Shown: positions 1 through 64,000 of the stretch, one piece after another
Layout: every line of letters begins with the position of its first letter
How positions within the stretch are numbered: the stretch's first letter is position 1
From: Schmidtea polychroa
Taxonomy: Eukaryota
Direction of reading: 5' to 3'
Length of the DNA: 64,000 nt
Assembly: GCA_044892525.1 (NCBI GenBank)
Contig: CM097885.1
Location: 78,802,001-78,866,000, forward strand
Position numbers and translations under genes: made by a program
The notes under the pieces: model-generated
What the model was told of the DNA's origin: nothing
Database searches by the model: none
Seen by the model: only the letters and a program-made list of their open reading frames with translations

Positions 1-1200
1 CCCTTCATGAGCGACTTCACATCGAGCAACTCACGCTGATTATTACGAATCGTTTCGATCATACTCACACCTTTACATTGTAACTCTTCGACCAAAATCA
101 GTGGTGTAAAATAATTGTCACAAGTGACGTTGTGAACATTTTGTTCATATCCTTGTAATAGAGCGTGGACAACGTATGACGGGTTTGCTATGATTTTTGC
201 CAAAATACGGAAATCCGTTGCAGATAAACTTCGTCTGAAGATCAACTAAAAAAATAATTTTATGCCAAACTTGTCGGGTTTTGAAGCAATGTACTGAATA
301 TATGGACATTGACATTTAGATGGATAAAGCTGCTCATTAATGGTGAGATTTGCGTTTGGGACAAAAGCTTTCTTGCAGTTTTCAATAAATGGAAACCATA
401 ATGAATACTCTAAGGCAAATCAATCTTCTTGTAATCGGTAAGCTCTCTCTGATTTCGTATCAAATCGTTAAAATTTCATGATAGCTGTAAACTTATCTCT
501 AGACATATTATCACGAAAAATGGACTCACCCCATTCTTTAGACCATAATTCGGCAATTGATATATACTTAGCGAGCACCCCTCTTGCATAGCACAAATCT
601 ATGAAAGTCTCCATTTCATGAAACGGAACTTATCAGTCATTTTCACCTTGGCGACAAGCATCTGCTACTGTACACTTTTAAATGGGGCAAAGCATTGGCT
701 CGTCTAAAAACAACTTGAATGAGCTATATGGTGAATCATCCACTCGGCGAATTTCATAAGTTGTTGGACCCCCATTGACCCCCATTTTGAATTGTCTTTC
801 TTTCACCAGAACGCACTTGACTAAATGTTCGCCATTCTGTGCCATCTTTTCCAATTGCAAGATGAGTCATATCTGACTTTTATTGTGTCACAGAAGTAGA
901 GCTGCATGGCTTGTTTCCAATACGTTGAGCTAATGGTAAGAGAAGTGGAAAACCGTCGCTTGATTCATTCGGCATTTCCTCATCAGAAGCAAACGAAAAG
1001 GCATCATCAGACACCTCTATTTGTTCAGCATCGGAATTTTCTTCACCAGATTGTTGAATTAAGTTCCAGTTTTAACCAAACACTAGGAAAGAATACCGTT
1101 GTATTTTCTGAAGTTGATGAACAATATTTCAATATTCGCTTTTTCAATTTCAATTCGCTTTTTTTATTATTTTTTAAATTCAGTGGAAAATTTTTAAATT
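1..1200 (-). mobile_element. Degenerate piggyBac (PGBD-like) transposase remnant, running off the window edge
   Basis: Minus-strand fragments PNANLTINEQLYPSKCQCPYIQYIASKPDKFGIK and NVTCDNYFT...L..KGVSMIETIRNNQRE resemble piggyBac LTIDEQL..KPxKxGIK and DNxFT motifs. Broken by stops and frameshifts. Right boundary approximate. Confidence 0.75.
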
Positions 1201-1836
1201 AATATGGCATATATATGGAAGAAGGTAAAATATGCGAGTATAGCTCGCTGCTTATATGCTGAAAAATACAGTATTATTTCCTTTCCCGGATATCGGGACT
1301 TGGGATTTAACCTCGAGGCCCCGCGCTCTAACAATTATGGCACATATTATAAACATAATGCAGTGTGAGTATATGCAACAAACATCATGGGTTATAAAAA
1401 CAAACCCAATAAAAACACAAGGTTACACAACTGTAATAATCTGTGTTGTGTTTGAGCCTAAATTAGAGATATCTTATATCTAACTCAGGATCAATTTAAT
1501 AGTACGTGGCACCACTAGAAAAAGAGCGACTCAAAAGCTGAAGTCCGACGAACGAGTGGCAATTTTACCTGATGGACAAGCGTTAAATTGTTCTGACACC
1601 TAATGGTAAAAATGACCCTAGTCTGACTTGTGTAGGGATATACCATATTATCTCAAGTAATCCTTTCAAAAGGTGTAAAGGTAGTGTAAAACTACGAGAC
1701 AGATAGCTCTACAATTTCACTCATACTGCTTTCCTAGTTGTACTAATTAAATGGAGATAATACCCTTTTATTTCATAGAATAAGTTTTGGATCCTACCAC
1801 AATAAGCAAAATATCGCGACAAATGGAGGAAATGGA

Positions 1837-1914
1837 GTGTAGAATTTGTTTATTTCTAAGATTCCATACAACTCGGTACGAATTCATCCAATGTATATTA
1901 GTTCTCAGTTTCTT
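1837..1914 (+). repeat. 78-bp dispersed repeat, also at 14241-14318; this copy is cut at the LTR edge
   Basis: gtgtagaatttgtttatttct(a/c)agattccatacaactcggtacg...ctcagtttctt occurs at both sites with one mismatch. Similarity stops where tgttagg begins. Confidence 0.9.
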
Positions 1915-2950
1915 GTTAGGTTCGATGGGTATGTAGTCGAACTAACACAAAAAAGTTAAATCTGACTCCAAGTAAATAATTTATGCGTGTAGGTAATAAA
2001 TAAGAAATATGATTTAAAATGTTTATTAACAATAAAAATTACACGATTGTTTATTTTGTACAAATTAATCACGCTGCTCTCTAAAGAAAAGAAAACGGTT
2101 ATACAAACCGTCCTGAAGAATATTACTAAGAATCAAGGCTGGCCCTAAATGCGCCAACAACCCGATATAGATGAGCGGAAAAAGATAAGGGAGTTTACCA
2201 AATTTTATCGCGATAGAGTCAACCCAGAAATCGGTTAACTCTTTTTCTAATAATATCCGCAACGAAACAACACAAAAGATACGTGCTGACGTTACGTTTT
2301 CTTTTTCCCTTATTTAAATTGTTTAATCGACGGAATAATTTTATATAAATTTATATTTATTTAAGTAACAACAACAATAAATACTAACTAATTTTAATCT
2401 AAATTCCTTTGAGTAAAAAATCCAAAAACCCCAGACGGGTTGCTAAAAAACGAATCCAAATTTTCTTGTTTTATTTTCTTATCAATTACTCCAATGAATA
2501 TCGGAGCAATATAAATAACGTCTCGATATTGAATTTCCAAGCGAATTGAAAAGTCGATCAATAAACTAAAATTCTGTGTATTAATTAAAAAACTGGTATT
2601 CGTCCAATTAGATATCGTTCACTAATTTTTCTCCAAATCTATTTATATCTTCTGCTTCTAATTTTCTGCACTATGATCGTTTCTTTCTCCGTCCCTCGTC
2701 AATGAAATTTTTGTGATATTTATATAAGTTTATTTGTATTAAAGCTATTAATAGTAATTATTAATTACTATTTTTATTATATGTTTATTTTTAGTAATTA
2801 TTTATTACTTTTATATTTTAATCCTAATTTTATTTATTTTTAGTAATTATTTACTACTTTTTATATTTTAATCCTAATTTTATTTATTTTTAGTAATTAT
2901 TTATTACTTAAGCCTAAACTTTTGATTCTGGTTCCTACTGAACCCCAACA
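1914..2950 (-). repeat. Putative 3' LTR (~1037 bp) of the Ty3/gypsy element
   Basis: On the minus strand it begins TGTTGGGGTTC and ends GAACCTAACA (TG...CA with an imperfect terminal inverted repeat). It is preceded by a PPT, and its outer edge coincides with the interruption of the host repeat. No partner LTR is in the window to confirm it. Confidence 0.7.
2784..2909. repeat. About 2.5 copies of a 50-bp AT-rich tandem unit inside the LTR
   Basis: atcctaattttatttatttttagtaattattt recurs at 2821 and 2871. Confidence 0.85.
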
Positions 2951-2952
2951 TG

Positions 2953-2962
2953 TCTTCCCCCT
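2953..2962 (-). promoter_or_regulatory. Polypurine tract (PPT)
   Basis: Minus strand reads AGGGGGAAGA, then CA, then TGTTG (LTR start): the usual gypsy arrangement. Confidence 0.7.
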
Positions 2963-3266
2963 AACAAGATTTTCGTCCCGAAAATTAAAGTGGTAAAGAC
3001 AAGACAATTTTGCAGCTGATACATAAAAATAAAATATAAAATAAAATAAAACAACTGATTAGACTATATATAATGTAAGCAAAAATCAAAATCAAAATAA
3101 TCAAAGATTGTTAAACAAAATCAACACCGAAATCGAATTAATCAAATATTGTTCGTAAAGTAAATGTCTGTCAATTTGAATAACTGTATTGGATTGAGTT
3201 GTCGAAGGTGCTGGGAATGAGGACGTATAGCAAATTGCTAGGTCCATTGAACACATAGCCGAATTG

Positions 3267-4787
3267 CTAGTATTTTCTCCTTTTCATGACGTTGGCACTT
3301 TCGTTACGGATCCTTTGTTCTACTATGTCTGGTCTGTAACTGACCACCAACGTCTCCCGTGTACTTACCTCTTTGTACACAATTGAGAAGATGATGTACG
3401 AGCCCTCATTAGCCTCCAATATTCCGTAATCTGGGAAATCGGATACGGCTACTTCATGGATTGGGCCTCCGTCGTATTCCGTGATTAGCGGTTTCCATTT
3501 GCTGTATGGTCTCTGCCACCAACTAGGATCTTCTTTGTCGAGATCTTCCCGTATTTTGATTGAGTTGTCCCTTCCGACGAACTCGCCTTCCTTCACAATA
3601 ATAGGCTCTCCTGCAATCGTGGGTTCACTCTTTGTTGCCAATATCTTGGTCAACGCAGGATCTGGTGGCTGATAATGGGTTTCTAAGAGATCGTCATCCT
3701 CATCCTGGATGGATATCCTAGGCATTTTCTTTTTTGTACTCTTAGGAATCTCCTTTTTCCTTTTCGTAGAGGTAGGGACATTTTTCTCCTTGTCCTCTTT
3801 CTGAGTGGGTTCTTCCGTTGTTTTCCTTTTGAATTTTAAATCTTGTAGCCTAAGTAATGGTGCTACAGCTTGGGGTAATGTTCCTCCTTCTGCTCCTTGT
3901 TCGGGTTCACTCAACGGGGCCAACGCTTTTAAGATCTTGGTGACCCGTTCCACTAGCTTTGCCGCTGGTGGTGATTTTTCTGTTTCCATTTTAGCCGAAT
4001 TCACCACTCTACCGTCATTAGTAAGGGTGACTTGGAGGCAGTTATCGTCTGCACTCTCACAAGTGGCATAGTCGTCTTCATCAGCAATTGAAATGGCTGG
4101 CGGCGACATGGAATCTTCTTCCACTATTTTCAGCAACTTTGACCTGGGGGTATCTTCTTTTACATAGCTCTCCATAGCTAAAGGTTTCTGCATGCATGAG
4201 GTTCCGGGTTCCATCTGCTTTATTTGTGAAGACACCACCTCTTTCCGGGTGTCTGGTGAAATGTCATCAACCCAGATATCTCGTAAATTGTCGTAAATCT
4301 CCTTAATGGTTGTGACATCATTCTCCGTTTGAAGGTCCGAGAAGTGATGTGGCTCTTTACCGGTGACTGCTTTTGCCAGATATGCCAAACGGTAATACCC
4401 GTTGCATTTCTTTAAGTCCCTACTTTCGAGGGATTTAGCTGCGCCTAACTCACGGATTCCGAGTGCGCGCTGGATTGGGAATTTGATTACTTCTAATAGG
4501 TCTTTTACTAGCAATCCCACGATGATTTTCACATCGCAGATTTTCCTAATTCTTTCGGCACAGTCTTCTCCGTCGAACTGTCCGGTTATTTCTCTCTCGG
4601 TCATACCATGCGCATGCGATTGGTAATGTTTGACCTGTGCTCTGGGGGTAACTCTCGTGTTGAGTATCAGATCGCCATTGAAATGTGAGATTGAGATGGC
4701 CACAATTGCCGGTTTCAGGAATTGTCGTAGTGTAGCGTAGTGAGCTGCTACGAAAATGGTGAGGTTATCTTCTTGTCTAGGGTCCAA
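3267..4787 (-). CDS. Retrotransposon cargo ORF, 506 aa: degenerate DEDDh (REX4/ISG20-like) exonuclease fold, low-complexity middle, C-terminal globular domain
   Basis: VAISISHFNGDLILNTRVTP-x3-V-x2-Y-x5-G, KIIVG, IRE, LAYLAKAVTG and NDVTTIKEIY align by eye with REX4 motifs ARVSIVN..G..YD.YVKP, RILVGH, IRDT, SLRLLSEKILG and QDAQAAMRLY. The ExoI D-x-E residues and the ExoIII His appear lost. Confidence 0.6.
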   Translation of the reverse strand: MDPRQEDNLTIFVAAHYATLRQFLKPAIVAISISHFNGDLILNTRVTPRAQVKHYQSHAHGMTEREITGQFDGEDCAERIRKICDVKIIVGLLVKDLLEVIKFPIQRALGIRELGAAKSLESRDLKKCNGYYRLAYLAKAVTGKEPHHFSDLQTENDVTTIKEIYDNLRDIWVDDISPDTRKEVVSSQIKQMEPGTSCMQKPLAMESYVKEDTPRSKLLKIVEEDSMSPPAISIADEDDYATCESADDNCLQVTLTNDGRVVNSAKMETEKSPPAAKLVERVTKILKALAPLSEPEQGAEGGTLPQAVAPLLRLQDLKFKRKTTEEPTQKEDKEKNVPTSTKRKKEIPKSTKKKMPRISIQDEDDDLLETHYQPPDPALTKILATKSEPTIAGEPIIVKEGEFVGRDNSIKIREDLDKEDPSWWQRPYSKWKPLITEYDGGPIHEVAVSDFPDYGILEANEGSYIIFSIVYKEVSTRETLVVSYRPDIVEQRIRNESANVMKRRKY

Positions 4788-5440
4788 GCGTTGTCTAACG
4801 AAAGACTTAAACGTTTTAATGTCGTTATCATTGACATTATATGTCCAATTTGGGTCATTAACCCATCTCGTTTGTGTTTCTCTGTGAGGTTCCGAATTTC
4901 CATTGCTATGATGGTATCTATTCCTTCACATAACAGTGAGATGTTCTTTTCCCTTCCATCCCCGTTTTCAATTTCCAGGGTTGTATGCTTTTGCAGCAAA
5001 ATGGGGTTTGTGGCACCAGGAACATAAACCGTAAATGGTTTGTTAATGGCGTGTATCCACAGGTGGTTGGTCAGACTATGTCTACCAAACTCAGGCACGA
5101 CCTCAGTAAGCCTAATACTACCGTTATGCTTGCCCGGGATTCTTGAGATAATCATTTGACGCTTTGGGGCTTCGTCAAATTTGAAATTATTGGGTATGCC
5201 TGATCAATGTCTGTAAAACCAGTGCCTTTGGCCTTTTCTGCTTTGCTCCATTACCTGCTTCTCCAGGTTTTTATAAATGAGTTTTTCATTTTACAAGGTC
5301 GTAGCACGTATAATGCTATGTCTTCCTTGGTATTGGGATATTGGATGGCTCTGCATTCCTGAAATAAAAATCATTAACCATAATATCAGATATACTGATA
5401 TGCCATAATAGGCTAAAAAGATATGCATGAGTCTTATCAT
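4748..5440 (-). pseudogene. Cargo ORF (~230 codons) with N-terminal signal peptide or TM segment and two in-frame stops
   Basis: ATG at 5440 gives MIRLMHIFLAYYGISVYLILWLMIFISG. The same frame continues through TAA and TGA into the 4748-5155 ORF (offset 285 nt). Confidence 0.6.
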
Positions 5441-5550
5441 AAAAGATCTACATATGCTGAATTTTAATGCTACCTGGAGCTCTAAATATAGATTTTAAGA
5501 TATATATAAATAGTTATATATGATTTTTCCCTCGGGGGAGTCTGTAATTG

Positions 5551-6470
5551 TCATAATTGCGACATCAGTACTCCATCGTAAGCCCTTATGGCTTGTCTGA
5601 AATATAGCTTGGTCCAAATACCCATAGCTATCAATGTAGTTATTAGTGATAGTACGGCCGATACCGTAATCCATACCCCTATGGGTATTTTCAGAATGTA
5701 TCCTGCATTAAAGTTCGTGATGGCATTACAATCACAACAGTTTGTCAGGTTTGGGGGCGTTTGGCAAGATATTTGTTTGATAGGTGACAACTGTCTAAGA
5801 TGTTGCCACATTGCGGGATGTATCATCATGTTTTCCCTGACTACTTTTGGAGGTGTTTTCGTTATAACTGGCTGTTTCAAAGGTAATATCTCCTCGAATA
5901 CCTCGAACCATCTATCGTCCTGCCGTTTCCTCGGACTATAGTATATAACTAGGACCGAATATTCTACGGACTGATTTAGATACATTTCTTGGGAGGGAGA
6001 GTTCTGGTCTAACCATAATGTGTCTCTCGTGGTTGGTCCGTCTAGAATACAGACTTTCACCTTTTCCTCCCTGCTAATTTGCTGACTAAACTTTACTTTA
6101 TCCCTTTCGTAGGATATCGATATGCGATTTGTGAAATCTGCCGTCCGTAGGATCCAATTTGATACGTGATAGGTATACCAACCACTCTGATATAACCTTG
6201 ATGCTGCGATATGCAGTTTATAATCCGTCTCAGCTTTTAAATCATATAAATCCCACTCTTTTTCTTCTGAATTGAGTTGTCGGATCCGTAAGTACTTGTT
6301 GTAGAAATGTAAATTGAATTTTGTAGCATTATCGCACGTTGTGAGTATGCTAATTCCGTGATACGTTCTTATGAAATGTAAGTGTTCCACTTGCATAGCC
6401 ATAGGCTGAAAATATGCCTTTTTATCCCTTTTTGCCATCGCCAAAGTCATCATACAGCTTATTATCAACA
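5551..6470 (-). CDS. env-position type I membrane protein fused in frame to the pol C-terminus: signal peptide, FN3-like motifs, TM
   Basis: After RYPLRSRG come a hydrophobic VTFLLIISCMMTLAMA, the motifs LYDLKAETDYKLHIAA and YLNQSVEYSVLVIY, a Pro/Thr stalk, CCDC, TM IGVWITVSAVLSLITTLIAMGIW and a short tail. Start boundary approximate. Confidence 0.65.
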
Positions 6471-8088
6471 AAAAGGTTACCGATTTTGGAACACCCCGTG
6501 ATCTCAATGGGTATCGGTGTTCTTGTGGTTCTTCGGTAGTGTTTGGTTTCACGTGTTTCTCGGGTGCTTTTACTTTTGAATTTCCAGAGGTTCCTTTTGT
6601 TGAAATTTCGCACTTTTTACACCGATTAGCATGCACCATTATTGGTTCTGCTTTTCTGTTGGCTACAAGTTGTAATATGAGATTTGTATCTGTGGTTCTC
6701 AATACCTCATATGGCCCTTTGAAATTTCGCATGAGTTTTGGTGATAAGCCTTTCTTGTTATAATGACTTTCCAACATCACCTGGTCTCCAACCAATATGC
6801 CATGATCCTTGGCTTTTCGGTCATGATAATCTTTGGATGCCTCCTGGTTATATTTTATACTGAAACCTGCTCTAGCCCATGCTTCCTGCATTCTTTCCCT
6901 CATTTCCATTAGATAATCTTCCTGATCTAAGTACTGTGTTGCTTTAGGGAAAAACAATAGATCTACCGGCATTTTATTTTGCCTTAGATACATCAGGTAA
7001 AATGGTGTTTCACCTGTTCCTTCATGCACCGCATTTCTGTATGCAAATAAACAGGATGGAATGTGGATATCCCAGTCCGTTTGCCCTGAATTTACATATG
7101 ATGCTAACATATTAGCTAATGTTCCATTAAATCGTTCTACAAGCACATCCGTCTGTGGGTGATATGGAGAAGTGTTCAACTTTAAAACTCCGAAGTAATC
7201 ATTTATTCCCTTGAGCAAATTACTCATGAAATCTGCGCCCCGATCCGTTAATAACTTTGTAGGTACTCCATACCTAAAGACAATTTGTTCAACGAAAATC
7301 CTAGCTATCGTATCAGCTTTGTGATTAGGCATCGGGTAGGCCTCTGGCCACTTAGTCAAGTAGTCGCAGAAAACTAATATGTACTTGTTTCCGCTATTAG
7401 ATTCTTTGAATGGCCCCAACACGTCCATTGCCGTCATTTCCATAGGTGTAGATGGTACTAGCATCGGCTTCATTGGTACGTGTGGTTTCTTCCCGGTATT
7501 TCTTCTGGTGATACAGATCTTACATGTCTGACATCAGGTTTTAACATCTTGTTTCATGCCGGGCCAAAAGTATTTTTGTTTTAACCTCGACAATGTTTTT
7601 CTGGATGACAGGTGGCCTCCTAAGGCTCCATCGTGATACTGCAACATGAGTGCTTCACGGTATTTCTTAGGGACCATTATAACATTGTCTCTTACATCTG
7701 AATATTTAACTAATCCTTCCTCCAGCACAAACTTGTCTTTATTCTTTTCCCAGTATTTCGTGAATTCTGTGGGCACGTATTTTGCTTCCAAGGCTTGACG
7801 AATAACATTGATTTCTTCGTCAGATTTTTGTGCCTCCATTAAATCAGCTAGCCGGGTGGCTTCTCTGGTCAATGTGATGATAGTCCCTTCGAGACGTCCT
7901 TCCTTCACATCCTCTGCTTCCTCCTCCTGGTCCATTCTCGATAAAGCGTCTGCATTTCCATTATGATCTCCCTTTCTATAATGGATTTCTATGTCATATG
8001 GCTGTAAAATTAATGCCCATCTGACTAGTTTTGATGTATCCATTGTGTGTTTTGTCAGCCACTGTAATGGTCTATGATCGGTGTACAC
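6470..8088 (-). pseudogene. RNase H C-terminus and integrase (H2C2 zinc finger, DDE core, GPY motif), one in-frame TGA
   Basis: YTDHRPL; HDGALGGH...KT*CQTC; AMDVLGP, LTDRGADF, HPQTDVLVERFN, FKGPYEV. The 7534-8088 and 5551-7473 ORFs are in the same frame. Confidence 0.95.
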
Positions 8089-8106
8089 TATGATCTTCCG
8101 ACTGGG

Positions 8107-9534
8107 TTATGATCTAAACTGGGTTATAGCATACACAATTGCTAAAGCCTCTAGTTCTATCACTGCGTAGTTTCTCTCGTGTGGTTTTAATCCTCTGCTA
8201 GCGTATGCAATTGCATACTCATCTCCTAGGTCATCTCTCTGACCTAGCACAGCACCTATGCCCCGAGTGCTGGCATCTGTCATAACCAAAAATTGTTTCT
8301 CAAAGTCTGGAAATCGCAATATAGGTGGCTTGACGAGCATATCAAATGCTTCCTGCTGTTCTGTTCCCCACACAAATTTGACATTTTTGCCTTCTAACTG
8401 CGTGAGCGGAAAAGCTATAACCGAGAAGTTTCTAATGAATTTTCTATAGTATCCAACTAGGCCTAAAAACCCTTTGATATGTTTAACGGTTTTAGGCTCC
8501 GGGAAATTCTTTACCTTTTCAACATTAGCTGGGTCGGGTTTAACCCCGTCTCGTGATATGATATGGCCGACATATACCACTTCTGGTTCAGCCCATTTAC
8601 ATTTGGTCGGTTTCACTTTCATGTTGGCATTGATCAACCTCTTGAATACATCTTCTAAATGTTCCAAGTGTTTTTCCAAATTTGGCGAGAATACTATGAA
8701 GTCGTCAATGTATACCATCGCGTGATGTACATCCATGAGCATCAAATTCATTGCTCTTTGAAATGTGGCTGGGGCTCCTGTGAGTCCAAATGGCATTACG
8801 TTATATTCGTAATGACCCATACTCGTAGAAAACGCTGTTATTGGTATAGTCTCATCTTTTAACTTAATTTGATAAAATCCCTTTTGGGCGTCCATTACTG
8901 AGAAGAACCTAGCGTTTCTCATGCGTCCATAGATATAATCTAACAATGGCAATGGATGGCTATCTTTGCATGTTGCTTCGTTAACCATGCGATAGTCGTT
9001 ACATAATCGTACTGATCCATCCTTCTTGGCCACCACTATCATTGGTGATTGATATGGTGATTTACTATGCCTGATTATGCCATGTTTTAACATCAATTTC
9101 ACCTGTTTATCTACTGATTCCTCCAGACTGAATGGAATACGGTATGGTCTCAACTTTATAGGTTTTGTATTGGTGAGAACAATCTCATGTTCTAACAGGT
9201 TTGTTTTTCCCAGATCGTATTCATGTTTCGCGAATACCTGGTCATATTTCCTCAATAGCATATTTACTTGAATGTTTTCCTTTCTGGTTAACACTTTGCT
9301 ATTTGCTGTAGGTGCATCGTAGTACTCAATGTCTGGATCTCTTTCTTCTGCCTTTACGGTGAGTATCGACCCTTCTCCCGTGGCTTGTGGTTCGTTTTGT
9401 TTCCAGATTCTGCCCACTCTGGTGTCGGGATATAAATAAAGTGGTTTAATGTCCAGATTGGCTACCCTGATTGGTATTCTGCCATTGACTATTAAACCTA
9501 CGCTATGAGTAACTGGTATGTTGTATTTCTCCAA
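8107..9534 (-). pseudogene. Reverse transcriptase and RNase H of gypsy pol
   Basis: LCNDYR, DAQKGFYQI, PFGLTGAPATFQ, YIDDFIVFS, TDASTRGIGAVL, ELEALAIV. Ends at an in-frame TAA (FRS*PSRKIIVYTDH). Confidence 0.97.
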
Positions 9535-9818
9535 AAATCTTTCGTCTGGTTCAAATACAACTTCACCTTCCCAATTATTGCTTGTAGCTACAAAGCATAC
9601 TGTTTCTGCTCTGGGTGGTATGATAGTTGTATGATCTATATAAGCTGTATCATCGTTGTAAATTTTTTCTCTTTTTACCTCGTGCTCGGATTAACAATCC
9701 AGATGCACAATCGAATACTACTCCTCGTAGTCTTTTTAGGATGTCCATACCCAATAGACATTCGGCTGGGAGACTTCTCATCACTATGATATCGTGATGG
9801 AGCTCTTGGTCACATAGC

Positions 9819-10415
9819 TTAATCTGGCATGATAAATGACCCTATTACGTTTAATGATGATCCGTTTGCTCCTGTTAATTTTACTCCTGCCGGTTTTAGC
9901 GACTGCAGTTCATGATGGTTTAACAATTTAGCTTCAATTATGGTACCATCTGCTCCTGAGTCTATCACCGCATTAACTGTATGTCGGTTCACTCTTATTT
10001 TTATCATTGGCTTTTTATCCAAGTTCACTGGGTTATTGACCATCAAGATAGTATCATGCAAGATACCGATTGTAATGGCTCTCGTTTGTTCTGCTTCCAG
10101 TAATTCAGGATCACTCAGTTGAGGATTATACTCTTTAAATTTAGCTTTAATTGACTCTAACGCTTCCTTTGGATAGTGCACCTTAGGTAATTCTGGCAAT
10201 GTTGAACATGTTAGATTATTAAATATAGTATCTTCACCGATTTTCCATTGATGTCGTCCTGTTCTGAGTGTTGTTTCCCTTGAATGTTCCCGCCCTTCGT
10301 TTGGTGCGGATGGTAAACATCCAGTGCTATAACTGGCAGTCTCATTAATGACCACTGGGACTCGGGTGGAGTTACTGGGATGATCATTACCGTGGTTGTT
10401 GCCAACGGTAGACAA
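9819..10415 (-). pseudogene. Retroviral-type aspartic protease, frameshifted relative to RT
   Basis: VNAVIDSGADGTII (DSG motif). CLLGMDILKRL lies downstream in a different frame. Confidence 0.88.
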
Positions 10416-10876
10416 CCCACATCCACTAGATATTCATCATCATCCACTTGCCTGCCATGGACCATTATCAGGAATATACCTGTAGTTTGATCGGTGGCAA
10501 TTACATCTCTCCTCAATATTTTAACCTTGATATAACAATTATAAATCATTGTTAATGGTTCTTTTCCCATCATTCGCACGTCTAGATTAATGTTGCCTTG
10601 TCTATCAGGCTGACTTCGAATAGCTTTCCCATTTTTCCTCATCAGCGCTTCAATTTGCGTCTGGAATGGGCTTGTTTCCTTTACCACTGGTAGTATAAGT
10701 GGAATTATTGCTTCCAACAAATCTACTGGTATTCGTAATACTAACATCCAGTCGAGTATTTCCTTTATAGTTTCTCCATCTCGTGGAGACTTCTGCAATT
10801 CCAACCCTAGTCGCTGGGTCGCCGATTCTACATGTCGAAGTTTTGCATATATACAAGAAACACCACTGAGACACAT
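10211..10876 (-). pseudogene. Possible gag C-terminal remnant
   Basis: Position upstream of the protease and a possibly decayed zinc knuckle (YNC...). No capsid motif recognised. Confidence 0.35.
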
Positions 10877-12072
10877 TTTCTATAGTGGTGGTTGGGTGTA
10901 AAGCAATTGCTCACTCACCAATTTATTTACCAATTTATCATCAATCATTTACTGAATTGCTCATCATGAATGTATTTTGGAAATGTATTTTAGCCATTTT
11001 AGAAATGGTTTTCAGGTAAGATGTTTAGTTTTAAGTAAATTTTAAGGCTTGAATTTTGATCCATATAGATATGAGATCATTATTCAAGTTCTTAAATTTT
11101 ATTTTTAGTCAACAGTATAATTATTAATTATTTTTAATTAATTTTCAGGGTTTTTAGGAATTTTGACATTTATTTTTAAGTATTTTGAAATTATTTCGAA
11201 AAAATGTGAGTCAAATATATTTTTAATTATAATTAAATAAATAAATCAATCACCAAAAATATCTATTTTCTAAAAAATTTTGGGAAAAAACTCCGAATAT
11301 GAATAAAATGATTTTTTTTAATTTTTTTTCTGAGCTCAATATGAAGGGCTTCTTTCAGGAAATCAACGCTATCTTTTTTTATTCTAAAAATTGTCTAAAA
11401 TAAAGTTATTATAGAAACGTATCTCAGTGGTGCATTTCTATGAATGAACAGTTTGTGTTTTGCTTGTGTGCAGTTTTTAATTTTTCTTCCACTTTTCAGA
11501 TTTCTATAGTATAAGATGTATTTCACTGAACTATAAATGAGAACATCAACGTGAAATCAAAGTAAGTATCTATCTATAATGTAAGATTATTGATTTTTTT
11601 CTTAAATTATAGGAAACGGTTCTCAGTGATGTTTGGTGTATAGGAAACGTATCTCAGCGGTGTTTGGTGTAATAAACTACAACGTTATATCGTTGTGTAT
11701 GCCAGACTTTACAAATGGATGGTAATTATGTTCCATTATTGTAAATTTGTCGTCCATGATATTACATTGTACTAATCCTGAAAATGGTTGCATGATATAT
11801 CAAATATTTTGTCCATAATATCGCTATGAGTAGGATAAGTATTGTTAACTTCATACTAGCGGCGACACTAGGCCAGGATCTAAATGCTTTCTGGTTAATC
11901 CGGTACTGATTTCTTAGGATTATACAAGAATGTATAAATATAAATAATGTGCAAATTCAATTATCGATAAGATCAATAAAGCAAGCGAATATATTACTAA
12001 TTATCACTCAACAATAATAATGTCATTAAATCACACAAACATACACACACATAAACTAATTGGAAATCCGAT

Positions 12073-15000
12073 TCAAACCGACCACAATTTCTTAACCGCT
12101 TTTACAAATCCTACATCATTGTACTCAAAATAAAGGAATCCGGCGAATCCAATTGCTGAAATTACTTTCCAGGCATTCCTCAATATAGGCTGCAAATACG
12201 GCCCATATCTGCGCTCCATGACGTAATCTTTAAGGACACCATCCAAACCCCTGAATGTGACAGGTCAACAATTCAATATGTACCACAACATGAATTATAA
12301 TCGTTTGAGCACTTTGATATTTTTATATTATTTCCTTTTCAATTCATCACAAACATCATTTGATAAGTCCCAAAAATTAAATAGTCTTACTCATATGCAA
12401 TTAATTTTATTAAGTCAATATAAAATCTATATGAATGATTTTAAAAATAATATATATGTCGTAGGCAAATGATAATTTTAGGAAAATAACATTTGGCTAG
12501 GCAAATGCCATTTGCCTGGTCAAATAGCTTTAGCTATTATTTCATTTCCATTTGACTAGTAGAATAGCATTTGCCCAGGCAAAAGCCATTTGGCTAAATC
12601 TTTGTTGGGCAAATAATTCTAATGTTATTAATTTCGAGGTTATAAAGATACCCTTGTGAGTTGTTGAGCGTGAGCAGTACCCTTACGACAAATACCCATA
12701 GGGGGACAGAATATTTTGTCGGATAAACTCGGAGTATATATGTCGTAGGCAAATGGCAATTTTAGCCAAAAAGATACCTGTGTTGTGGAAATCTTATTAA
12801 TCGGAAAGCATTTGAAATCTATGAGCATTTTAAATTAATTGGCAACTCTTCTCCAGAGCAACATAGCCACACATTTACTGGAAGCGCAAGACAAGCTAAA
12901 AAAGATATTCCTTGCACAACATCTAATTTTAAGGAGAACAGGCTTTAGTTGATCCCGAGGCTGCTGAGAAATTTAAAACGGAGCTCCCAGATTTTTAATA
13001 CGGACGAGACAGCATTGTATCTCGGACCTACATTTCAACAGATGAAAGGCGGGCATCAGGGTTTAAAGTTTATAAACAGCGTATAATTCCTCACATGTGT
13101 AGCAATCTGTCAGGAAGTTTATTGATAAAACCCATAATCATACATTTTTTTCAAATCCCCGAGCTTTCAAAAATATTAAGATATCTCTGTTGCCTGTATG
13201 TTGGTGAGCTTGGTTGAGCGTGGGTGACTCAAAAATTATTTAAGGATTGGTTTTATAATAGCTTTATCACTCAAGTGGAAAGCTTTATGTTTGAAAAAAC
13301 CTTAGTTTTAAAGTTTAGTTGATTGTTGATAACGTCAGTAGTCATAGTAAGGAGCTGAATCACCCAAATGTGAAAACTCTTTATTTTCATCCTAATTGCA
13401 CTTTATTAATACAGCCGCTGGACCAAGGAATTATCCGAACTTTCAAAATGTATTAATTACGGAAATTTTTTGAAGCCATTAGAAAAACAGATTAGAAAAT
13501 CGAGAAAGTAAAACTCTTCTTGAAGTTTGGAAAGAATTTTCTATTTTAGATTGCACCCGAATTGTTTTAATAGCTTGTACAGAAATTAAACAGCCAACAC
13601 TTAATGCATATTGCAGGTCTTTGTTACATTAAATTGTTCAAAATGTAAATGATATTTCAGATTCACTAACATAAATAGTACAGAGATTGTTTTTACTTTT
13701 GGCAACGAAGGATTTGCAGATATACACATTGAAGATAGAGAAGACCTACTTCAGGAACAGAATTTAAATGATGAAGAATTGACAGAATTACTTAATTTAA
13801 TTACTTCAGTTATGATTTTAAAAAGAGGACTAGATTTGGTTAAAGAATTAGAACGCCAATTAACCCAAAATATCCCGTCAACCATACGCAGTGAAAACGT
13901 TAAAAAGAGAATTTCAAAATTGCTTGACTCCATATAAAGAGGTTTTGGAAGAACTACAAAATAAAACAACATTTTAAAACCAAGAAAATTTGAAAAGTGA
14001 GGAGGATTTTGTGCCAATTAGAAAAAAAAGTTAAACGGGTAATATTTAACGGTAATGATGAATAATAACACGATTTACAATGTAACATTTTAATTTTATG
14101 AATTATATGCAATAAATCTAGATAAAAATATCGAACTAAGTTATATATTCTTTGTCATTTTATAAAATTCATTCATGAACCTTATTAATCACAATATGAT
14201 AATGCATTTTGAGGCTGCAGTTTTTTATATAGGTTCATTTGTGTAGAATTTGTTTATTTCTCAGATTCCATACAACTCGGTACGAATTCATCCAATGTAT
14301 ATTAGTTCTCAGTTTCTTATTACGCGATGTAAGTTAATATGATTTGTCGTATTTCTATGTTTCTCATAACGCATATTTTTTATAATCTTTCTTATAACAC
14401 GGTACGAATTAATCGCGTTGTAGGAGAGTTGACAGTATCTAATAAATTATATAATAACCATTTGCTTTTAGTTTGTAAACAATAAAATGAGAATAGTCCG
14501 CTTCAATCATGTAATTTGTACCAATTATTATTACAAAATTTGGAGTTTTTGCAAAAACAAATTATTTATTTTAAAATTTTAAAACCCAAAGCACAAATCA
14601 AAAATCAATATTTTTCGAAACGTCTAGAAATTATAAAGATAAAATTTATTTTTTTATATCTTTTGCCATTTTAATAAATTTAAACATAATGATTTTGAAT
14701 TAATGCTTTAGGTTTAAAATTTTACATAAAAATAATTTGTCTTGACAAAATTTGCAAAAAAATCAATTTTNNNNNNNNNNNNNNNNNNNNNNNNNNNNNN
14801 NNNNNNNNNNNNNNNNNNNNNNNNNNNNNNNNNNNNNNNNNNNNNNNNNNNNNNNNNNNNNNNNNNNNNNNNNNNNNNNNNNNNNNNNNNNNNNNNNNNN
14901 NNNNNNNNNNNNNGATAAAAATAAATTATAATAAATAAAAAATAATAAAAATTTAATAAATAATTAAAAAAATATAAATAATAAAAATGATAATAAATTA

Positions 15001-15832
15001 TAAAAATAAGCTAATAAATAAATAATTATAAAATAATAATAATAAATAATATTAATAAAAAATAATAATTTTCCTGAAATCTTTATTGCTCACTTCAAAC
15101 TATTATTTAAAATATCACCTCGACATTTTCCTGATCCTGAAAAATCGATTATAATGCCTTAAGTGAGCCTTGCTCCACAATATCGACAAATTTCAACCAT
15201 GCCAATTCCAATTTTATTTTACTATAATTTTAATTGATAAAAACTATAATTGGAAAATATTAATCTATAATAATTCTTTCCCAGCTTCCTCTATATTGAT
15301 GTTGACATTTGCAATTAACATTAAGTCATATTAAAAGGTTCAAGACATTCCAAGTCTACTGGTTACCAGTAGATAAAAGATCCATACTGCTTATGATCAA
15401 AATGTACATCAGTTATTGTAAACTCTTTCACTTAAAATTAAGTTTAATTTAAAATACATTTTAATATTAATTAATTCCGAATTCAATTTGATATAACTTT
15501 AATTAATTACTCACCAAAATGCGTGTAATGAAACTGTCGTTACAACTAATAAACTCATAAATTGATTTTCCAGAACCCAAGCTGCTGGATAAATGGGTAG
15601 CATACTAATTGCTACTATTCTTTCAATTGTCCAGTGGGTATTCGCAGGCATAATTTTACCAGCAGTGGGAGCTTTATATTTGTTTTCATTATACATCATT
15701 AAACTAATAAATATTACCAGTTCCCAATTTTGTATTCGCAACAGTTGATGTAGAAATAACACGCGACGGTAACTTCGATAAGCTGGAAACTCCAGTTTTA
15801 TATATAAACTGATAAATTCGAATCTGATTCAT
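12073..15832 (-). CDS. SDHD: Succinate dehydrogenase cytochrome b small subunit, 149 aa; exons 15832-15718, 15671-15515, 12250-12073
   Basis: Spliced product ...HWTIERIVAISMLPIYPAAW...SLHAFW|GLDGVLKDYV...EYNDVGFVKAVKKLWSV*. GT-AG introns of 46 and 3264 nt with consistent phases; the phase-2 intron splits the Trp codon. An additional upstream exon cannot be excluded. Confidence 0.95.
12454..12770. repeat. Cluster of ggcaaat/atttgcc motifs with two copies of tatatgtcgtaggcaaatg; probable MITE remnant
   Basis: Direct copies near 12454 and 12737, with multiple inverted ggcaaat motifs between them. Confidence 0.5.
12820..14440 (+). mobile_element. Degenerate Tigger/pogo (TIGD-like) transposon in SDHD intron 2
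   Basis: Fragments AEKF...QIFNTDETALY and GNEGFADIHIEDREDLL..LNDEELTEL. Many stops. Boundaries approximate. Confidence 0.7.
14771..14913. other. Assembly gap
   Basis: Run of N. Confidence 1.
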
Positions 15833-18512
15833 TATATTGAAAGCTAAATATAAATAATATTTTCAGGTATAATGATAGAAAATGTTAGAATTATATTATT
15901 TTTAATTCAATATTAGATATTATTAATTGATTACCAGACGTGATTTATATTTACTGTCGAAAATTAAGAGTTCAATTGGACATTTGAAATACTTAAACAA
16001 AATATACGAAATAATAAAATGGGTTTTTATTTTTTTAATAATACAATTGTTGCGTAATTTTTAATATAAATTGTTACAATTATTGCAAATTAAATTTAAA
16101 TTTAAATTATAAAAATATCAAATAAATATAAGATCAAATTAAATATTACAGTTGAAACATTTTACTGAGCTTGAAATAATGAGATGAAATAAAACTCCAA
16201 ACTAAGAGTTTTGAACCTAAATAATTTGGTTAGGAAATCAGTGGGAATCATAAATTAGTAATTGCTCGATCACAATTTCAAGTCCAAAAGTTTAACAAAC
16301 ATGTAATGAATGCTGGGTTTATTGATAAGCTGATATTATTATAGTGATTAATGGACAGGTGATCTCTGTTTCCAAAAATATCACCCATTGTATTATTATC
16401 ACTTACAGATTTATGACTAGTGAAAAAGGATTTAAGTCACTTTTATTCTTTCACTCATAACTGTGATGATTAATCTTTTGTTGATTTATCTTTGTATAGT
16501 TTATTTTGTTGGATATGTTAAGGTTGGGCCAACAGGGATTGACATAGGATAATAAGAATTAATAAATAGATATAATTGGTTGTTTTTAATTACAAAAATA
16601 GCATATGATTAATAATAATAATATACGAAACACTAAAAATAACAACAATCTAACTATAGTAATTATATAAAAATGGAAGTATATTTATATTAATTATATA
16701 TCAAAAATAGTAATTTATAATTACTAAAAATATAAATAAATTTTATTTAATATAAATAAAAGTGTTAATTTAGTGTTGAGAGAACATAAATAATACGAGA
16801 GTTATTTAGGTAAATTCTTGTATAAATTAAATAGTTTGGAGACTAGGTTCAAATTAGATTATAAATTTGAAAACACTTTGCGAGTAGAGCAGAAACAAAA
16901 ATAACGTGTGAAATCAATCTAGACGATATTAAAGAAAAGGATATCAAATGAAAATTATTAATACAATTGCAAGCTTCTTAGACAATTAATCAGATGAAAG
17001 TGATAACCAATTTTTAAGTTACTATACCTCATTTCATTAAATTAGAAATTTTAATAAACAGAAAGTGGTTCTCGTATTTTATTTGTGTAAATCACTTGCA
17101 ACAATTTATTAGAATTTGTTATTCAGAGAGATTTAGTGCGCAAAGGTTTTTCTGGGATTAGTTTTCCGAAAGCTATTTATAAATTTCAGAGTGTAAGATA
17201 TTAAGAAATATTGGTAGCAATCAATCACGTAAATTTCGGGAATCCCTTTTCTCTTTCCTTTCACTTTAGAGCGAAGTTGTAGATAAATTAAAATCCGGTT
17301 CTTGCGAATTTAAAACTATTTGATGATGATTGAATAAAACCGATTTCTTTTCTAAAAGAATTTTCGGTACATTTTTGGTTTGTAATTTGTTTTATTTTAT
17401 TGCAAAAATTGGAAATGATTCTGTAAATCATATTTATTATATATTATATATTACTATATTAAGTAAACAGAAAACGAGTTGAATTAGTTATTTACTTGGA
17501 GTTTCTTTGGAGTCAGATAATGCAAACTGTTAAAGCGTTAACCTAGCTAACGAACTTAAAAAATACTAATTAATGTCCTTTACTTTCAATAACTTGAGCA
17601 GCAATTTGATTCTAGAAATTTTGCACAGCGTTCTACTTTAGTAACTGACATTTTGACACACTTTTCGAATTTTAAAATTTTTTTTTAAAATTTTGGGCTA
17701 CGTTATTTTCGTGTTTTATGTTTTACATATTTGTATAAATTAGAATGTTAATCAATTTCATTTACTTTATTATTTTCATTTATATTGAAACCTTTCTTTT
17801 CTAGAAGTAATCAACAATAATATTTTCTTTGACTGCTTTTATTTTAACCGAGCCATTCCAGAATCTCCAGCTGACCTCATTGGTCAACCTATTAAATATT
17901 AGGCGATTCGCATTCAAGATTTGCACAAAGATTAGTGGGCGGTTAGCCAGACCTATGGCTTAGCCGGTGATTCTCGAATGGCTCAGTGAAAAAGCCGAAT
18001 TGGAACCGGGACTTATTAAGTCTTGACTAGAACTGTTCATCATTCTAATTTCTTCTCAGAATATTTGAATCGCTGAAAACGTATCTAATCTGGAATTATT
18101 TTACTAATAATAAAAGAAAGATAAAAGCATAAAAGTTTTTTTATCAAAACTTACAATATGTAACCTTCCCGATTAAAAATTGAAAAAATGATCGTATATG
18201 TAAAAATTAATTTAAATTAATTTAAAGTACATAAATTAAAATAAAATAAATCAAGCAATTATTTCAAAACAATTAAATGAAAATTAATTATAGTCAAAAC
18301 CTTATAAAAACTATAAAAATTTATATATTAATTCATTTCGTTTTAATTGATCAGTAAACATGTATTTCTTTACAATTATTTTAAGAATTATAATGGTTCA
18401 TTATTTTGAAATAATTTTCAAAATTTTTAATATATTTTCGAATTTATTTGATTTGTTCATAATTAATATTAAACATAATTAAGATTAAAAATTGAAATTT
18501 AATTTATTTTAG

Positions 18513-19066
18513 ATAGTTTAAAATTTGTGATAATGGCGAATTCTCACAAAATTAGCATCCTTGAAAAAGTCAATCAAATGTTTGTCTGTTCAATTTGTTG
18601 TGATAATAAATCCGGATCCAATCCCAAACCATTTGCCACTTCCAACCCTTCATTGTTTCTTGAGCACCAACGTTGTTGCCATCCATCAATCAATGAATTC
18701 GAGTGTGTTTATTGCTGTAGTCATTTGCCAAGTGTCAATTTAATGCAACACATCCAAAACCATTTTACTGATTCGGTCAATCCTCGATATGTTTGTCCTC
18801 ATTGCTACTTACGAATAAAAATCAATATCAACAGCACGATTGATCACATGGAAACCGACCATTCAGACATTCCATTCGATTGTCCTCATTGTAGAAATCA
18901 GTTTTCAGATCGAGCAGATTTGCTAACGCATTTCAAAAAACATTTTCTGTATATTTTCCATTGTTCCTTCGAGAATTGTTTCGTCAAAAGTCATAACATG
19001 ATTGGAGTGTTGACACACTTGAAACGGATGCATAACGGATCTCGATGCATGAAAGTGGAATGTCTG
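18513..19066 (+). CDS. Exon encoding about five C2H2 zinc fingers; rest of gene not resolved
   Basis: CVYC..HIQNH, CPHC..HMETDH, CPHC..HFKKH, CSFENC..HLKRMH. Acceptor ttttag at 18512, donor GTAAGA at 19067. Confidence 0.85.
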
Positions 19067-19379
19067 GTAAGAGAAATTTATTTTTATTTCAAATGAATTT
19101 TTTAATAAATAATTTCGTAATTTTATTTAGTTATTTAAATTGAAATAATTTTTAACTTATAAAATTTCTTATATAATCATAATTAGTGATTTTGGAATTG
19201 CATTATTTTCCTAACTATGAATCTTTTTCATTCCAAAACATAGAATTATATTATATTCTACAATCACACTGATAACTTTACCTATGGAGTTGAGATTCTT
19301 ATTCTATTAGTCTATTTATGCATCAATGGCATGATACTCATACGATTTTATTAAAAAATTTAATAGGAATCATTATAAA

Positions 19380-20180
19380 TTTTTTTAATTGAAAATATTA
19401 TTAAAATATTATTATTATTAATTATTATTTTTGTTTATTATTTTATTTGTTATTATTATATTTTTTTAAATATATTATTATTTTTATTTATTATATTCAG
19501 TATTATTATTATTATAAGAACTATTTTCAATTTTCACCACTGATTTCTTTTCAATTAACATTGTATTTATTATTATATATATTTTTTAATATTATTATTA
19601 TTATTTTTATTATTATTATTTTATTAATTATTATTATTTTATTAATTATTATTTTTATTATTATTATTATTATTATTATTTTATATTTTTATTATTATTT
19701 GACATTATATTTATTAAAAAATTTAATAGGTATATAATTTTTTAATTGAAAATATTAATTTTATTATTATTAATTATTATTTTTGTTTATTATATTATTT
19801 GTTATTATTATATTTTTTTAAATATTATTATTATTTTATTTATTATATTCAATATTATTATTATTATTTTAAGAACTTTTTTCAATTTTCACCAATGATT
19901 TCTTTTCAATTAACATTGTATTTATTATTATATATATTTTTTAATATTATNNNNNNNNNNNNNNNNNNNNNNNNNNNNNNNNNNNNNNNNNNNNNNNNNN
20001 NNNNNNNNNNNNNNNNNNNNNNNNNNNNNNNNNNNNNNNNNNNNNNNNNNNNNNNNNNNNNNNNNNNNNNNNNNNNNNNNNNNNNNNNNNNNNNNNNNNN
20101 NNNNNNNNNNNNNNNNNNNNNNNNNNNNNNTATTATTATATTATTTGTATTATATTTTTAAATATTATTATTGTTGTTAT
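19380..20180. repeat. Tandem duplication of a ~350-bp low-complexity AT-rich unit running into a gap (N at 19951-20130)
   Basis: ttttttaattgaaaatatta...ttcacca(c/a)tgatttcttttcaattaacattgtatt occurs twice. Confidence 0.8.
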
Positions 20181-23100
20181 TAATAATTGTCACATTTTGA
20201 CTGAAATTTTACTGTCCGTGATATACTGATCCCCTGCCTCCCCCTTGCACCCCGCTATTCATTGCACCCTCCCTTTATGGATAATCTTCACTGGGCTCCT
20301 TTCAATACAAACCGTTGCCTTGAAAGTACAAGACTACCTTTTTTAAATCTCTTCGCAAAAATCATATTTTCGGTATATATTGATTAAATCATGTGAGAGC
20401 TATTAGAAAAAACTCATGAAAATTACGGATGTAATATCAAATACAATAGAGGTCGGTAAGTAACCCAATAACTGTTGCTAACCTGACATGTAGCGGATGG
20501 AGACTACTATTTACCATTCAATATGAAAGAGATATTCTTGCTTTATCATTGATTGTGAAATTATAACGAAGTGTGATAATTCCTTATCAAATGAATGTGC
20601 ACAATTCTATGTTGAACTCAACTCATCATTTAGATAAGGATTAGTGACAAACTGTTGAATACCGAGAATGTCTCGGATATCTCTATCTGAAATCATGTGT
20701 CTGCCAATATCAATATCCATTCAATTATTAATTATAAATCACTCGATTTTCCAATCACCTACATATACAAATCAATACCGTATTGTTTTTAGGAGAGACA
20801 AACAAATCGGCAAAATGATTTCATAGTGGAAATTTGCACTTATATATTCCACCCATTCAGATTGAATAGGAATTTATGCATGAAATATGAAATAGTCTGT
20901 TCGGACCAATCTATTTTCTGATTGGTAAATTGACATGCGCGCGTCCACAAACAGTTGTTGTTAATACAGACTACTAAGCGTTAATGTTTACTTGCATCTA
21001 TTAATAAATATAAATAGAATTTTTGTAATGGTTACGTGATGAAACATTGGGTTTTGATGAGAAAAAATATATAAATGGGAGGGAAAAAAATAGGAAAATA
21101 TTACAGAAATCGAGAATTTTTGATATTAAATGGCAAAAAATCGATAAAAAATTGAGGTTATCCTTAAGTTTGGAATCAATCTGTTGTCATCTGTTGTTTT
21201 TCATCAACGGAGTGAAAGGAAAATTAACAATATTTTTTCTGATAGAAAAATACATGGAGAAAAAAATTGGAATAATTTCAGCAAGAACAAACACCAATGA
21301 AAAATTGGAATTTAGATTCAAAGTAAAACAAAATAAAACCCCAAGCATTTCATCAGTATAAAATGAGAAAGTAATTGAAAGGGAATTAATTAACTGAAAG
21401 TGTAATGTTACTGTTATAGCTTGAGAAATAAGTTTTCATAATTTCCAGAGCGCTCAATATCATTAGTTAAAATTAGACTTTTAAACCATCACTCATAATG
21501 CCTAAATATGTTTAAAAAATGTTTCCTGCATGTTATTGGGTTTTTATAAGGAATAGTCAATCAATTGCTACTCAACAAATTACAACACCCCCCAGCATAT
21601 ATTAATAATCAAATTGATTATTACAGTTACAAATGTATTACAATTTTGCGTACTCTGCAACAATCAACATCTTTTATGAAATATCCTCCAAACACTTTTT
21701 AAATCTTTCTGTTGATTAGTTTCCTATTACAAATTTTATCATCTATTTATTCTCGCTTTTTCTAACTTCTGATTTTCTTTCCCTTTTTATACTGAAATAA
21801 TTCCTATGATTATTGGCTTTCTATTGAAATATTCTGACAATCTTCTAATAATTCCTTAGGCTGCAAACTGGATATAAAAATGTTAGTTAATTGCTCTCTA
21901 GGTTTCCCTAATTTTATGTCCCAATTATAATTAATCATGTATTAGTGACTATGGGTCTCAAAAATCGAGTTTCTTTACTTTCCCATTCGTATAACTATTT
22001 GTTTTTCTAAATAATCAATTAACAATTTTCGGTTTTTTACATATTTCAACAATTTCATTTTCTGATTTCATAATTTATTCATTCTTTAATTCATTTTTCA
22101 AATTTAAATTCGAATAATTAATTATTTATTGATTTTCTGTATATTAAAATTTTGTTGCTTTGCATACTTAATTATGACCGTAATCGCAATGTTTTTTATT
22201 GATATATTTCTTGATCACATGTTCTTATTTTTTATATCCGGTGTCAAATCAGTAACCAACGATTATTGCCAATTATTGGTATTACATTGTTAACTATATT
22301 TCATCAGTATAAAATACTATTCTAAATAGCAGGTAATAAAGCTCAAATGATTAATATAAAACTTTAAAAAGTAACGAGATCTAAAACATCAATGCCCACC
22401 GAATATCTTTCGTATAAACGAAGGTCAGATACTCAGAAATATATTGCAGTTGTCACATAAAATCCAAGAAATCATTTCCAATCATGTCAAATGCATTACT
22501 TTTCTCTAAGACGAAATCCTTTCATTCTTAATTTACATTTCATTCACATCATATACAACTTTCTGTCGGCCTCTATCCGTCCATATAATACTACTTCCTT
22601 GTATATCAAACAAAAACTATTTTCTTTTCCTTGAAGTTTCAGTAAATATAAAGACAACAAAGCCTAAATTTTTTCTTAATTAAGAAAAGTAAAATAAAGT
22701 TTTGACCAGAATGATCTTTAATGGTGACCAAGCTGAAAAACAGTGACGAAATAACTTACATATGATTTACAATTTATTTGTTGTCTTCTGATTTCTTTTT
22801 CTATTTTTATTACCAATCACGTAACATACATTGTCATAAAATACTGGCCACTGATACAGATTCTGAGTGGGTGATTGGTAGCAAACTTAAAGATGATAAT
22901 AATGTTGTTGCTGGTGATGACAATATCAAATTGAGAGAGAATGTATTGCGCACATATTTTTATCAGTCTTGTTGTTTATCTCTCTCGCTTCGCTTAGTTA
23001 TTTCTCAATGTTAATGTTGCTCACCTTCATTAACATAGATTTATTTATCTCATTTGCTGCGCGCATTTCCAGGCCTTTGTATACTAAATTTAACAATTAA

Positions 23101-26100
23101 AATCCACGTAGACAATCAAACATTAGTATTCTAGATAAAACAAATAAAGCAAGCGACATAAATATGAAAACCAAAGGATTGTCGACTGATGTACGCCGTA
23201 AAAAAGGCAAACGAAGTTCTACAATTTTGGTAAGAAACGAATGTTTAGCAATCAACATTTTAAAATGAAATCTAGTGAAATCCCTAATCAGATTGTCTGT
23301 TGACTTTGTTGAAATATTTTAACTCCTTTATCCAATAATAAAATATAATAATTTTCTTGGTGGAATTTCTTAGAGATTTTGAAAAATAATTTTGAATAGT
23401 TTTTTTTATTTAAAAAAATTTAAAATTTTCCTATATTATTTCAAACCAAATTTATATTCAATGAAAACCTTGCAAATATATAGATTTCAAAAGGATTATT
23501 TAATAATAGAAAATTCTCAGTTAATAAATACTGCTTATTGATTATTTATAATTTATTGATTATTTAATATTTAATTTATGATGTTACCAAGAAACTATCT
23601 TTTTCGAATAATAATTATCAGTAGAATCTTTTCTATTCTTCATCACAACTTTCTTTTCATTAACACTTGAGCGAATGTTAAATATAAAACAAATATTGAT
23701 CGACAATCTAAAAAGTAATGATATTAATATTAGGATTATTTTACTCGAAATTTTTCTTTTAATAAAGTTTCCATCAACAACTTACAACTTTTTTGATAAT
23801 TTACATTTACAATACACTGCTGCCAAGAACCCACCAATGCGTAATAATAATAGCAATAATGATAAAACTTATCCAGATTTATCTTGCACTTAAAAACCTA
23901 TTGTCGAGATATTTTAACATTGTATATCAGTCGATATGTTAATTCTATAGCTTCATAATTTCTTGGCCAAATTTGATGATCCGTGACTAGCCTGCTACGT
24001 ACTAAATTCTACAGTCTGGTGATGAAGATAAAGATACAGCCCACACTCATTTACTTGAGTTTCGGTGTTCTTTTTTATGTGTTCTGATATTTAAGTGAAT
24101 AAGAATGTAAATACAAGCACTGACTGAGAGAGAGCAGCCATTTTAATATGATTGATGATACAAAAATTTGCTATAAGATTACTAGAGTAAGAGAAAAATA
24201 AACGTCAATGATGTTGAATTTTATTGTGTTGCTTTGAATTAGATTGATGCTTCCTTCATATCTATCTGAGTAAGTAAATACTGCAGTTGAGCACAGCATT
24301 ATAATACTACCACTAGCATTAGATTCATTCGCACATTTTCGTCTTTTATTTGTAATTTTAAAATAATCACCTTTAATAACCGCTGGAATATTTCGATAAA
24401 AGTTGATCAGTTTACATTGAGTATGAAAATGTCTAGATTTTAACTTGAACATATGAATATAAAAATCAGTAGTTTTTGTGTAAATGTGACACGTGTAATC
24501 ATTGCTGACATAAAACCCGGGAACTGTGATAATATAACTTGTACCGATAAGAACTAATAGATCATGCAAGTACGTAAGTCTTGGGCAGTTGTTGGGTTTA
24601 TTATAGGGTTTCCCACTGAATTTGATCACGTGTTTCAATTAAATTAATCCATATATTTAAATACTAAAGATCATCGAATATATTGGATTTAAATATAGTG
24701 ATTATTTTATTTTAAATACTTGATCAAGTAATTTCGAAATTTGATTTATAATTTCGTACTAATTCCACAATTGATAAATCTTTCATAAGGCTTTTTGCTC
24801 TTTTAATTCTTTCTTTTATTATAATTTCCTAAAATTTAGACTTTCTTTTCCTTCTTTTCTTATAATTTATACCTGGATTTATAGAAACTTTTTTGATCAC
24901 TAATTTATTACGTTGTCATACTGAATCGTTTTACTTTATCTAAATTTGATAATAATGAAATCTGACAATAATACAGATCCACAAACTTCCATTGGACAAA
25001 ACAATGGTTACCAAAAACAATTTTTTATCCAATTACAAAGATTTAAATTTATAACAACTTTTTAATTAATTAAATGATGAAAATAACATTGTAATTGTTT
25101 AATTTTTAAAAAGTGCTACTGAAACATACGTTTTACGATATATTTAAATAGTTTTTCTGTTATCATTAGGTAGGATAGAAAAACCTATAGATATTTAATA
25201 AAAAAATTACAAAATTAATACTAACATTTTTAATTTTAATTAATTAGCTTTATTGATCTACGAATACGTAAATTTAACATTTCATTTATTTTCATTACGA
25301 TTATAAATCAATTTGTGTTACATATGGGAAAATGAGATATCACTGTAATAAAAATTAATGAAGACAAACGCAGATATAAAGTGTACAGAAAAGTATAAGA
25401 TTCTTAAATTAATTATTTTCTCATGTGTTACCCCAAGAAGTTTACAACATTCAGTAATAAAAATTCTCAACAGTTTTTCCCCAACGACGAATTATCTTCG
25501 ACCAAAATAGAATTTCAGATTTTCTTTTTTTCATCTCAAAACATACGATATCCTTTTTGTCATTGTATCCTACAATGACTCTGATAGCTTTATATAGGGA
25601 GTTGAGATTCTTATACTTGTCTATTTATGCATCATTAACATAATATAATACATTCTTATACGATTTGAATTGACTCACTAAATCTTAGGTATATTTCTTA
25701 TTTTACATCGAATATTGAGTCACTAATCAGCAAATTTTTGCTCATAAAATATCTCATGTACATCACATCAATTGCAATTGACAAATTGCAATGACCAATT
25801 CCTAATTCATTCAACATTCTCATAAGATAACCTTTGGATCATTTAGAGATCTGATATTGAATCAAACTCAATATATTCATTGTAATGATTTGAGTTGAAA
25901 AATGTATCAGATCAATTTTGTGATGAGAGAGATCATTCAATTTATCATTATTAAATATTTCAATCACCGGATATTAGTTGTTGCTGAAAATCAGTCTCAG
26001 CAATTGTGATTCATTCATTTGAGATTGATTTATGTTTGTAATTCTATATAAAGGCCGCATTGTACAATAATTAATTGGGTTCAGATAACATGTACTGAAA

Positions 26101-26129
26101 GGATTTCATTCAAATCTCAATGCAATTGT

Positions 26130-27849
26130 ATGGCAAGCTTACAGCAGTCTCCCCAGTCGCCATTGAAAATAAATAGCCCAGCTGGAGACGATTGCCAAAT
26201 GATCGCGTTGCCTTATTCAACTCGAGTCCTGAGTAAATTGTCATCGGGATTCGACGAGAGGTTACGAGAAGACCTAACCAGTAAAATGGCCCAATATTCC
26301 AAATTCAAAGTCCGCCTGGAAGTTGTGGATGGACAGAAACAGTTTGTCTGTTCCACATGCCAGTATCGATCGGTGCATTCATTGGCAGATGTCCGCAAAC
26401 ACATCCTCGGATGCCACTGCAGTGTCAGTACGAGTTACACACGGCTTTGTTTGCGGGCCAGTCGATTAGACACCAACACTTTCTCTCTCTTCTCTGATAG
26501 GAAATTGATTTCATTCGCCAATGAGAAACTGAAGCGAGCGGAATCCGGAACCGGCTGGGATGCCAATGGAGACACAAGTGCAATGCAACTGCTCGATGAC
26601 AGTGAACCGGAGCAAGAAAGCCCGATCGACACAATCAATCGACCAATCAAACGAGTAGCAATTTCCAGTGGAGCTGTGGGCAGTATTAAACGAGCAAAGC
26701 TAACCCAGCGACAAAGCCACTCAGCGAAAATGCGATCGGACTCCCCAGTTCCAGAGGTGATCAATGGTTTTTGTCCTGGTGCCTGCTCGTTATTGATTTT
26801 TCTAGGTCGGCCAGCCACTGGAGCGAAACGAAAAAATTGATCGCACAATCCATTTGAACTATTCCTGGCACGTTCTCGAGCGGCTGGTAGTGGGCCAGTG
26901 TCCGGAACGGTACCTGCCAATATTGCGGCAGAAAATGGATGTGTATGCGCTCCATCGGATTCTGTTGACCCGTCGCAATGGCAAGCGGTATTTCCTGTGC
27001 TCTCATTGCCCGAACTGTTCCCCACACGGAATGAATGACATCCGCAAGCATATCCTCGGTGTCCATGCCCGTCTCCCGGAACGGTTCAAGGCCGCTGCCA
27101 TGTACTGCTCCCGGATGAATCGGGACAACTATGGCCTCCTATCGGATGATGAGCTACTCAAGAAAAACCAGGATATGGTTCGATGGCGGTCGGTGCCCCC
27201 GTCCAACGGTAGCGATGATAACCTGATGGAACCGTTGCTACCTCTTCAATCAGCTGTCACGACAACGGCTACTGGTTACGACGATGACAACAACAACAAC
27301 AACAACAACAGCAACAGTAAATCCCCTCTTTCACAGTGTCACAATGACAACAGTTTCAATAACCATAATAAATCATCACACAACATCTTTCTATCCGGTG
27401 ACAACAACGGTGGTGAGACAAGCCCCTATTCGTCGTCATTAGCAACCGACATGTTTCCCAGCCAATTCTTGGCTCAGTACGATGACAACAACAATCATGG
27501 ATTGCAGACATTCTTTTCCAGCATTTTCCATCCAAATATCAACAGCAGCACCATTGGCAACAGTGACATTTACACCACCGATTCAAACCCGCACAAATTC
27601 TCAGGAACAATGAATAATAACATCAAAACCAGCAACAGCAACAGCAACAACAAAAACAAAAACAACGATGCTTCAAGTGAATCATCTCCGAAACTAATTG
27701 ATGACAACTCGCCGGTTGCGTCTATGATGATGATGATCAATATGAACTCCAGCGGCGGTAAGCTGCTTAGCAACGGTCGCAGCAGACGATCTCTAGCACT
27801 TAAATCTAAGAACGCCGGCGGCAGCACCACAAATAACAACAATAGTTAA
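26130..27849 (+). CDS. 556-aa protein with two ~100-aa repeats each holding an atypical C2H2 finger, plus an Asn-rich tail; exons 26130-26756 and 26806-27849
   Basis: A 49-nt GT-AG intron joins the two ORFs in frame. Repeats are CSTC...DVRKHILGCH...SRLD...LFSD and CSHC...DIRKHILGVH...SRMN...LLSD. Confidence 0.85.
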
Positions 27850-27939
27850 AAACACAATTACACTCACCACTACACTGAGCAGCAGCAATACGACAACTAT
27901 CTAGCAATTTGCAAGCATTGATTGAGTCTATACCTGTAT

Positions 27940-28030
27940 ATTTTTATGATTATTTTCGTTTATATTTATTATTATCATTATTATTATCATTATTATTATT
28001 ATCATTATCATTATTATTATCATTATTTTT
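27940..28030. repeat. (ATT/ATC)n microsatellite
   Basis: attatcattattattatcatt run. Confidence 0.85.
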
Positions 28031-29492
28031 GAGCAGCACTACCATCAGTAACAACATCGATCTTACCATTTTGTGGAAATGTCACCTTTTCCATCGCAGT
28101 GCTCAAGCACAATAGGTATATATTTATATATGTCGTTGTTGTTGACCGACCGGTGATATTGATGATAATGATGATGATGATGATTCTGGTGATCAATCGA
28201 TCGATCAGTGCACCACATTTGTTTCTCTCTCTCTCTATCTCTCTCTCTCTGTTTCTCGTGTGTTGCTGTTGCTGCTTAGAAATCGATTAAATCACGAGAG
28301 AAATGTTATTTCTCTGTTGCTGGCCACACAATGCCAAGCTGCATCATGGTCATCATGAAACCTTATTTATTTTTATTATTTAATATTATTATTGGTATTA
28401 TTAAAATCTTATTTAAAGGAGTCTGGAAAAGAATATATGTAATATATTTATATTTATATATGAAAAATCTGTGGACAAACAGTTAATTCTTTATTGACGA
28501 GTGCTCAACTGCTCAACACCATTATTATCGTCTGTGTTGTACTGTTGCTGATGCTGATAGTAATATCGATGCCGATGGTAATATTTTGAGATGACTATTT
28601 GTTTCAGTCGCTGTGCTGCTATTCTTGCAAAATATTATTATCATCATCATCATCATTATATTCATCACATATATATCTCTGTAGTTATATTGTCATTGTC
28701 AGCTGCTCGTGCTCTCGGAATTGTGATGCCTTCACTCATTTATTGATTTTGTATTTAATATATTATAATATTATTACTACTCTTTTTATTGCTGTCATAC
28801 GTACAACTACAGTATCCGATGATATACCAACATTATAATTTAATTTAACAGGTTACAACTTGTCGGCGATAGCTCACTCGACACTCATACGATTTATTGC
28901 GAGAAAGAGAGAAGAACTGGAATAGTATAATTAGTACAGTGCGGATAATCACAGTTGTACAATGTGATACCGAATGAACAAGCACTTACAGAGATAGATT
29001 AGACAGTGGATTAGGACGATGTACGACACGAGCCATCTCTAGTGCATATTTGATTGAATGAGTAGTTTTGAGCTGTTCGTTTTTATCTGACACATACCAA
29101 CTAGATAAGTTATTTTACTGTTTTATACTGCCTGCTTGAACTTTGTGCTAACAACTAGAATCAAGTGAGCTCGGAAAGTAGTCTCATGAATAGTATTTAT
29201 CTCAGAGATATAAGTTTGAGAGCATCTATCTAACCGACCACATGACAAACTATGCACAACTCGATCTGTGAAGGATCGGCTGTCGTCACAAGAACTATAA
29301 CAATTTATCGATCGGATTAATTAATGACGTCACCGATTAATATTCGACACCTGCTAATATTCATACGATATATAATATAATTTGTGTGTGTGTGCGTGCA
29401 CGTTATCCCAAATTATTCAATCAATCAATACAACAATAAATCATTTATTAATTAGTAAAAAATAATCACGAAAAGTTTCATTAACAAAAAAA

Positions 29493-32400
29493 TCATTTTT
29501 TCTTTTTTCCTTTTCCCTTCTTGCCTTTCTTTCCTTTTTTACCTTTCTTGCCCTTTCTCTTTTTCTTTCCATACGGACCCAATCCTTGGCGGGCACAAAT
29601 TGTTCTCCACCAACATTGGATTTTCAATGACGAGGCCACTTCCAGGGCTTCTTTCTCTTTCTTTCTTAGTAATTCTTCCTTTTCGATTCTATCTTTAAGG
29701 ACAACCAACTCGTATTCTTTATACTAAATATAAATAGCGTATTTGTGACATATTAATAAAACAATAAACTCACTGTCTGTGTTAATTCTAGCAAACGTTT
29801 CAAATCTTTGTCTTTGCTACTGTTGAGAATGCTTAAATTCTTTTTCAGAGTTTCGGTATCGGTTTCATATTTTTTCGTCCAATATTTCGTTTTAACTTCG
29901 ATTTTATCAAGATAATCTCGAAGCCAACTTTCAGTTTCATTGTGCACACGCTGTTCATTGTCAATCATTCGATCTAGACATGTTAGATCGGCATGAAGAT
30001 TTTGTTCGGTTTGCTGACAAATCTTGGCTGTCTGTGCTACTTGTGTCTCACATCTGGCTCGTGTGTATTTTAATTCCATGCTTGTTTTAGCTTTTGTCTC
30101 TTGCAACTGATCCTTCAAATGAGCAATCATCTCATTTCGATTTTGGATCTCTTCCAGTTCTTTTCGTTTGACATCTTCAACTTCTCTTTTCAGCTCTTTT
30201 ATTCGCTTGCGACTCAATTCCTCGCTAGATTAAATTTAATAAACCTCTTATTAGGAAACAGCTCAATCACTTTTTGATAACATCTAACAATTGCTGCTTC
30301 ATATTTAATTCATTCTCGACAGTTTTCATGAGATGATTAAACGAACCATTTTGCATTAGTTCTTCATGTGTGGCTGACAACACTTCTTGCAAAAATAATC
30401 TGTTTCATTTATTTAATTATAAATTTGGTAGTGATAATAATAAATTAAAAAGATATTGAAAATCATATAATTATTATTGTTGTTATAAATCTTAATCCGG
30501 GAAATAGAAATACCAACAGAGTAGTAGTAGTAGTCAACACACTATAAATTGGCTTTAGCAGTTAGTGACATAAAATTGACCAATTAAATTATTCCAAATC
30601 GGCCGCATAGCATTCCAGGCCAAAATGACAGTTGAAAGATATGCTTTAGTAATGTGTTTATCAAAAAGAGCTTGAAGACTATAAATCAGTAAATATATCG
30701 ATGTTTTTGATATTCACGAATTTTCGGCACTGTCTTTTTTCAAATTCACTTGAAAAAGGCAGTGCCGAAATTTTTCATAATCCTTCAGAATTAAGAATTA
30801 TCCCGAGGCTATTAAATATTCATGGCAAAATAACCGTGAAAATACTAGAGAAACGCATTTATGTGCAACACAAATAGAAACCACGCAACCAACGGTCAGC
30901 ATTATACAGTGATTAATTAGGGCCTAGCTATGTATTCCAAGAAGAATAAACTTGTTTCTATTTATTGAGTTACTCGTGTTTTCTCAAATAATCTTTCTGT
31001 TCAATAATGATTAAAATCATAGTTTATATTTTATAATATTAACAAATGCTGAATTCAATATAAAACGATGGTTTCGTGGTAGTCACGTCAATTAAAAATA
31101 AAATAATATAATAATTTTCAAGTTTTATTTAGAAAATGAGGTTTCATGAAAGCGTAACAAAATAAATTCTACTTGATAGATTTATTGAAGAACTTGATAA
31201 TAACACGTTGACGACAATCCGTGTTTTGACTTGGTTCTAGCGTAGGAAGACATGTTTTTCTCTTTTGACTCGTATGCATCATTTTTCATGTTTTCAATTG
31301 ACAGTGAAAAAAATTTTTGTTTAGATTTTTATTATTTTGAAAAAAAATTGAATATTTTTTTCAAATGATGATTTTGTAATTTATTTTTCAGGTTGCATAA
31401 ATATAAATTAATAAGTATTTAAAGAGTACATTGAAGATTACACTTAATGAAAAATAATTGTTTTAAAGTAATCAACCTAAAATATGTAAAACTGGAAACG
31501 GATGGTAATTATAAAAATTAAATCATATTAAATATTTCCAAGTTAGAATAGAATTCCTATGAGACGTGTTTGTCAATCGCAAGATTAAAAATCGATATAC
31601 AAAGGATTAAGTTGAGTTATGCTTAAGGCTAGCAAAAAGTTGGATAACGTACGCCCGGTTACTTGTCCGCTCGACAGACGGGTAACCGAATACCCCTTCA
31701 CACCACAATCTTGATATGAAATAGCACTACCTGTAACATCATGTACTTTGTTATTGCAGGAAGACGTAGATAACAGCAAGCGATCAGCGTGCATGGTACA
31801 GAACGACAGTAGCTAACAACTGATGCACGAATTTAATAAACTTTGTTTCTTTGGATAATTTCTGATTTTTGCCATTTTGGCTCATATTTTCACTGTTTTG
31901 AATAAAATATTTTTTATTTTGAATTTGAATTATAAACAGAACGAATGGGTAGTCGATCACTGATTTAGATACCCGGGTAACCGTTGAGAGCCTTAGTTAT
32001 GCTGCGAGATTCTGCAAGTTATTTTCAAGAAACCCGAGAAAAAGGAAACTATTTTTAAAAAAAAGATTCAATTAGAGAAGAGAAATTTATTAAACCTATT
32101 TTGGGTCAAAATATTTCATTTAATAACTTGAATTTCGAGGGCACTTTACAAGTCAAATTTATGAAATTTCTAAGTTATGGATTTCTTCAAATTATTAAAG
32201 ATGAAAACCTTTTATCTTATTGGTCACTGATTTCATTTTCATTTAAACCAGTGCAATAAATTCATGTTAAGTACATAAAAATATTAATCGATGGTCTAAA
32301 AATAAAAAATAAAGATGAAAAATAGAAAATCAATTTTTCTTCTTTTCTGAATAAGAAGAAACTACTACAGGATAGAATATATATTGAAGCTTGTTAAATA

Positions 32401-34332
32401 AAATCCTGAATCAGAAGAATAAAAATACGAAAATTGTATTTGGAATTGTACCAATGGGAACTGTTTAAATACAAGGTCAAAAATGAGGTTCAACGCGGGA
32501 TTTTGGTGTCAAAGGCTTTCCCGGATTAACTTACTAAAATATTGAATCAATCCATTAAAATCGTGAATTGTATCAAGTCGAATCAGCTAAGAAAATGATA
32601 AAAGACTTTTCCAGAGATTTGGATTTTTCTCTCACTATTTTCTCGTAAACCAAATAAGCTGATTTCAATTCAACAATTCCGAATAGTTCCTCAATAAAGA
32701 ATTATCAGAGGTGGCCACTTAAATTGTTCAACGTCAGAGGATTTTATAATTCGAGTTGATAATTGAATTCCGTTGTTTGGTATTTTCTTTAAATTCCAAT
32801 GGAAAAAAAAATAACAAAAGAATCAGTAAGAAAAATGGTCAATATATCCTCATCTTTATTACGAATTAAATCGAAATTTTTAAAACAAATTAATACAACC
32901 GTTAATAAAATTTATTAAATTTAATTAAAAATTATTAAAATTCTGTCAAAATTTGCAAATTAAAACAAAACTAATTCAATTTATAATTTTTTACATTATT
33001 TTATTTTTAACAGTTTTTATTAAAAGTAGTTTTATTTCAATCAATTACAGAATCCAACATGGCCTTATTAAATTTTAATTATAATTTGATTAATGATTTG
33101 TTTCGAAAGAACGCTTAATAAATTCTATTTTTCAATGAGAGGATAAAAATCTATAAACTGGAAACCAAATCAGTGGATAATCAATTTATACCAATGAAAT
33201 AAAATAGCAATTAAAATAAAGGTAATGACTAAAAACATTTTTAGATATCTTCCAATATTCACAATTTAATCTATTGCTAATTTACTTTTATTACCCTTTT
33301 GCTTTCGGTCCCTTTGCGTAGGTATCGCGGTGATGGTGATTCCCTAACTTTGACTGAAGAAAGAAATCTAATCGATTTGGGAAACAATTAAGTTTTCTAA
33401 GAACAATGTTTCGACGTTTTGAATTTCAGATCGGCGCCAATATTCTGAGTTAACTAAATAAGTTAACAAATCTTTGTTGTCTTTGTGTAGTTGATATTTG
33501 TAAATTTGGATTCTCAAGCCTAGCTGAAACGAAGTCGAAAAAATGAGTATAGTGGATTTGATGATGATTACTTGTGCGTATTTTTCTAATGCTGAGAAGC
33601 GTGTCGGTTCACAGAAACAATCCCAATTACCTCATCAAATATTTTGCACAATTCAAAGGAAATTTACACTGGTGTGCTGCAAAAAACTTTAGATATTTAG
33701 TATGCTGTGATATAGATGAGGATGAGAAATTTTAAAAATCAATATAATTTCAGTGTGAATCGTAGCTATTTACCATTTTCCCTCTTCACTATGCTTATTA
33801 AAATTAATTATATGTATATATAATTATAGTAATTATTTCATAATATTTTATTGAATTGTTACCTATCTTCTTGAACTTTCTTAATATTATCCAATGTCAA
33901 AGGATTATGATTCATATTTCGAGTAAAAACATGGACTGAATTTTTTAAATCATTTGAAATATCTTTAATTTGTTTCTTATAATGTTCAGCTTCACTTGGT
34001 AGTACTAATAAAATTAACAATTAAAACTTTAAGAATGTTTTGCTGTAAACTCCATACATCCTTTAGAATTGCTGTATTTGGTTAAAACATGCTGAAATCT
34101 TGTTTCGATATCCATATTATTGATAAGAATTTCTTCAACTTCACCATTTAAGATCTAAAGTTTAGTAATGGTTCAATTAACAAATAAAACCAAAATCTGG
34201 ACGTACGTCTAGCACATCTGGTTGCTCCACATAACTATAAGGCATTATTTTACCGAGAATATTAAGTTGTCGAACATTGTCTTCTAAAGCTGTGGCTAAA
34301 GCAACAGCTTCAGAATCGTATATTACAGACAT
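29493..34332 (-). CDS. IQCG: IQ motif-containing G / dynein regulatory complex subunit 9, 391 aa; exons 34332-34207, 34154-34058, 34004-33863, 30399-30271, 30224-29774, 29723-29493
   Basis: LEDNVRQLNILGKIMP, KKVQEDR, HLKDQLQETKAK, YWTKKYETD, IQ motif KIQCWWRTICAR and a GKK-rich tail match IQCG. All five introns are GT-AG with consistent phases. Confidence 0.93.
30675..30770 (+). repeat. Dispersed short repeat family; related copies near 35800, 38610-38680, 41705-41775, 44558 and 52408
   Basis: Shared core gaagactataaatcagtaa..atcgatgtttttgatattcacgaattttcg. This copy ends in a hairpin ttcggcactg...cagtgccgaa. Confidence 0.75.
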
Positions 34333-36399
34333 AATTTTATATTATCGAGTTTCTAAGATACATATTATTTAAACAAATCACGAAGATATAAAGATATTTC
34401 TGTTTTATTTGACAATTTTTAAAGGTATTTAATGATTAAATTAAATTAAATATAGAAAAAAATGTTATTTTTATGCATTTAAAAATACTTTAAAAAATAA
34501 TTTTGAAATGGATTTCTATCAGATATTGATAATTACATCTATTCAAATTAAAGACTATCCTCAAATGATATGACGTTATCATAAAAATTACTACAAATTA
34601 AATATGAAAGTTTATTTGCTTACAATAACTTCATACCTTCTTCCAATTAAATGAAATCGAAAATTTTGAGTTACTCACAAATTAAACATTTACTTATAAG
34701 ATTTGGATTCCCCAGAATTTTAATCAATACATTGTATTTTGGGATTTCCTGCCTTTGCGAATTCTTAACCAAAGATTTCACTCAAAAATATTATTGAATA
34801 TTATATGTTATACTGAGGTTCAGTAAGGAAGAAAGTAATATGTGATTTTGTTGATCTAACTTTGTCTTTTAAACTCATTTTACGTAGCTAAGCCATTATT
34901 AATTGTCATAAGTTTATTTGGTACAGCATCAATTACTATTTACTGTTGTAATAACAATTTAATTAAAATTTTGCAAATATATTTCTCCAATTTCTTTATA
35001 CTGCATGCAAATTCCTATTTTCCGAGACATTTTGTCAAAAAGTAACATCAAATTTAAACATCAAAATTATCAGAATCTACCGTAACCAAATTGTTCCACT
35101 TTTGATAATCAATTGACATTTAAATTTAAACTCTTTCCCATGTTCGAAAAAAAAATTTTTACGGTTGCGTTATTACAACATTTCGGTAGGAAATAAATAA
35201 TATTATGAATTTTCGTGTCCTTTCTATTGAAGAAACATAACTCAAAACAATAAACTTTATTTCCGATATAGTAATTCTAAATTTTTAATAGATAAGCACT
35301 CAACAATCACGAATTTTATATGCTCCGCAAGCTATTGTATTTAACTATATTGGTTTTAACTATGGGTAATCCCGAGGAGAATCGGCTCAAATTTTGTCAC
35401 ATAAGAATGTGACTTGACTTCTCTGCATGATCCTACTATTAATTTCTTTGAATAAGACGACAAATTAGATCATATTTATTTGATCTTATATAAGGATATC
35501 TCAACATTTATCAATAGAATTTTTAAACCATATCACTGTTTTACAAACTCCTTAACCTGAACAAAAAATTTATTTTCAATCACTTTTCTTCCGCTTGACA
35601 GTCTATTATTATATTTGTGTAGCTCAGGGACTTTTTTTCTAACTGAAATGATCAATGCCACCAACAGGATTTTAAATAATAAATTAATAAATTTGTATCT
35701 TAGTAATTAATAACCCATTAATTTAGAATAAATATATTTGTGTTTTATTGTTTCGTATGATGCCCCGATACCTTAAATTAAATTTATATATACGTGGTCA
35801 TCGATATATTACTGATTTATAGTCTTCAGTCTTTCTTTTTAATAAATTTAATAAATTCAATATTTAGTCGTATATATCTAAATATATTGGTATTTGTTTT
35901 AATCAGTTATTACTTAATTAATAAATTTTACAATTTATTTTAAAATACCCATCAAAAGAGTGCATTATTGCAGTGTCATTCGTTTTCTCTTTATAAAAAG
36001 CTGAGTGCTGTTTATGGCGATGAATAGTTATCAAATGCAACTATTTACCGTTGGCAGAATAAATTTCTGAGTGAAAGAACTTCAATTTATGATAAGGATA
36101 AGCCAAGTAGACATTGTGAAATCAAAGAAAAAAATGGAAGACCTAAAATATAGTTCAGGCTGAGTGAAAAATTACAACTAGAGAGTTAGTAATGCGCCTG
36201 AATGTGAGTAAAAGCACTACTTATACAATACTCAAATAAAGTAGAATAAGAAAATTATATTATCGCTTTGTATTATGTTTTTATTGCTGAAATACAAAAT
36301 CGACGTCTGTAGTGTTGCGAAGAAAATCTTCAAATCTTGGACGTTAGATAGCATTTTTTTGAGAATATTATTACCATGGATGAGATAACACTTTATTTA

Positions 36400-37020
36400 T
36401 GTTCCATAGTTTAAACTGGAATCTGAAATGTGGAAACTACATAGAGAGGTCTGTTCTAAGAAGATGAAGTCATCAACTAGTCATTGAAGGGCGCTCATAC
36501 TGACTGTGTTTTCGGATGTCAGTGGCATAATTCTAGTTGATTTTGCCAAAGTGGTGTTCAAATTAACAGCTCATAATACTACAAACTTGTGCAAGAAACA
36601 AGGAAGCTCCAGTCACAATTAGTGGTTATTGTTTTGGTTGGTTGTGAATTCATGTTACAATTACACAATGAAGCTCCAATGTAAAAGCATCGTGTGTGGG
36701 CTCTATGACTTACACGATAACATTTCCCATCCAAACGAGTGTAGTTTCAATGGGAAAAATTGAGAGTTGTGAACGTATCGTGCTTTTCCATCTTCCATAC
36801 AGGCCGGATTTGGCTCCTTTAGACTTATATGTGTTTAATCACCTCAAGAAATCTCCTGCGAGATCAGCCGTTTGCTATAAAATACCATTGTAAAAATGGA
36901 GTGACGCATTTTCTTCGTGAAAATTCTCCGAATTTCTTCAGAATCGCTTTCCAAACCCGAGTTTCACGCCGACAAAATGTGTCGATGTAAATGGAAATTA
37001 TTTTGAGAAATAAATCCTAC
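36400..37020 (+). mobile_element. Decayed mariner transposase remnant (left arm)
   Basis: HLPYRPDLAPLDLYVFNHLKK resembles mariner HPPYSPDLAPSDYxLF; upstream TVF.D..GIILVDF-like segment. Confidence 0.75.
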
Positions 37021-39227
37021 ATGACTTACTTCTTATAAATACAATATATTTGCGTTCGTTTATTTATTTCTATATGGGTCTCACTAGTTATAGGGCACAC
37101 CACGAATTTGATTTACATTCTAATATTTTTGTAAAATAATTCTTAGTATGAGGTCTTCTATAAATGAATACTTGTTTATATTTTTACAATTTAATTAAAC
37201 AGGGTGACATAGATGGTCACTATAATTTATTTATTTCTTTTTCCAATAACACTTTCACATAAATTAAACATTCTATTAAATTTTATATTTGTTATAATCT
37301 TAAAGTTTCTAATATTTCATCCAAAAGATTTATATTACTTTTTCTGAAAAAAATTTTTTACACCTTTTATTAAATTTTCCATTCAATTGTTGTGGTTCAA
37401 CAAGAAAGGTACAAAAATGAGGTTGTTGGGTTTTAATATTTTTGAGTCGGTACTGTCTGACTTCTTGTGTTCCTTTAATTGAAAATCACAAATAACAAAA
37501 CTACCCAACGTATATTACAAATTTTTACAATTAACCGGATATGCAAATAATATTATTTATCAATTACTCGATCAAGCTCTGCTGCATGATATCTGGACTA
37601 TGTGGGATTCACTATAAAAATCACCTTTTAATATTCTTGTTTTCCTTTAACGTTACTCTTTATTCTGATTCCCTAATTTCCTTTGATTCAATTCTTCCCT
37701 TTTTATTTTTTTGGTTTCCTTTAATCTTTTACTCTTCCCCTTTTTATCGTTTAACAATACTACTTTTTATTTCTTCAATTACCGTTTCCCTACCCTTTGT
37801 CTTCTCGTATCTTAATTTTCCTTCAAACCTAACCTCGATTTCTTCCATCCCTAACTAAGGCAAACTGCCGATTATTTTGAATTTCGACTTTGCTTTTATA
37901 CTAAAATAATCACTTTGATTAATTGGTTTTTGACCGGATCGCCTTTATCTGACAATGGTTTGACAACCGGTTTTATCGAACGCTTTTTGAACCATATAGT
38001 GATTAATTGCCTCCCTTTGTTAATCCTTTGTGGTAGCCATAAACTTTGTTTGTCTCCATTAATCATGCTGTCATGATAATGGCCTTCCGAGATTCTGATT
38101 TTGTTAATTTTCCATGTTAATCGAGCTCGGGTTTCCTTCATCTCTCGGGTTCTCTATTGGCTCGAGTTTCCTATTAGCTCGGGTTTTCTATTAGCCAATT
38201 AATTAATTAATTAAGGATTTTTTGTTTTAACACCTTCGAATACTTTTCGACTCTTTCTAAACATTTCTGATAAATTTCTAATCACCATCTTGTTAACCAT
38301 TACCTAATCTATACCTGCCTCGTTTTTCCGATTCAATTTCGATAAATTTAGAATTTATTGATTTTTTCGGATTTGCGAATTTTTGCCTTTCGTAACTGCT
38401 TTTGCTATTTCCTAATACTGTTTCCATCATAATTTCCTTTGCCACCAATTCTGTGCATGACCACAATTTTATTTGTCTTTTTCATTCGAACTACATTTTA
38501 TTTAAATTTCTTTTAATTTACTGACCTCAACAAGGTAAAAAATCAATAAAAACATCAAATTCACAATAATAATTTGAAGAATAAAAATATTATTTAAAAA
38601 AATGCACTTGGAAAAGGCAGTTCCGAAAATTCGTGAGTATCAAAAAACATCGATGTATTATTGATTTATAGTCTTCAAGCTCTCTTTTTCATAAATGTGA
38701 CTCCTATTGACGTTTTATTTTGATAAATCGTCTTTGCTTTGCTTTCAACTAAAACTTTTGTCCTGCATTTTTATTTGGTTTCCCCAAACGAAGTAGAAAT
38801 TTAAAAACTTTACAACACTTACATGTAACTTGTCGGTTAACGATTATTATAATTTCAATAAGGAATGATTGCATAGAGATTGACAAATAAGAAAGAGATT
38901 TACAAAGAAAAGAACAAATTAATTAAAGAAATAAAGAATTAAAAATTAAAACAAATTTGCTTCTCATTTAAAGGCAACCGAACAAATAGATAATTCTGTT
39001 AGTGAAATTATTAATGTGATTCCCTTGAATTGGAGCATTTGACATGGCGTGTAGATTGATATATATTACCAAATATCAAGTGTCTAATAATAGATAAAGC
39101 TGTGAAATGTATAGAAATAATAATTTAGCGATCGGAAAATCTGAGCGGGTGCGTTGAAAATGTATAGAATTATGAAATGGTAATGAAATAGAAAATGATA
39201 TAAATCGACGTGAAAATGAATTATTTC

Positions 39228-39381
39228 AAACTTACTTGGTGTTGGTGCTACCGTGATCACTCAGGCGGTACACCCGGAGCGAGGCTTTGTCATTGCACTG
39301 CGATGGGGTTGACCTCCGCGCTTCTCCAAATCGGATAAGTCGAACATGTAATTTTTGTTAGTGGGGACTTTCGGGTCCCTG
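39228..39381 (+). ncRNA. U1: Variant U1 snRNA (U1b), 5' end AAACUUACUUGG
   Basis: SL1 loop GAUCACUCAG, SL2 loop CAUUGCACU, SL3 CCAAAU, Sm site AAUUUUUG, SL4 GGGGAC-U-UUCG-G-GUCCCU. All stems pair. Confidence 0.92.
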
Positions 39382-39649
39382 ATGAAAATTAAATTAATAT
39401 TTTTTTATCTATCTTGTTTCTCAATACTTCAATTTATTATTAATATCAACGAAATATTATTTATCTCAATTCACTCAATAATTAAACTTTAACCAAAAAA
39501 AATTATAGTTCCATTAAACTAATGTAAATCAAATAATGAAGTCTGTAAAATTCTATTTTACAGCTTCGTTATAAATTATTTTAAGATAAAATCATTAGTA
39601 GCAGAAATTTGTGAATTTTATATTAGAGAATGGCTTGGTGAATAAATTC

Positions 39650-39804
39650 ATACTTACCTGGCGCGGTTTAACCATGATCATCGAGGTGGTTTTTCCAAGA
39701 TGAGATTACTTCATTGCACTCTGAAGTGGTTGACTCTTGCGACTGCTCCAAATAGGGGTGGCTCGAGCGCACAATTTTTGGTAGTGAGGACCATTTGGAT
39801 CCTT
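39650..39804 (+). ncRNA. U1: U1 snRNA (U1a), canonical 5' end AUACUUACCUGG
   Basis: SL1 loop GAUCAUCGAG, SL2 loop CAUUGCACU, SL3 CCAAAU, Sm site AAUUUUUG followed by GUAGUG, terminal hairpin AGGACC-AUUU-GGAUCCU. Confidence 0.96.
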
Positions 39805-40580
39805 ATTAATAATGGAAATTAATTATTTTAAACTACTATAGACTAAATTTTAAGAGAAAAAAATTTTTATGAAGAAATTATAATATGACTTTTTAAATTA
39901 TGTTAAATTTTATGCATTCAATCAACTTTTCAATAAGTTCAAAAAAACCAAAAAAAATTTAATTCAAAACTACTTACTAACTTTGACAGTAGTTCATTTC
40001 TAACATAATTAATTTTATTTGAAAAATATTTTGTCTAATATTAATTAAAATTATATCAAAAAAAAAATTTACTTAGGTTATTTCATGAATAAATCATAGA
40101 ACAATTCATTGGGAGGTATAGTTGATTGAATATGAATATAAGAGATAATATAACAACGAAAAGTGTTGATTAGGCAAGTTAGAGATGACTAAAAATTAGC
40201 CGTAAAGCTAATAAAATACGAATTTCAAAATTTATTAAATAAATGATATATATGGCTCTATGATACATTTATTAAATTCATTGTTTTTTAAAGTGCTAAA
40301 TTAAATATATGAAATAACCTAAGTAAATAATATAATTTAAATAATATTAGACAAAATATTTTTCAAATAAAATTAATTATGTTAGAAATGAACTACTGTC
40401 AAAGTTAGTAAGTAGTGTTGAATTAAATTTTTTTTGGTTTTTTTGAACTTATTGAAAAGTTGATTGAATGCATAAAATTTAACATAATTTAAAAAGTCAT
40501 ATTATAATTTCTTCATAAAAATTTTTTTCTCTTAAAATTTAGTCTATAGTAGTTTAAAATAATTAATTTCCATTATTAAT

Positions 40581-40735
40581 AAGGATCCAAATGGTCCTCA
40601 CTACCAAAAATTGTGCGCTCGAGCCACCCCTATTTGGAGCAGTCGCAAGAGTCAACCACTTCAGAGTGCAATGAAGTAATCTCATCTTGGAAAAACCACC
40701 TCGATGATCATGGTTAAACCGCGCCAGGTAAGTAT
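40581..40735 (-). ncRNA. U1: U1a, mirror copy
   Basis: Reverse complement of 39650-39804. Confidence 0.96.
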
Positions 40736-41003
40736 GAATTTATTCACCAAGCCATTCTCTAATATAAAATTCACAAATTTCTGCTACTAATGATTTTATC
40801 TTAAAATAATTTATAACGAAGCTGTAAAATAGAATTTTACAGACTTCATTATTTGATTTACATTAGTTTAATGGAACTATAATTTTTTTTGGTTAAAGTT
40901 TAATTATTGAGTGAATTGAGATAAATAATATTTCGTTGATATTAATAATAAATTGAAGTATTGAGAAACAAGATAGATAAAAAAATATTAATTTAATTTT
41001 CAT

Positions 41004-41157
41004 CAGGGACCCGAAAGTCCCCACTAACAAAAATTACATGTTCGACTTATCCGATTTGGAGAAGCGCGGAGGTCAACCCCATCGCAGTGCAATGACAAAG
41101 CCTCGCTCCGGGTGTACCGCCTGAGTGATCACGGTAGCACCAACACCAAGTAAGTTT
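41004..41157 (-). ncRNA. U1: U1b, mirror copy
   Basis: Reverse complement of 39228-39381. Confidence 0.92.
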
Positions 41158-43364
41158 GAAATAATTCATTTTCACGTCGATTTATATCATTTTCTATTTC
41201 ATTACCATTTCATAATTCTATACATTTTCAACGCACCCGCTCAGATTTTCCGATCGCTAAATTATTATTTCTATACATTTCACAGCTTTATCTATTATTA
41301 GACACTTGATATTTGGTAATATATATCAATCTACACGCCATGTCAAATGCTCCAATTCAAGGGAATCACATTAATAATTTCACTAACAGAATTATCTATT
41401 TGTTCGGTTGCCTTTAAATGAGAAGCAAATTTGTTTTAATTTTTAATTCTTTATTTCTTTAATTAATTTGTTCTTTTCTTTGTAAATCTCTTTCTTATTT
41501 GTCAATCTCTATGCAATCATTCCTTATTGAAATTATAATAATCGTTAACCGACAAGTTACATGTAAGTGTTGTAAAGTTTTTAAATTTCTACTTCGTTTG
41601 GGGAAACCAAATAAAAATGCAGGACAAAAGTTTTAGTTGAAAGCAAAGCAAAGACGATTTATCAAAATAAAACGTCAATAGGAGTCACATTTATGAAAAA
41701 GAGAGCTTGAAGACTATAAATCAATAATACATCGATGTTTTTTGATACTCACGAATTTTCGGAACTGCCTTTTCCAAGTGCATTTTTTTAAATAATATTT
41801 TTATTCTTCAAATTATTATTGTGAATTTGATGTTTTTATTGATTTTTTACCTTGTTGAGGTCAGTAAATTAAAAGAAATTTAAATAAAATGTAGTTCGAA
41901 TGAAAAAGACAAATAAAATTGTGGTCATGCACAGAATTGGTGGCAAAGGAAATTATGATGGAAACAGTATTAGGAAATAGCAAAAGCAGTTACGAAAGGC
42001 AAAAATTCGCAAATCCGAAAAAATCAATAAATTCTAAATTTATCGAAATTGAATCGGAAAAACGAGGCAGGTATAGATTAGGTAATGGTTAACAAGATGG
42101 TGATTAGAAATTTATCAGAAATGTTTAGAAAGAGTCGAAAAGTATTCGAAGGTGTTAAAACAAAAAATCCTTAATTAATTAATTAATTGGCTAATAGAAA
42201 ACCCGAGCTAATAGGAAACTCGAGCCAATAGAGAACCCGAGAGATGAAGGAAACCCGAGCTCGATTAACATGGAAAATTAACAAAATCAGAATCTCGGAA
42301 GGCCATTATCATGACAGCATGATTAATGGAGACAAACAAAGTTTATGGCTACCACAAAGGATTAACAAAGGGAGGCAATTAATCACTATATGGTTCAAAA
42401 AGCGTTCGATAAAACCGGTTGTCAAACCATTGTCAGATAAAGGCGATCCGGTCAAAAACCAATTAATCAAAGTGATTATTTTAGTATAAAAGCAAAGTCG
42501 AAATTCAAAATAATCGGCAGTTTGCCTTAGTTAGGGATGGAAGAAATCGAGGTTAGGTTTGAAGGAAAATTAAGATACGAGAAGACAAAGGGTAGGGAAA
42601 CGGTAATTGAAGAAATAAAAAGTAGTATTGTTAAACGATAAAAAGGGGAAGAGTAAAAGATTAAAGGAAACCAAAAAAATAAAAAGGGAAGAATTGAATC
42701 AAAGGAAATTAGGGAATCAGAATAAAGAGTAACGTTAAAGGAAAACAAGAATATTAAAAGGTGATTTTTATAGTGAATCCCACATAGTCCAGATATCATG
42801 CAGCAGAGCTTGATCGAGTAATTGATAAATAATATTATTTGCATATCCGGTTAATTGTAAAAATTTGTAATATACGTTGGGTAGTTTTGTTATTTGTGAT
42901 TTTCAATTAAAGGAACACAAGAAGTCAGACAGTACCGACTCAAAAATATTAAAACCCAACAACCTCATTTTTGTACCTTTCTTGTTGAACCACAACAATT
43001 GAATGGAAAATTTAATAAAAGGTGTAAAAAATTTTTTTCAGAAAAAGTAATATAAATCTTTTGGATGAAATATTAGAAACTTTAAGATTATAACAAATAT
43101 AAAATTTAATAGAATGTTTAATTTATGTGAAAGTGTTATTGGAAAAAGAAATAAATAAATTATAGTGACCATCTATGTCACCCTGTTTAATTAAATTGTA
43201 AAAATATAAACAAGTATTCATTTATAGAAGACCTCATACTAAGAATTATTTTACAAAAATATTAGAATGTAAATCAAATTCGTGGTGTGCCCTATAACTA
43301 GTGAGACCCATATAGAAATAAATAAACGAACGCAAATATATTGTATTTATAAGAAGTAAGTCAT

Positions 43365-43985
43365 GTAGGATTTATTTCTCAAAATAATTTCCATTTACAT
43401 CGACACATTTTGTCGGCGTGAAACTCGGGTTTGGAAAGCGATTCTGAAGAAATTCGGAGAATTTTCACGAAGAAAATGCGTCACTCCATTTTTACAATGG
43501 TATTTTATAGCAAACGGCTGATCTCGCAGGAGATTTCTTGAGGTGATTAAACACATATAAGTCTAAAGGAGCCAAATCCGGCCTGTATGGAAGATGGAAA
43601 AGCACGATACGTTCACAACTCTCAATTTTTCCCATTGAAACTACACTCGTTTGGATGGGAAATGTTATCGTGTAAGTCATAGAGCCCACACACGATGCTT
43701 TTACATTGGAGCTTCATTGTGTAATTGTAACATGAATTCACAACCAACCAAAACAATAACCACTAATTGTGACTGGAGCTTCCTTGTTTCTTGCACAAGT
43801 TTGTAGTATTATGAGCTGTTAATTTGAACACCACTTTGGCAAAATCAACTAGAATTATGCCACTGACATCCGAAAACACAGTCAGTATGAGCGCCCTTCA
43901 ATGACTAGTTGATGACTTCATCTTCTTAGAACAGACCTCTCTATGTAGTTTCCACATTTCAGATTCCAGTTTAAACTATGGAACA
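43365..43985 (-). mobile_element. Mirror copy of the mariner remnant
   Basis: Identical ORF at 43492-43689. Confidence 0.75.
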
Positions 43986-46331
43986 TAAATAAAGTGTTAT
44001 CTCATCCATGGTAATAATATTCTCAAAAAAATGCTATCTAACGTCCAAGATTTGAAGATTTTCTTCGCAACACTACAGACGTCGATTTTGTATTTCAGCA
44101 ATAAAAACATAATACAAAGCGATAATATAATTTTCTTATTCTACTTTATTTGAGTATTGTATAAGTAGTGCTTTTACTCACATTCAGGCGCATTACTAAC
44201 TCTCTAGTTGTAATTTTTCACTCAGCCTGAACTATATTTTAGGTCTTCCATTTTTTTCTTTGATTTCACAATGTCTACTTGGCTTATCCTTATCATAAAT
44301 TGAAGTTCTTTCACTCAGAAATTTATTCTGCCAACGGTAAATAGTTGCATTTGATAACTATTCATCGCCATAAACAGCACTCAGCTTTTTATAAAGAGAA
44401 AACGAATGACACTGCAATAATGCACTCTTTTGATGGGTATTTTAAAATAAATTGTAAAATTTATTAATTAAGTAATAACTGATTAAAACAAATACCAATA
44501 TATTTAGATATATACGACTAAATATTGAATTTATTAAATTTATTAAAAAGAAAGACTGAAGACTATAAATCAGTAATATATCGATGACCACGTATATATA
44601 AATTTAATTTAAGGTATCGGGGCATCATACGAAACAATAAAACACAAATATATTTATTCTAAATTAATGGGTTATTAATTACTAAGATACAAATTTATTA
44701 ATTTATTATTTAAAATCCTGTTGGTGGCATTGATCATTTCAGTTAGAAAAAAAGTCCCTGAGCTACACAAATATAATAATAGACTGTCAAGCGGAAGAAA
44801 AGTGATTGAAAATAAATTTTTTGTTCAGGTTAAGGAGTTTGTAAAACAGTGATATGGTTTAAAAATTCTATTGATAAATGTTGAGATATCCTTATATAAG
44901 ATCAAATAAATATGATCTAATTTGTCGTCTTATTCAAAGAAATTAATAGTAGGATTATGCAGAGAAGTCAAGTCACATTCTTATGTGACAAAATTTGAGC
45001 CGATTCTCCTCGGGATTACCCATAGTTAAAACCAATATAGTTAAATACAATAGCTTGCGGAGCATATAAAATTCGTGATTGTTGAGTGCTTATCTATTAA
45101 AAATTTAGAATTACTATATCGGAAATAAAGTTTATTGTTTTGAGTTATGTTTCTTCAATAGAAAGGACACGAAAATTCATAATATTATTTATTTCCTACC
45201 GAAATGTTGTAATAACGCAACCGTAAAAATTTTTTTTTCGAACATGGAAAAGAGTTTAAATTTAAATGTCAATTGATTATCAAAAGTGGAACAATTTGGT
45301 TACGGTAGATTCTGATAATTTTGATGTTTAAATTTGATGTTACTTTTTGACAAAATGTCTCGGAAAATAGAAATTTGCATGCAGTATAAAGAAATTGGAG
45401 AAATATATTTGCAAAATTTTAATAAAAAGAAAAATCAGATCAAAGGTGAACAAAAAAATAAAACACTTTACTCATCATCTATACATTTTTTGAGCAATTT
45501 ACACAGAAATATTCCGTGGAATCTTTAATAGGATAATTAAAATTTTCAAAATTTTTCTATTTGAATTGGTGTCATGTTAAGTGAGAAAGGGAAACGTTCT
45601 AAAGTTTGGTTTAGGGTATTTACCTCTCATAGAAATTAAAATAAATTATTATTATATTAGTTAGTTTGATATCTTCTATATGTTGACCATGACGAGTTAT
45701 TATGCTATCGAAGTAACGAAAGAATCCAAGCGTGATAAATCATAGGAAAACAGTAATTGGAAAAATAAATAAATTATAGGTGACCATCTATAATCTTAAA
45801 AAAATCTATAACCTTATATTATACAAAAATACAAACTTTGAATCCTTCACTTTTTTTCAAAATATAAAACTTAATAAAACTAAAATGGTAAAAGTCACTA
45901 TTTTTGCATAAAGTAAAATTGGGTAATTACAATAAAAGACTGGTTTTATATAGCATATTCAAATTAAAAATCTGTATTTCATTTTATCAATTACGTAGGA
46001 CATTTTTTAAAGTATCCGGTTCCTCTGGTTTATCCGACATTGGTATCAAATTATGTAAAGCTCAGTATAGTTCAATAAAACAACTCGAAAATTATTTTGC
46101 TAATAAAATCCTTACATTTTGGTAACAGATTCAATTTTGTTTATTTTTCGAGAATACGATTAAACTAAAAATTAATAGTTGTTTAAATGAATTAGTTATT
46201 TTGTTATATTTCAAATAATTCAAATTTTATTTCAGATGATATTTCTAAAAATTTCTAATTAAAATTGTGTAAACTGAAATTTATTATTATTATATAATTG
46301 GAATTTTTTGTTCGAACAAATACTGAATCTA

Positions 46332-47152
46332 ATGGCTAGTGATGTCATTGTCCGAGAGCCAGAGGTGAGAATTTCGCAGTTAAATAATCTAGAAATTTTA
46401 ATTTTTCAGAAAATTTTTCTGAAATGCGATATCGATTTAATGAAATTTCCTTCAGAATGGCAGGATATTCTACAGCCATTTTATCGAGTATGATTATTGT
46501 TGATTATTATCAATCTATTTAATTTTTACAGTTGTTCGAAACTCAAATTTACGAATGGGACAAATTTGAATTCATTGCTCCAGAGTCGATGTTCGAAAAA
46601 TTCGAACTCAAAGTAAATATCTTTTATAATTTTGAGAATATATCAGTTGAAATTTGATAATTAGAAAGTGGATTTAGGTATCAAAGATTGGTTGAACATG
46701 GATGAATGCGCCCAATTAGCACGAGACAAATATGGCGACAGAGTAATGCTGAATAAAGAGCAATTTAACGATTTGAGACGAATGGGAGAAATCCATGTCA
46801 AAAGCATTCAATTTCCAGGTGCAATAAATTCTTATTGATTATAGATAATACTCAATTAATTAATTAAAATTCAAAAAAATCAATTATAGTTTTGAGATAA
46901 ATGAGCAAACTAATAAAATATCCCGAATGAATCAATACTTATCAAAATGCTAAAAAGTAATTAACTAATTAATTAAAAAGTTTGATTTTTAAATACGTTT
47001 TAACACCTGAGGGAGATAGTACATTGAACAGGGCACAATTGATACCCTGCAATTATCGTGTTGATTTTATTCATCATGGAGAATTAATTTGGAATTTAGC
47101 CGCAATCAATTTCCATGGAAACATTCGAAATTCCATTGTAACAAAACTGTAA
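46332..47152 (+). CDS. Unidentified ~160-aa protein; exons 46332-46364, 46410-46487, 46532-46612, 46665-46818, and tentatively 47016-47152
   Basis: Three 44-52 nt GT-AG introns keep an open frame (MASDVIVREPE|KIFLKCDID...|LFETQIYEWDK...|KVDLGIKDW...). The acceptor of the last exon is uncertain. Confidence 0.7.
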
Positions 47153-49083
47153 TGGAAAATGATCTCGTGAGATCTGATTTGCTGTTGAATCTGATTGGAT
47201 GATGAGCTACACCAAATGTGTGTTGGTTTCGATTGGCTTTTACCTCTCTGCCTAAGTCACGTGGTATTCAATATTGTTCAAATTGATCTTTTCATTTATT
47301 GATGGACATAATATATTTCTTCGACATTTGACTTCCAGGAATTATATTCAAATATGAAATAGTGCAAATATCGATTTGTTGGACATATCTACGTTGTTTT
47401 TAATGCTGGATTCAGAGATCTTATAAAGCAAATTCATGCTCAAAAATAAAAAAAGAAAACACAATCAAGGTTTCCAACAGGTTATTAGCAATGGCATCAA
47501 ACGGCGACTTAGAATTAAAGAGTTGACTTAGACTAAAAATATTTAATCATAATTACATATTTTAGTTGCAATTTTTCCATTTTACATTATCACTGCTTAT
47601 GTTTCTTATTGTTGCAAATTATTGTTATAATGTTATTATATAATGATATAGAGTTATATATAGTAATATTTCCTCCAAATGACTCCACAAACATATCTGT
47701 AATTATATAAACATTACAAGCGTTGTGATACCCAGTGCAAATCCCAATAGTAGACTAGTTGCGAGCTTTTGGCTCTCATCAGTACTAAGCAGGAGACGCG
47801 AAAATTTCTCTTCGAGCCAGGAAAGTATACAATATTGCTGATTCAACTCTATTGCATAATTTCCCTGCTACACTGGAAATCACATCACGACACCATTGGA
47901 AGCTTAATGTAGAATTCAATTAAACATCAATTTGAAATCACAGAATTGTTTATATCTAGTTATTGTTGCTATTAGGCAAAAATCAAATTAACAAATTAAA
48001 TTTAATTAAAATCAGGTTTTCATTTGATAAAATTTAGATAGTTTATTCACTATTCGATTTTCCAATGGCAATGAAAATTAAATGACTGAAATGATTGAAA
48101 TGCCAAAATTTGCAATATTACTATGTTGATTAATTACGTTACATAATAATATAATTAGGTAATCGCATTATAAAAATTCACATTCACTCATACATTCACA
48201 TATTGAATTAGTCTTGACGTTCGGGGATTTCATCTGACCAGATCAGTTATCTGCAAATATGCATTCAGCTAGTAACTGATAATATTGCAGGCGACATTAT
48301 TCGAAGAACTATAAATGAATTACGAAAGACGATATTGGTAGTTTCTTTTATTCTGTCAGCGTTCAAGGAAGTATTGAAATGCATCGGTAGATGCAGCAAA
48401 TGTTATGAACAATGTTGATAGAAATGACGCTGGCCACAGAATGTTAAAATCTATGTCTAAACAATTCATTTCAAATGTGCAATGCCGATCCACACCGATC
48501 AATTAAAAGTGAAATCAAGGTTTAATGTCCAAAATTTATGATTTTAAAGAAACATTTACACTAATTGTTTTGTTTATACAATATGTTTACCAAAATGATA
48601 ATAATGACAAATTTTTCAACAGTTATGTTTATGTTGGTTATTTATAAACACTATTTTATATCATCGTTATTCAATGTTTGTTGAGAAACTGTGAAAGGAC
48701 GTTAAAAAGAATTTTTACTTTAATAAATGATATGTAATTTTATTGAATTAGCAAACCTTGATTCATTTATTGCATTTTTATTTTCGAGTAAAAGTTTTAC
48801 GACATTTCTATTTATCCTTTCATTATTCAATGCTATACTGATATTAAAAAAATTATATATAAGCTAAAGTTGTTCTAACAGAGGAGCTAATGGTATATGC
48901 AATAGATATGATAATTTACAATGACTGTCAGAAATCATATCAAAGCTTCAAATTTCTCTGTGATTTCTATAATAAATTCTATTAGTTCAATGTTTATATC
49001 CTTCCCGTTCTGCAATTAGATCCATATATGATATATCCATTTATATTCATTTCATTGACAGTAAATTATATTATAGAAAAATG

Positions 49084-49085
49084 AA

Positions 49086-49154
<69 letters not shown>
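49084..49154. repeat. (AAT)n microsatellite
   Basis: Over 20 AAT units. Confidence 0.95.
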
Positions 49155-49155
<1 letters not shown>

Positions 49156-49866
49156 TAGGTAAAGATCATGTTTGGAAAGTAAATCGATTTTTCCAGAAAG
49201 GCACGGATCGAACTTATAAGGACTTTCAAAAGGTAAGGAAAACATTAACATTTTAGTATATTATAATACAGAAAACGTAAATTTCACCTCATACGCCAGC
49301 GCATAGGGAGCGATATTAAATCTGGATGAACATCTGTGTGAGAATTGGTGAGAGCTGACAGGCAACAGAGTTCATATACATATTCTTTCAATATCATCTC
49401 GAGATAAAATTGTAAATAGAAAATAATTTGAAAACAAAATTCATATTTTACTGATGGGAGATTATTGACGAGCGATCTCTGAATCAGGAAATCATTTATT
49501 ACTATTACCTTTATTTTATCCAGTCTATCATTCAATTTGATTGAAATTTGATTTTGCACAAATAAATCTCTTCGATTTGTTGTGACGATGAATTATCACC
49601 AATTTTGTTATTTTACATGCAAATTGTGAGAGATTTGTTGTTGATAACTGCTGCTTTTAACTAGTGATACCATTTTTTGACTTCCGAACTTAGTCGTAGC
49701 TTAAAACAGGCACAATAAAATACATGCAGAGTGCAGGATGCTAAATAAGTAGCAATCAGCATGAAAAATTTAATAAAACAACTATTTAGTAAAATTTAGA
49801 AATAACAAATTAGTCATTATGACTTCCTTAATATGACATACACGATGATGGAAGGCCAGAAGAATC

Positions 49867-50904
49867 GGCGACGGTTTACTATATGCATCCCAAAAAAATA
49901 ATTAGTTAATAAATAAATTAATTAAATAATCATTTTATTTTAAACCTTAAAAATGCAAAATTATCCTGACTTATACATAATTTTTCAAATTAGCTCTGAT
50001 AAATTGGAATCTATTGAATACTTTCAGAGAAAAAACGTTTTAAAAAGTAATTTTAATTGTTTTTGTGGTCATCAAATGACTTTAATACAAAGAAATAATA
50101 TTACAGATGGATATACCTATAGATGTTCAAGAAAATGCTCTTCCTGCAGTGTAAGGAAAGATTCTTTTTTTGAGAAATCAAAGCTACCACTTTCTACATT
50201 GGTTTTGGGTATTGGGGGTGCCTAGCAATAAAATTTTAACAATGTTAAAGTTATCAAAAAAAACTTTGGCAGATTGGAATAATTTCTTTTCAGAAATTTG
50301 ATCGACCTCTTTACTAAATTTAAATAACGATGATCTCATGATTGGGTGAGAAGGAGTAATCACTGAAATCGATGAAACTCTTATCTCCAAAAAAACCAAA
50401 TATAATAGAGGTCGGAGATAGAGGGAAGTTTGGATGATGGGCGGTATTGACAGAGTTTCACAAAAATGGTTTGCGAGAGTTGTCGAAAGAAGAGATCGTG
50501 AAACTCTTGTTCCCTTAATCACTAGGCTCTATTATCCACTCTGATATGTGGCGTGGATATTATACCGAAACCTTCAATCTCGGAAATTTACCTGGATTAA
50601 ATTACACACCCTGCTGTTAATCACAAATTGGAATATGTTAACCAAGAAACTGGTGTTCATACCAACACTATTGAAGGATTATGAGGTAATTTAAAGACTG
50701 ATTTAAGAAGTAGAAGAGGAATGTCATTTACCGAAAAAATGGCTTTTATTGATTTTAAAATGTGGTTATCAAGGCAAAATACAACAGAAAATCATTTACT
50801 AAATATGTTTTTGTACGCAATTTCTGCCATAAAATAAATGATTATTTAATTGATTTATTTATTATTTAATTATTTTTTTGGGATGCGTATAGTTAACCGT
50901 CGCC
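49867..50904 (+). mobile_element. Merlin (IS1016/ISXO2-like) DNA transposon, 1038 bp, with inactivated transposase
   Basis: ~38-bp TIRs GGCGACGGTT..GCATCCCAAAAAAATAATTA with 2 mismatches. Perfect 8-bp TSD GAAGAATC. Motifs EIDET, WMMGGIDR, IHSDMWRGY, VNH, HTNTIEG, interrupted by frameshifts and stops. Confidence 0.95.
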
Positions 50905-51140
50905 GAAGAATCAAATCTATAGTTGCCAACTGCATACTGTTACATCTAGAGGATAAATAAGCGGTAATGATGTTTCAAATGATGCTAAATACCCCGAAAT
51001 CAATTATGTAAAACAAATTATTGTATAAAAATTGTTCTTTCATTCGATATTTAAGTCTATCATGCTCATGTTCTTCATCAAGTTATTAATGGGAGAATTT
51101 ATCGTTTGGACAATTGTAATTAAGGTTTTTCATAGAAAAG

Positions 51141-52265
51141 ATGATAGAAATCGCCCTGAGTGCCCATATTTACCTACCCATCTTGATGAACCAGAAATTT
51201 TATATGTAAATTTAAAAATGAAATATTCTAACAATTAATCCCGTTGATCAATTGAGAGTATATTTATTTAAAAAAAATGATCCTGTTCAAGTGATATATT
51301 AAACTATTGGATTTATCCAGGACCTGTCGAGAGTGCTTCGACTAATTGAGATCACAATGAAAAACCGAGTGGTCGGCAAAAAGCTTAGTATGTTATCATC
51401 AATAAGACATTTATGGAAAGGGCTATATTTATTTTTTGGTTGGCAATAATTTAATAATAATTTATTAATTTCTATTAGACCTGATTTTTGGTTTGCCCCA
51501 CAATAATCCCGGGAATATCGATGAAAAAATGAATGAAGAATGTACCCAATATTTGATCTGTGAATTGAATGTTTCTGTGAGTTTTTTCTACTAATAATCA
51601 TTATATTCCATTTTATTTTGTTTATTTCCTAAACAGAAAAAATTTCTGGGACAATTATACGACTTTTGGACGTATTTAGAGCAATTGAGCTGTCTCCCTC
51701 TCCAATGCAATGCTAAGAAATTAAAAGAGGTATTAAGTAGTAAATTCTTGTTTAAATGAATATAAAAATAAATAAATTCTATAATTTTCATTCAGCATTT
51801 CCCAGCTTATGTAAGTAGATTGATATTTGCATGTATTTGTTGTGACAATTATTGTTTATGTTGTTATTTATCGCTTGTTGACTTTGATTTACCTGATTCT
51901 GTTCCTATTTTGGTCAATGTGCTGAATTTATCAATCTGATCTTCCGTATCATAATTAAATCAGCCAATGCTTAATTCTCGTTTTATTTAGGAAGATATTG
52001 ATGCCATTCCTAAAGGAATTTATCAATTCATAACTCCCAGCCGCCTCCAAATTGACTTGCGGATCATGAACCGGAATCTGAAAGCCAAATGTTACGATCT
52101 CGTCCAGGATTGTATAAATGACATTGAACAGTCGAATTGGTTTATCGAATTCAAGAACAGTTATGTTGAAAGTGTCTATCGTAATTTTATGTCTTTTCTT
52201 GGATTTATTTCATAATCTATTTTAATTTCTCAGATGAATCCTTATCATTAGAAATTATTGAAAAG
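51141..52265 (+). CDS. Partial unidentified multi-exon gene; exons ~51141-51205, 51321-51387, 51479-51576, 51637-51729, 51991-52180, 52234-52265
   Basis: Five GT-AG introns with consistent phases give an open frame (...PECPYLPTHLDEPEILY|DLSRVLRLIE...|...KKFLGQLYDFWTYLEQL...|EDIDAIPKGIYQF...). Start and end not found. Confidence 0.7.
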
Positions 52266-53256
52266 GTTAGATATAATCCATCGATAATTATGCCAAATTT
52301 TCAATTTTTTTTCATATAAGCTAATAATAATGACATGAATATATAAGAACTTTTTTTTCAAATTTCACCACTGATTTATTTTCCATTTTATTTATTAAAA
52401 AGCTTGGTCAGTAATATATCGATGTTTTTGATATTCACGAATTTTCGCTGCTGCCTTTTCCAATTGAATTTATGGAATATATCAATAAAATAATTATCAG
52501 ATAAAATAATAATTATAATTCCAAATTGATAAAAACTGATAGAAAAATAATTATTGCAATTAATCAAATTAAAATCAAGTGTTAATTAATTATGAGAAAT
52601 AAAAAAATTTGACTGGTATGTAAAAACCCCAAGCGATAATTGATAAAAATAATAAGGTTAGGTTTTCATCAAAATCAAATAATTAGAAAAGATTCTTCAG
52701 TATAAAGGCGAGATGTTGCCTGTCTAATTATTTTATTCGTAGGAAAGATGCCGCTTACGAAATTGTTTTTGCCGAGCGATGTTGTTGCGTAATTTAATTA
52801 TTTTCATAATAAAAAAGAGTGACATTGGTAACCTGTTGCCAGTTTTATCGAAGACAGACAAGAAAAAGAATAACTTAAAGGAGAAGAGTCGACAGAGAAG
52901 TAGAGATAATCTATCAATTAAAGAGCATCTAACGAAAAACATAGGTTATTTCCCTTTGGGATATCTACCTTAAAATATAATCTTTGAAATGTGAGGATCG
53001 TAGTTTATGATATTGCAAAGAATTGTTTTGAAATTAAATAAAGTATTTTGTATTGGGTCTTATTTAATTATTTGAAACAAAGAGCACGAGGTGCCAGACT
53101 TGACGATAACCCAAAAACTGTTATTTTTATCAAGAGTTCTTGAGATATTTCGATATAAATTTTTTTTATTTTTCAAATAAAAGTCGAATTAAAAATTTTA
53201 TAGCGACAGATTTAATTTTCTTACTGTACATAGTTTGTGTACCATTGGTTTATATC

Positions 53257-53781
53257 CAGCGCCGTCTCTTCTATTGTGCTAACTGTGCTAAGCACAGGGG
53301 GCGCCGTAAATTTTATAAAAGCCATAAATTTGATAAAATAGAAAAAAAAATTGAAAAATTATAAACAAAATTATAAACTGTGAAGAAATAGTTGATAGTT
53401 TTGCAAGACATAAATCTAGAAAGAAAAAAATATTGTAATCGTTTTTCTTCATTATACATATTTATTCTATTTAATGTTATATTTTGATATTTATGTTTGA
53501 AAGAAATTTATTTTTTTCTTAATTTTTTTGTTTAAAGAAAACATTAGACTGTTGAATTTTTGTAAGCTAATGTTAATTTAATATTATTTTTTTATTGTTT
53601 TTTTTGTTCTTTTGTTATCCTAGTCATTGAAATAAAATGATGTAATATATAATATTAATATATTTATATGCAATAATGTGTAATATTAATAATAAACATA
53701 ATATATTTTTGTAAAAATTGTTTTTTAGGGGCGCATTATAGTTTATAGCACAGGGGCGACAAATTTCTAAAGACACTGTTG
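53257..53781. mobile_element. Old hAT-type MITE
   Basis: Imperfect TIRs CAGCGCCGTCT / AAGACACTGTTG, subterminal gcacaggggcg at both ends, near-TSD tttatatc / tttgtatc. Confidence 0.6.
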
Positions 53782-54005
53782 TTTGTATCTATGCAAAATA
53801 CCAAAATACCTTTATATTTATTACATTTACATGTTATTTATTAACGAATAATTATTAAATTTAAACTTATGTATATAAAATATACTTCATACACTAAATA
53901 ATTAGATATTTATAAATTTATTCTATTAATTCTGCCAAAAAATATAAATACGTTAATTGAAAAGAAATCAATGGTGAGAATTGTAAAAAGTTCTTATTAT
54001 ATATA

Positions 54006-54970
54006 TCAGGAATGCCCACTAATTTTTCTAGGAGAGCTACATTCACATCCAAAATGTGTATGCGATCTACTTTTTTAATACTTACATAATATTTACCTAC
54101 AATGCAATAAATTCATCACAATAAAACAAATATATGTCAAAATATGGAAAATTAAAGTATATAACTATTTATTATAAAAAAATGTAACTTAGGAAATCAA
54201 ATTTAATGAAAATTATTTTTATATAGAACTTTTCGATGTTGATGCTCTACATTGGGTTGAATCCATTAGATTTTTGTAGTTTGGGATATAAGTGCTAAGA
54301 CAACTACTTAGGCTGGATTCCAAATGGTCATCTGTTAATGTTGCTCGGTACTTTGACTTTATAATTTTCATATGTGAAAATGCAGACTCACATAAATAAG
54401 TTGAACCAAAAAATGATACTCTTTTTGGTAATGAAATAGTAGCTTTACAAATTAAGCAACAACATTTACCTTTAATCATTACAAAAAAGTACTCCTTCTC
54501 CATTTCTTCGCTATAATGATAAGTCTTGGCTTTTTTATTTAGCATTTTTAAACAAAATTAATTTAACAAAAAAGCTTAAGAAAATTTTTCACTTTGTTAC
54601 ACCAACCAAAATTAAATTAAACTAAATAAACAAAATTAAATTAAACTAAATAACATTTTGGAAATGGTGAAATCAAAATTAAAAAATGTTATTTAGTATT
54701 ACCATAGAAATGGAACACAGAACATGAAAATTGGCAAAAAATTTAAGCATAAAACAGAAATTTTATATAAAATCTAAATATATATAAAAAATATTTTTTT
54801 TATGAAGAACTACTAAAAAATCCTTCGCGATCGNNNNNNNNNNNNNNNNNNNNNNNNNNNNNNNNNNNNNNNNNNNNNNNNNNNNNNNNNNNNNNNNNNN
54901 NNNNNNNNNNNNNNNNNNNNNNNNNNNNNNNNNNNNNNNNNNNNNNNNNNNNNNNNNNNNNNNNNNNACT
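54006..54970 (-). mobile_element. Internally deleted hAT (Charlie/Buster, GTF2IRD2-like) element; one end lies in or near the gap 54834-54967
   Basis: ORF 54219-54545 joins the N-terminal YFFVMIKGKCCCLICK directly to the C-terminal FGSTYLCESAFSHMKIIKSKYR dimerisation motif. CAGG start and gcgatc subterminal motifs present. Confidence 0.75.
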
Positions 54971-57012
54971 GCCTAGCTATTCAGATGCTGGTGAAGTGAG
55001 TCCATATTAGTACTGTTTGCAAATTAACATGCCAGGGGCGTAGTCGTAAACTACATTTTTGAATAAAAACAACATTTTTGTGTTACACTGAATGATTTTG
55101 CTACACGTCATTGGCTTTATTGACAATTCGGCGCAAGTGTTGATTAATTTGATTGGTTGTAAGAATTGCTGTTGCGAATTTCCGTTTCATTTACCAATGA
55201 TACCATTTTTTGAATTATATAGATAGTTTGGTTACATTTACTATCATTTTTATTCTGACTATCTATCTAAACTGAATTCTTGGTGATTATCACATTTTTA
55301 TCAATTATCAAAATGCAATTGCACTGTTGAGCTTTCGATTTTGACAGTAAAATATTCCATATTTTTTCGAATAAAATATGATACTAAAGATCCGATCTTG
55401 AAAGTCACCGTTGTAATGTAGTGGCCTGATAGAACGTTCAGGACCAGTTGAATATAGTTATGTCAAGGAATACTTTATTTCTTTTGCTTATGACTCGTCA
55501 CTTCACATTTCTGTAAAGCCAATTATCATCTAATGTAATTACACTTAAACGAAAATTTTTCTTTTGAATAATTATTATATAAATTACATGAAATTATATA
55601 TTGGTTTACGCAATATAATAGATTTTCATTGCGTGAATTTTCAAATATTATACAGTAATGGCTCACAGTGAATGGCTCGTTAGGACAATTAGTTTGACCA
55701 TGTAAGGTTACATTTACTGACCTAAATACCATTGTCGACCACATATTGATGTGCTCCTTACACTGTGCTCCCTCGTGTATCATAATTATCAAGGTGATAT
55801 ATCCACTTATTCTATTTATCTGGTCACTTGACTCTAGTGACTGCCAACTTCACAGCCATGTGAAAGGGATAAGGAATGGAATTGTTTTGAATATCTATTT
55901 CATTTATTGCAGATAAGAAACCTTAATAGACTTAGCTAGACGTTATTAATTGAAGATGCACTATTGTTGAAATCTGTCGATTGAAATCAATTCATATAAA
56001 GCTTGATGATAATTATATGTTCACAAATGTGCTCTGAGTGCTCAATTTACTAGCGGCAGGGTTTCACTGGTTGCGATCATATGACAATTGATCATTGATC
56101 AATCTCATTATCTGAATCTGAATATTTGGTATTTATCTATTCAACTGAATGGCTTGTATGAATGATTATTGTCACAATTGACTGCTTCATTTGTTCTTTA
56201 TGATACAATACCAATTCAAGGATTGTTTTGGATACCTTCACCATATGGTGATTTAATGAAATTGTTATTCTAATGATTGTATTATTCGTAAAAAGTGAAC
56301 AGAGAAAATTTATTTATGCTGCTCTGGAAAAAATCAATTGAGATTCACCTTTGACTACCAAATGTTCCCAAGATAAATGTCAGTTTTCATAGTATATGTA
56401 CTTTTATAATCGTTTGAAAGTGATAAAGAAATTTTAATCACTTAATAAGGATAAAATCTACGACTTTAATCACCATTTGACGATTAGTACGATCCCATGA
56501 TTATCTTAAGCTTTTGGATCTTGATATCTAATAATCTCATATGATACAAGTTGTATCCTGTCACATTAGGCCAGGTTATCCATTACTTACTCAAGGAGAA
56601 AACTCACTATAATCCTTGATGATGCTGTATCACGTAACACACTAAGATGCCACCAGATGTTCTGATGGGCTACTTTAGGTCATTATATAAAGATAAATTT
56701 ACAATAAAAGATGATTTTTCAGTTCATTTGATTTCTTTAATATAAATTGACTCATTAAAAAGTTAATATGACACTCTGTAAATTTGGATGTTTTGAGGTT
56801 GGTAAATTCCAATCCGATTCTCATCAATAAAACAAAAAGTAAGGTATAAATGAATGAAAAATTTTATAAATACTTGTATGATCATTAATTTTATCAATAT
56901 GCCCGTTTCAAATATGAATATTTCTTTTCAGAATGTTTTAATTGAAGGAATGAAGGTTAAAGCTAGTAAAATATTTGAGTTGTTGAAACTTAAGTGTGAA
57001 GAGGCTTCTATC

Positions 57013-57219
57013 NNNNNNNNNNNNNNNNNNNNNNNNNNNNNNNNNNNNNNNNNNNNNNNNNNNNNNNNNNNNNNNNNNNNNNNNNNNNNNNNNNNNNNNN
57101 NNNNNNNNNNNNNNNNNNNNNNNNNNNNNNNNNNNNNNNNNNNNNNNNNNNNNNNNNNNNNNNNNNNNNNNNNNNNNNNNNNNNNNNNNNNNNNNNNNNN
57201 NNNNNNNNNNNNNNNNNNN
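57013..57219. other. Assembly gap
   Basis: Run of N. Confidence 1.
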
Positions 57220-57879
57220 TTAATGATTGAAAACGCAAAATTTTATTTGATCTGTGACGAAGTCAAGGATAAATTTAAAAATATTTGGGTAGGATTTAAA
57301 GACGAGAGATTTAACCAGATTCAAGTATCGAACCCATATCTTAGTAAGATCTCATCATGGATGCGACAGCAGTTAAAGTTGGCACTCACAGAGTTCCTTC
57401 AGGTAAATACAATGGATTTATTTGGGATAATTCTGTCATACCCAATCAGACTCATCAACATACTCAATTGAAAATGGTCATTGATAAATGTGCAGCTGAT
57501 TCCCTGAAACAACACGAATATCTAATGAAGCGTTATTTGAACTTCCTGAAAGAAGTTGAAATATTTTATTTGAAATTTAGTTTAACCTTTTGAAATCTCA
57601 GAGAAAGCAGCTGATTTATAAAGAATTATTAACCAATAGCTCATTTCCAGATAAGATTTATAAATTCCGATCCAAAATGGTACTACCATCCTGTTGGAAA
57701 ATAAGACAATCAATGACGGAGACAGGCAAAGTAATATAACCAAGTTTTCCATTTTAATTAAATTTAACATTTATTTACTTAAATTGATTTCCCTAATAAT
57801 TATGTCACAGAATGGCCTTTATATTTCTTTTCTTAAATGCTAAACTTTGTTCCTTTTGTTTATGATAAGTTTTAGAATA

Positions 57880-59090
57880 TTTTTTTACTTTATTGTGTAA
57901 CCACTACAGAAAGTTCTTCTTTATTATTGTTGTCCAACGGAGGAGTGCATAAAGAGATCTTAGAAACAAGTATAGGAGCCCAAAAATCATCATCATCAAA
58001 TTCATGCCTGTTACATGGCGAAATACCGGTAAATTTAAAATCATTCAAAGCCATATATCCATACGAAAGATCTTTCCAAAGGTTGGAACGGTGGGTTGTA
58101 TGAGTAGGAAAGGCTAACATTATAATGTCATACTCGCATGCTAGGTGTGTGGCTTCAATATTTTTGGTATGGGTAGAGTGTCCATCCTAAAGAAAAAGTA
58201 CTTGCTTATTGTTACTCTTCTCCAACTTTGAGTACTTAATGAAATGTTCTAACCATTTAGCAAAAAAGCTCTGACGATATCCATAAACCTTTGGAGAATT
58301 CAATGACAGTACCCAGTGGTAATTTAACTTTAAGCAATCGTTCATCCGTATGCGTTTAGATATTAACATAGGAGGTATGAATTCACCTGCAGCACTCAAA
58401 CCTATTTCACCAATTATTTTGGATGGTCTGTGAACAGTGGAGAATCCTGTTTCCTAAAAGTTATATATCTGGTTAGCGGCGGACTTGTATTCAACTAATA
58501 CGGATTTAAATTTACCAAATAATCCATAAATACACTCTTTATTGAAGCACCTGGCCCTGACCACTGTTGTTTCCTCTGGAGTACGTAAAGATAAAGAAGA
58601 ATTATCTTCTATGAATTTACAGTAACACTTCTTCACTGCAATTTCTTTTTTCTCTATTGAAAAGGTGTTGTAATTAATATTTTTATGCCAATTGATAAGC
58701 AAGTCTTCTTAGATCAGTTGCGGTAAGCCCAAAAAGCTTGATTCTAAATTGAGAACGTGTGCAACCAACTCCTTCTTCATATTCTAGGCATTTCAAATTT
58801 GACATACTTATTTATTCATTTAAAATGACGCCGTAGCATTGGTTTGGAGATGTTGCATTGCTTTTGAGCTTCATTGAATCAAATAACTTCTTCCGATAAT
58901 TTGGTCGCCTTGTCCATATCTTGTTTCCATTTATTATAAATTTGCTTTGACTGCGTTGACACGATTATGGACTAAAAAAAAGAATGAAAGCAATGTCAGT
59001 TGAAAATAGGTAAAAACTAGAAGTAATTTCTTAAGTCGTACCAGTACGACTTAGGAATCTCATACGGGCACGACTTAGGACACGGAACAA
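57880..59090 (-). mobile_element. Decayed pogo-family (DDE_1) transposon
   Basis: LSLRTPEETTVVRARCFNKE and SAAGEFIPPMLISKR motifs; repeated cgacttagga sites near 59030-59080. Confidence 0.75.
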
Positions 59091-59422
59091 ATAAAATTTA
59101 AAAGTAAAGATAACCTAACATTGAAAAACCTTAATACTATTTCGTTTCGACCAAACGATTATGTAGATTCTACTGAATTTATATTTAATAAGGAACATAA
59201 TTTTATCAATAATTTATTTGCAAGATTAACTACCAAACATATGCAAAATATTATAAGACAATTGAAATAAACTTGCTTGATGACATGATTTATAACGAGA
59301 ATGGTTTATGGCAAACAATTTGGTTTACTCGGATGTATATCTGGGTGCTGTTGTTTGTGATGTTATCGCCGTAGTTCGTTAAAAAATTCAAGTGATACAA
59401 CTTAAGCACTGGTATGATTTAA

Positions 59423-60134
59423 CCCTTTGGGCGTGTAAAGCGACTATAGCCCATGGCTTGTAAAAAACGTTACCTTTGAACGGTGTGGCAGACTTTTGTC
59501 GCCTCGCATTTACGACATCATCTGTGATATACAGACCTCCACTCTGTATTATCCCCTGCTTTGAAATTTACCATACGAAAAAAACATAAAAAACATTGCC
59601 ACTGTGAAACGTGATGTTAATTTTAAGTAATTTATCTGTAAAATTTGCTTTGTAATAAAATACATGTTTGTTACATATTTTATCATATTGTAGTTTATAG
59701 TATATTGTAGTAAAAATAAGTATAAAAATTTTTATAGTATATTTTAGTAAATTAATATCATTTTGTTATTAAGAAATATAATTATAGTAAATAAAATGTT
59801 TTTTTAAAACTTTTTTTTGCCTCCTCATTCTTCTTCATCTCTTTTTGACAGCCCTGGCATGTCATAAACATAGCTAGGGGTGGGTATTATGACTTTCCCT
59901 CCATTCTAAAATCATAAATAATGACTAATAATTGTATAATCACTATCGATTTTTTACGAAAAAATAATTTTTTGATATTTAAATTTCATTTTTTGACGCC
60001 CTCCCCCAAAAATATAACCCGACGACTATTTTTTGGTGTATTAAATCACGATATTCTCAAAAAAAGTAAAAAGAATTTTATAGAATATTTTATTTTTAGA
60101 TCAACTTTTTTTTTCGTTAACCGCGTTGAAAGGG
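59423..60134. mobile_element. Non-autonomous piggyBac-type element (712 bp)
   Basis: TTAA|CCCTTT ... AAAGGG|TTAA. Confidence 0.75.
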
Positions 60135-61163
60135 TTAAGCAACCATACCATACTAAAAAACTAGCAATGTCCCGGGTGCCACTAGTGAAGGAGCGCCAAG
60201 ACAAAAAAGATTTTCTGGAAAATTTCAAATATCAATTTGATCGATTTCTGGGAAATATATTTTAAATTAATAATTATTGTAATATAATTAATTATCATTT
60301 GTCTGAAAAAATATGTTATAAATAAAGTCTGCAGTAAATCAATCAAATATATACAAGACGTTCTTTCTTTGTAAACACTTTATTTTTCTAAAATAGCGAT
60401 ATATTTTTATTTTTTAAAATGAAAAGTACAGAAAATGCAACAGAAACAGTCATTGTAATTACGGATGTTCTGGAGCTAAAAGATGTTGGTTATTTAAAAT
60501 TCAGTAATAATAATAATAATAATATTTAAATGATTATTTGTGGACTACGCATATTTAAGAACGAATTCAGTCTAAATGCAGTTAAATTTAAAGCCTAACC
60601 TGAGCTTGTGTCCTGACGTACTAATATTTTATTAAAGATAGTGACCATTAATTTAAGATGCTGACCTAATAAGTACTGAGCAACGGCATTAGAATATCTT
60701 TATTTAACTGAAATAATTACAAGAGATATTGGATGTCCAACGAACCTCAGATGATTAATTATTAGGTTTCAAAGTTGATATTGAATAGCTTCTTTATTAT
60801 ACAGAATTTTCTTTTCGCAATTTATAGACATGTAACTTACCCCTATACAAAGCGACACCTGGCTTGAGTTATACCTATGGAATTGGAGTGTTCTAGCTTG
60901 CAACTTATTACGACATCATTGTTTCATGGTACTGCTGCTTGATCCCTGTTCATTATCATCGTTAAAAAACAAATATTTGAACTCAAAATAATTAAACAGC
61001 TCAAAGTTACAATCCAATAATGAAATAAAAATCAAAATTTAAGGTAAAATCTTTCAGGGAAATAAAATTAACATTTTATTTTCACTTTTTAATTTAATTA
61101 GTTAAATTAAAATTTTAATTTTATGAGCAAAAATCGATTTTGTGCAAAAAACTAATTTGTCAC

Positions 61164-61538
61164 CAGGGACGGCTCTACCATATATGCGAATTAGGCGGCC
61201 GCCTAGGGCGCACACATATTTTTCTAAATTATTTCTCGAATATATAAAAAGAAATTATTTATTATGATATCTTTAATTTTTCTCTTTCACAATTGTCACT
61301 CCTATATTATTTTGTACTATTATTTATGTATTTTGAAACTGCATATATTATTATATTTTGAAATGGACAAATTTTTTATTTCACTCAATAAAAAATTTAT
61401 TATGAAATACCTACTCGTTGAATTAAGAAATTTAAATTATTAAAACATAATGTTTCAGTTGGCATTCTTTAAGGTTGGCGCTTCATAAAAATTCGCCTAG
61501 GGCGCAAGGCTTGGACAAAATTTCTTGAGCCGCCACTG
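61164..61538. mobile_element. hAT MITE (375 bp)
   Basis: TIRs CAGGGACGGCTC / GAGCCGCCACTG, perfect 8-bp TSD TTTGTCAC, cgcctagggcgca at both ends. Confidence 0.9.
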
Positions 61539-61761
61539 TTTGTCACCCATGTGAAATTGTTCCCTTTACTGTAATATTAATAAATTTATTGAATTACTAT
61601 TCCTACTTTCTTATATAACATTTTATGTTACCCGTCGCCCAAGCTCGGAATTGATCCATGGAGAAGCTATCTCATCTAAGCCTATAATTAAATTGTATTT
61701 AATTGGTATTTATAAATATTTTCTACATTTTTTTGATTTATTATATTGATTTAATTTTCAG

Positions 61762-61884
61762 ACATGTTTTGAAGTTGACAAGTATAAGACTGTCCATTGG
61801 AGCACTGGATATCCGTTATGGAGGTGGATCAATTACTTCCTCTTCACCTACACATTGATGCTAACTATTGGCCAATTTCTTTTA
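61762..61884 (+). CDS. Possible exon of a membrane protein
   Basis: ttttcag acceptor, TCFEVDKYKTVHWSTGYPLWRWINYFLFTYTLMLTIGQFLL, GTGAGT donor. Neighbouring exons not established. Confidence 0.35.
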
Positions 61885-62338
61885 GTGAGTTAATGCCGTT
61901 TCCACTCATCAATTAGCCATCACATCCATTTAGATCAAGATACCATGGAAAACCCGAGTCAGTTATCTCTCCCTATTCCGGAAAAAGCCTTTTGTAACTC
62001 GATTCAGTTTCGACTCGGCAACGGTATTAATATTAGTTTTTAATGACGTTCTATTTGATGAAGAGTATTCCTAATGTCTCCGTAATTATTTCGTTAGGAT
62101 TTAGTTGAATTTTATTGATAGTTGACTCTGTTGATAATGAGTCTAAGCATTTGATTATGATTCGTACTAGTTACAGTACTTTTCTCTTATATATAATTGA
62201 AAATAGTACAAGTAGTGCTGGTACCCAATGTATTGCCGTTATTATTTATGCCATCCACATATAGGTTCATAACTCACATTCTAATCTGTACATAGTATTC
62301 CATGCTTGTTCATCAGTAATATCCGGCCTTAACTATTT

Positions 62339-62395
62339 AAAAGTATACAATAAAAGTATACAATAAAAGAATACAATAAAAGTATACAATAAAAA
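62339..62395. repeat. Short tandem repeat (aaagtatacaata, about 4 copies)
   Basis: Directly visible. Confidence 0.85.
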
Positions 62396-62745
62396 AATAA
62401 AAATTCATTCTGCACATCATTAATCATCTTATTAGAAGGCACTAACTTGCTAAAACCATTTAAAATTAACCTGGAAACAAATTTTTTCAGAGTTTTGGAC
62501 TCTGAAATGAAGATTTGGTTTTATTTAATTTTAATCCTAGAAATTTTAAAAGTCTTAGAGAAAGGAAAATAAGTTTGGGTTCAAAAGAGAAATCTATTAT
62601 CAAAATTAGTACTTGATTTGTACAAGGAATTTGCTCTTTTGTAAGAATCGAAATTATGATAAATAATCCAAAATAACTGATGAAATGTTTATTACCAAAA
62701 CCAATCTCGCCATAAACAAAAATCTACCATAGCACTCCATATAAA

Positions 62746-63142
62746 CAGTGGCGTAGCTACCATATAGCAAGAGTAAGCAATGCATATGGGCCCACAAGAC
62801 AGGGGGGCCTTTTATGCAAGTTTCCTTAATTTTCTTCAGAAAACAATGTCAAACAACGGCACGGTCGGCACCGGTCAACAGGGACCTCCAAATGATCGAT
62901 TTGTGGTTTTATGTAATAAAGCTCCACTGTTTTGTTTACTTATTGCATTAAGTACATTATTTACCTGCATTTTACCTATTTATGCAATCCCCTCTGCCTC
63001 TTCCTCGCTAATAATATACTGTATAAGCAAGCAACTTTAGTTATCTAAGTAAATCGCCCATTCATACTTGTGTATGCAGTATAGGGGGGGGGCATCTATG
63101 ACTCATTGCATATGAGCCCAAAAATTTCTAGCTACGCCACTG
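62746..63142. mobile_element. hAT MITE (397 bp)
   Basis: Perfect 14-bp TIR CAGTGGCGTAGCTA and perfect 8-bp TSD CATATAAA. Confidence 0.93.
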
Positions 63143-64000
63143 CATATAAATCCAGAAATAAACAACAGTGCACATATGAAGATATTTTATCAATCAAATA
63201 AAGTTGGAATCATTTTTCAAAATTATTATTTACTATCTTCACAATAATAATAAATATAATCAATTTAAATATAATCAATGCATAGGGGCCCACAAGACAG
63301 GGGGGCCTTTTATGCAAGTTTCCTTAATTTTCTTCAGAAAACAATGTCAATGTCATCACTTAACAATTCCATTAAATATTAACAAATGAATAATTCATAA
63401 AGTTCATAAAGTCAAGATTTGGGGTGCAAATTATTAGGTATAGAATAATTATAATATATAAAACACCTTTTTGGCTATTAGTTCGCCAGTGCCTTTGCTT
63501 AGGTTTATCTACGACATCTAAATCGAATTTTGTTTTATTTTAAAGCATTATGATCTCCGGCTTTCTTTTTTTGTTTGTTGAAGGATTTACTGCCGAGTTC
63601 TAATGCATAGTGGAAAATAAAATAACATTACCTTTTATGGAATATAGGAAACATTTTTACCATAAACAATTTTGGAATTAATTATTTTTTTTATATTTTA
63701 ATCAATAAAACTTACCATTTTTAATAAATGATAATTGATAATTGAGTACCCGCGTTATGTCTAAGAGAGTCTAATCAGAATAAATTGCATATGAATGATG
63801 CGGTATGTTGTATCGCATCCTCGTGCAATATAAAGGAGGTGTACGTAGACGGGTATTTATTAGTTTTGAAGTATTATGATTAGTATATAAATCTAACATG
63901 GTATCACAAACAGTCACATATTTGTCAGTTTCATTGCCAACAATTTTCTTGCACAAAATAGAAGGATCTTTATTTTATTATTTACGAGTATTATTTGATG

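What the first reader, a model, noticed from the sequence alone, without database searches (positions are those of the whole stretch)
34962..45423. 10.46-kb near-perfect palindrome centred on the U1 gene pair
Seen: arms of ~5.1 kb are collinear without indels over about 5 kb, with at least four substitutions. Identity decays next to the 222-bp spacer (poly-A indel, then only vestigial symmetry such as tcatagaac / gctctatga). The only recognisable functional content is the four U1 genes near the centre; an old mariner relic is mirrored too. No TSD or transposase marks the outer ends. Inference: a real fold-back duplication whose arms may be homogenised by arm-to-arm gene conversion. This would double U1 dosage and could preserve both variants.
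Basis: partly seen in the sequence, partly recalled or inferred. Interest (0 to 1): 0.72.

Follow-up and report, generated by a model that had tools for sequence, protein, structure and literature searches.

The report
Palindromic U1 snRNA gene locus, planarian
A real-looking 10.5-kb inverted duplication in a planarian-type genome carries two copies each of the main U1 splicing RNA gene and a known stem-cell-enriched U1 variant; it is an ordinary but clean example of a gene-bearing palindrome whose arms appear to be kept alike by copying from one another.

Summary
Window 34962-45423 is an inverted repeat. The arm cores are 5,082 nt, ungapped and 99.92% identical (4 substitutions). A short degraded inner zone follows, then a 222-nt asymmetric spacer. 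Each arm carries two U1 genes that converge on the centre.

They match published Schmidtea mediterranea genes to within one base each. The inner gene is U1A1, the uniformly expressed major form. The outer gene is U1C-type, neoblast-enriched, with a C-to-U change at the base that pairs with 5' splice-site position -1.

The published coordinate table shows the same C-A-A-C inverted quartet on two scaffolds of an older, independent assembly. Its spacings differ from the window but are mirrored in both arms. This argues against an assembly chimera and for concerted evolution.

The four arm differences all lie within 470 nt of an arm end (max-gap P = 6.5e-4). Gene conversion fits that pattern, but so does consensus polishing of a repeat interior.

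There is no target-site duplication, no transposase and no symmetry beyond the outer ends or inside the spacer. The "vestigial symmetry" is at chance level.

Verdict: a new member of a known kind, a gene-bearing palindrome. The genes were already known; the palindromic layout was not discussed in the paper read here. Interest is moderate to low.

The parts
34962..45423 (.). Whole palindrome, 10,462 nt
34962..40086 (+). Left arm, 5,125 nt. Core 34962-40043 is ungapped against the right arm; 40044-40086 is the degraded inner zone.
40087..40308 (.). Asymmetric spacer, 222 nt, about 24% G+C. No residual symmetry beyond chance.
40309..45423 (-). Right arm, 5,115 nt. It is 10 nt shorter than the left arm because of the 1-nt and 9-nt indels near the spacer.
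39228..39381 (+). U1C-type variant U1 snRNA gene, 154 nt. It has U instead of C at the base pairing with 5' splice-site position -1. It is one base from each of the published U1C1 and U1C2.
39650..39805 (+). U1A1-type canonical U1 snRNA gene, 156 nt. By eye it differs from the published U1A1 by one base in loop I.
40580..40735 (-). U1A1-type gene, the mirror copy. It converges on the left copy, with 774 nt between their 3' ends.
41004..41157 (-). U1C-type gene, the mirror copy
39382..39398 (+). Candidate 3'-box-like motif (ATGRAAATTAA...) just after the U1C-type gene. Its mirror is at 40987-41003(-).
   Evidence: function is inferred, not tested
39812..39826 (+). The same motif 7 nt after the U1A1-type gene. 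Its mirror is at 40559-40573(-).
   Evidence: function is inferred, not tested
36672..36987 (+). Mariner-like transposase relic. Only a C-terminal fragment is recognisable, the rest of the gene is missing, and the fragment is read in more than one frame.
   Evidence: weak; only SETMAR/Mos1 hits; no Pfam hit
43398..43713 (-). Mirror copy of the mariner-like relic
38612..38695 (.). Short dispersed repeat of about 85 nt inside the arm. Other copies lie at 35799-35846, 30657-30738 and 52408-52471. Its mirror is at 41690-41773.

Best explanation
This is a genuine genomic palindrome in a Schmidtea-type planarian genome. A roughly 5.1-kb segment holds the tandem gene pair U1C-type then U1A1-type. It is present twice in inverted orientation around a 222-nt unique spacer, so the four U1 genes converge on the centre.

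Shown:
- the structure itself;
- the identity of the genes;
- their structural integrity;
- the same quartet in an independent assembly.

Inferred:
- The arms are kept nearly identical by recurrent intrachromosomal (arm-to-arm) gene conversion. Conversion reaches the arm ends less often, so differences and indels accumulate only there.
- The effect is two co-evolving copies of both the major U1 and the stem-cell-enriched variant.
- The structure arose by an inverted (fold-back or template-switch) duplication. That mechanism leaves no trace that could be read here.
For: Structure:
- 5,082-nt ungapped arm cores at 99.92% identity, a 222-nt spacer, and unique flanks on both sides. The nearest N runs are about 15 kb and 9 kb away.

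Genes:
- four U1 hits, 105-111 bits.
- the two U1 types are only about 70% alike, yet 10 of 33 pairs changed on both sides and none is broken. Both are old, constrained RNAs, whereas the arms are near-identical.
- published S. mediterranea primers for U1A1, U1C1 and U1C2 match the window's genes. U1A1 is uniformly expressed. U1C1/C2 are neoblast-enriched and carry the same C-to-U change.

Independent assembly:
- the quartet C(+) A(+) A(-) C(-) lies on scaffold8222 and scaffold15591 of an older assembly.
- The C-to-A intergenic lengths are 283/283 and 280/283 nt there, against 268/268 here. The length difference between versions is mirrored in both arms.
- The one-base differences of the window's U1 genes from the published ones are also present in both arms.
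- The 3' flanks differ from the published flank primers at 1-2 positions within about 10 nt of the gene ends, yet are identical between the window's arms.

Distribution of differences:
- all four differences lie within 470 nt of an arm end, and 4,538 nt in the middle have none (max-gap P = 6.5e-4).
- the inner 43 nt carry 2 indels and 2 substitutions, far above the 0.08% of the core. This implies an age greater than the core identity suggests.
Against: - No reads, depth or population data were available, so physical existence in this individual and the fixed or allelic status of the four differences are untested.
- The end-clustering is also what a consensus polished with short or multi-mapping reads would give. 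Differences survive only within about one insert length of unique anchor sequence, and all four lie within 470 nt of one.
- The comparison with the older assembly rests on published coordinates, short primers and listed RNA sequences, not on the scaffold DNA. It is unknown whether those scaffolds are orthologous, allelic or paralogous to this locus.
- The A-to-A distances differ (774 versus 875 and 922 nt), which independent fold-back events could also produce.
- The arms show no G+C excess of the kind biased conversion might give (0.294 against 0.322 and 0.274 in the flanks).
Confidence: 0.65

Rival explanations
1. A young, one-off inverted duplication. The arms are alike only because too little time has passed, and no gene conversion is acting.
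For: Core divergence is only 0.08%. The outer boundary is abrupt with no eroded homology beyond it. Young, closely spaced inverted duplicates are common in some invertebrate genomes (PMC3194840).
Against: The differences are not uniformly spread (P = 6.5e-4). The inner zone is much more diverged than the core. The same quartet exists in other versions with different spacings and flank bases that are mirrored in both arms. Without conversion, that would need repeated independent formation of the same layout.
Confidence: 0.15
2. An assembly effect. Either the arms are real but their interior identity is overstated by repeat collapse or polishing, or (less likely) the second arm is a false inverted duplication from a chimeric read or haplotype misjoin.
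For: All four surviving differences lie within 470 nt of unique anchor sequence, as expected if interior reads could not be assigned to an arm. The window has N runs elsewhere, so the assembly is not gap-free.
Against: There are unique flanks on both sides and a 222-nt unique spacer with genomic composition and no internal hairpin. No gap adjoins the structure. An independent older assembly shows the same inverted quartet on two scaffolds. On one of them the arms are resolved as slightly different: U1C2 against U1C1, and 280 against 283 nt.
Confidence: 0.15
3. A foldback-type or long-TIR mobile element that captured U1 genes.
For: Long inverted termini. The quartet occurs on more than one scaffold in the older assembly. 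A mariner-like relic lies inside.
Against: No target-site duplication. No intact transposase; the mariner-like piece is a short internal relic mirrored in both arms. The arms are not built of subrepeats; only one 17-nt tandem repeat of 2.5 units is present. No other copy of the arm ends occurs in the window.
Confidence: 0.03

Closest known systems
Schmidtea mediterranea U1A1 and U1C1/U1C2 snRNA genes (Schmidt et al. 2018, PMC6312358)
   Same: Gene sequences match to within one base each. The C-to-U change at the 5' splice-site -1 pairing base is the same. Their coordinate table shows the same C-A-A-C inverted order on scaffold8222 and scaffold15591.
   Different: Intergenic lengths and immediate 3' flanks differ (268 versus 283 nt; 774 versus 875 and 922 nt; 1-2 primer mismatches). 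The window is therefore another strain, haplotype, paralogue or sister species. The paper's main text never uses the words inverted, palindrome or tandem.
Actively maintained long inverted repeats with gene pairs in Caenorhabditis (Zhao et al. 2007, PMC1803023)
   Same: Kilobase-scale, nearly perfect inverted repeats that include convergent homologous gene pairs and intergenic DNA. The structure is more conserved than the sequence, which implies active homogenisation.
   Different: Those involve protein-coding pairs in nematodes. Here the cargo is two kinds of snRNA gene, and the cross-species comparison could only be done from published coordinates.
Sex-chromosome palindromes of primates (e.g. 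human Y P1-P8; PMC3723533)
   Same: Arm identity above 99.9%, a unique spacer, gene cargo, and arm-to-arm gene conversion (abstracts).
   Different: Those arms are 10-1000 times longer, lie on non-recombining or sex chromosomes, carry testis genes and show GC-biased conversion. Here the arms are 5 kb, the chromosomal setting is unknown and no G+C excess is seen.
Variant U1 snRNA gene families (human vU1, PMC3561869; Drosophila, PMC10645366)
   Same: Multi-copy U1 families with differentially expressed variants, some altered in the 5' splice-site recognition sequence (abstracts).
   Different: I know of no description of a major/variant pair duplicated as a tight palindrome in those systems. 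This rests on my own knowledge and was not searched exhaustively.

Membership tests
Gene-converting genomic palindrome (maintained inverted repeat) | Two arms in inverted orientation with more than 99% identity over kilobases | tested here: met
   5,082 nt ungapped, 99.92% identical
Gene-converting genomic palindrome (maintained inverted repeat) | A unique, non-duplicated spacer between the arms | tested here: met
   222 nt, symmetry at chance level
Gene-converting genomic palindrome (maintained inverted repeat) | Arms more alike within a palindrome than the same arm between related loci or species (concerted evolution) | tested here: inconclusive
   Spacing and single-base differences from the published versions are mirrored in both arms.
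Gene-converting genomic palindrome (maintained inverted repeat) | Non-uniform divergence, with a homogenised interior and diverged arm ends | tested here: met
   Max-gap P = 6.5e-4. Polishing of a repeat interior could mimic this.
Gene-converting genomic palindrome (maintained inverted repeat) | Physical confirmation by spanning molecules and twofold depth | not testable with these tools
   No read data
U1 spliceosomal snRNA (Rfam RF00003) | Full-length match above the gathering score | tested here: met
   105.4 and 110.9 bits against 69.5, model positions 1-166
U1 spliceosomal snRNA (Rfam RF00003) | Stems kept through compensatory changes; loop I, loop II and Sm-site sequences present | tested here: met
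   10 of 33 pairs changed on both sides, none broken. The loops and Sm site align to the model.
U1 spliceosomal snRNA (Rfam RF00003) | Expression and snRNP function | not tested
   Expression is reported for the near-identical S. mediterranea genes (PMC6312358), not for this locus.
Foldback or long-TIR DNA transposon | Target-site duplication at the outer ends | tested here: not met
   The flanks differ
Foldback or long-TIR DNA transposon | Own transposase, or subrepeat-built termini | tested here: not met
   Only a short mirrored mariner-like relic and one small tandem repeat
Fold-back assembly chimera | No unique spacer, position at a contig end or gap, and absence from other assemblies | tested here: not met
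   Unique spacer and flanks, no adjacent N run, and the quartet is present in an older assembly

The most novel reading that the evidence does not exclude
Tight convergent palindromes may be a selected, conserved way for planarians to house essential snRNA genes. The published table also shows U4 in a convergent inverted pair about 800 nt apart. Arm-to-arm conversion would act as a local repair and quality-control device for the major U1 and the stem-cell-enriched U1C variant. That would matter in lineages that often reproduce by fission without meiosis, and would parallel what is proposed for Y-chromosome palindromes. A side effect: read-through from either inner U1 gene would give a perfect hairpin RNA of about 280 bp, which could feed small-RNA pathways.
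Probability: 0.2. Interest if true: 0.6.

Novelty: new member of a known kind. Interest (0 to 1): 0.4.

Why it matters
It links two known things that have not been put together: a stem-cell-enriched U1 variant with an altered splice-site recognition base, and a palindromic gene architecture that homogenises its copies.

If the conversion reading holds, the major and variant U1 genes are forced to co-amplify. They sit 268 nt apart in one unit, yet each is protected from decay.

Their different expression must then be encoded in a very short intergenic stretch, which is a tractable target for descriptive promoter comparison.

It would also be a small, easily sequenced model palindrome outside sex chromosomes. 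Otherwise it is an ordinary segmental inverted duplication.

Tried and rejected
- Exact-protein look-ups for three window ORFs found no contig, so no independent assembly of the arms could be fetched.
- The homologue search with the 236-aa ORF found nothing.
- Two metagenome scans with U1A1 and U1C internal sequences found nothing.
- The closest contig for the neighbouring DRC9-like exon (81% identity, L001, 2.3 kb) is too short to reach the palindrome.
- Pfam on all arm ORF pieces gave nothing meaningful.
- A permissive Rfam scan of the arm outside the U1 genes gave only chance-level hits. No tRNAs were found.
- The sigma-70 promoter and terminator scan is irrelevant for a eukaryote and gave background counts.
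- No shared upstream promoter element (PSE) could be defined from two genes. Only the last ~14 nt before the genes and a 3' motif are shared.
- Tests for residual symmetry in the spacer and beyond the outer ends were negative.
- The window's U1C being a mosaic of U1C1 and U1C2 was considered as evidence for conversion. It was rejected because an ancestral state explains it equally well.
- I did not align the full published RNA sequences by script, so as to avoid pasting long strings. The one-base differences rest on reading side by side, plus primer matches.

A slip to report: in my reasoning I recalled from memory a short conserved mariner transposase motif, and the general splice-site pairing scheme, as leads. 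The mariner claim rests only, and the -1 pairing statement on PMC6312358.
Full report
**1. The observation**

The repeat finder finds one long inverted pair in 30-50 kb, and it is by far the longest in the whole window. A base-by-base check on the axis i + j = 80385 gives an ungapped core, 34962-40043 against 40342-45423. That core is 5,082 nt with four substitutions (35014, 35137, 35429, 39968), or 99.92% identity.

Towards the centre the register breaks. There is a 1-nt indel, a substitution, a 9-nt poly-A indel and another substitution, and then a last identical 19-nt block ending at 40086 / starting at 40309. The arms are 5,125 and 5,115 nt, and the whole structure is 10,462 nt.

Inside the spacer, the left half and the reverse complement of the right half align no better than shuffles do (686 and 759 of 1000 shuffles reach the score). 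The quoted 'vestigial symmetry' is therefore chance.

Outside the outer ends, homology stops abruptly (171 of 300 shuffles reach the score) and there is no target-site duplication. The four N runs of the window are far away, the nearest ending at 20130 and starting at 54834.

**2. Content of the arms**

Rfam finds four full-length U1 genes and nothing else at gathering level in the 64 kb. Nothing beyond chance appears in the rest of the arm at permissive thresholds, and there are no tRNAs.

In each arm the outer gene (39228-39381, mirror 41004-41157) and the inner gene (39650-39805, mirror 40580-40735) point towards the centre. The two inner genes therefore converge, with 774 nt between their 3' ends.

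The two types are only about 70% identical in the coding part. Even so, on a common fold 10 of 33 pairs changed on both sides and none is broken. The loop I, loop II and Sm-site sequences align to the model. Both are thus old, structurally constrained RNAs, not a gene and its decaying copy.

The inner gene has the canonical 5' end of the Rfam consensus. The outer one differs at two positions of the first twelve.

Both genes share the last ~14 nt before the first base, and a motif (ATGRAAATTAA...) 1-7 nt after the 3' end. I take the latter as a candidate 3' box; this is inference.

The rest of the arm is AT-rich non-coding DNA. It holds a small dispersed repeat, one 17-nt tandem repeat and a short mariner-like transposase relic. 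The relic gives no Pfam hit. Its only PDB matches at E<=10 are six SETMAR/Mos1 chains on one motif. Only a C-terminal fragment is recognisable, and it is read in more than one frame.

**3. Whose genome, and which genes**

The neighbouring exon at 29756-30229(-) belongs to a DRC9/IQCG-like gene. Its best named relative is from the flatworm Macrostomum lignano at 48% identity, followed by vertebrates. One unnamed 81% hit comes from a sequencing-run assembly.

A literature search led to Schmidt et al. 2018 (PMC6312358) on Schmidtea mediterranea snRNAs. Their S1 Table lists the RNA sequences and loci.

- Read side by side, the window's inner gene equals their U1A1 except for one base in loop I.
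- The outer gene is one base from U1C1 and one base from U1C2.
- Their primers confirm this by script. U1A1 forward and reverse, U1C2 forward and U1C1 reverse match exactly, in both arms. U1C1 forward and U1C2 reverse each have one mismatch. Primers for U1A2, U1B1 and U1D1 do not match.
- Primers that reach into the 3' flanks show one or two mismatches.

The window is therefore from Schmidtea, but from another strain, haplotype, paralogue or sister species than the assembly used in that paper.

According to the paper, U1A1 is uniformly expressed. U1C1/C2 are enriched in neoblasts and carry a C-to-U change at the base that anneals to position -1 of the 5' splice site. That is the change seen in the window's outer genes.

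**4. Independent evidence for the layout**

The same S1 Table gives the following coordinates.

| Version | Gene order and positions | C-to-A intergenic length, two arms | A-to-A distance |
|---|---|---|---|
| scaffold8222 | U1C1 12132-12285(+), U1A1 12569-12724(+), U1A1 13600-13755(-), U1C1 14039-14192(-) | 283 / 283 nt | 875 nt |
| scaffold15591 | U1C2 5837-5990(+), U1A1 6271-6426(+), U1A1 7349-7504(-), U1C1 7788-7941(-), plus one more U1C1 further out | 280 / 283 nt | 922 nt |
| This window | U1C-type(+), U1A1-type(+), U1A1-type(-), U1C-type(-) | 268 / 268 nt | 774 nt |

This is the same convergent C-A-A-C quartet. The paper's main text does not use the words inverted, palindrome or tandem.

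Two points follow.

- The inverted arrangement is not peculiar to the assembly behind this window. That argues against a chimeric-read or haplotype-misjoin artefact.
- Length differences between versions, the one-base differences in both U1 types, and the flank differences seen with the primers are all present in both arms of the window. Changes that distinguish versions but are mirrored within a version are the signature of concerted evolution. This is the argument used for maintained inverted repeats in Caenorhabditis (PMC1803023).

The caveat is that I had coordinates and short sequences only, not the scaffold DNA. I do not know whether these scaffolds are orthologous to the window.

**5. 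Gene conversion or youth or polishing**

The four core differences lie 52, 175 and 467 nt from the outer end and 75 nt from the inner end of the core. The 4,538 nt between them have none. For four uniformly placed points, the probability of so large an empty stretch is 6.5e-4.

The inner 43 nt are far more diverged than the core. A simple young duplication predicts uniform, very low divergence. Conversion tracts that seldom reach the arm ends predict what is seen.

A technical rival predicts the same picture. If the consensus was polished with reads that cannot be assigned to an arm, true differences survive only within about one insert length of unique sequence, and all four lie within 470 nt of such an anchor. 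The window alone cannot separate these two readings.

On scaffold15591 of the older assembly the two arms were resolved as slightly different (U1C2 against U1C1; 280 against 283 nt). This shows that arm differences can exist and can be assembled at this locus.

The arms show no G+C excess (0.294 against 0.322 and 0.274 in the flanks). At the three outer differences the left arm has C, C, G and the right arm T, T, A, but without an outgroup the direction of change is unknown.

**6. Context**

The palindrome lies between two divergently transcribed genes.

- On the left is the DRC9/IQCG-like gene, on the minus strand. Its first recognisable coding exon starts about 630 nt from the left edge.
- On the right, on the plus strand, is a gene with two exons matching Pfam 'Lips' (PF25228). 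The first is 1.2 kb from the right edge.

Because the inner U1 genes converge, a transcript that reads through either one would be self-complementary. The 774-nt stretch between the genes folds into one long hairpin at -376 kcal/mol, against -114 for shuffles. Whether such read-through occurs is not known.

**7. Rivals and verdict**

A mobile foldback element is unlikely. There is no target-site duplication, no transposase, no subrepeated termini and no other copy of the arm ends in the window. A wholly false second arm is unlikely for the reasons given in section 4.

I put about 0.65 on a real palindrome homogenised by arm-to-arm conversion. I put about 0.15 on a real but merely young duplication, about 0.15 on assembly effects (mostly overstated interior identity), and a few percent on a mobile element.

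The genes themselves are already known. The palindromic housing of the U1A1/U1C pair appears not to have been discussed, and it is a new member of a well-known kind of structure. Interest is moderate to low.

**8. Slip**

Neither was entered into a tool, and the claims above rest and on PMC6312358.

Noticed in passing
window ~5500-10900, minus strand (possibly bounded by the repeats 1837-1918 and 14241-14322): LTR-retroelement-type pol region with protease, reverse transcriptase, RNase H and integrase domains. It is split over at least four ORFs, so there are at least three breaks (stops or frame changes, not resolved). An 82-nt direct repeat 12.4 kb apart, 98% identical, may belong to its ends.
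   Followed up: partly
window 49865-50906: A pair of 76-nt inverted termini, 91% complementary and 890 nt apart, encloses a 90-aa Cys-rich ORF (49953-50225). It is probably a small TIR transposon remnant. No Pfam hit.
   Followed up: partly
window 29496-34341, minus strand: DRC9/IQCG-like ciliary gene (dynein regulatory complex protein 9). The best named relative is Macrostomum lignano at 48%. Its 5' end lies about 630 nt from the palindrome's left edge.
   Followed up: partly
window 46665-46835 and 51991-52212, plus strand: Two exon-like pieces match Pfam PF25228 'Lips protein', just below the gathering score. A gene therefore starts about 1.2 kb right of the palindrome and is transcribed away from it.
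   Followed up: no
window 26130-27849, plus strand: Two adjacent long ORFs in a 45% G+C island. Homologues were sought only for the first ORF (none found), and neither ORF has a Pfam hit. They carry Cys/His motifs and long Asn runs. Possibly a lineage-specific gene.
   Followed up: partly
window 38612-38695, 35799-35846, 30657-30738, 52408-52471: A short dispersed repeat of about 50-85 nt, 86-88% identical, occurs both inside and outside the arms.
   Followed up: no
S1 Table of PMC6312358 (not in the window): scaffold1032:119221-119364(+) and 120166-120309(-): U4 snRNA genes of S. mediterranea also sit in a convergent inverted pair about 800 nt apart. The spacing resembles that of the U1A1 pair, which hints at a recurrent layout for snRNA genes.
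   Followed up: no
window 19370-19950 and 27916-28033, 49033-49170: AT-rich, imperfect short-period repeats (multiples of 3 nt) next to an N run. They account for most of the other 'inverted repeat' rows and are low-complexity matches.
   Followed up: no

What the first reader, a model, noticed from the sequence alone, without database searches (positions are those of the whole stretch)
39228..39804. Two deeply divergent U1 snRNAs in tandem, one with an altered splice-site recognition sequence (C9U)
Seen: U1a and U1b differ throughout the stems (roughly 60% identity by eye, not computed) but share the loops GAUCA, CAUUGCACU and CCAAAU, the UUGAC bulge and the Sm site. Stem differences are compensatory: SL1 AACCAU/GUGGUU vs UACCGU/GCGGUA, SL2 CAAGA/UCUUG vs CGGAG/CUCCG, closing helix GCGC/GCGC vs UGUU/AACA. 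U1b starts AAACUUACUUG. Established: U1 C9 pairs with exon position -1; SL1 binds U1-70K, SL2 binds U1A, and the SL4 UUCG loop contacts SF3A1. An AAAC start occurs in nematode U1, so C9U is the unusual change. The two are mosaic: U1b keeps GAUCAC and a UUCG tetraloop, whereas U1a has the canonical 5' end but GAUCAU and an AUUU loop. Inference: both are maintained by selection, forming a two-U1 system in which U1b favours donors with A at -1 (G still pairs by wobble), or acts in a specific tissue or stage, or in a non-splicing role.
Basis: partly seen in the sequence, partly recalled or inferred. Interest (0 to 1): 0.88.

Follow-up and report, generated by a model that had tools for sequence, protein, structure and literature searches.

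The report
Planarian main and variant U1 genes
The window holds a mirror-image cluster of four U1 splicing-RNA genes of the planarian Schmidtea: two copies of the main U1 and two of a variant whose splice-site-reading end is changed. A 2018 paper already described this pair and showed both are expressed; what is new here is evidence that the variant lineage is old and conserved.

Summary
U1b (39228-39381) and U1a (39650-39805) both pass Rfam U1 (105 and 111 bits, threshold 69.5). They are 63% identical, and U1b starts AAACUUACUUGG.

The genes are already published. Schmidt et al. 2018 (PMC6312358) list Schmidtea mediterranea U1A1 and U1C1/U1C2 in the same C-A-A-C inverted order. Each differs from the window genes by one base. 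They report small-RNA reads of 49,347 versus 1,828 and 1,099, RT-PCR validation, 2-4-fold stem-cell enrichment of U1C, and the C-to-U change facing exon position -1.

New here: a metagenome scan found 12 further distinct U1 genes starting AAACUUACUUGG. Every one on a contig long enough sits beside a canonical U1. With the 5' end removed they form one clade with U1b (99/98). That clade shows strong compensatory change (26 of 46 pairs) and seven fixed differences outside the first 12 bases. A recent duplication in the window's lineage is rejected (p-AU 0.003).

The proposed preference for A at -1 remains untested.

Verdict: real, functional and already known. The deep conservation is a modest extension.

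The parts
39228..39381 (+). U1b: variant U1 snRNA gene (class B), starting AAACUUACUUGG. It corresponds to Schmidtea mediterranea U1C1/U1C2.
   Evidence: It scores 105.4 bits against Rfam U1. The published U1C2 forward and U1C1 reverse primers match exactly at 39236-39255 and 39367-39386. By eye it differs by one base from each published sequence.
39650..39805 (+). U1a: canonical major U1 snRNA gene (class A), starting AUACUUACCUGG. It corresponds to S. mediterranea U1A1.
   Evidence: It scores 110.9 bits against Rfam U1. The published U1A1 forward primer matches exactly at 39694-39719. There is one difference from published U1A1, at position 32 (GAUCAU here, GAUCAC in the paper).
40580..40735 (-). 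U1a': second copy of the canonical U1, in the other palindrome arm.
   Evidence: It scores 110.9 bits against Rfam U1 and is identical to U1a. There is a primer match at 40666-40691.
41004..41157 (-). U1b': second copy of the variant U1, in the other palindrome arm.
   Evidence: It scores 105.4 bits against Rfam U1 and is identical to U1b. There are primer matches at 41130-41149 and 40999-41018.
34962..40049 (.). Left arm of the inverted repeat. It carries U1b, U1a and a mariner-like transposase remnant.
   Evidence: the repeat finder reports 100% complementarity over the part examined. Extending base by base gives only five mismatches down to 34962, after which similarity ends.
40050..40335 (.). 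Central spacer of the palindrome (286 nt). Its edges are an imperfect continuation of the arms.
40336..45423 (.). Right arm of the inverted repeat, carrying U1a' and U1b'.
39216..39227 (+). The 12 bases just upstream of U1b (ATGAATTATTTC). U1a has the near-identical GTGAATAAATTC at 39638-39649. This is a candidate start-site element.
   Evidence: Read directly from the sequence and from the alignment of the upstream regions. Function is inferred only.
39199..39205 (+). TATA-like TATAAAT at -29 to -23 of U1b. U1a has TATATTA at 39619-39625 (-31 to -25). These are candidates only, because the DNA is about 70% A+T.
   Evidence: Read directly from the sequence. snRNA genes on related contigs also show TATA-like boxes near -30.
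39391..39398 (+). AAATTAAT at 10 nt downstream of U1b. The same octamer lies 11 nt downstream of U1a (39816-39823). This is a candidate 3' box for Integrator cleavage.
   Evidence: Read directly from the sequence. The published work detects unprocessed read-through transcripts of both genes. Function is inferred.

Best explanation
The window is from the planarian Schmidtea (S. mediterranea or a very close relative). It contains one of that genome's palindromic U1 clusters, ordered variant, canonical, canonical', variant'.

U1a is the major spliceosomal U1 (published name U1A1). U1b is the published minor variant U1C. It is a real, transcribed U1 paralogue present at a few per cent of U1A1 read counts and is enriched in stem cells.

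U1b keeps the sequences that bind U1-70K (stem-loop 1 loop), U1A (stem-loop 2 loop AUUGCAC) and the Sm ring. It therefore most likely forms an ordinary U1 snRNP.

Its 5' end differs at the two positions that face exon position -1 (C9 to U) and intron position +7 (U2 to A). This should strengthen pairing with donors of the type A|GUAAGUU. G at -1 remains usable through a G-U wobble.

Shown here: the identity of the genes, their structure, the covariation, the palindrome, and membership of an old conserved lineage that always sits beside a canonical U1. Taken from the paper: expression and stem-cell enrichment. Inferred: snRNP formation and the shift in donor preference.
For: Rfam hits.

Identity to published S. 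mediterranea sequences: exact matches of published primers, and by-eye one-base differences from published U1A1, U1C1 and U1C2. The published scaffold coordinates show the same inverted C1-A1-A1-C1 order.

Published expression data: read counts of 49,347 for U1A1 against 1,828 and 1,099 for U1C1 and U1C2, RT-PCR validation, 2-4-fold enrichment in the stem-cell fraction, and a C-to-U change facing -1.

Flatworm origin: the DRC9 exon's best named relative is Macrostomum lignano.

Conserved lineage: the metagenome scan gave 36 loci, and Rfam finds canonical and variant U1 side by side on them. In a tree built without the first 12 bases, all 13 AAAC...U9 sequences form one clade (99/98). U1b is sister to the L026 variant and U1a is sister to the L026 canonical gene. 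Placing the window's two genes in one clade is rejected (p-AU 0.003). Ten diagnostic positions separate the classes, seven of them outside the first 12 bases (three of the ten are near-fixed in class A, 10 of 11), and neighbouring genes are only 55-68% identical in every taxon.

Structural constraint within the variant class: 97.5% of cells paired and 26 of 46 pairs compensatory.

Energetics: CAA|GUAAGUUU gives -12.3 kcal/mol with U1b against -6.8 with U1a. CAG|GUAAGUAU gives -11.2 against -15.3.
Against: No experiment links U1b to particular donors, and the published dsRNA knock-down did not reduce it.

My metagenome pattern required ACUUACUUGG, so U at position 9 in those hits is partly a product of how they were found. 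Only A at position 2 and the body of the RNA are independent evidence. The published S. mediterranea U1D1 is a second, diverged variant that was found by others without that pattern. It also starts AAACUUACUUGG, but I compared it by eye only.

The deepest level of the duplication is not secure. A tree in which the window pair and the L026 pair form one clade is not rejected (p-AU 0.116).

The taxonomic origin of the metagenome contigs is inferred from U1 and U2 peculiarities, not established.

Species identity rests on short, conserved genes. The immediate flanks differ by 1-2 bases from the published primers.
Confidence: 0.75

Rival explanations
1. U1b is functionally redundant with U1a. It is kept only to supply extra U1 dosage in dividing stem cells, and the C9U and U2A changes are nearly neutral because G-U wobble tolerates them.
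For: Published read counts for U1b are only about 2-4% of U1A1. The paper itself suggests higher spliceosome activity in stem cells. U1b still pairs with canonical donors at -11 to -12 kcal/mol.
Against: The two classes stay distinct next to each other in 11 taxa (55-68% identity), with no homogenisation. They have fixed differences at positions 2, 9, 16, 94-95, 104 and 111-112. All 13 variant genes have A at position 2, which the search pattern did not require. Pure dosage would be served equally well by more copies of U1a.
Confidence: 0.2
2. U1b acts mainly outside splice-site selection. It might suppress premature cleavage and polyadenylation at a different set of sites, or act as a competitor that blocks certain donors.
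For: The authors of the planarian study raise both possibilities. Human variant U1s are reported to affect gene expression broadly, as cited in that paper.
Against: There is no direct evidence either way. U1b keeps every element needed for a normal U1 snRNP, so a splicing role is the simpler reading.
Confidence: 0.1
3. U1b is a decaying pseudogene, or the palindrome and its second gene pair are an assembly artefact.
For: The arms are almost identical (five mismatches in 5,088 nt), as a fold-back misassembly would be. U1b scores slightly lower than U1a against Rfam.
Against: The RNA is detected by small-RNA sequencing and RT-PCR. Its lineage shows strong compensatory evolution. The same inverted arrangement appears on two scaffolds of an independent, older assembly. 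The arms are not perfectly identical.
Confidence: 0.03

Closest known systems
Schmidtea mediterranea U1A1 and U1C1/U1C2 snRNAs (Schmidt et al. 2018, PLoS Genet, PMC6312358)
   Same: These are the same genes. There is one base difference each. The start AAACUUACUUGG, the lengths (154 and 156 nt) and the inverted C-A-A-C locus layout all agree. The paper already notes the C-to-U change facing -1, and reports expression and stem-cell enrichment.
   Different: The window copy of U1b combines the U1C2 base at position 21 with the U1C1 base at position 140. U1a has U instead of C after GAUCA. Gene spacing is 422 and 775 nt here, against 437 and 876 nt or 434 and 923 nt on the published scaffolds. 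From what I read of the paper, it does not report that the variant lineage is conserved outside this species.
Human variant U1 and 'U1-like' snRNAs with altered 5' ends (Kyriakopoulou 2006 and O'Reilly 2013, from my own knowledge; Mabin 2021, PMC8457000, seen)
   Same: They are minor U1 paralogues with changes in the splice-site-recognition sequence. They are expressed at low level, are higher in stem cells, and are proposed to recognise alternative donors or to regulate 3'-end formation.
   Different: The human variants are recent, lineage-specific copies with many different changes. The class described here is one old lineage with one fixed 5' end, and it is always linked to a canonical gene.
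Developmental U1 isoforms of Xenopus, mouse, Drosophila and Bombyx (my own knowledge; Lu and Matera 2014, PMC4291461, seen)
   Same: There are several U1 genes with stage- or tissue-biased expression.
   Different: Those isoforms differ by a few bases in the stems and keep the canonical 5' end. U1a and U1b differ at 37% of positions as well as in the 5' end.
Nematode U1, which starts AAACUUACCUG
   Same: Position 2 is A, which matches the U-rich +7 of nematode donors.
   Different: Nematode U1 keeps C at position 9 and is the only U1 type in the genome. Here A2 and U9 occur together in a second paralogue.
U11 snRNA of the minor spliceosome
   Same: It is a second donor-recognising snRNA that works beside U1 on its own class of introns. 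This is an analogy of role only.
   Different: It has a different fold, 5' sequence and protein partners. The window genes score as U1, and no U11 match was reported.

Membership tests
U1 spliceosomal snRNA (Rfam RF00003) | Covariance-model score at or above the curated gathering score (69.5 bits), full length | tested here: met
   The scores are 105.4 bits (U1b, U1b') and 110.9 bits (U1a, U1a'). All four cover model positions 1-166.
U1 spliceosomal snRNA (Rfam RF00003) | A four-way junction (helix H and stem-loops 1-3) plus stem-loop 4, maintained by compensatory change | tested here: met
   Single-sequence folds give this shape. In the variant-class alignment, 46 pairs are 97.5% paired and 26 show changes on both sides; slid controls give 37-50% paired.
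U1 spliceosomal snRNA (Rfam RF00003) | Single-stranded 5' end whose positions 3-8 (ACUUAC) pair with intron positions +6 to +1 | tested here: met
   ACUUAC is present at positions 3-8 in both genes.
U1 spliceosomal snRNA (Rfam RF00003) | C at position 9, pairing with G at exon position -1 | tested here: not met
   U1a has C. U1b has U, and also has A instead of U at position 2. This is a departure in one conserved base, not in the fold, so U1b is filed as a variant U1.
U1 spliceosomal snRNA (Rfam RF00003) | Protein-binding sequences: the stem-loop 1 loop (GAUCA..AGG) for U1-70K, the stem-loop 2 loop AUUGCAC for U1A, and the Sm site AAUUUUUG | tested here: met
   All are present in both genes and invariant or nearly so across the 13 variant-class sequences. 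Binding itself was not tested.
U1 spliceosomal snRNA (Rfam RF00003) | A stable transcript with a trimethylguanosine cap and Sm core | not testable with these tools
   Transcripts are reported by small-RNA sequencing and RT-PCR. No data on cap or Sm association were found.
Schmidtea mediterranea U1A1 / U1C genes (PMC6312358) | Sequence identity with the published RNAs | tested here: met
   Published primers match exactly at the expected places. A by-eye comparison with the S1 table gives one difference per gene. The full sequences could not be aligned by tool, because the paper's sequences have no reference id.
Schmidtea mediterranea U1A1 / U1C genes (PMC6312358) | Locus layout: variant(+), canonical(+), canonical(-), variant(-) | tested here: met
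   Published: scaffold8222 at 12132-12285(+), 12569-12724(+), 13600-13755(-) and 14039-14192(-). Window: 39228(+), 39650(+), 40580-40735(-) and 41004-41157(-).
U11 snRNA (minor spliceosome) | A match to the U11 model and a 5' end complementary to AUAUCC-type donors | tested here: not met
   The Rfam scan of the whole window reports only U1. The 5' end is of U1 type.

The most novel reading that the evidence does not exclude
The AAACUUACUUGG U1 (class B) is not a planarian curiosity. It would be an ancient second U1 lineage shared by many free-living flatworm-like animals, always encoded next to a canonical U1 (in some taxa inside the rDNA spacer or the 5S repeat). It would be kept because it recognises a distinct set of donors with A at -1 and U at +7. 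That would make it a standing two-U1 system within the major spliceosome. Its age and linkage are fairly well supported here; the separate donor specificity is not tested.
Probability: 0.35. Interest if true: 0.7.

Novelty: already known. Interest (0 to 1): 0.35.

Why it matters
The 5' end of U1 is among the most strictly conserved RNA sequences known. It is preserved even in tunicates in which most introns have lost GT-AG ends (PMC13326754). A U1 paralogue that carries a fixed change at the base facing exon position -1 is therefore a rare natural experiment in donor-site recognition. It is expressed, stem-cell enriched and, on the evidence here, conserved across deeply diverged relatives. Planarians allow in vivo tests. 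Only the depth of conservation and the constant linkage to a canonical U1 add to it.

Tried and rejected
Organism identification:
- Window ORFs gave nothing close. The 26130-26840 ORF had no hits, and the retroelement reverse transcriptase had a best hit of only 53% identity, unnamed.
- PDB and Pfam searches on other ORFs gave nothing useful.
- What worked was the DRC9 exon, which pointed to flatworms and then to the planarian paper.

Promoter comparison: I looked for the insect snRNA promoter element PSEA using Hernandez et al. 2007. No TTC.C-type element sits at -60 to -40, so the insect idea was dropped.

Other negative searches:
- The rotifer spliced-leader sequence, recalled from memory, is absent from the window and the loci. 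This is not informative.
- A full-text search for the 5' end sequence returned only primers and small RNAs unrelated to U1.
- A viral-contig scan gave no hits.
- Exact look-ups of the spurious ORFs that overlap U1b and U1a gave nothing on record.
- A literature search for snRNA genes in rDNA spacers did not identify the clade.

Metagenome pattern hits that are not U1 genes: L001, L010 and L022 are chance matches. L004/L028 and L009/L014/L025 are U1 5' halves fused to other sequence.

Full report
WHAT IS IN THE SEQUENCE

A Rfam scan of the whole window reports four full-length U1 snRNA genes, not two:
- U1b at 39228-39381 (+), 105.4 bits
- U1a at 39650-39805 (+), 110.9 bits
- an identical U1a' at 40580-40735 (-)
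- an identical U1b' at 41004-41157 (-)

The gathering score is 69.5 bits. The four genes lie in an inverted repeat. Its arms are 34962-40049 and 40336-45423, each 5,088 nt long, with five mismatches between them. A 286 nt spacer separates the arms.

The two genes are 63% identical (99 of 157 aligned columns). They share GAUCA, CAUUGCACU, CCAAAU, UUGAC and the Sm site, and the quoted stem differences are compensatory. U1b starts AAACUUACUUGG, so it differs from the canonical 5' end at position 2 (U to A) and position 9 (C to U). Each RNA folds on its own into the U1 four-way junction plus stem-loop 4.

WHICH ORGANISM

The window is about 28% G+C and rich in transposon remains. The only conserved host gene I found encodes dynein regulatory complex protein 9, at 29496-34326 on the minus strand. 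Its best named relative is the protein of the flatworm Macrostomum lignano, at 48% identity. One unnamed Logan contig is 81% identical.

That pointed to flatworm literature and to Schmidt et al. 2018 (PLoS Genet, PMC6312358). Their S1 table lists the Schmidtea mediterranea U1 variants with sequences, loci and read counts.
- Compared by eye, published U1A1 (156 nt) equals the window's U1a except at position 32.
- Published U1C1 and U1C2 (154 nt) each differ from the window's U1b at one position. The window has the U1C2 base at position 21 and the U1C1 base at position 140.
- Their U1C2 forward, U1C1 reverse and U1A1 forward primers match the window exactly at the expected places.
- A primer that reaches into the U1A1 downstream flank matches with two mismatches.
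- Their scaffold coordinates show the same order: variant(+), canonical(+), canonical(-), variant(-).

The window is therefore from S. mediterranea or a very close relative. Because the same layout appears in an independent assembly, the palindrome is unlikely to be an assembly artefact.

WHAT WAS ALREADY KNOWN

The paper reports the following:
- 49,347 unique small-RNA reads for U1A1, 1,828 for U1C1 and 1,099 for U1C2, with RT-PCR validation
- 2-4-fold enrichment of U1C in the sorted stem-cell fraction, and reduction after stem-cell depletion
- a proposed role in recognising specific donors, a dominant-negative role, or a role in polyadenylation
- that dsRNA against U1C did not reduce it

WHAT I CAN ADD: THE VARIANT LINEAGE IS OLD

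I scanned public metagenome contigs for U1-like sequences with U at position 9 and obtained 36 loci. Rfam shows that many of these contigs carry a high-scoring canonical U1 (130-150 bits) a few hundred bases from a lower-scoring U1 (103-124 bits) that starts AAACUUACUUGG.

This holds for L005, L011, L012, L016, L018, L023, L024, L026, L029, L031 and the L007/L013/L019/L034/L035 group. In the last group and in L016 the order is LSU rRNA, U5, U1, variant U1, U2. In L005, L024, L026 and L031 the pair is linked to 5S rRNA genes.

After removing duplicates there are 13 variant-class and 11 canonical-class sequences, including the window's.
- In a maximum-likelihood tree built without the first 12 bases, the 13 variant sequences form one clade (99/98). 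The window's U1b is sister to the L026 variant (83/93), and the window's U1a is sister to the L026 canonical gene (99/97).
- Forcing the window's two genes into one clade costs 34.7 log-likelihood units and is rejected (p-AU 0.003). Forcing the window pair and the L026 pair together is not rejected (p-AU 0.116). The duplication therefore certainly predates the split from the L026 organism. Its greater depth is well supported by bootstrap but not beyond doubt.
- The classes differ at ten diagnostic positions, seven of them fully fixed in both classes. These are positions 2, 9, 16, 94-95 (GCGAC versus GCGCU after stem-loop 2), 104, a one-base gap, 111-112 and 153.
- Neighbouring genes are only 55-68% identical in every taxon, so they are not being homogenised.
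- Within the variant class alone, 97.5% of cells in the 46 predicted pairs are paired, against 37-50% for slid controls. Twenty-six pairs show changes on both sides.
- In L007 the variant gene shares an upstream motif with the canonical U1, U2 and U5 genes on the same contig (read by eye).

The U2 gene of L026 shares the unusual features of published Schmidtea U2. The U2 genes of L016 and L007 share some of them. The contigs are therefore probably from free-living flatworms, but this is an inference.

CAVEATS ON THE CONSERVATION CLAIM

The scan pattern contained ACUUACUUGG. U at position 9 in the metagenome hits is therefore guaranteed by how they were found. Only A at position 2 (13 of 13) and the body of the RNA are independent evidence.

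One piece of unbiased support comes from the paper. U1D1 is a second S. mediterranea variant that differs widely from U1C in its stems and lies between two copies of another canonical-type gene (U1B1). It also starts AAACUUACUUGG and carries the GCGCU and AGUCGAG signatures. I compared it by eye only, because the sequence has no reference id.

HOW IT MOST LIKELY WORKS

U1b keeps the loops and the Sm site that recruit U1-70K, U1A and the Sm ring. It most likely forms a normal U1 snRNP.

From established U1-donor pairing, position 9 faces exon -1 and position 2 faces intron +7. Nearest-neighbour energies, ignoring pseudouridines, are as follows:
- CAA|GUAAGUUU: -12.3 kcal/mol with U1b, -6.8 with U1a
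- CAG|GUAAGUAU: -11.2 kcal/mol with U1b, -15.3 with U1a

I read five donors by eye in the neighbouring DRC9 gene: GAC|GUACGU, GAU|GUAUGG, UAG|GUAACA, AAA|GUGAUU and ACA|GUGAGU. Only one has G at -1 and two have A. For those two, U1b pairs better by 1.5-1.9 kcal/mol. Five sites are an anecdote, not a test.

The rival readings cannot be excluded with sequence alone. These are extra U1 dosage in stem cells with a nearly neutral 5' change, or a role in 3'-end control or competition.

The 'mosaic' argument fails. The base after GAUCA is A, C, G or U among related canonical U1s and is C in published U1A1. The stem-loop 4 loops vary freely.

A2 is not a side issue. A2 and U9 occur together in all 13 variant-class sequences from the window and the metagenome contigs, and in the published U1C1, U1C2 and U1D1; the poorly expressed U1D2 and U1D3 of the paper, which share the U1D body, have altered 5' ends.

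VERDICT

The feature is real and almost certainly functional. For this organism it is already described, including expression. The new elements are modest but of some interest: a conserved, linked variant lineage across many uncultured relatives, and placement of the pair within rDNA or 5S units in some of them. I rate novelty as already known and interest as 0.35.

Noticed in passing
window 3267-10876 (-): A Ty3/gypsy-type LTR retroelement. ORFs carry reverse transcriptase and RNase H (8107-9534), the end of RNase H plus the integrase zinc domain (7534-8088), and the integrase core (5551-7473). The polyprotein is split over several reading frames. The closest database reverse transcriptase is only 53% identical.
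   Followed up: partly
window 29496-34326 (-): The gene for dynein regulatory complex protein 9 (IQCG). Six exon blocks were mapped with the Macrostomum protein. Introns are 50-60 nt apart from one of about 3.4 kb. Only one of the five donors has G at -1. The first exons lie about 640 nt outside the left end of the palindrome.
   Followed up: partly
window 36672-36890 (+) and 43495-43713 (-): A remnant resembling a mariner/Tc1 transposase C-terminus (..PYRPDLAPLDLY..) is present in both palindrome arms. The duplicated unit is therefore more than the snRNA genes. It had no Pfam hit at E 0.01.
   Followed up: no
window 26052-27846 (+): A G+C-rich island (45% against a background of about 28%) holds two adjacent long ORFs in different frames. 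Both carry a repeated Cys-x2-Cys ... His-x4-His motif, and the second has long Asn runs. There was no Pfam, PDB or database homologue.
   Followed up: partly
window 3-245 (-), 54222-54557 (-), 57893-58708 (-): Further transposase-like fragments. There is a weak piggyBac-type DDE hit at 3-245. The other two look like hAT/pogo-type remnants by eye but had no Pfam hit.
   Followed up: no
L007, L013, L016, L019, L034, L035: These metagenome rDNA units have U5, canonical U1, variant U1 and U2 genes directly after the LSU rRNA gene. I found no description of such an arrangement in the searched literature.
   Followed up: partly
L026 1-1988: An apparent 1.87 kb tandem unit: 5S rRNA, U2, tRNA, canonical U1, variant U1, then 5S again. 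Its U2 shares the unusual features of Schmidtea U2, so it is probably from a planarian-like flatworm.
   Followed up: partly
L003; L008/L017/L032/L036; L002/L030/L033; L015: High-scoring U1 genes (125-151 bits) with U at position 9 but without A at position 2; they start AUACUUACUUGG or UAACUUACUUGG. No second U1 lies on the same contig, although some contigs exceed 10 kb. They may be variant genes of other animals, or sole U1s with a changed 5' end.
   Followed up: no
L004/L028 and L009/L014/L025: The 5' half of a U1 (through stem-loop 2, with U9) is fused to unrelated sequence, and the same fusion recurs on several contigs. These may be truncated pseudogenes or SINE heads derived from U1.
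   Followed up: no
PMC6312358 S1 table (not in this window): S. mediterranea also expresses U1A2 and U1A3, which start AAACUAACCUGG (A at position 6, facing intron +3). Their read counts are 9,354 and 3,251, more than U1C. A second variant/canonical pair (U1D1 between two U1B1 copies) lies on another scaffold.
   Followed up: no
window 14771-14913, 19951-20130, 54834-54967, 57013-57219: Four runs of N, 134-207 nt long. They were left as they are.
   Followed up: no
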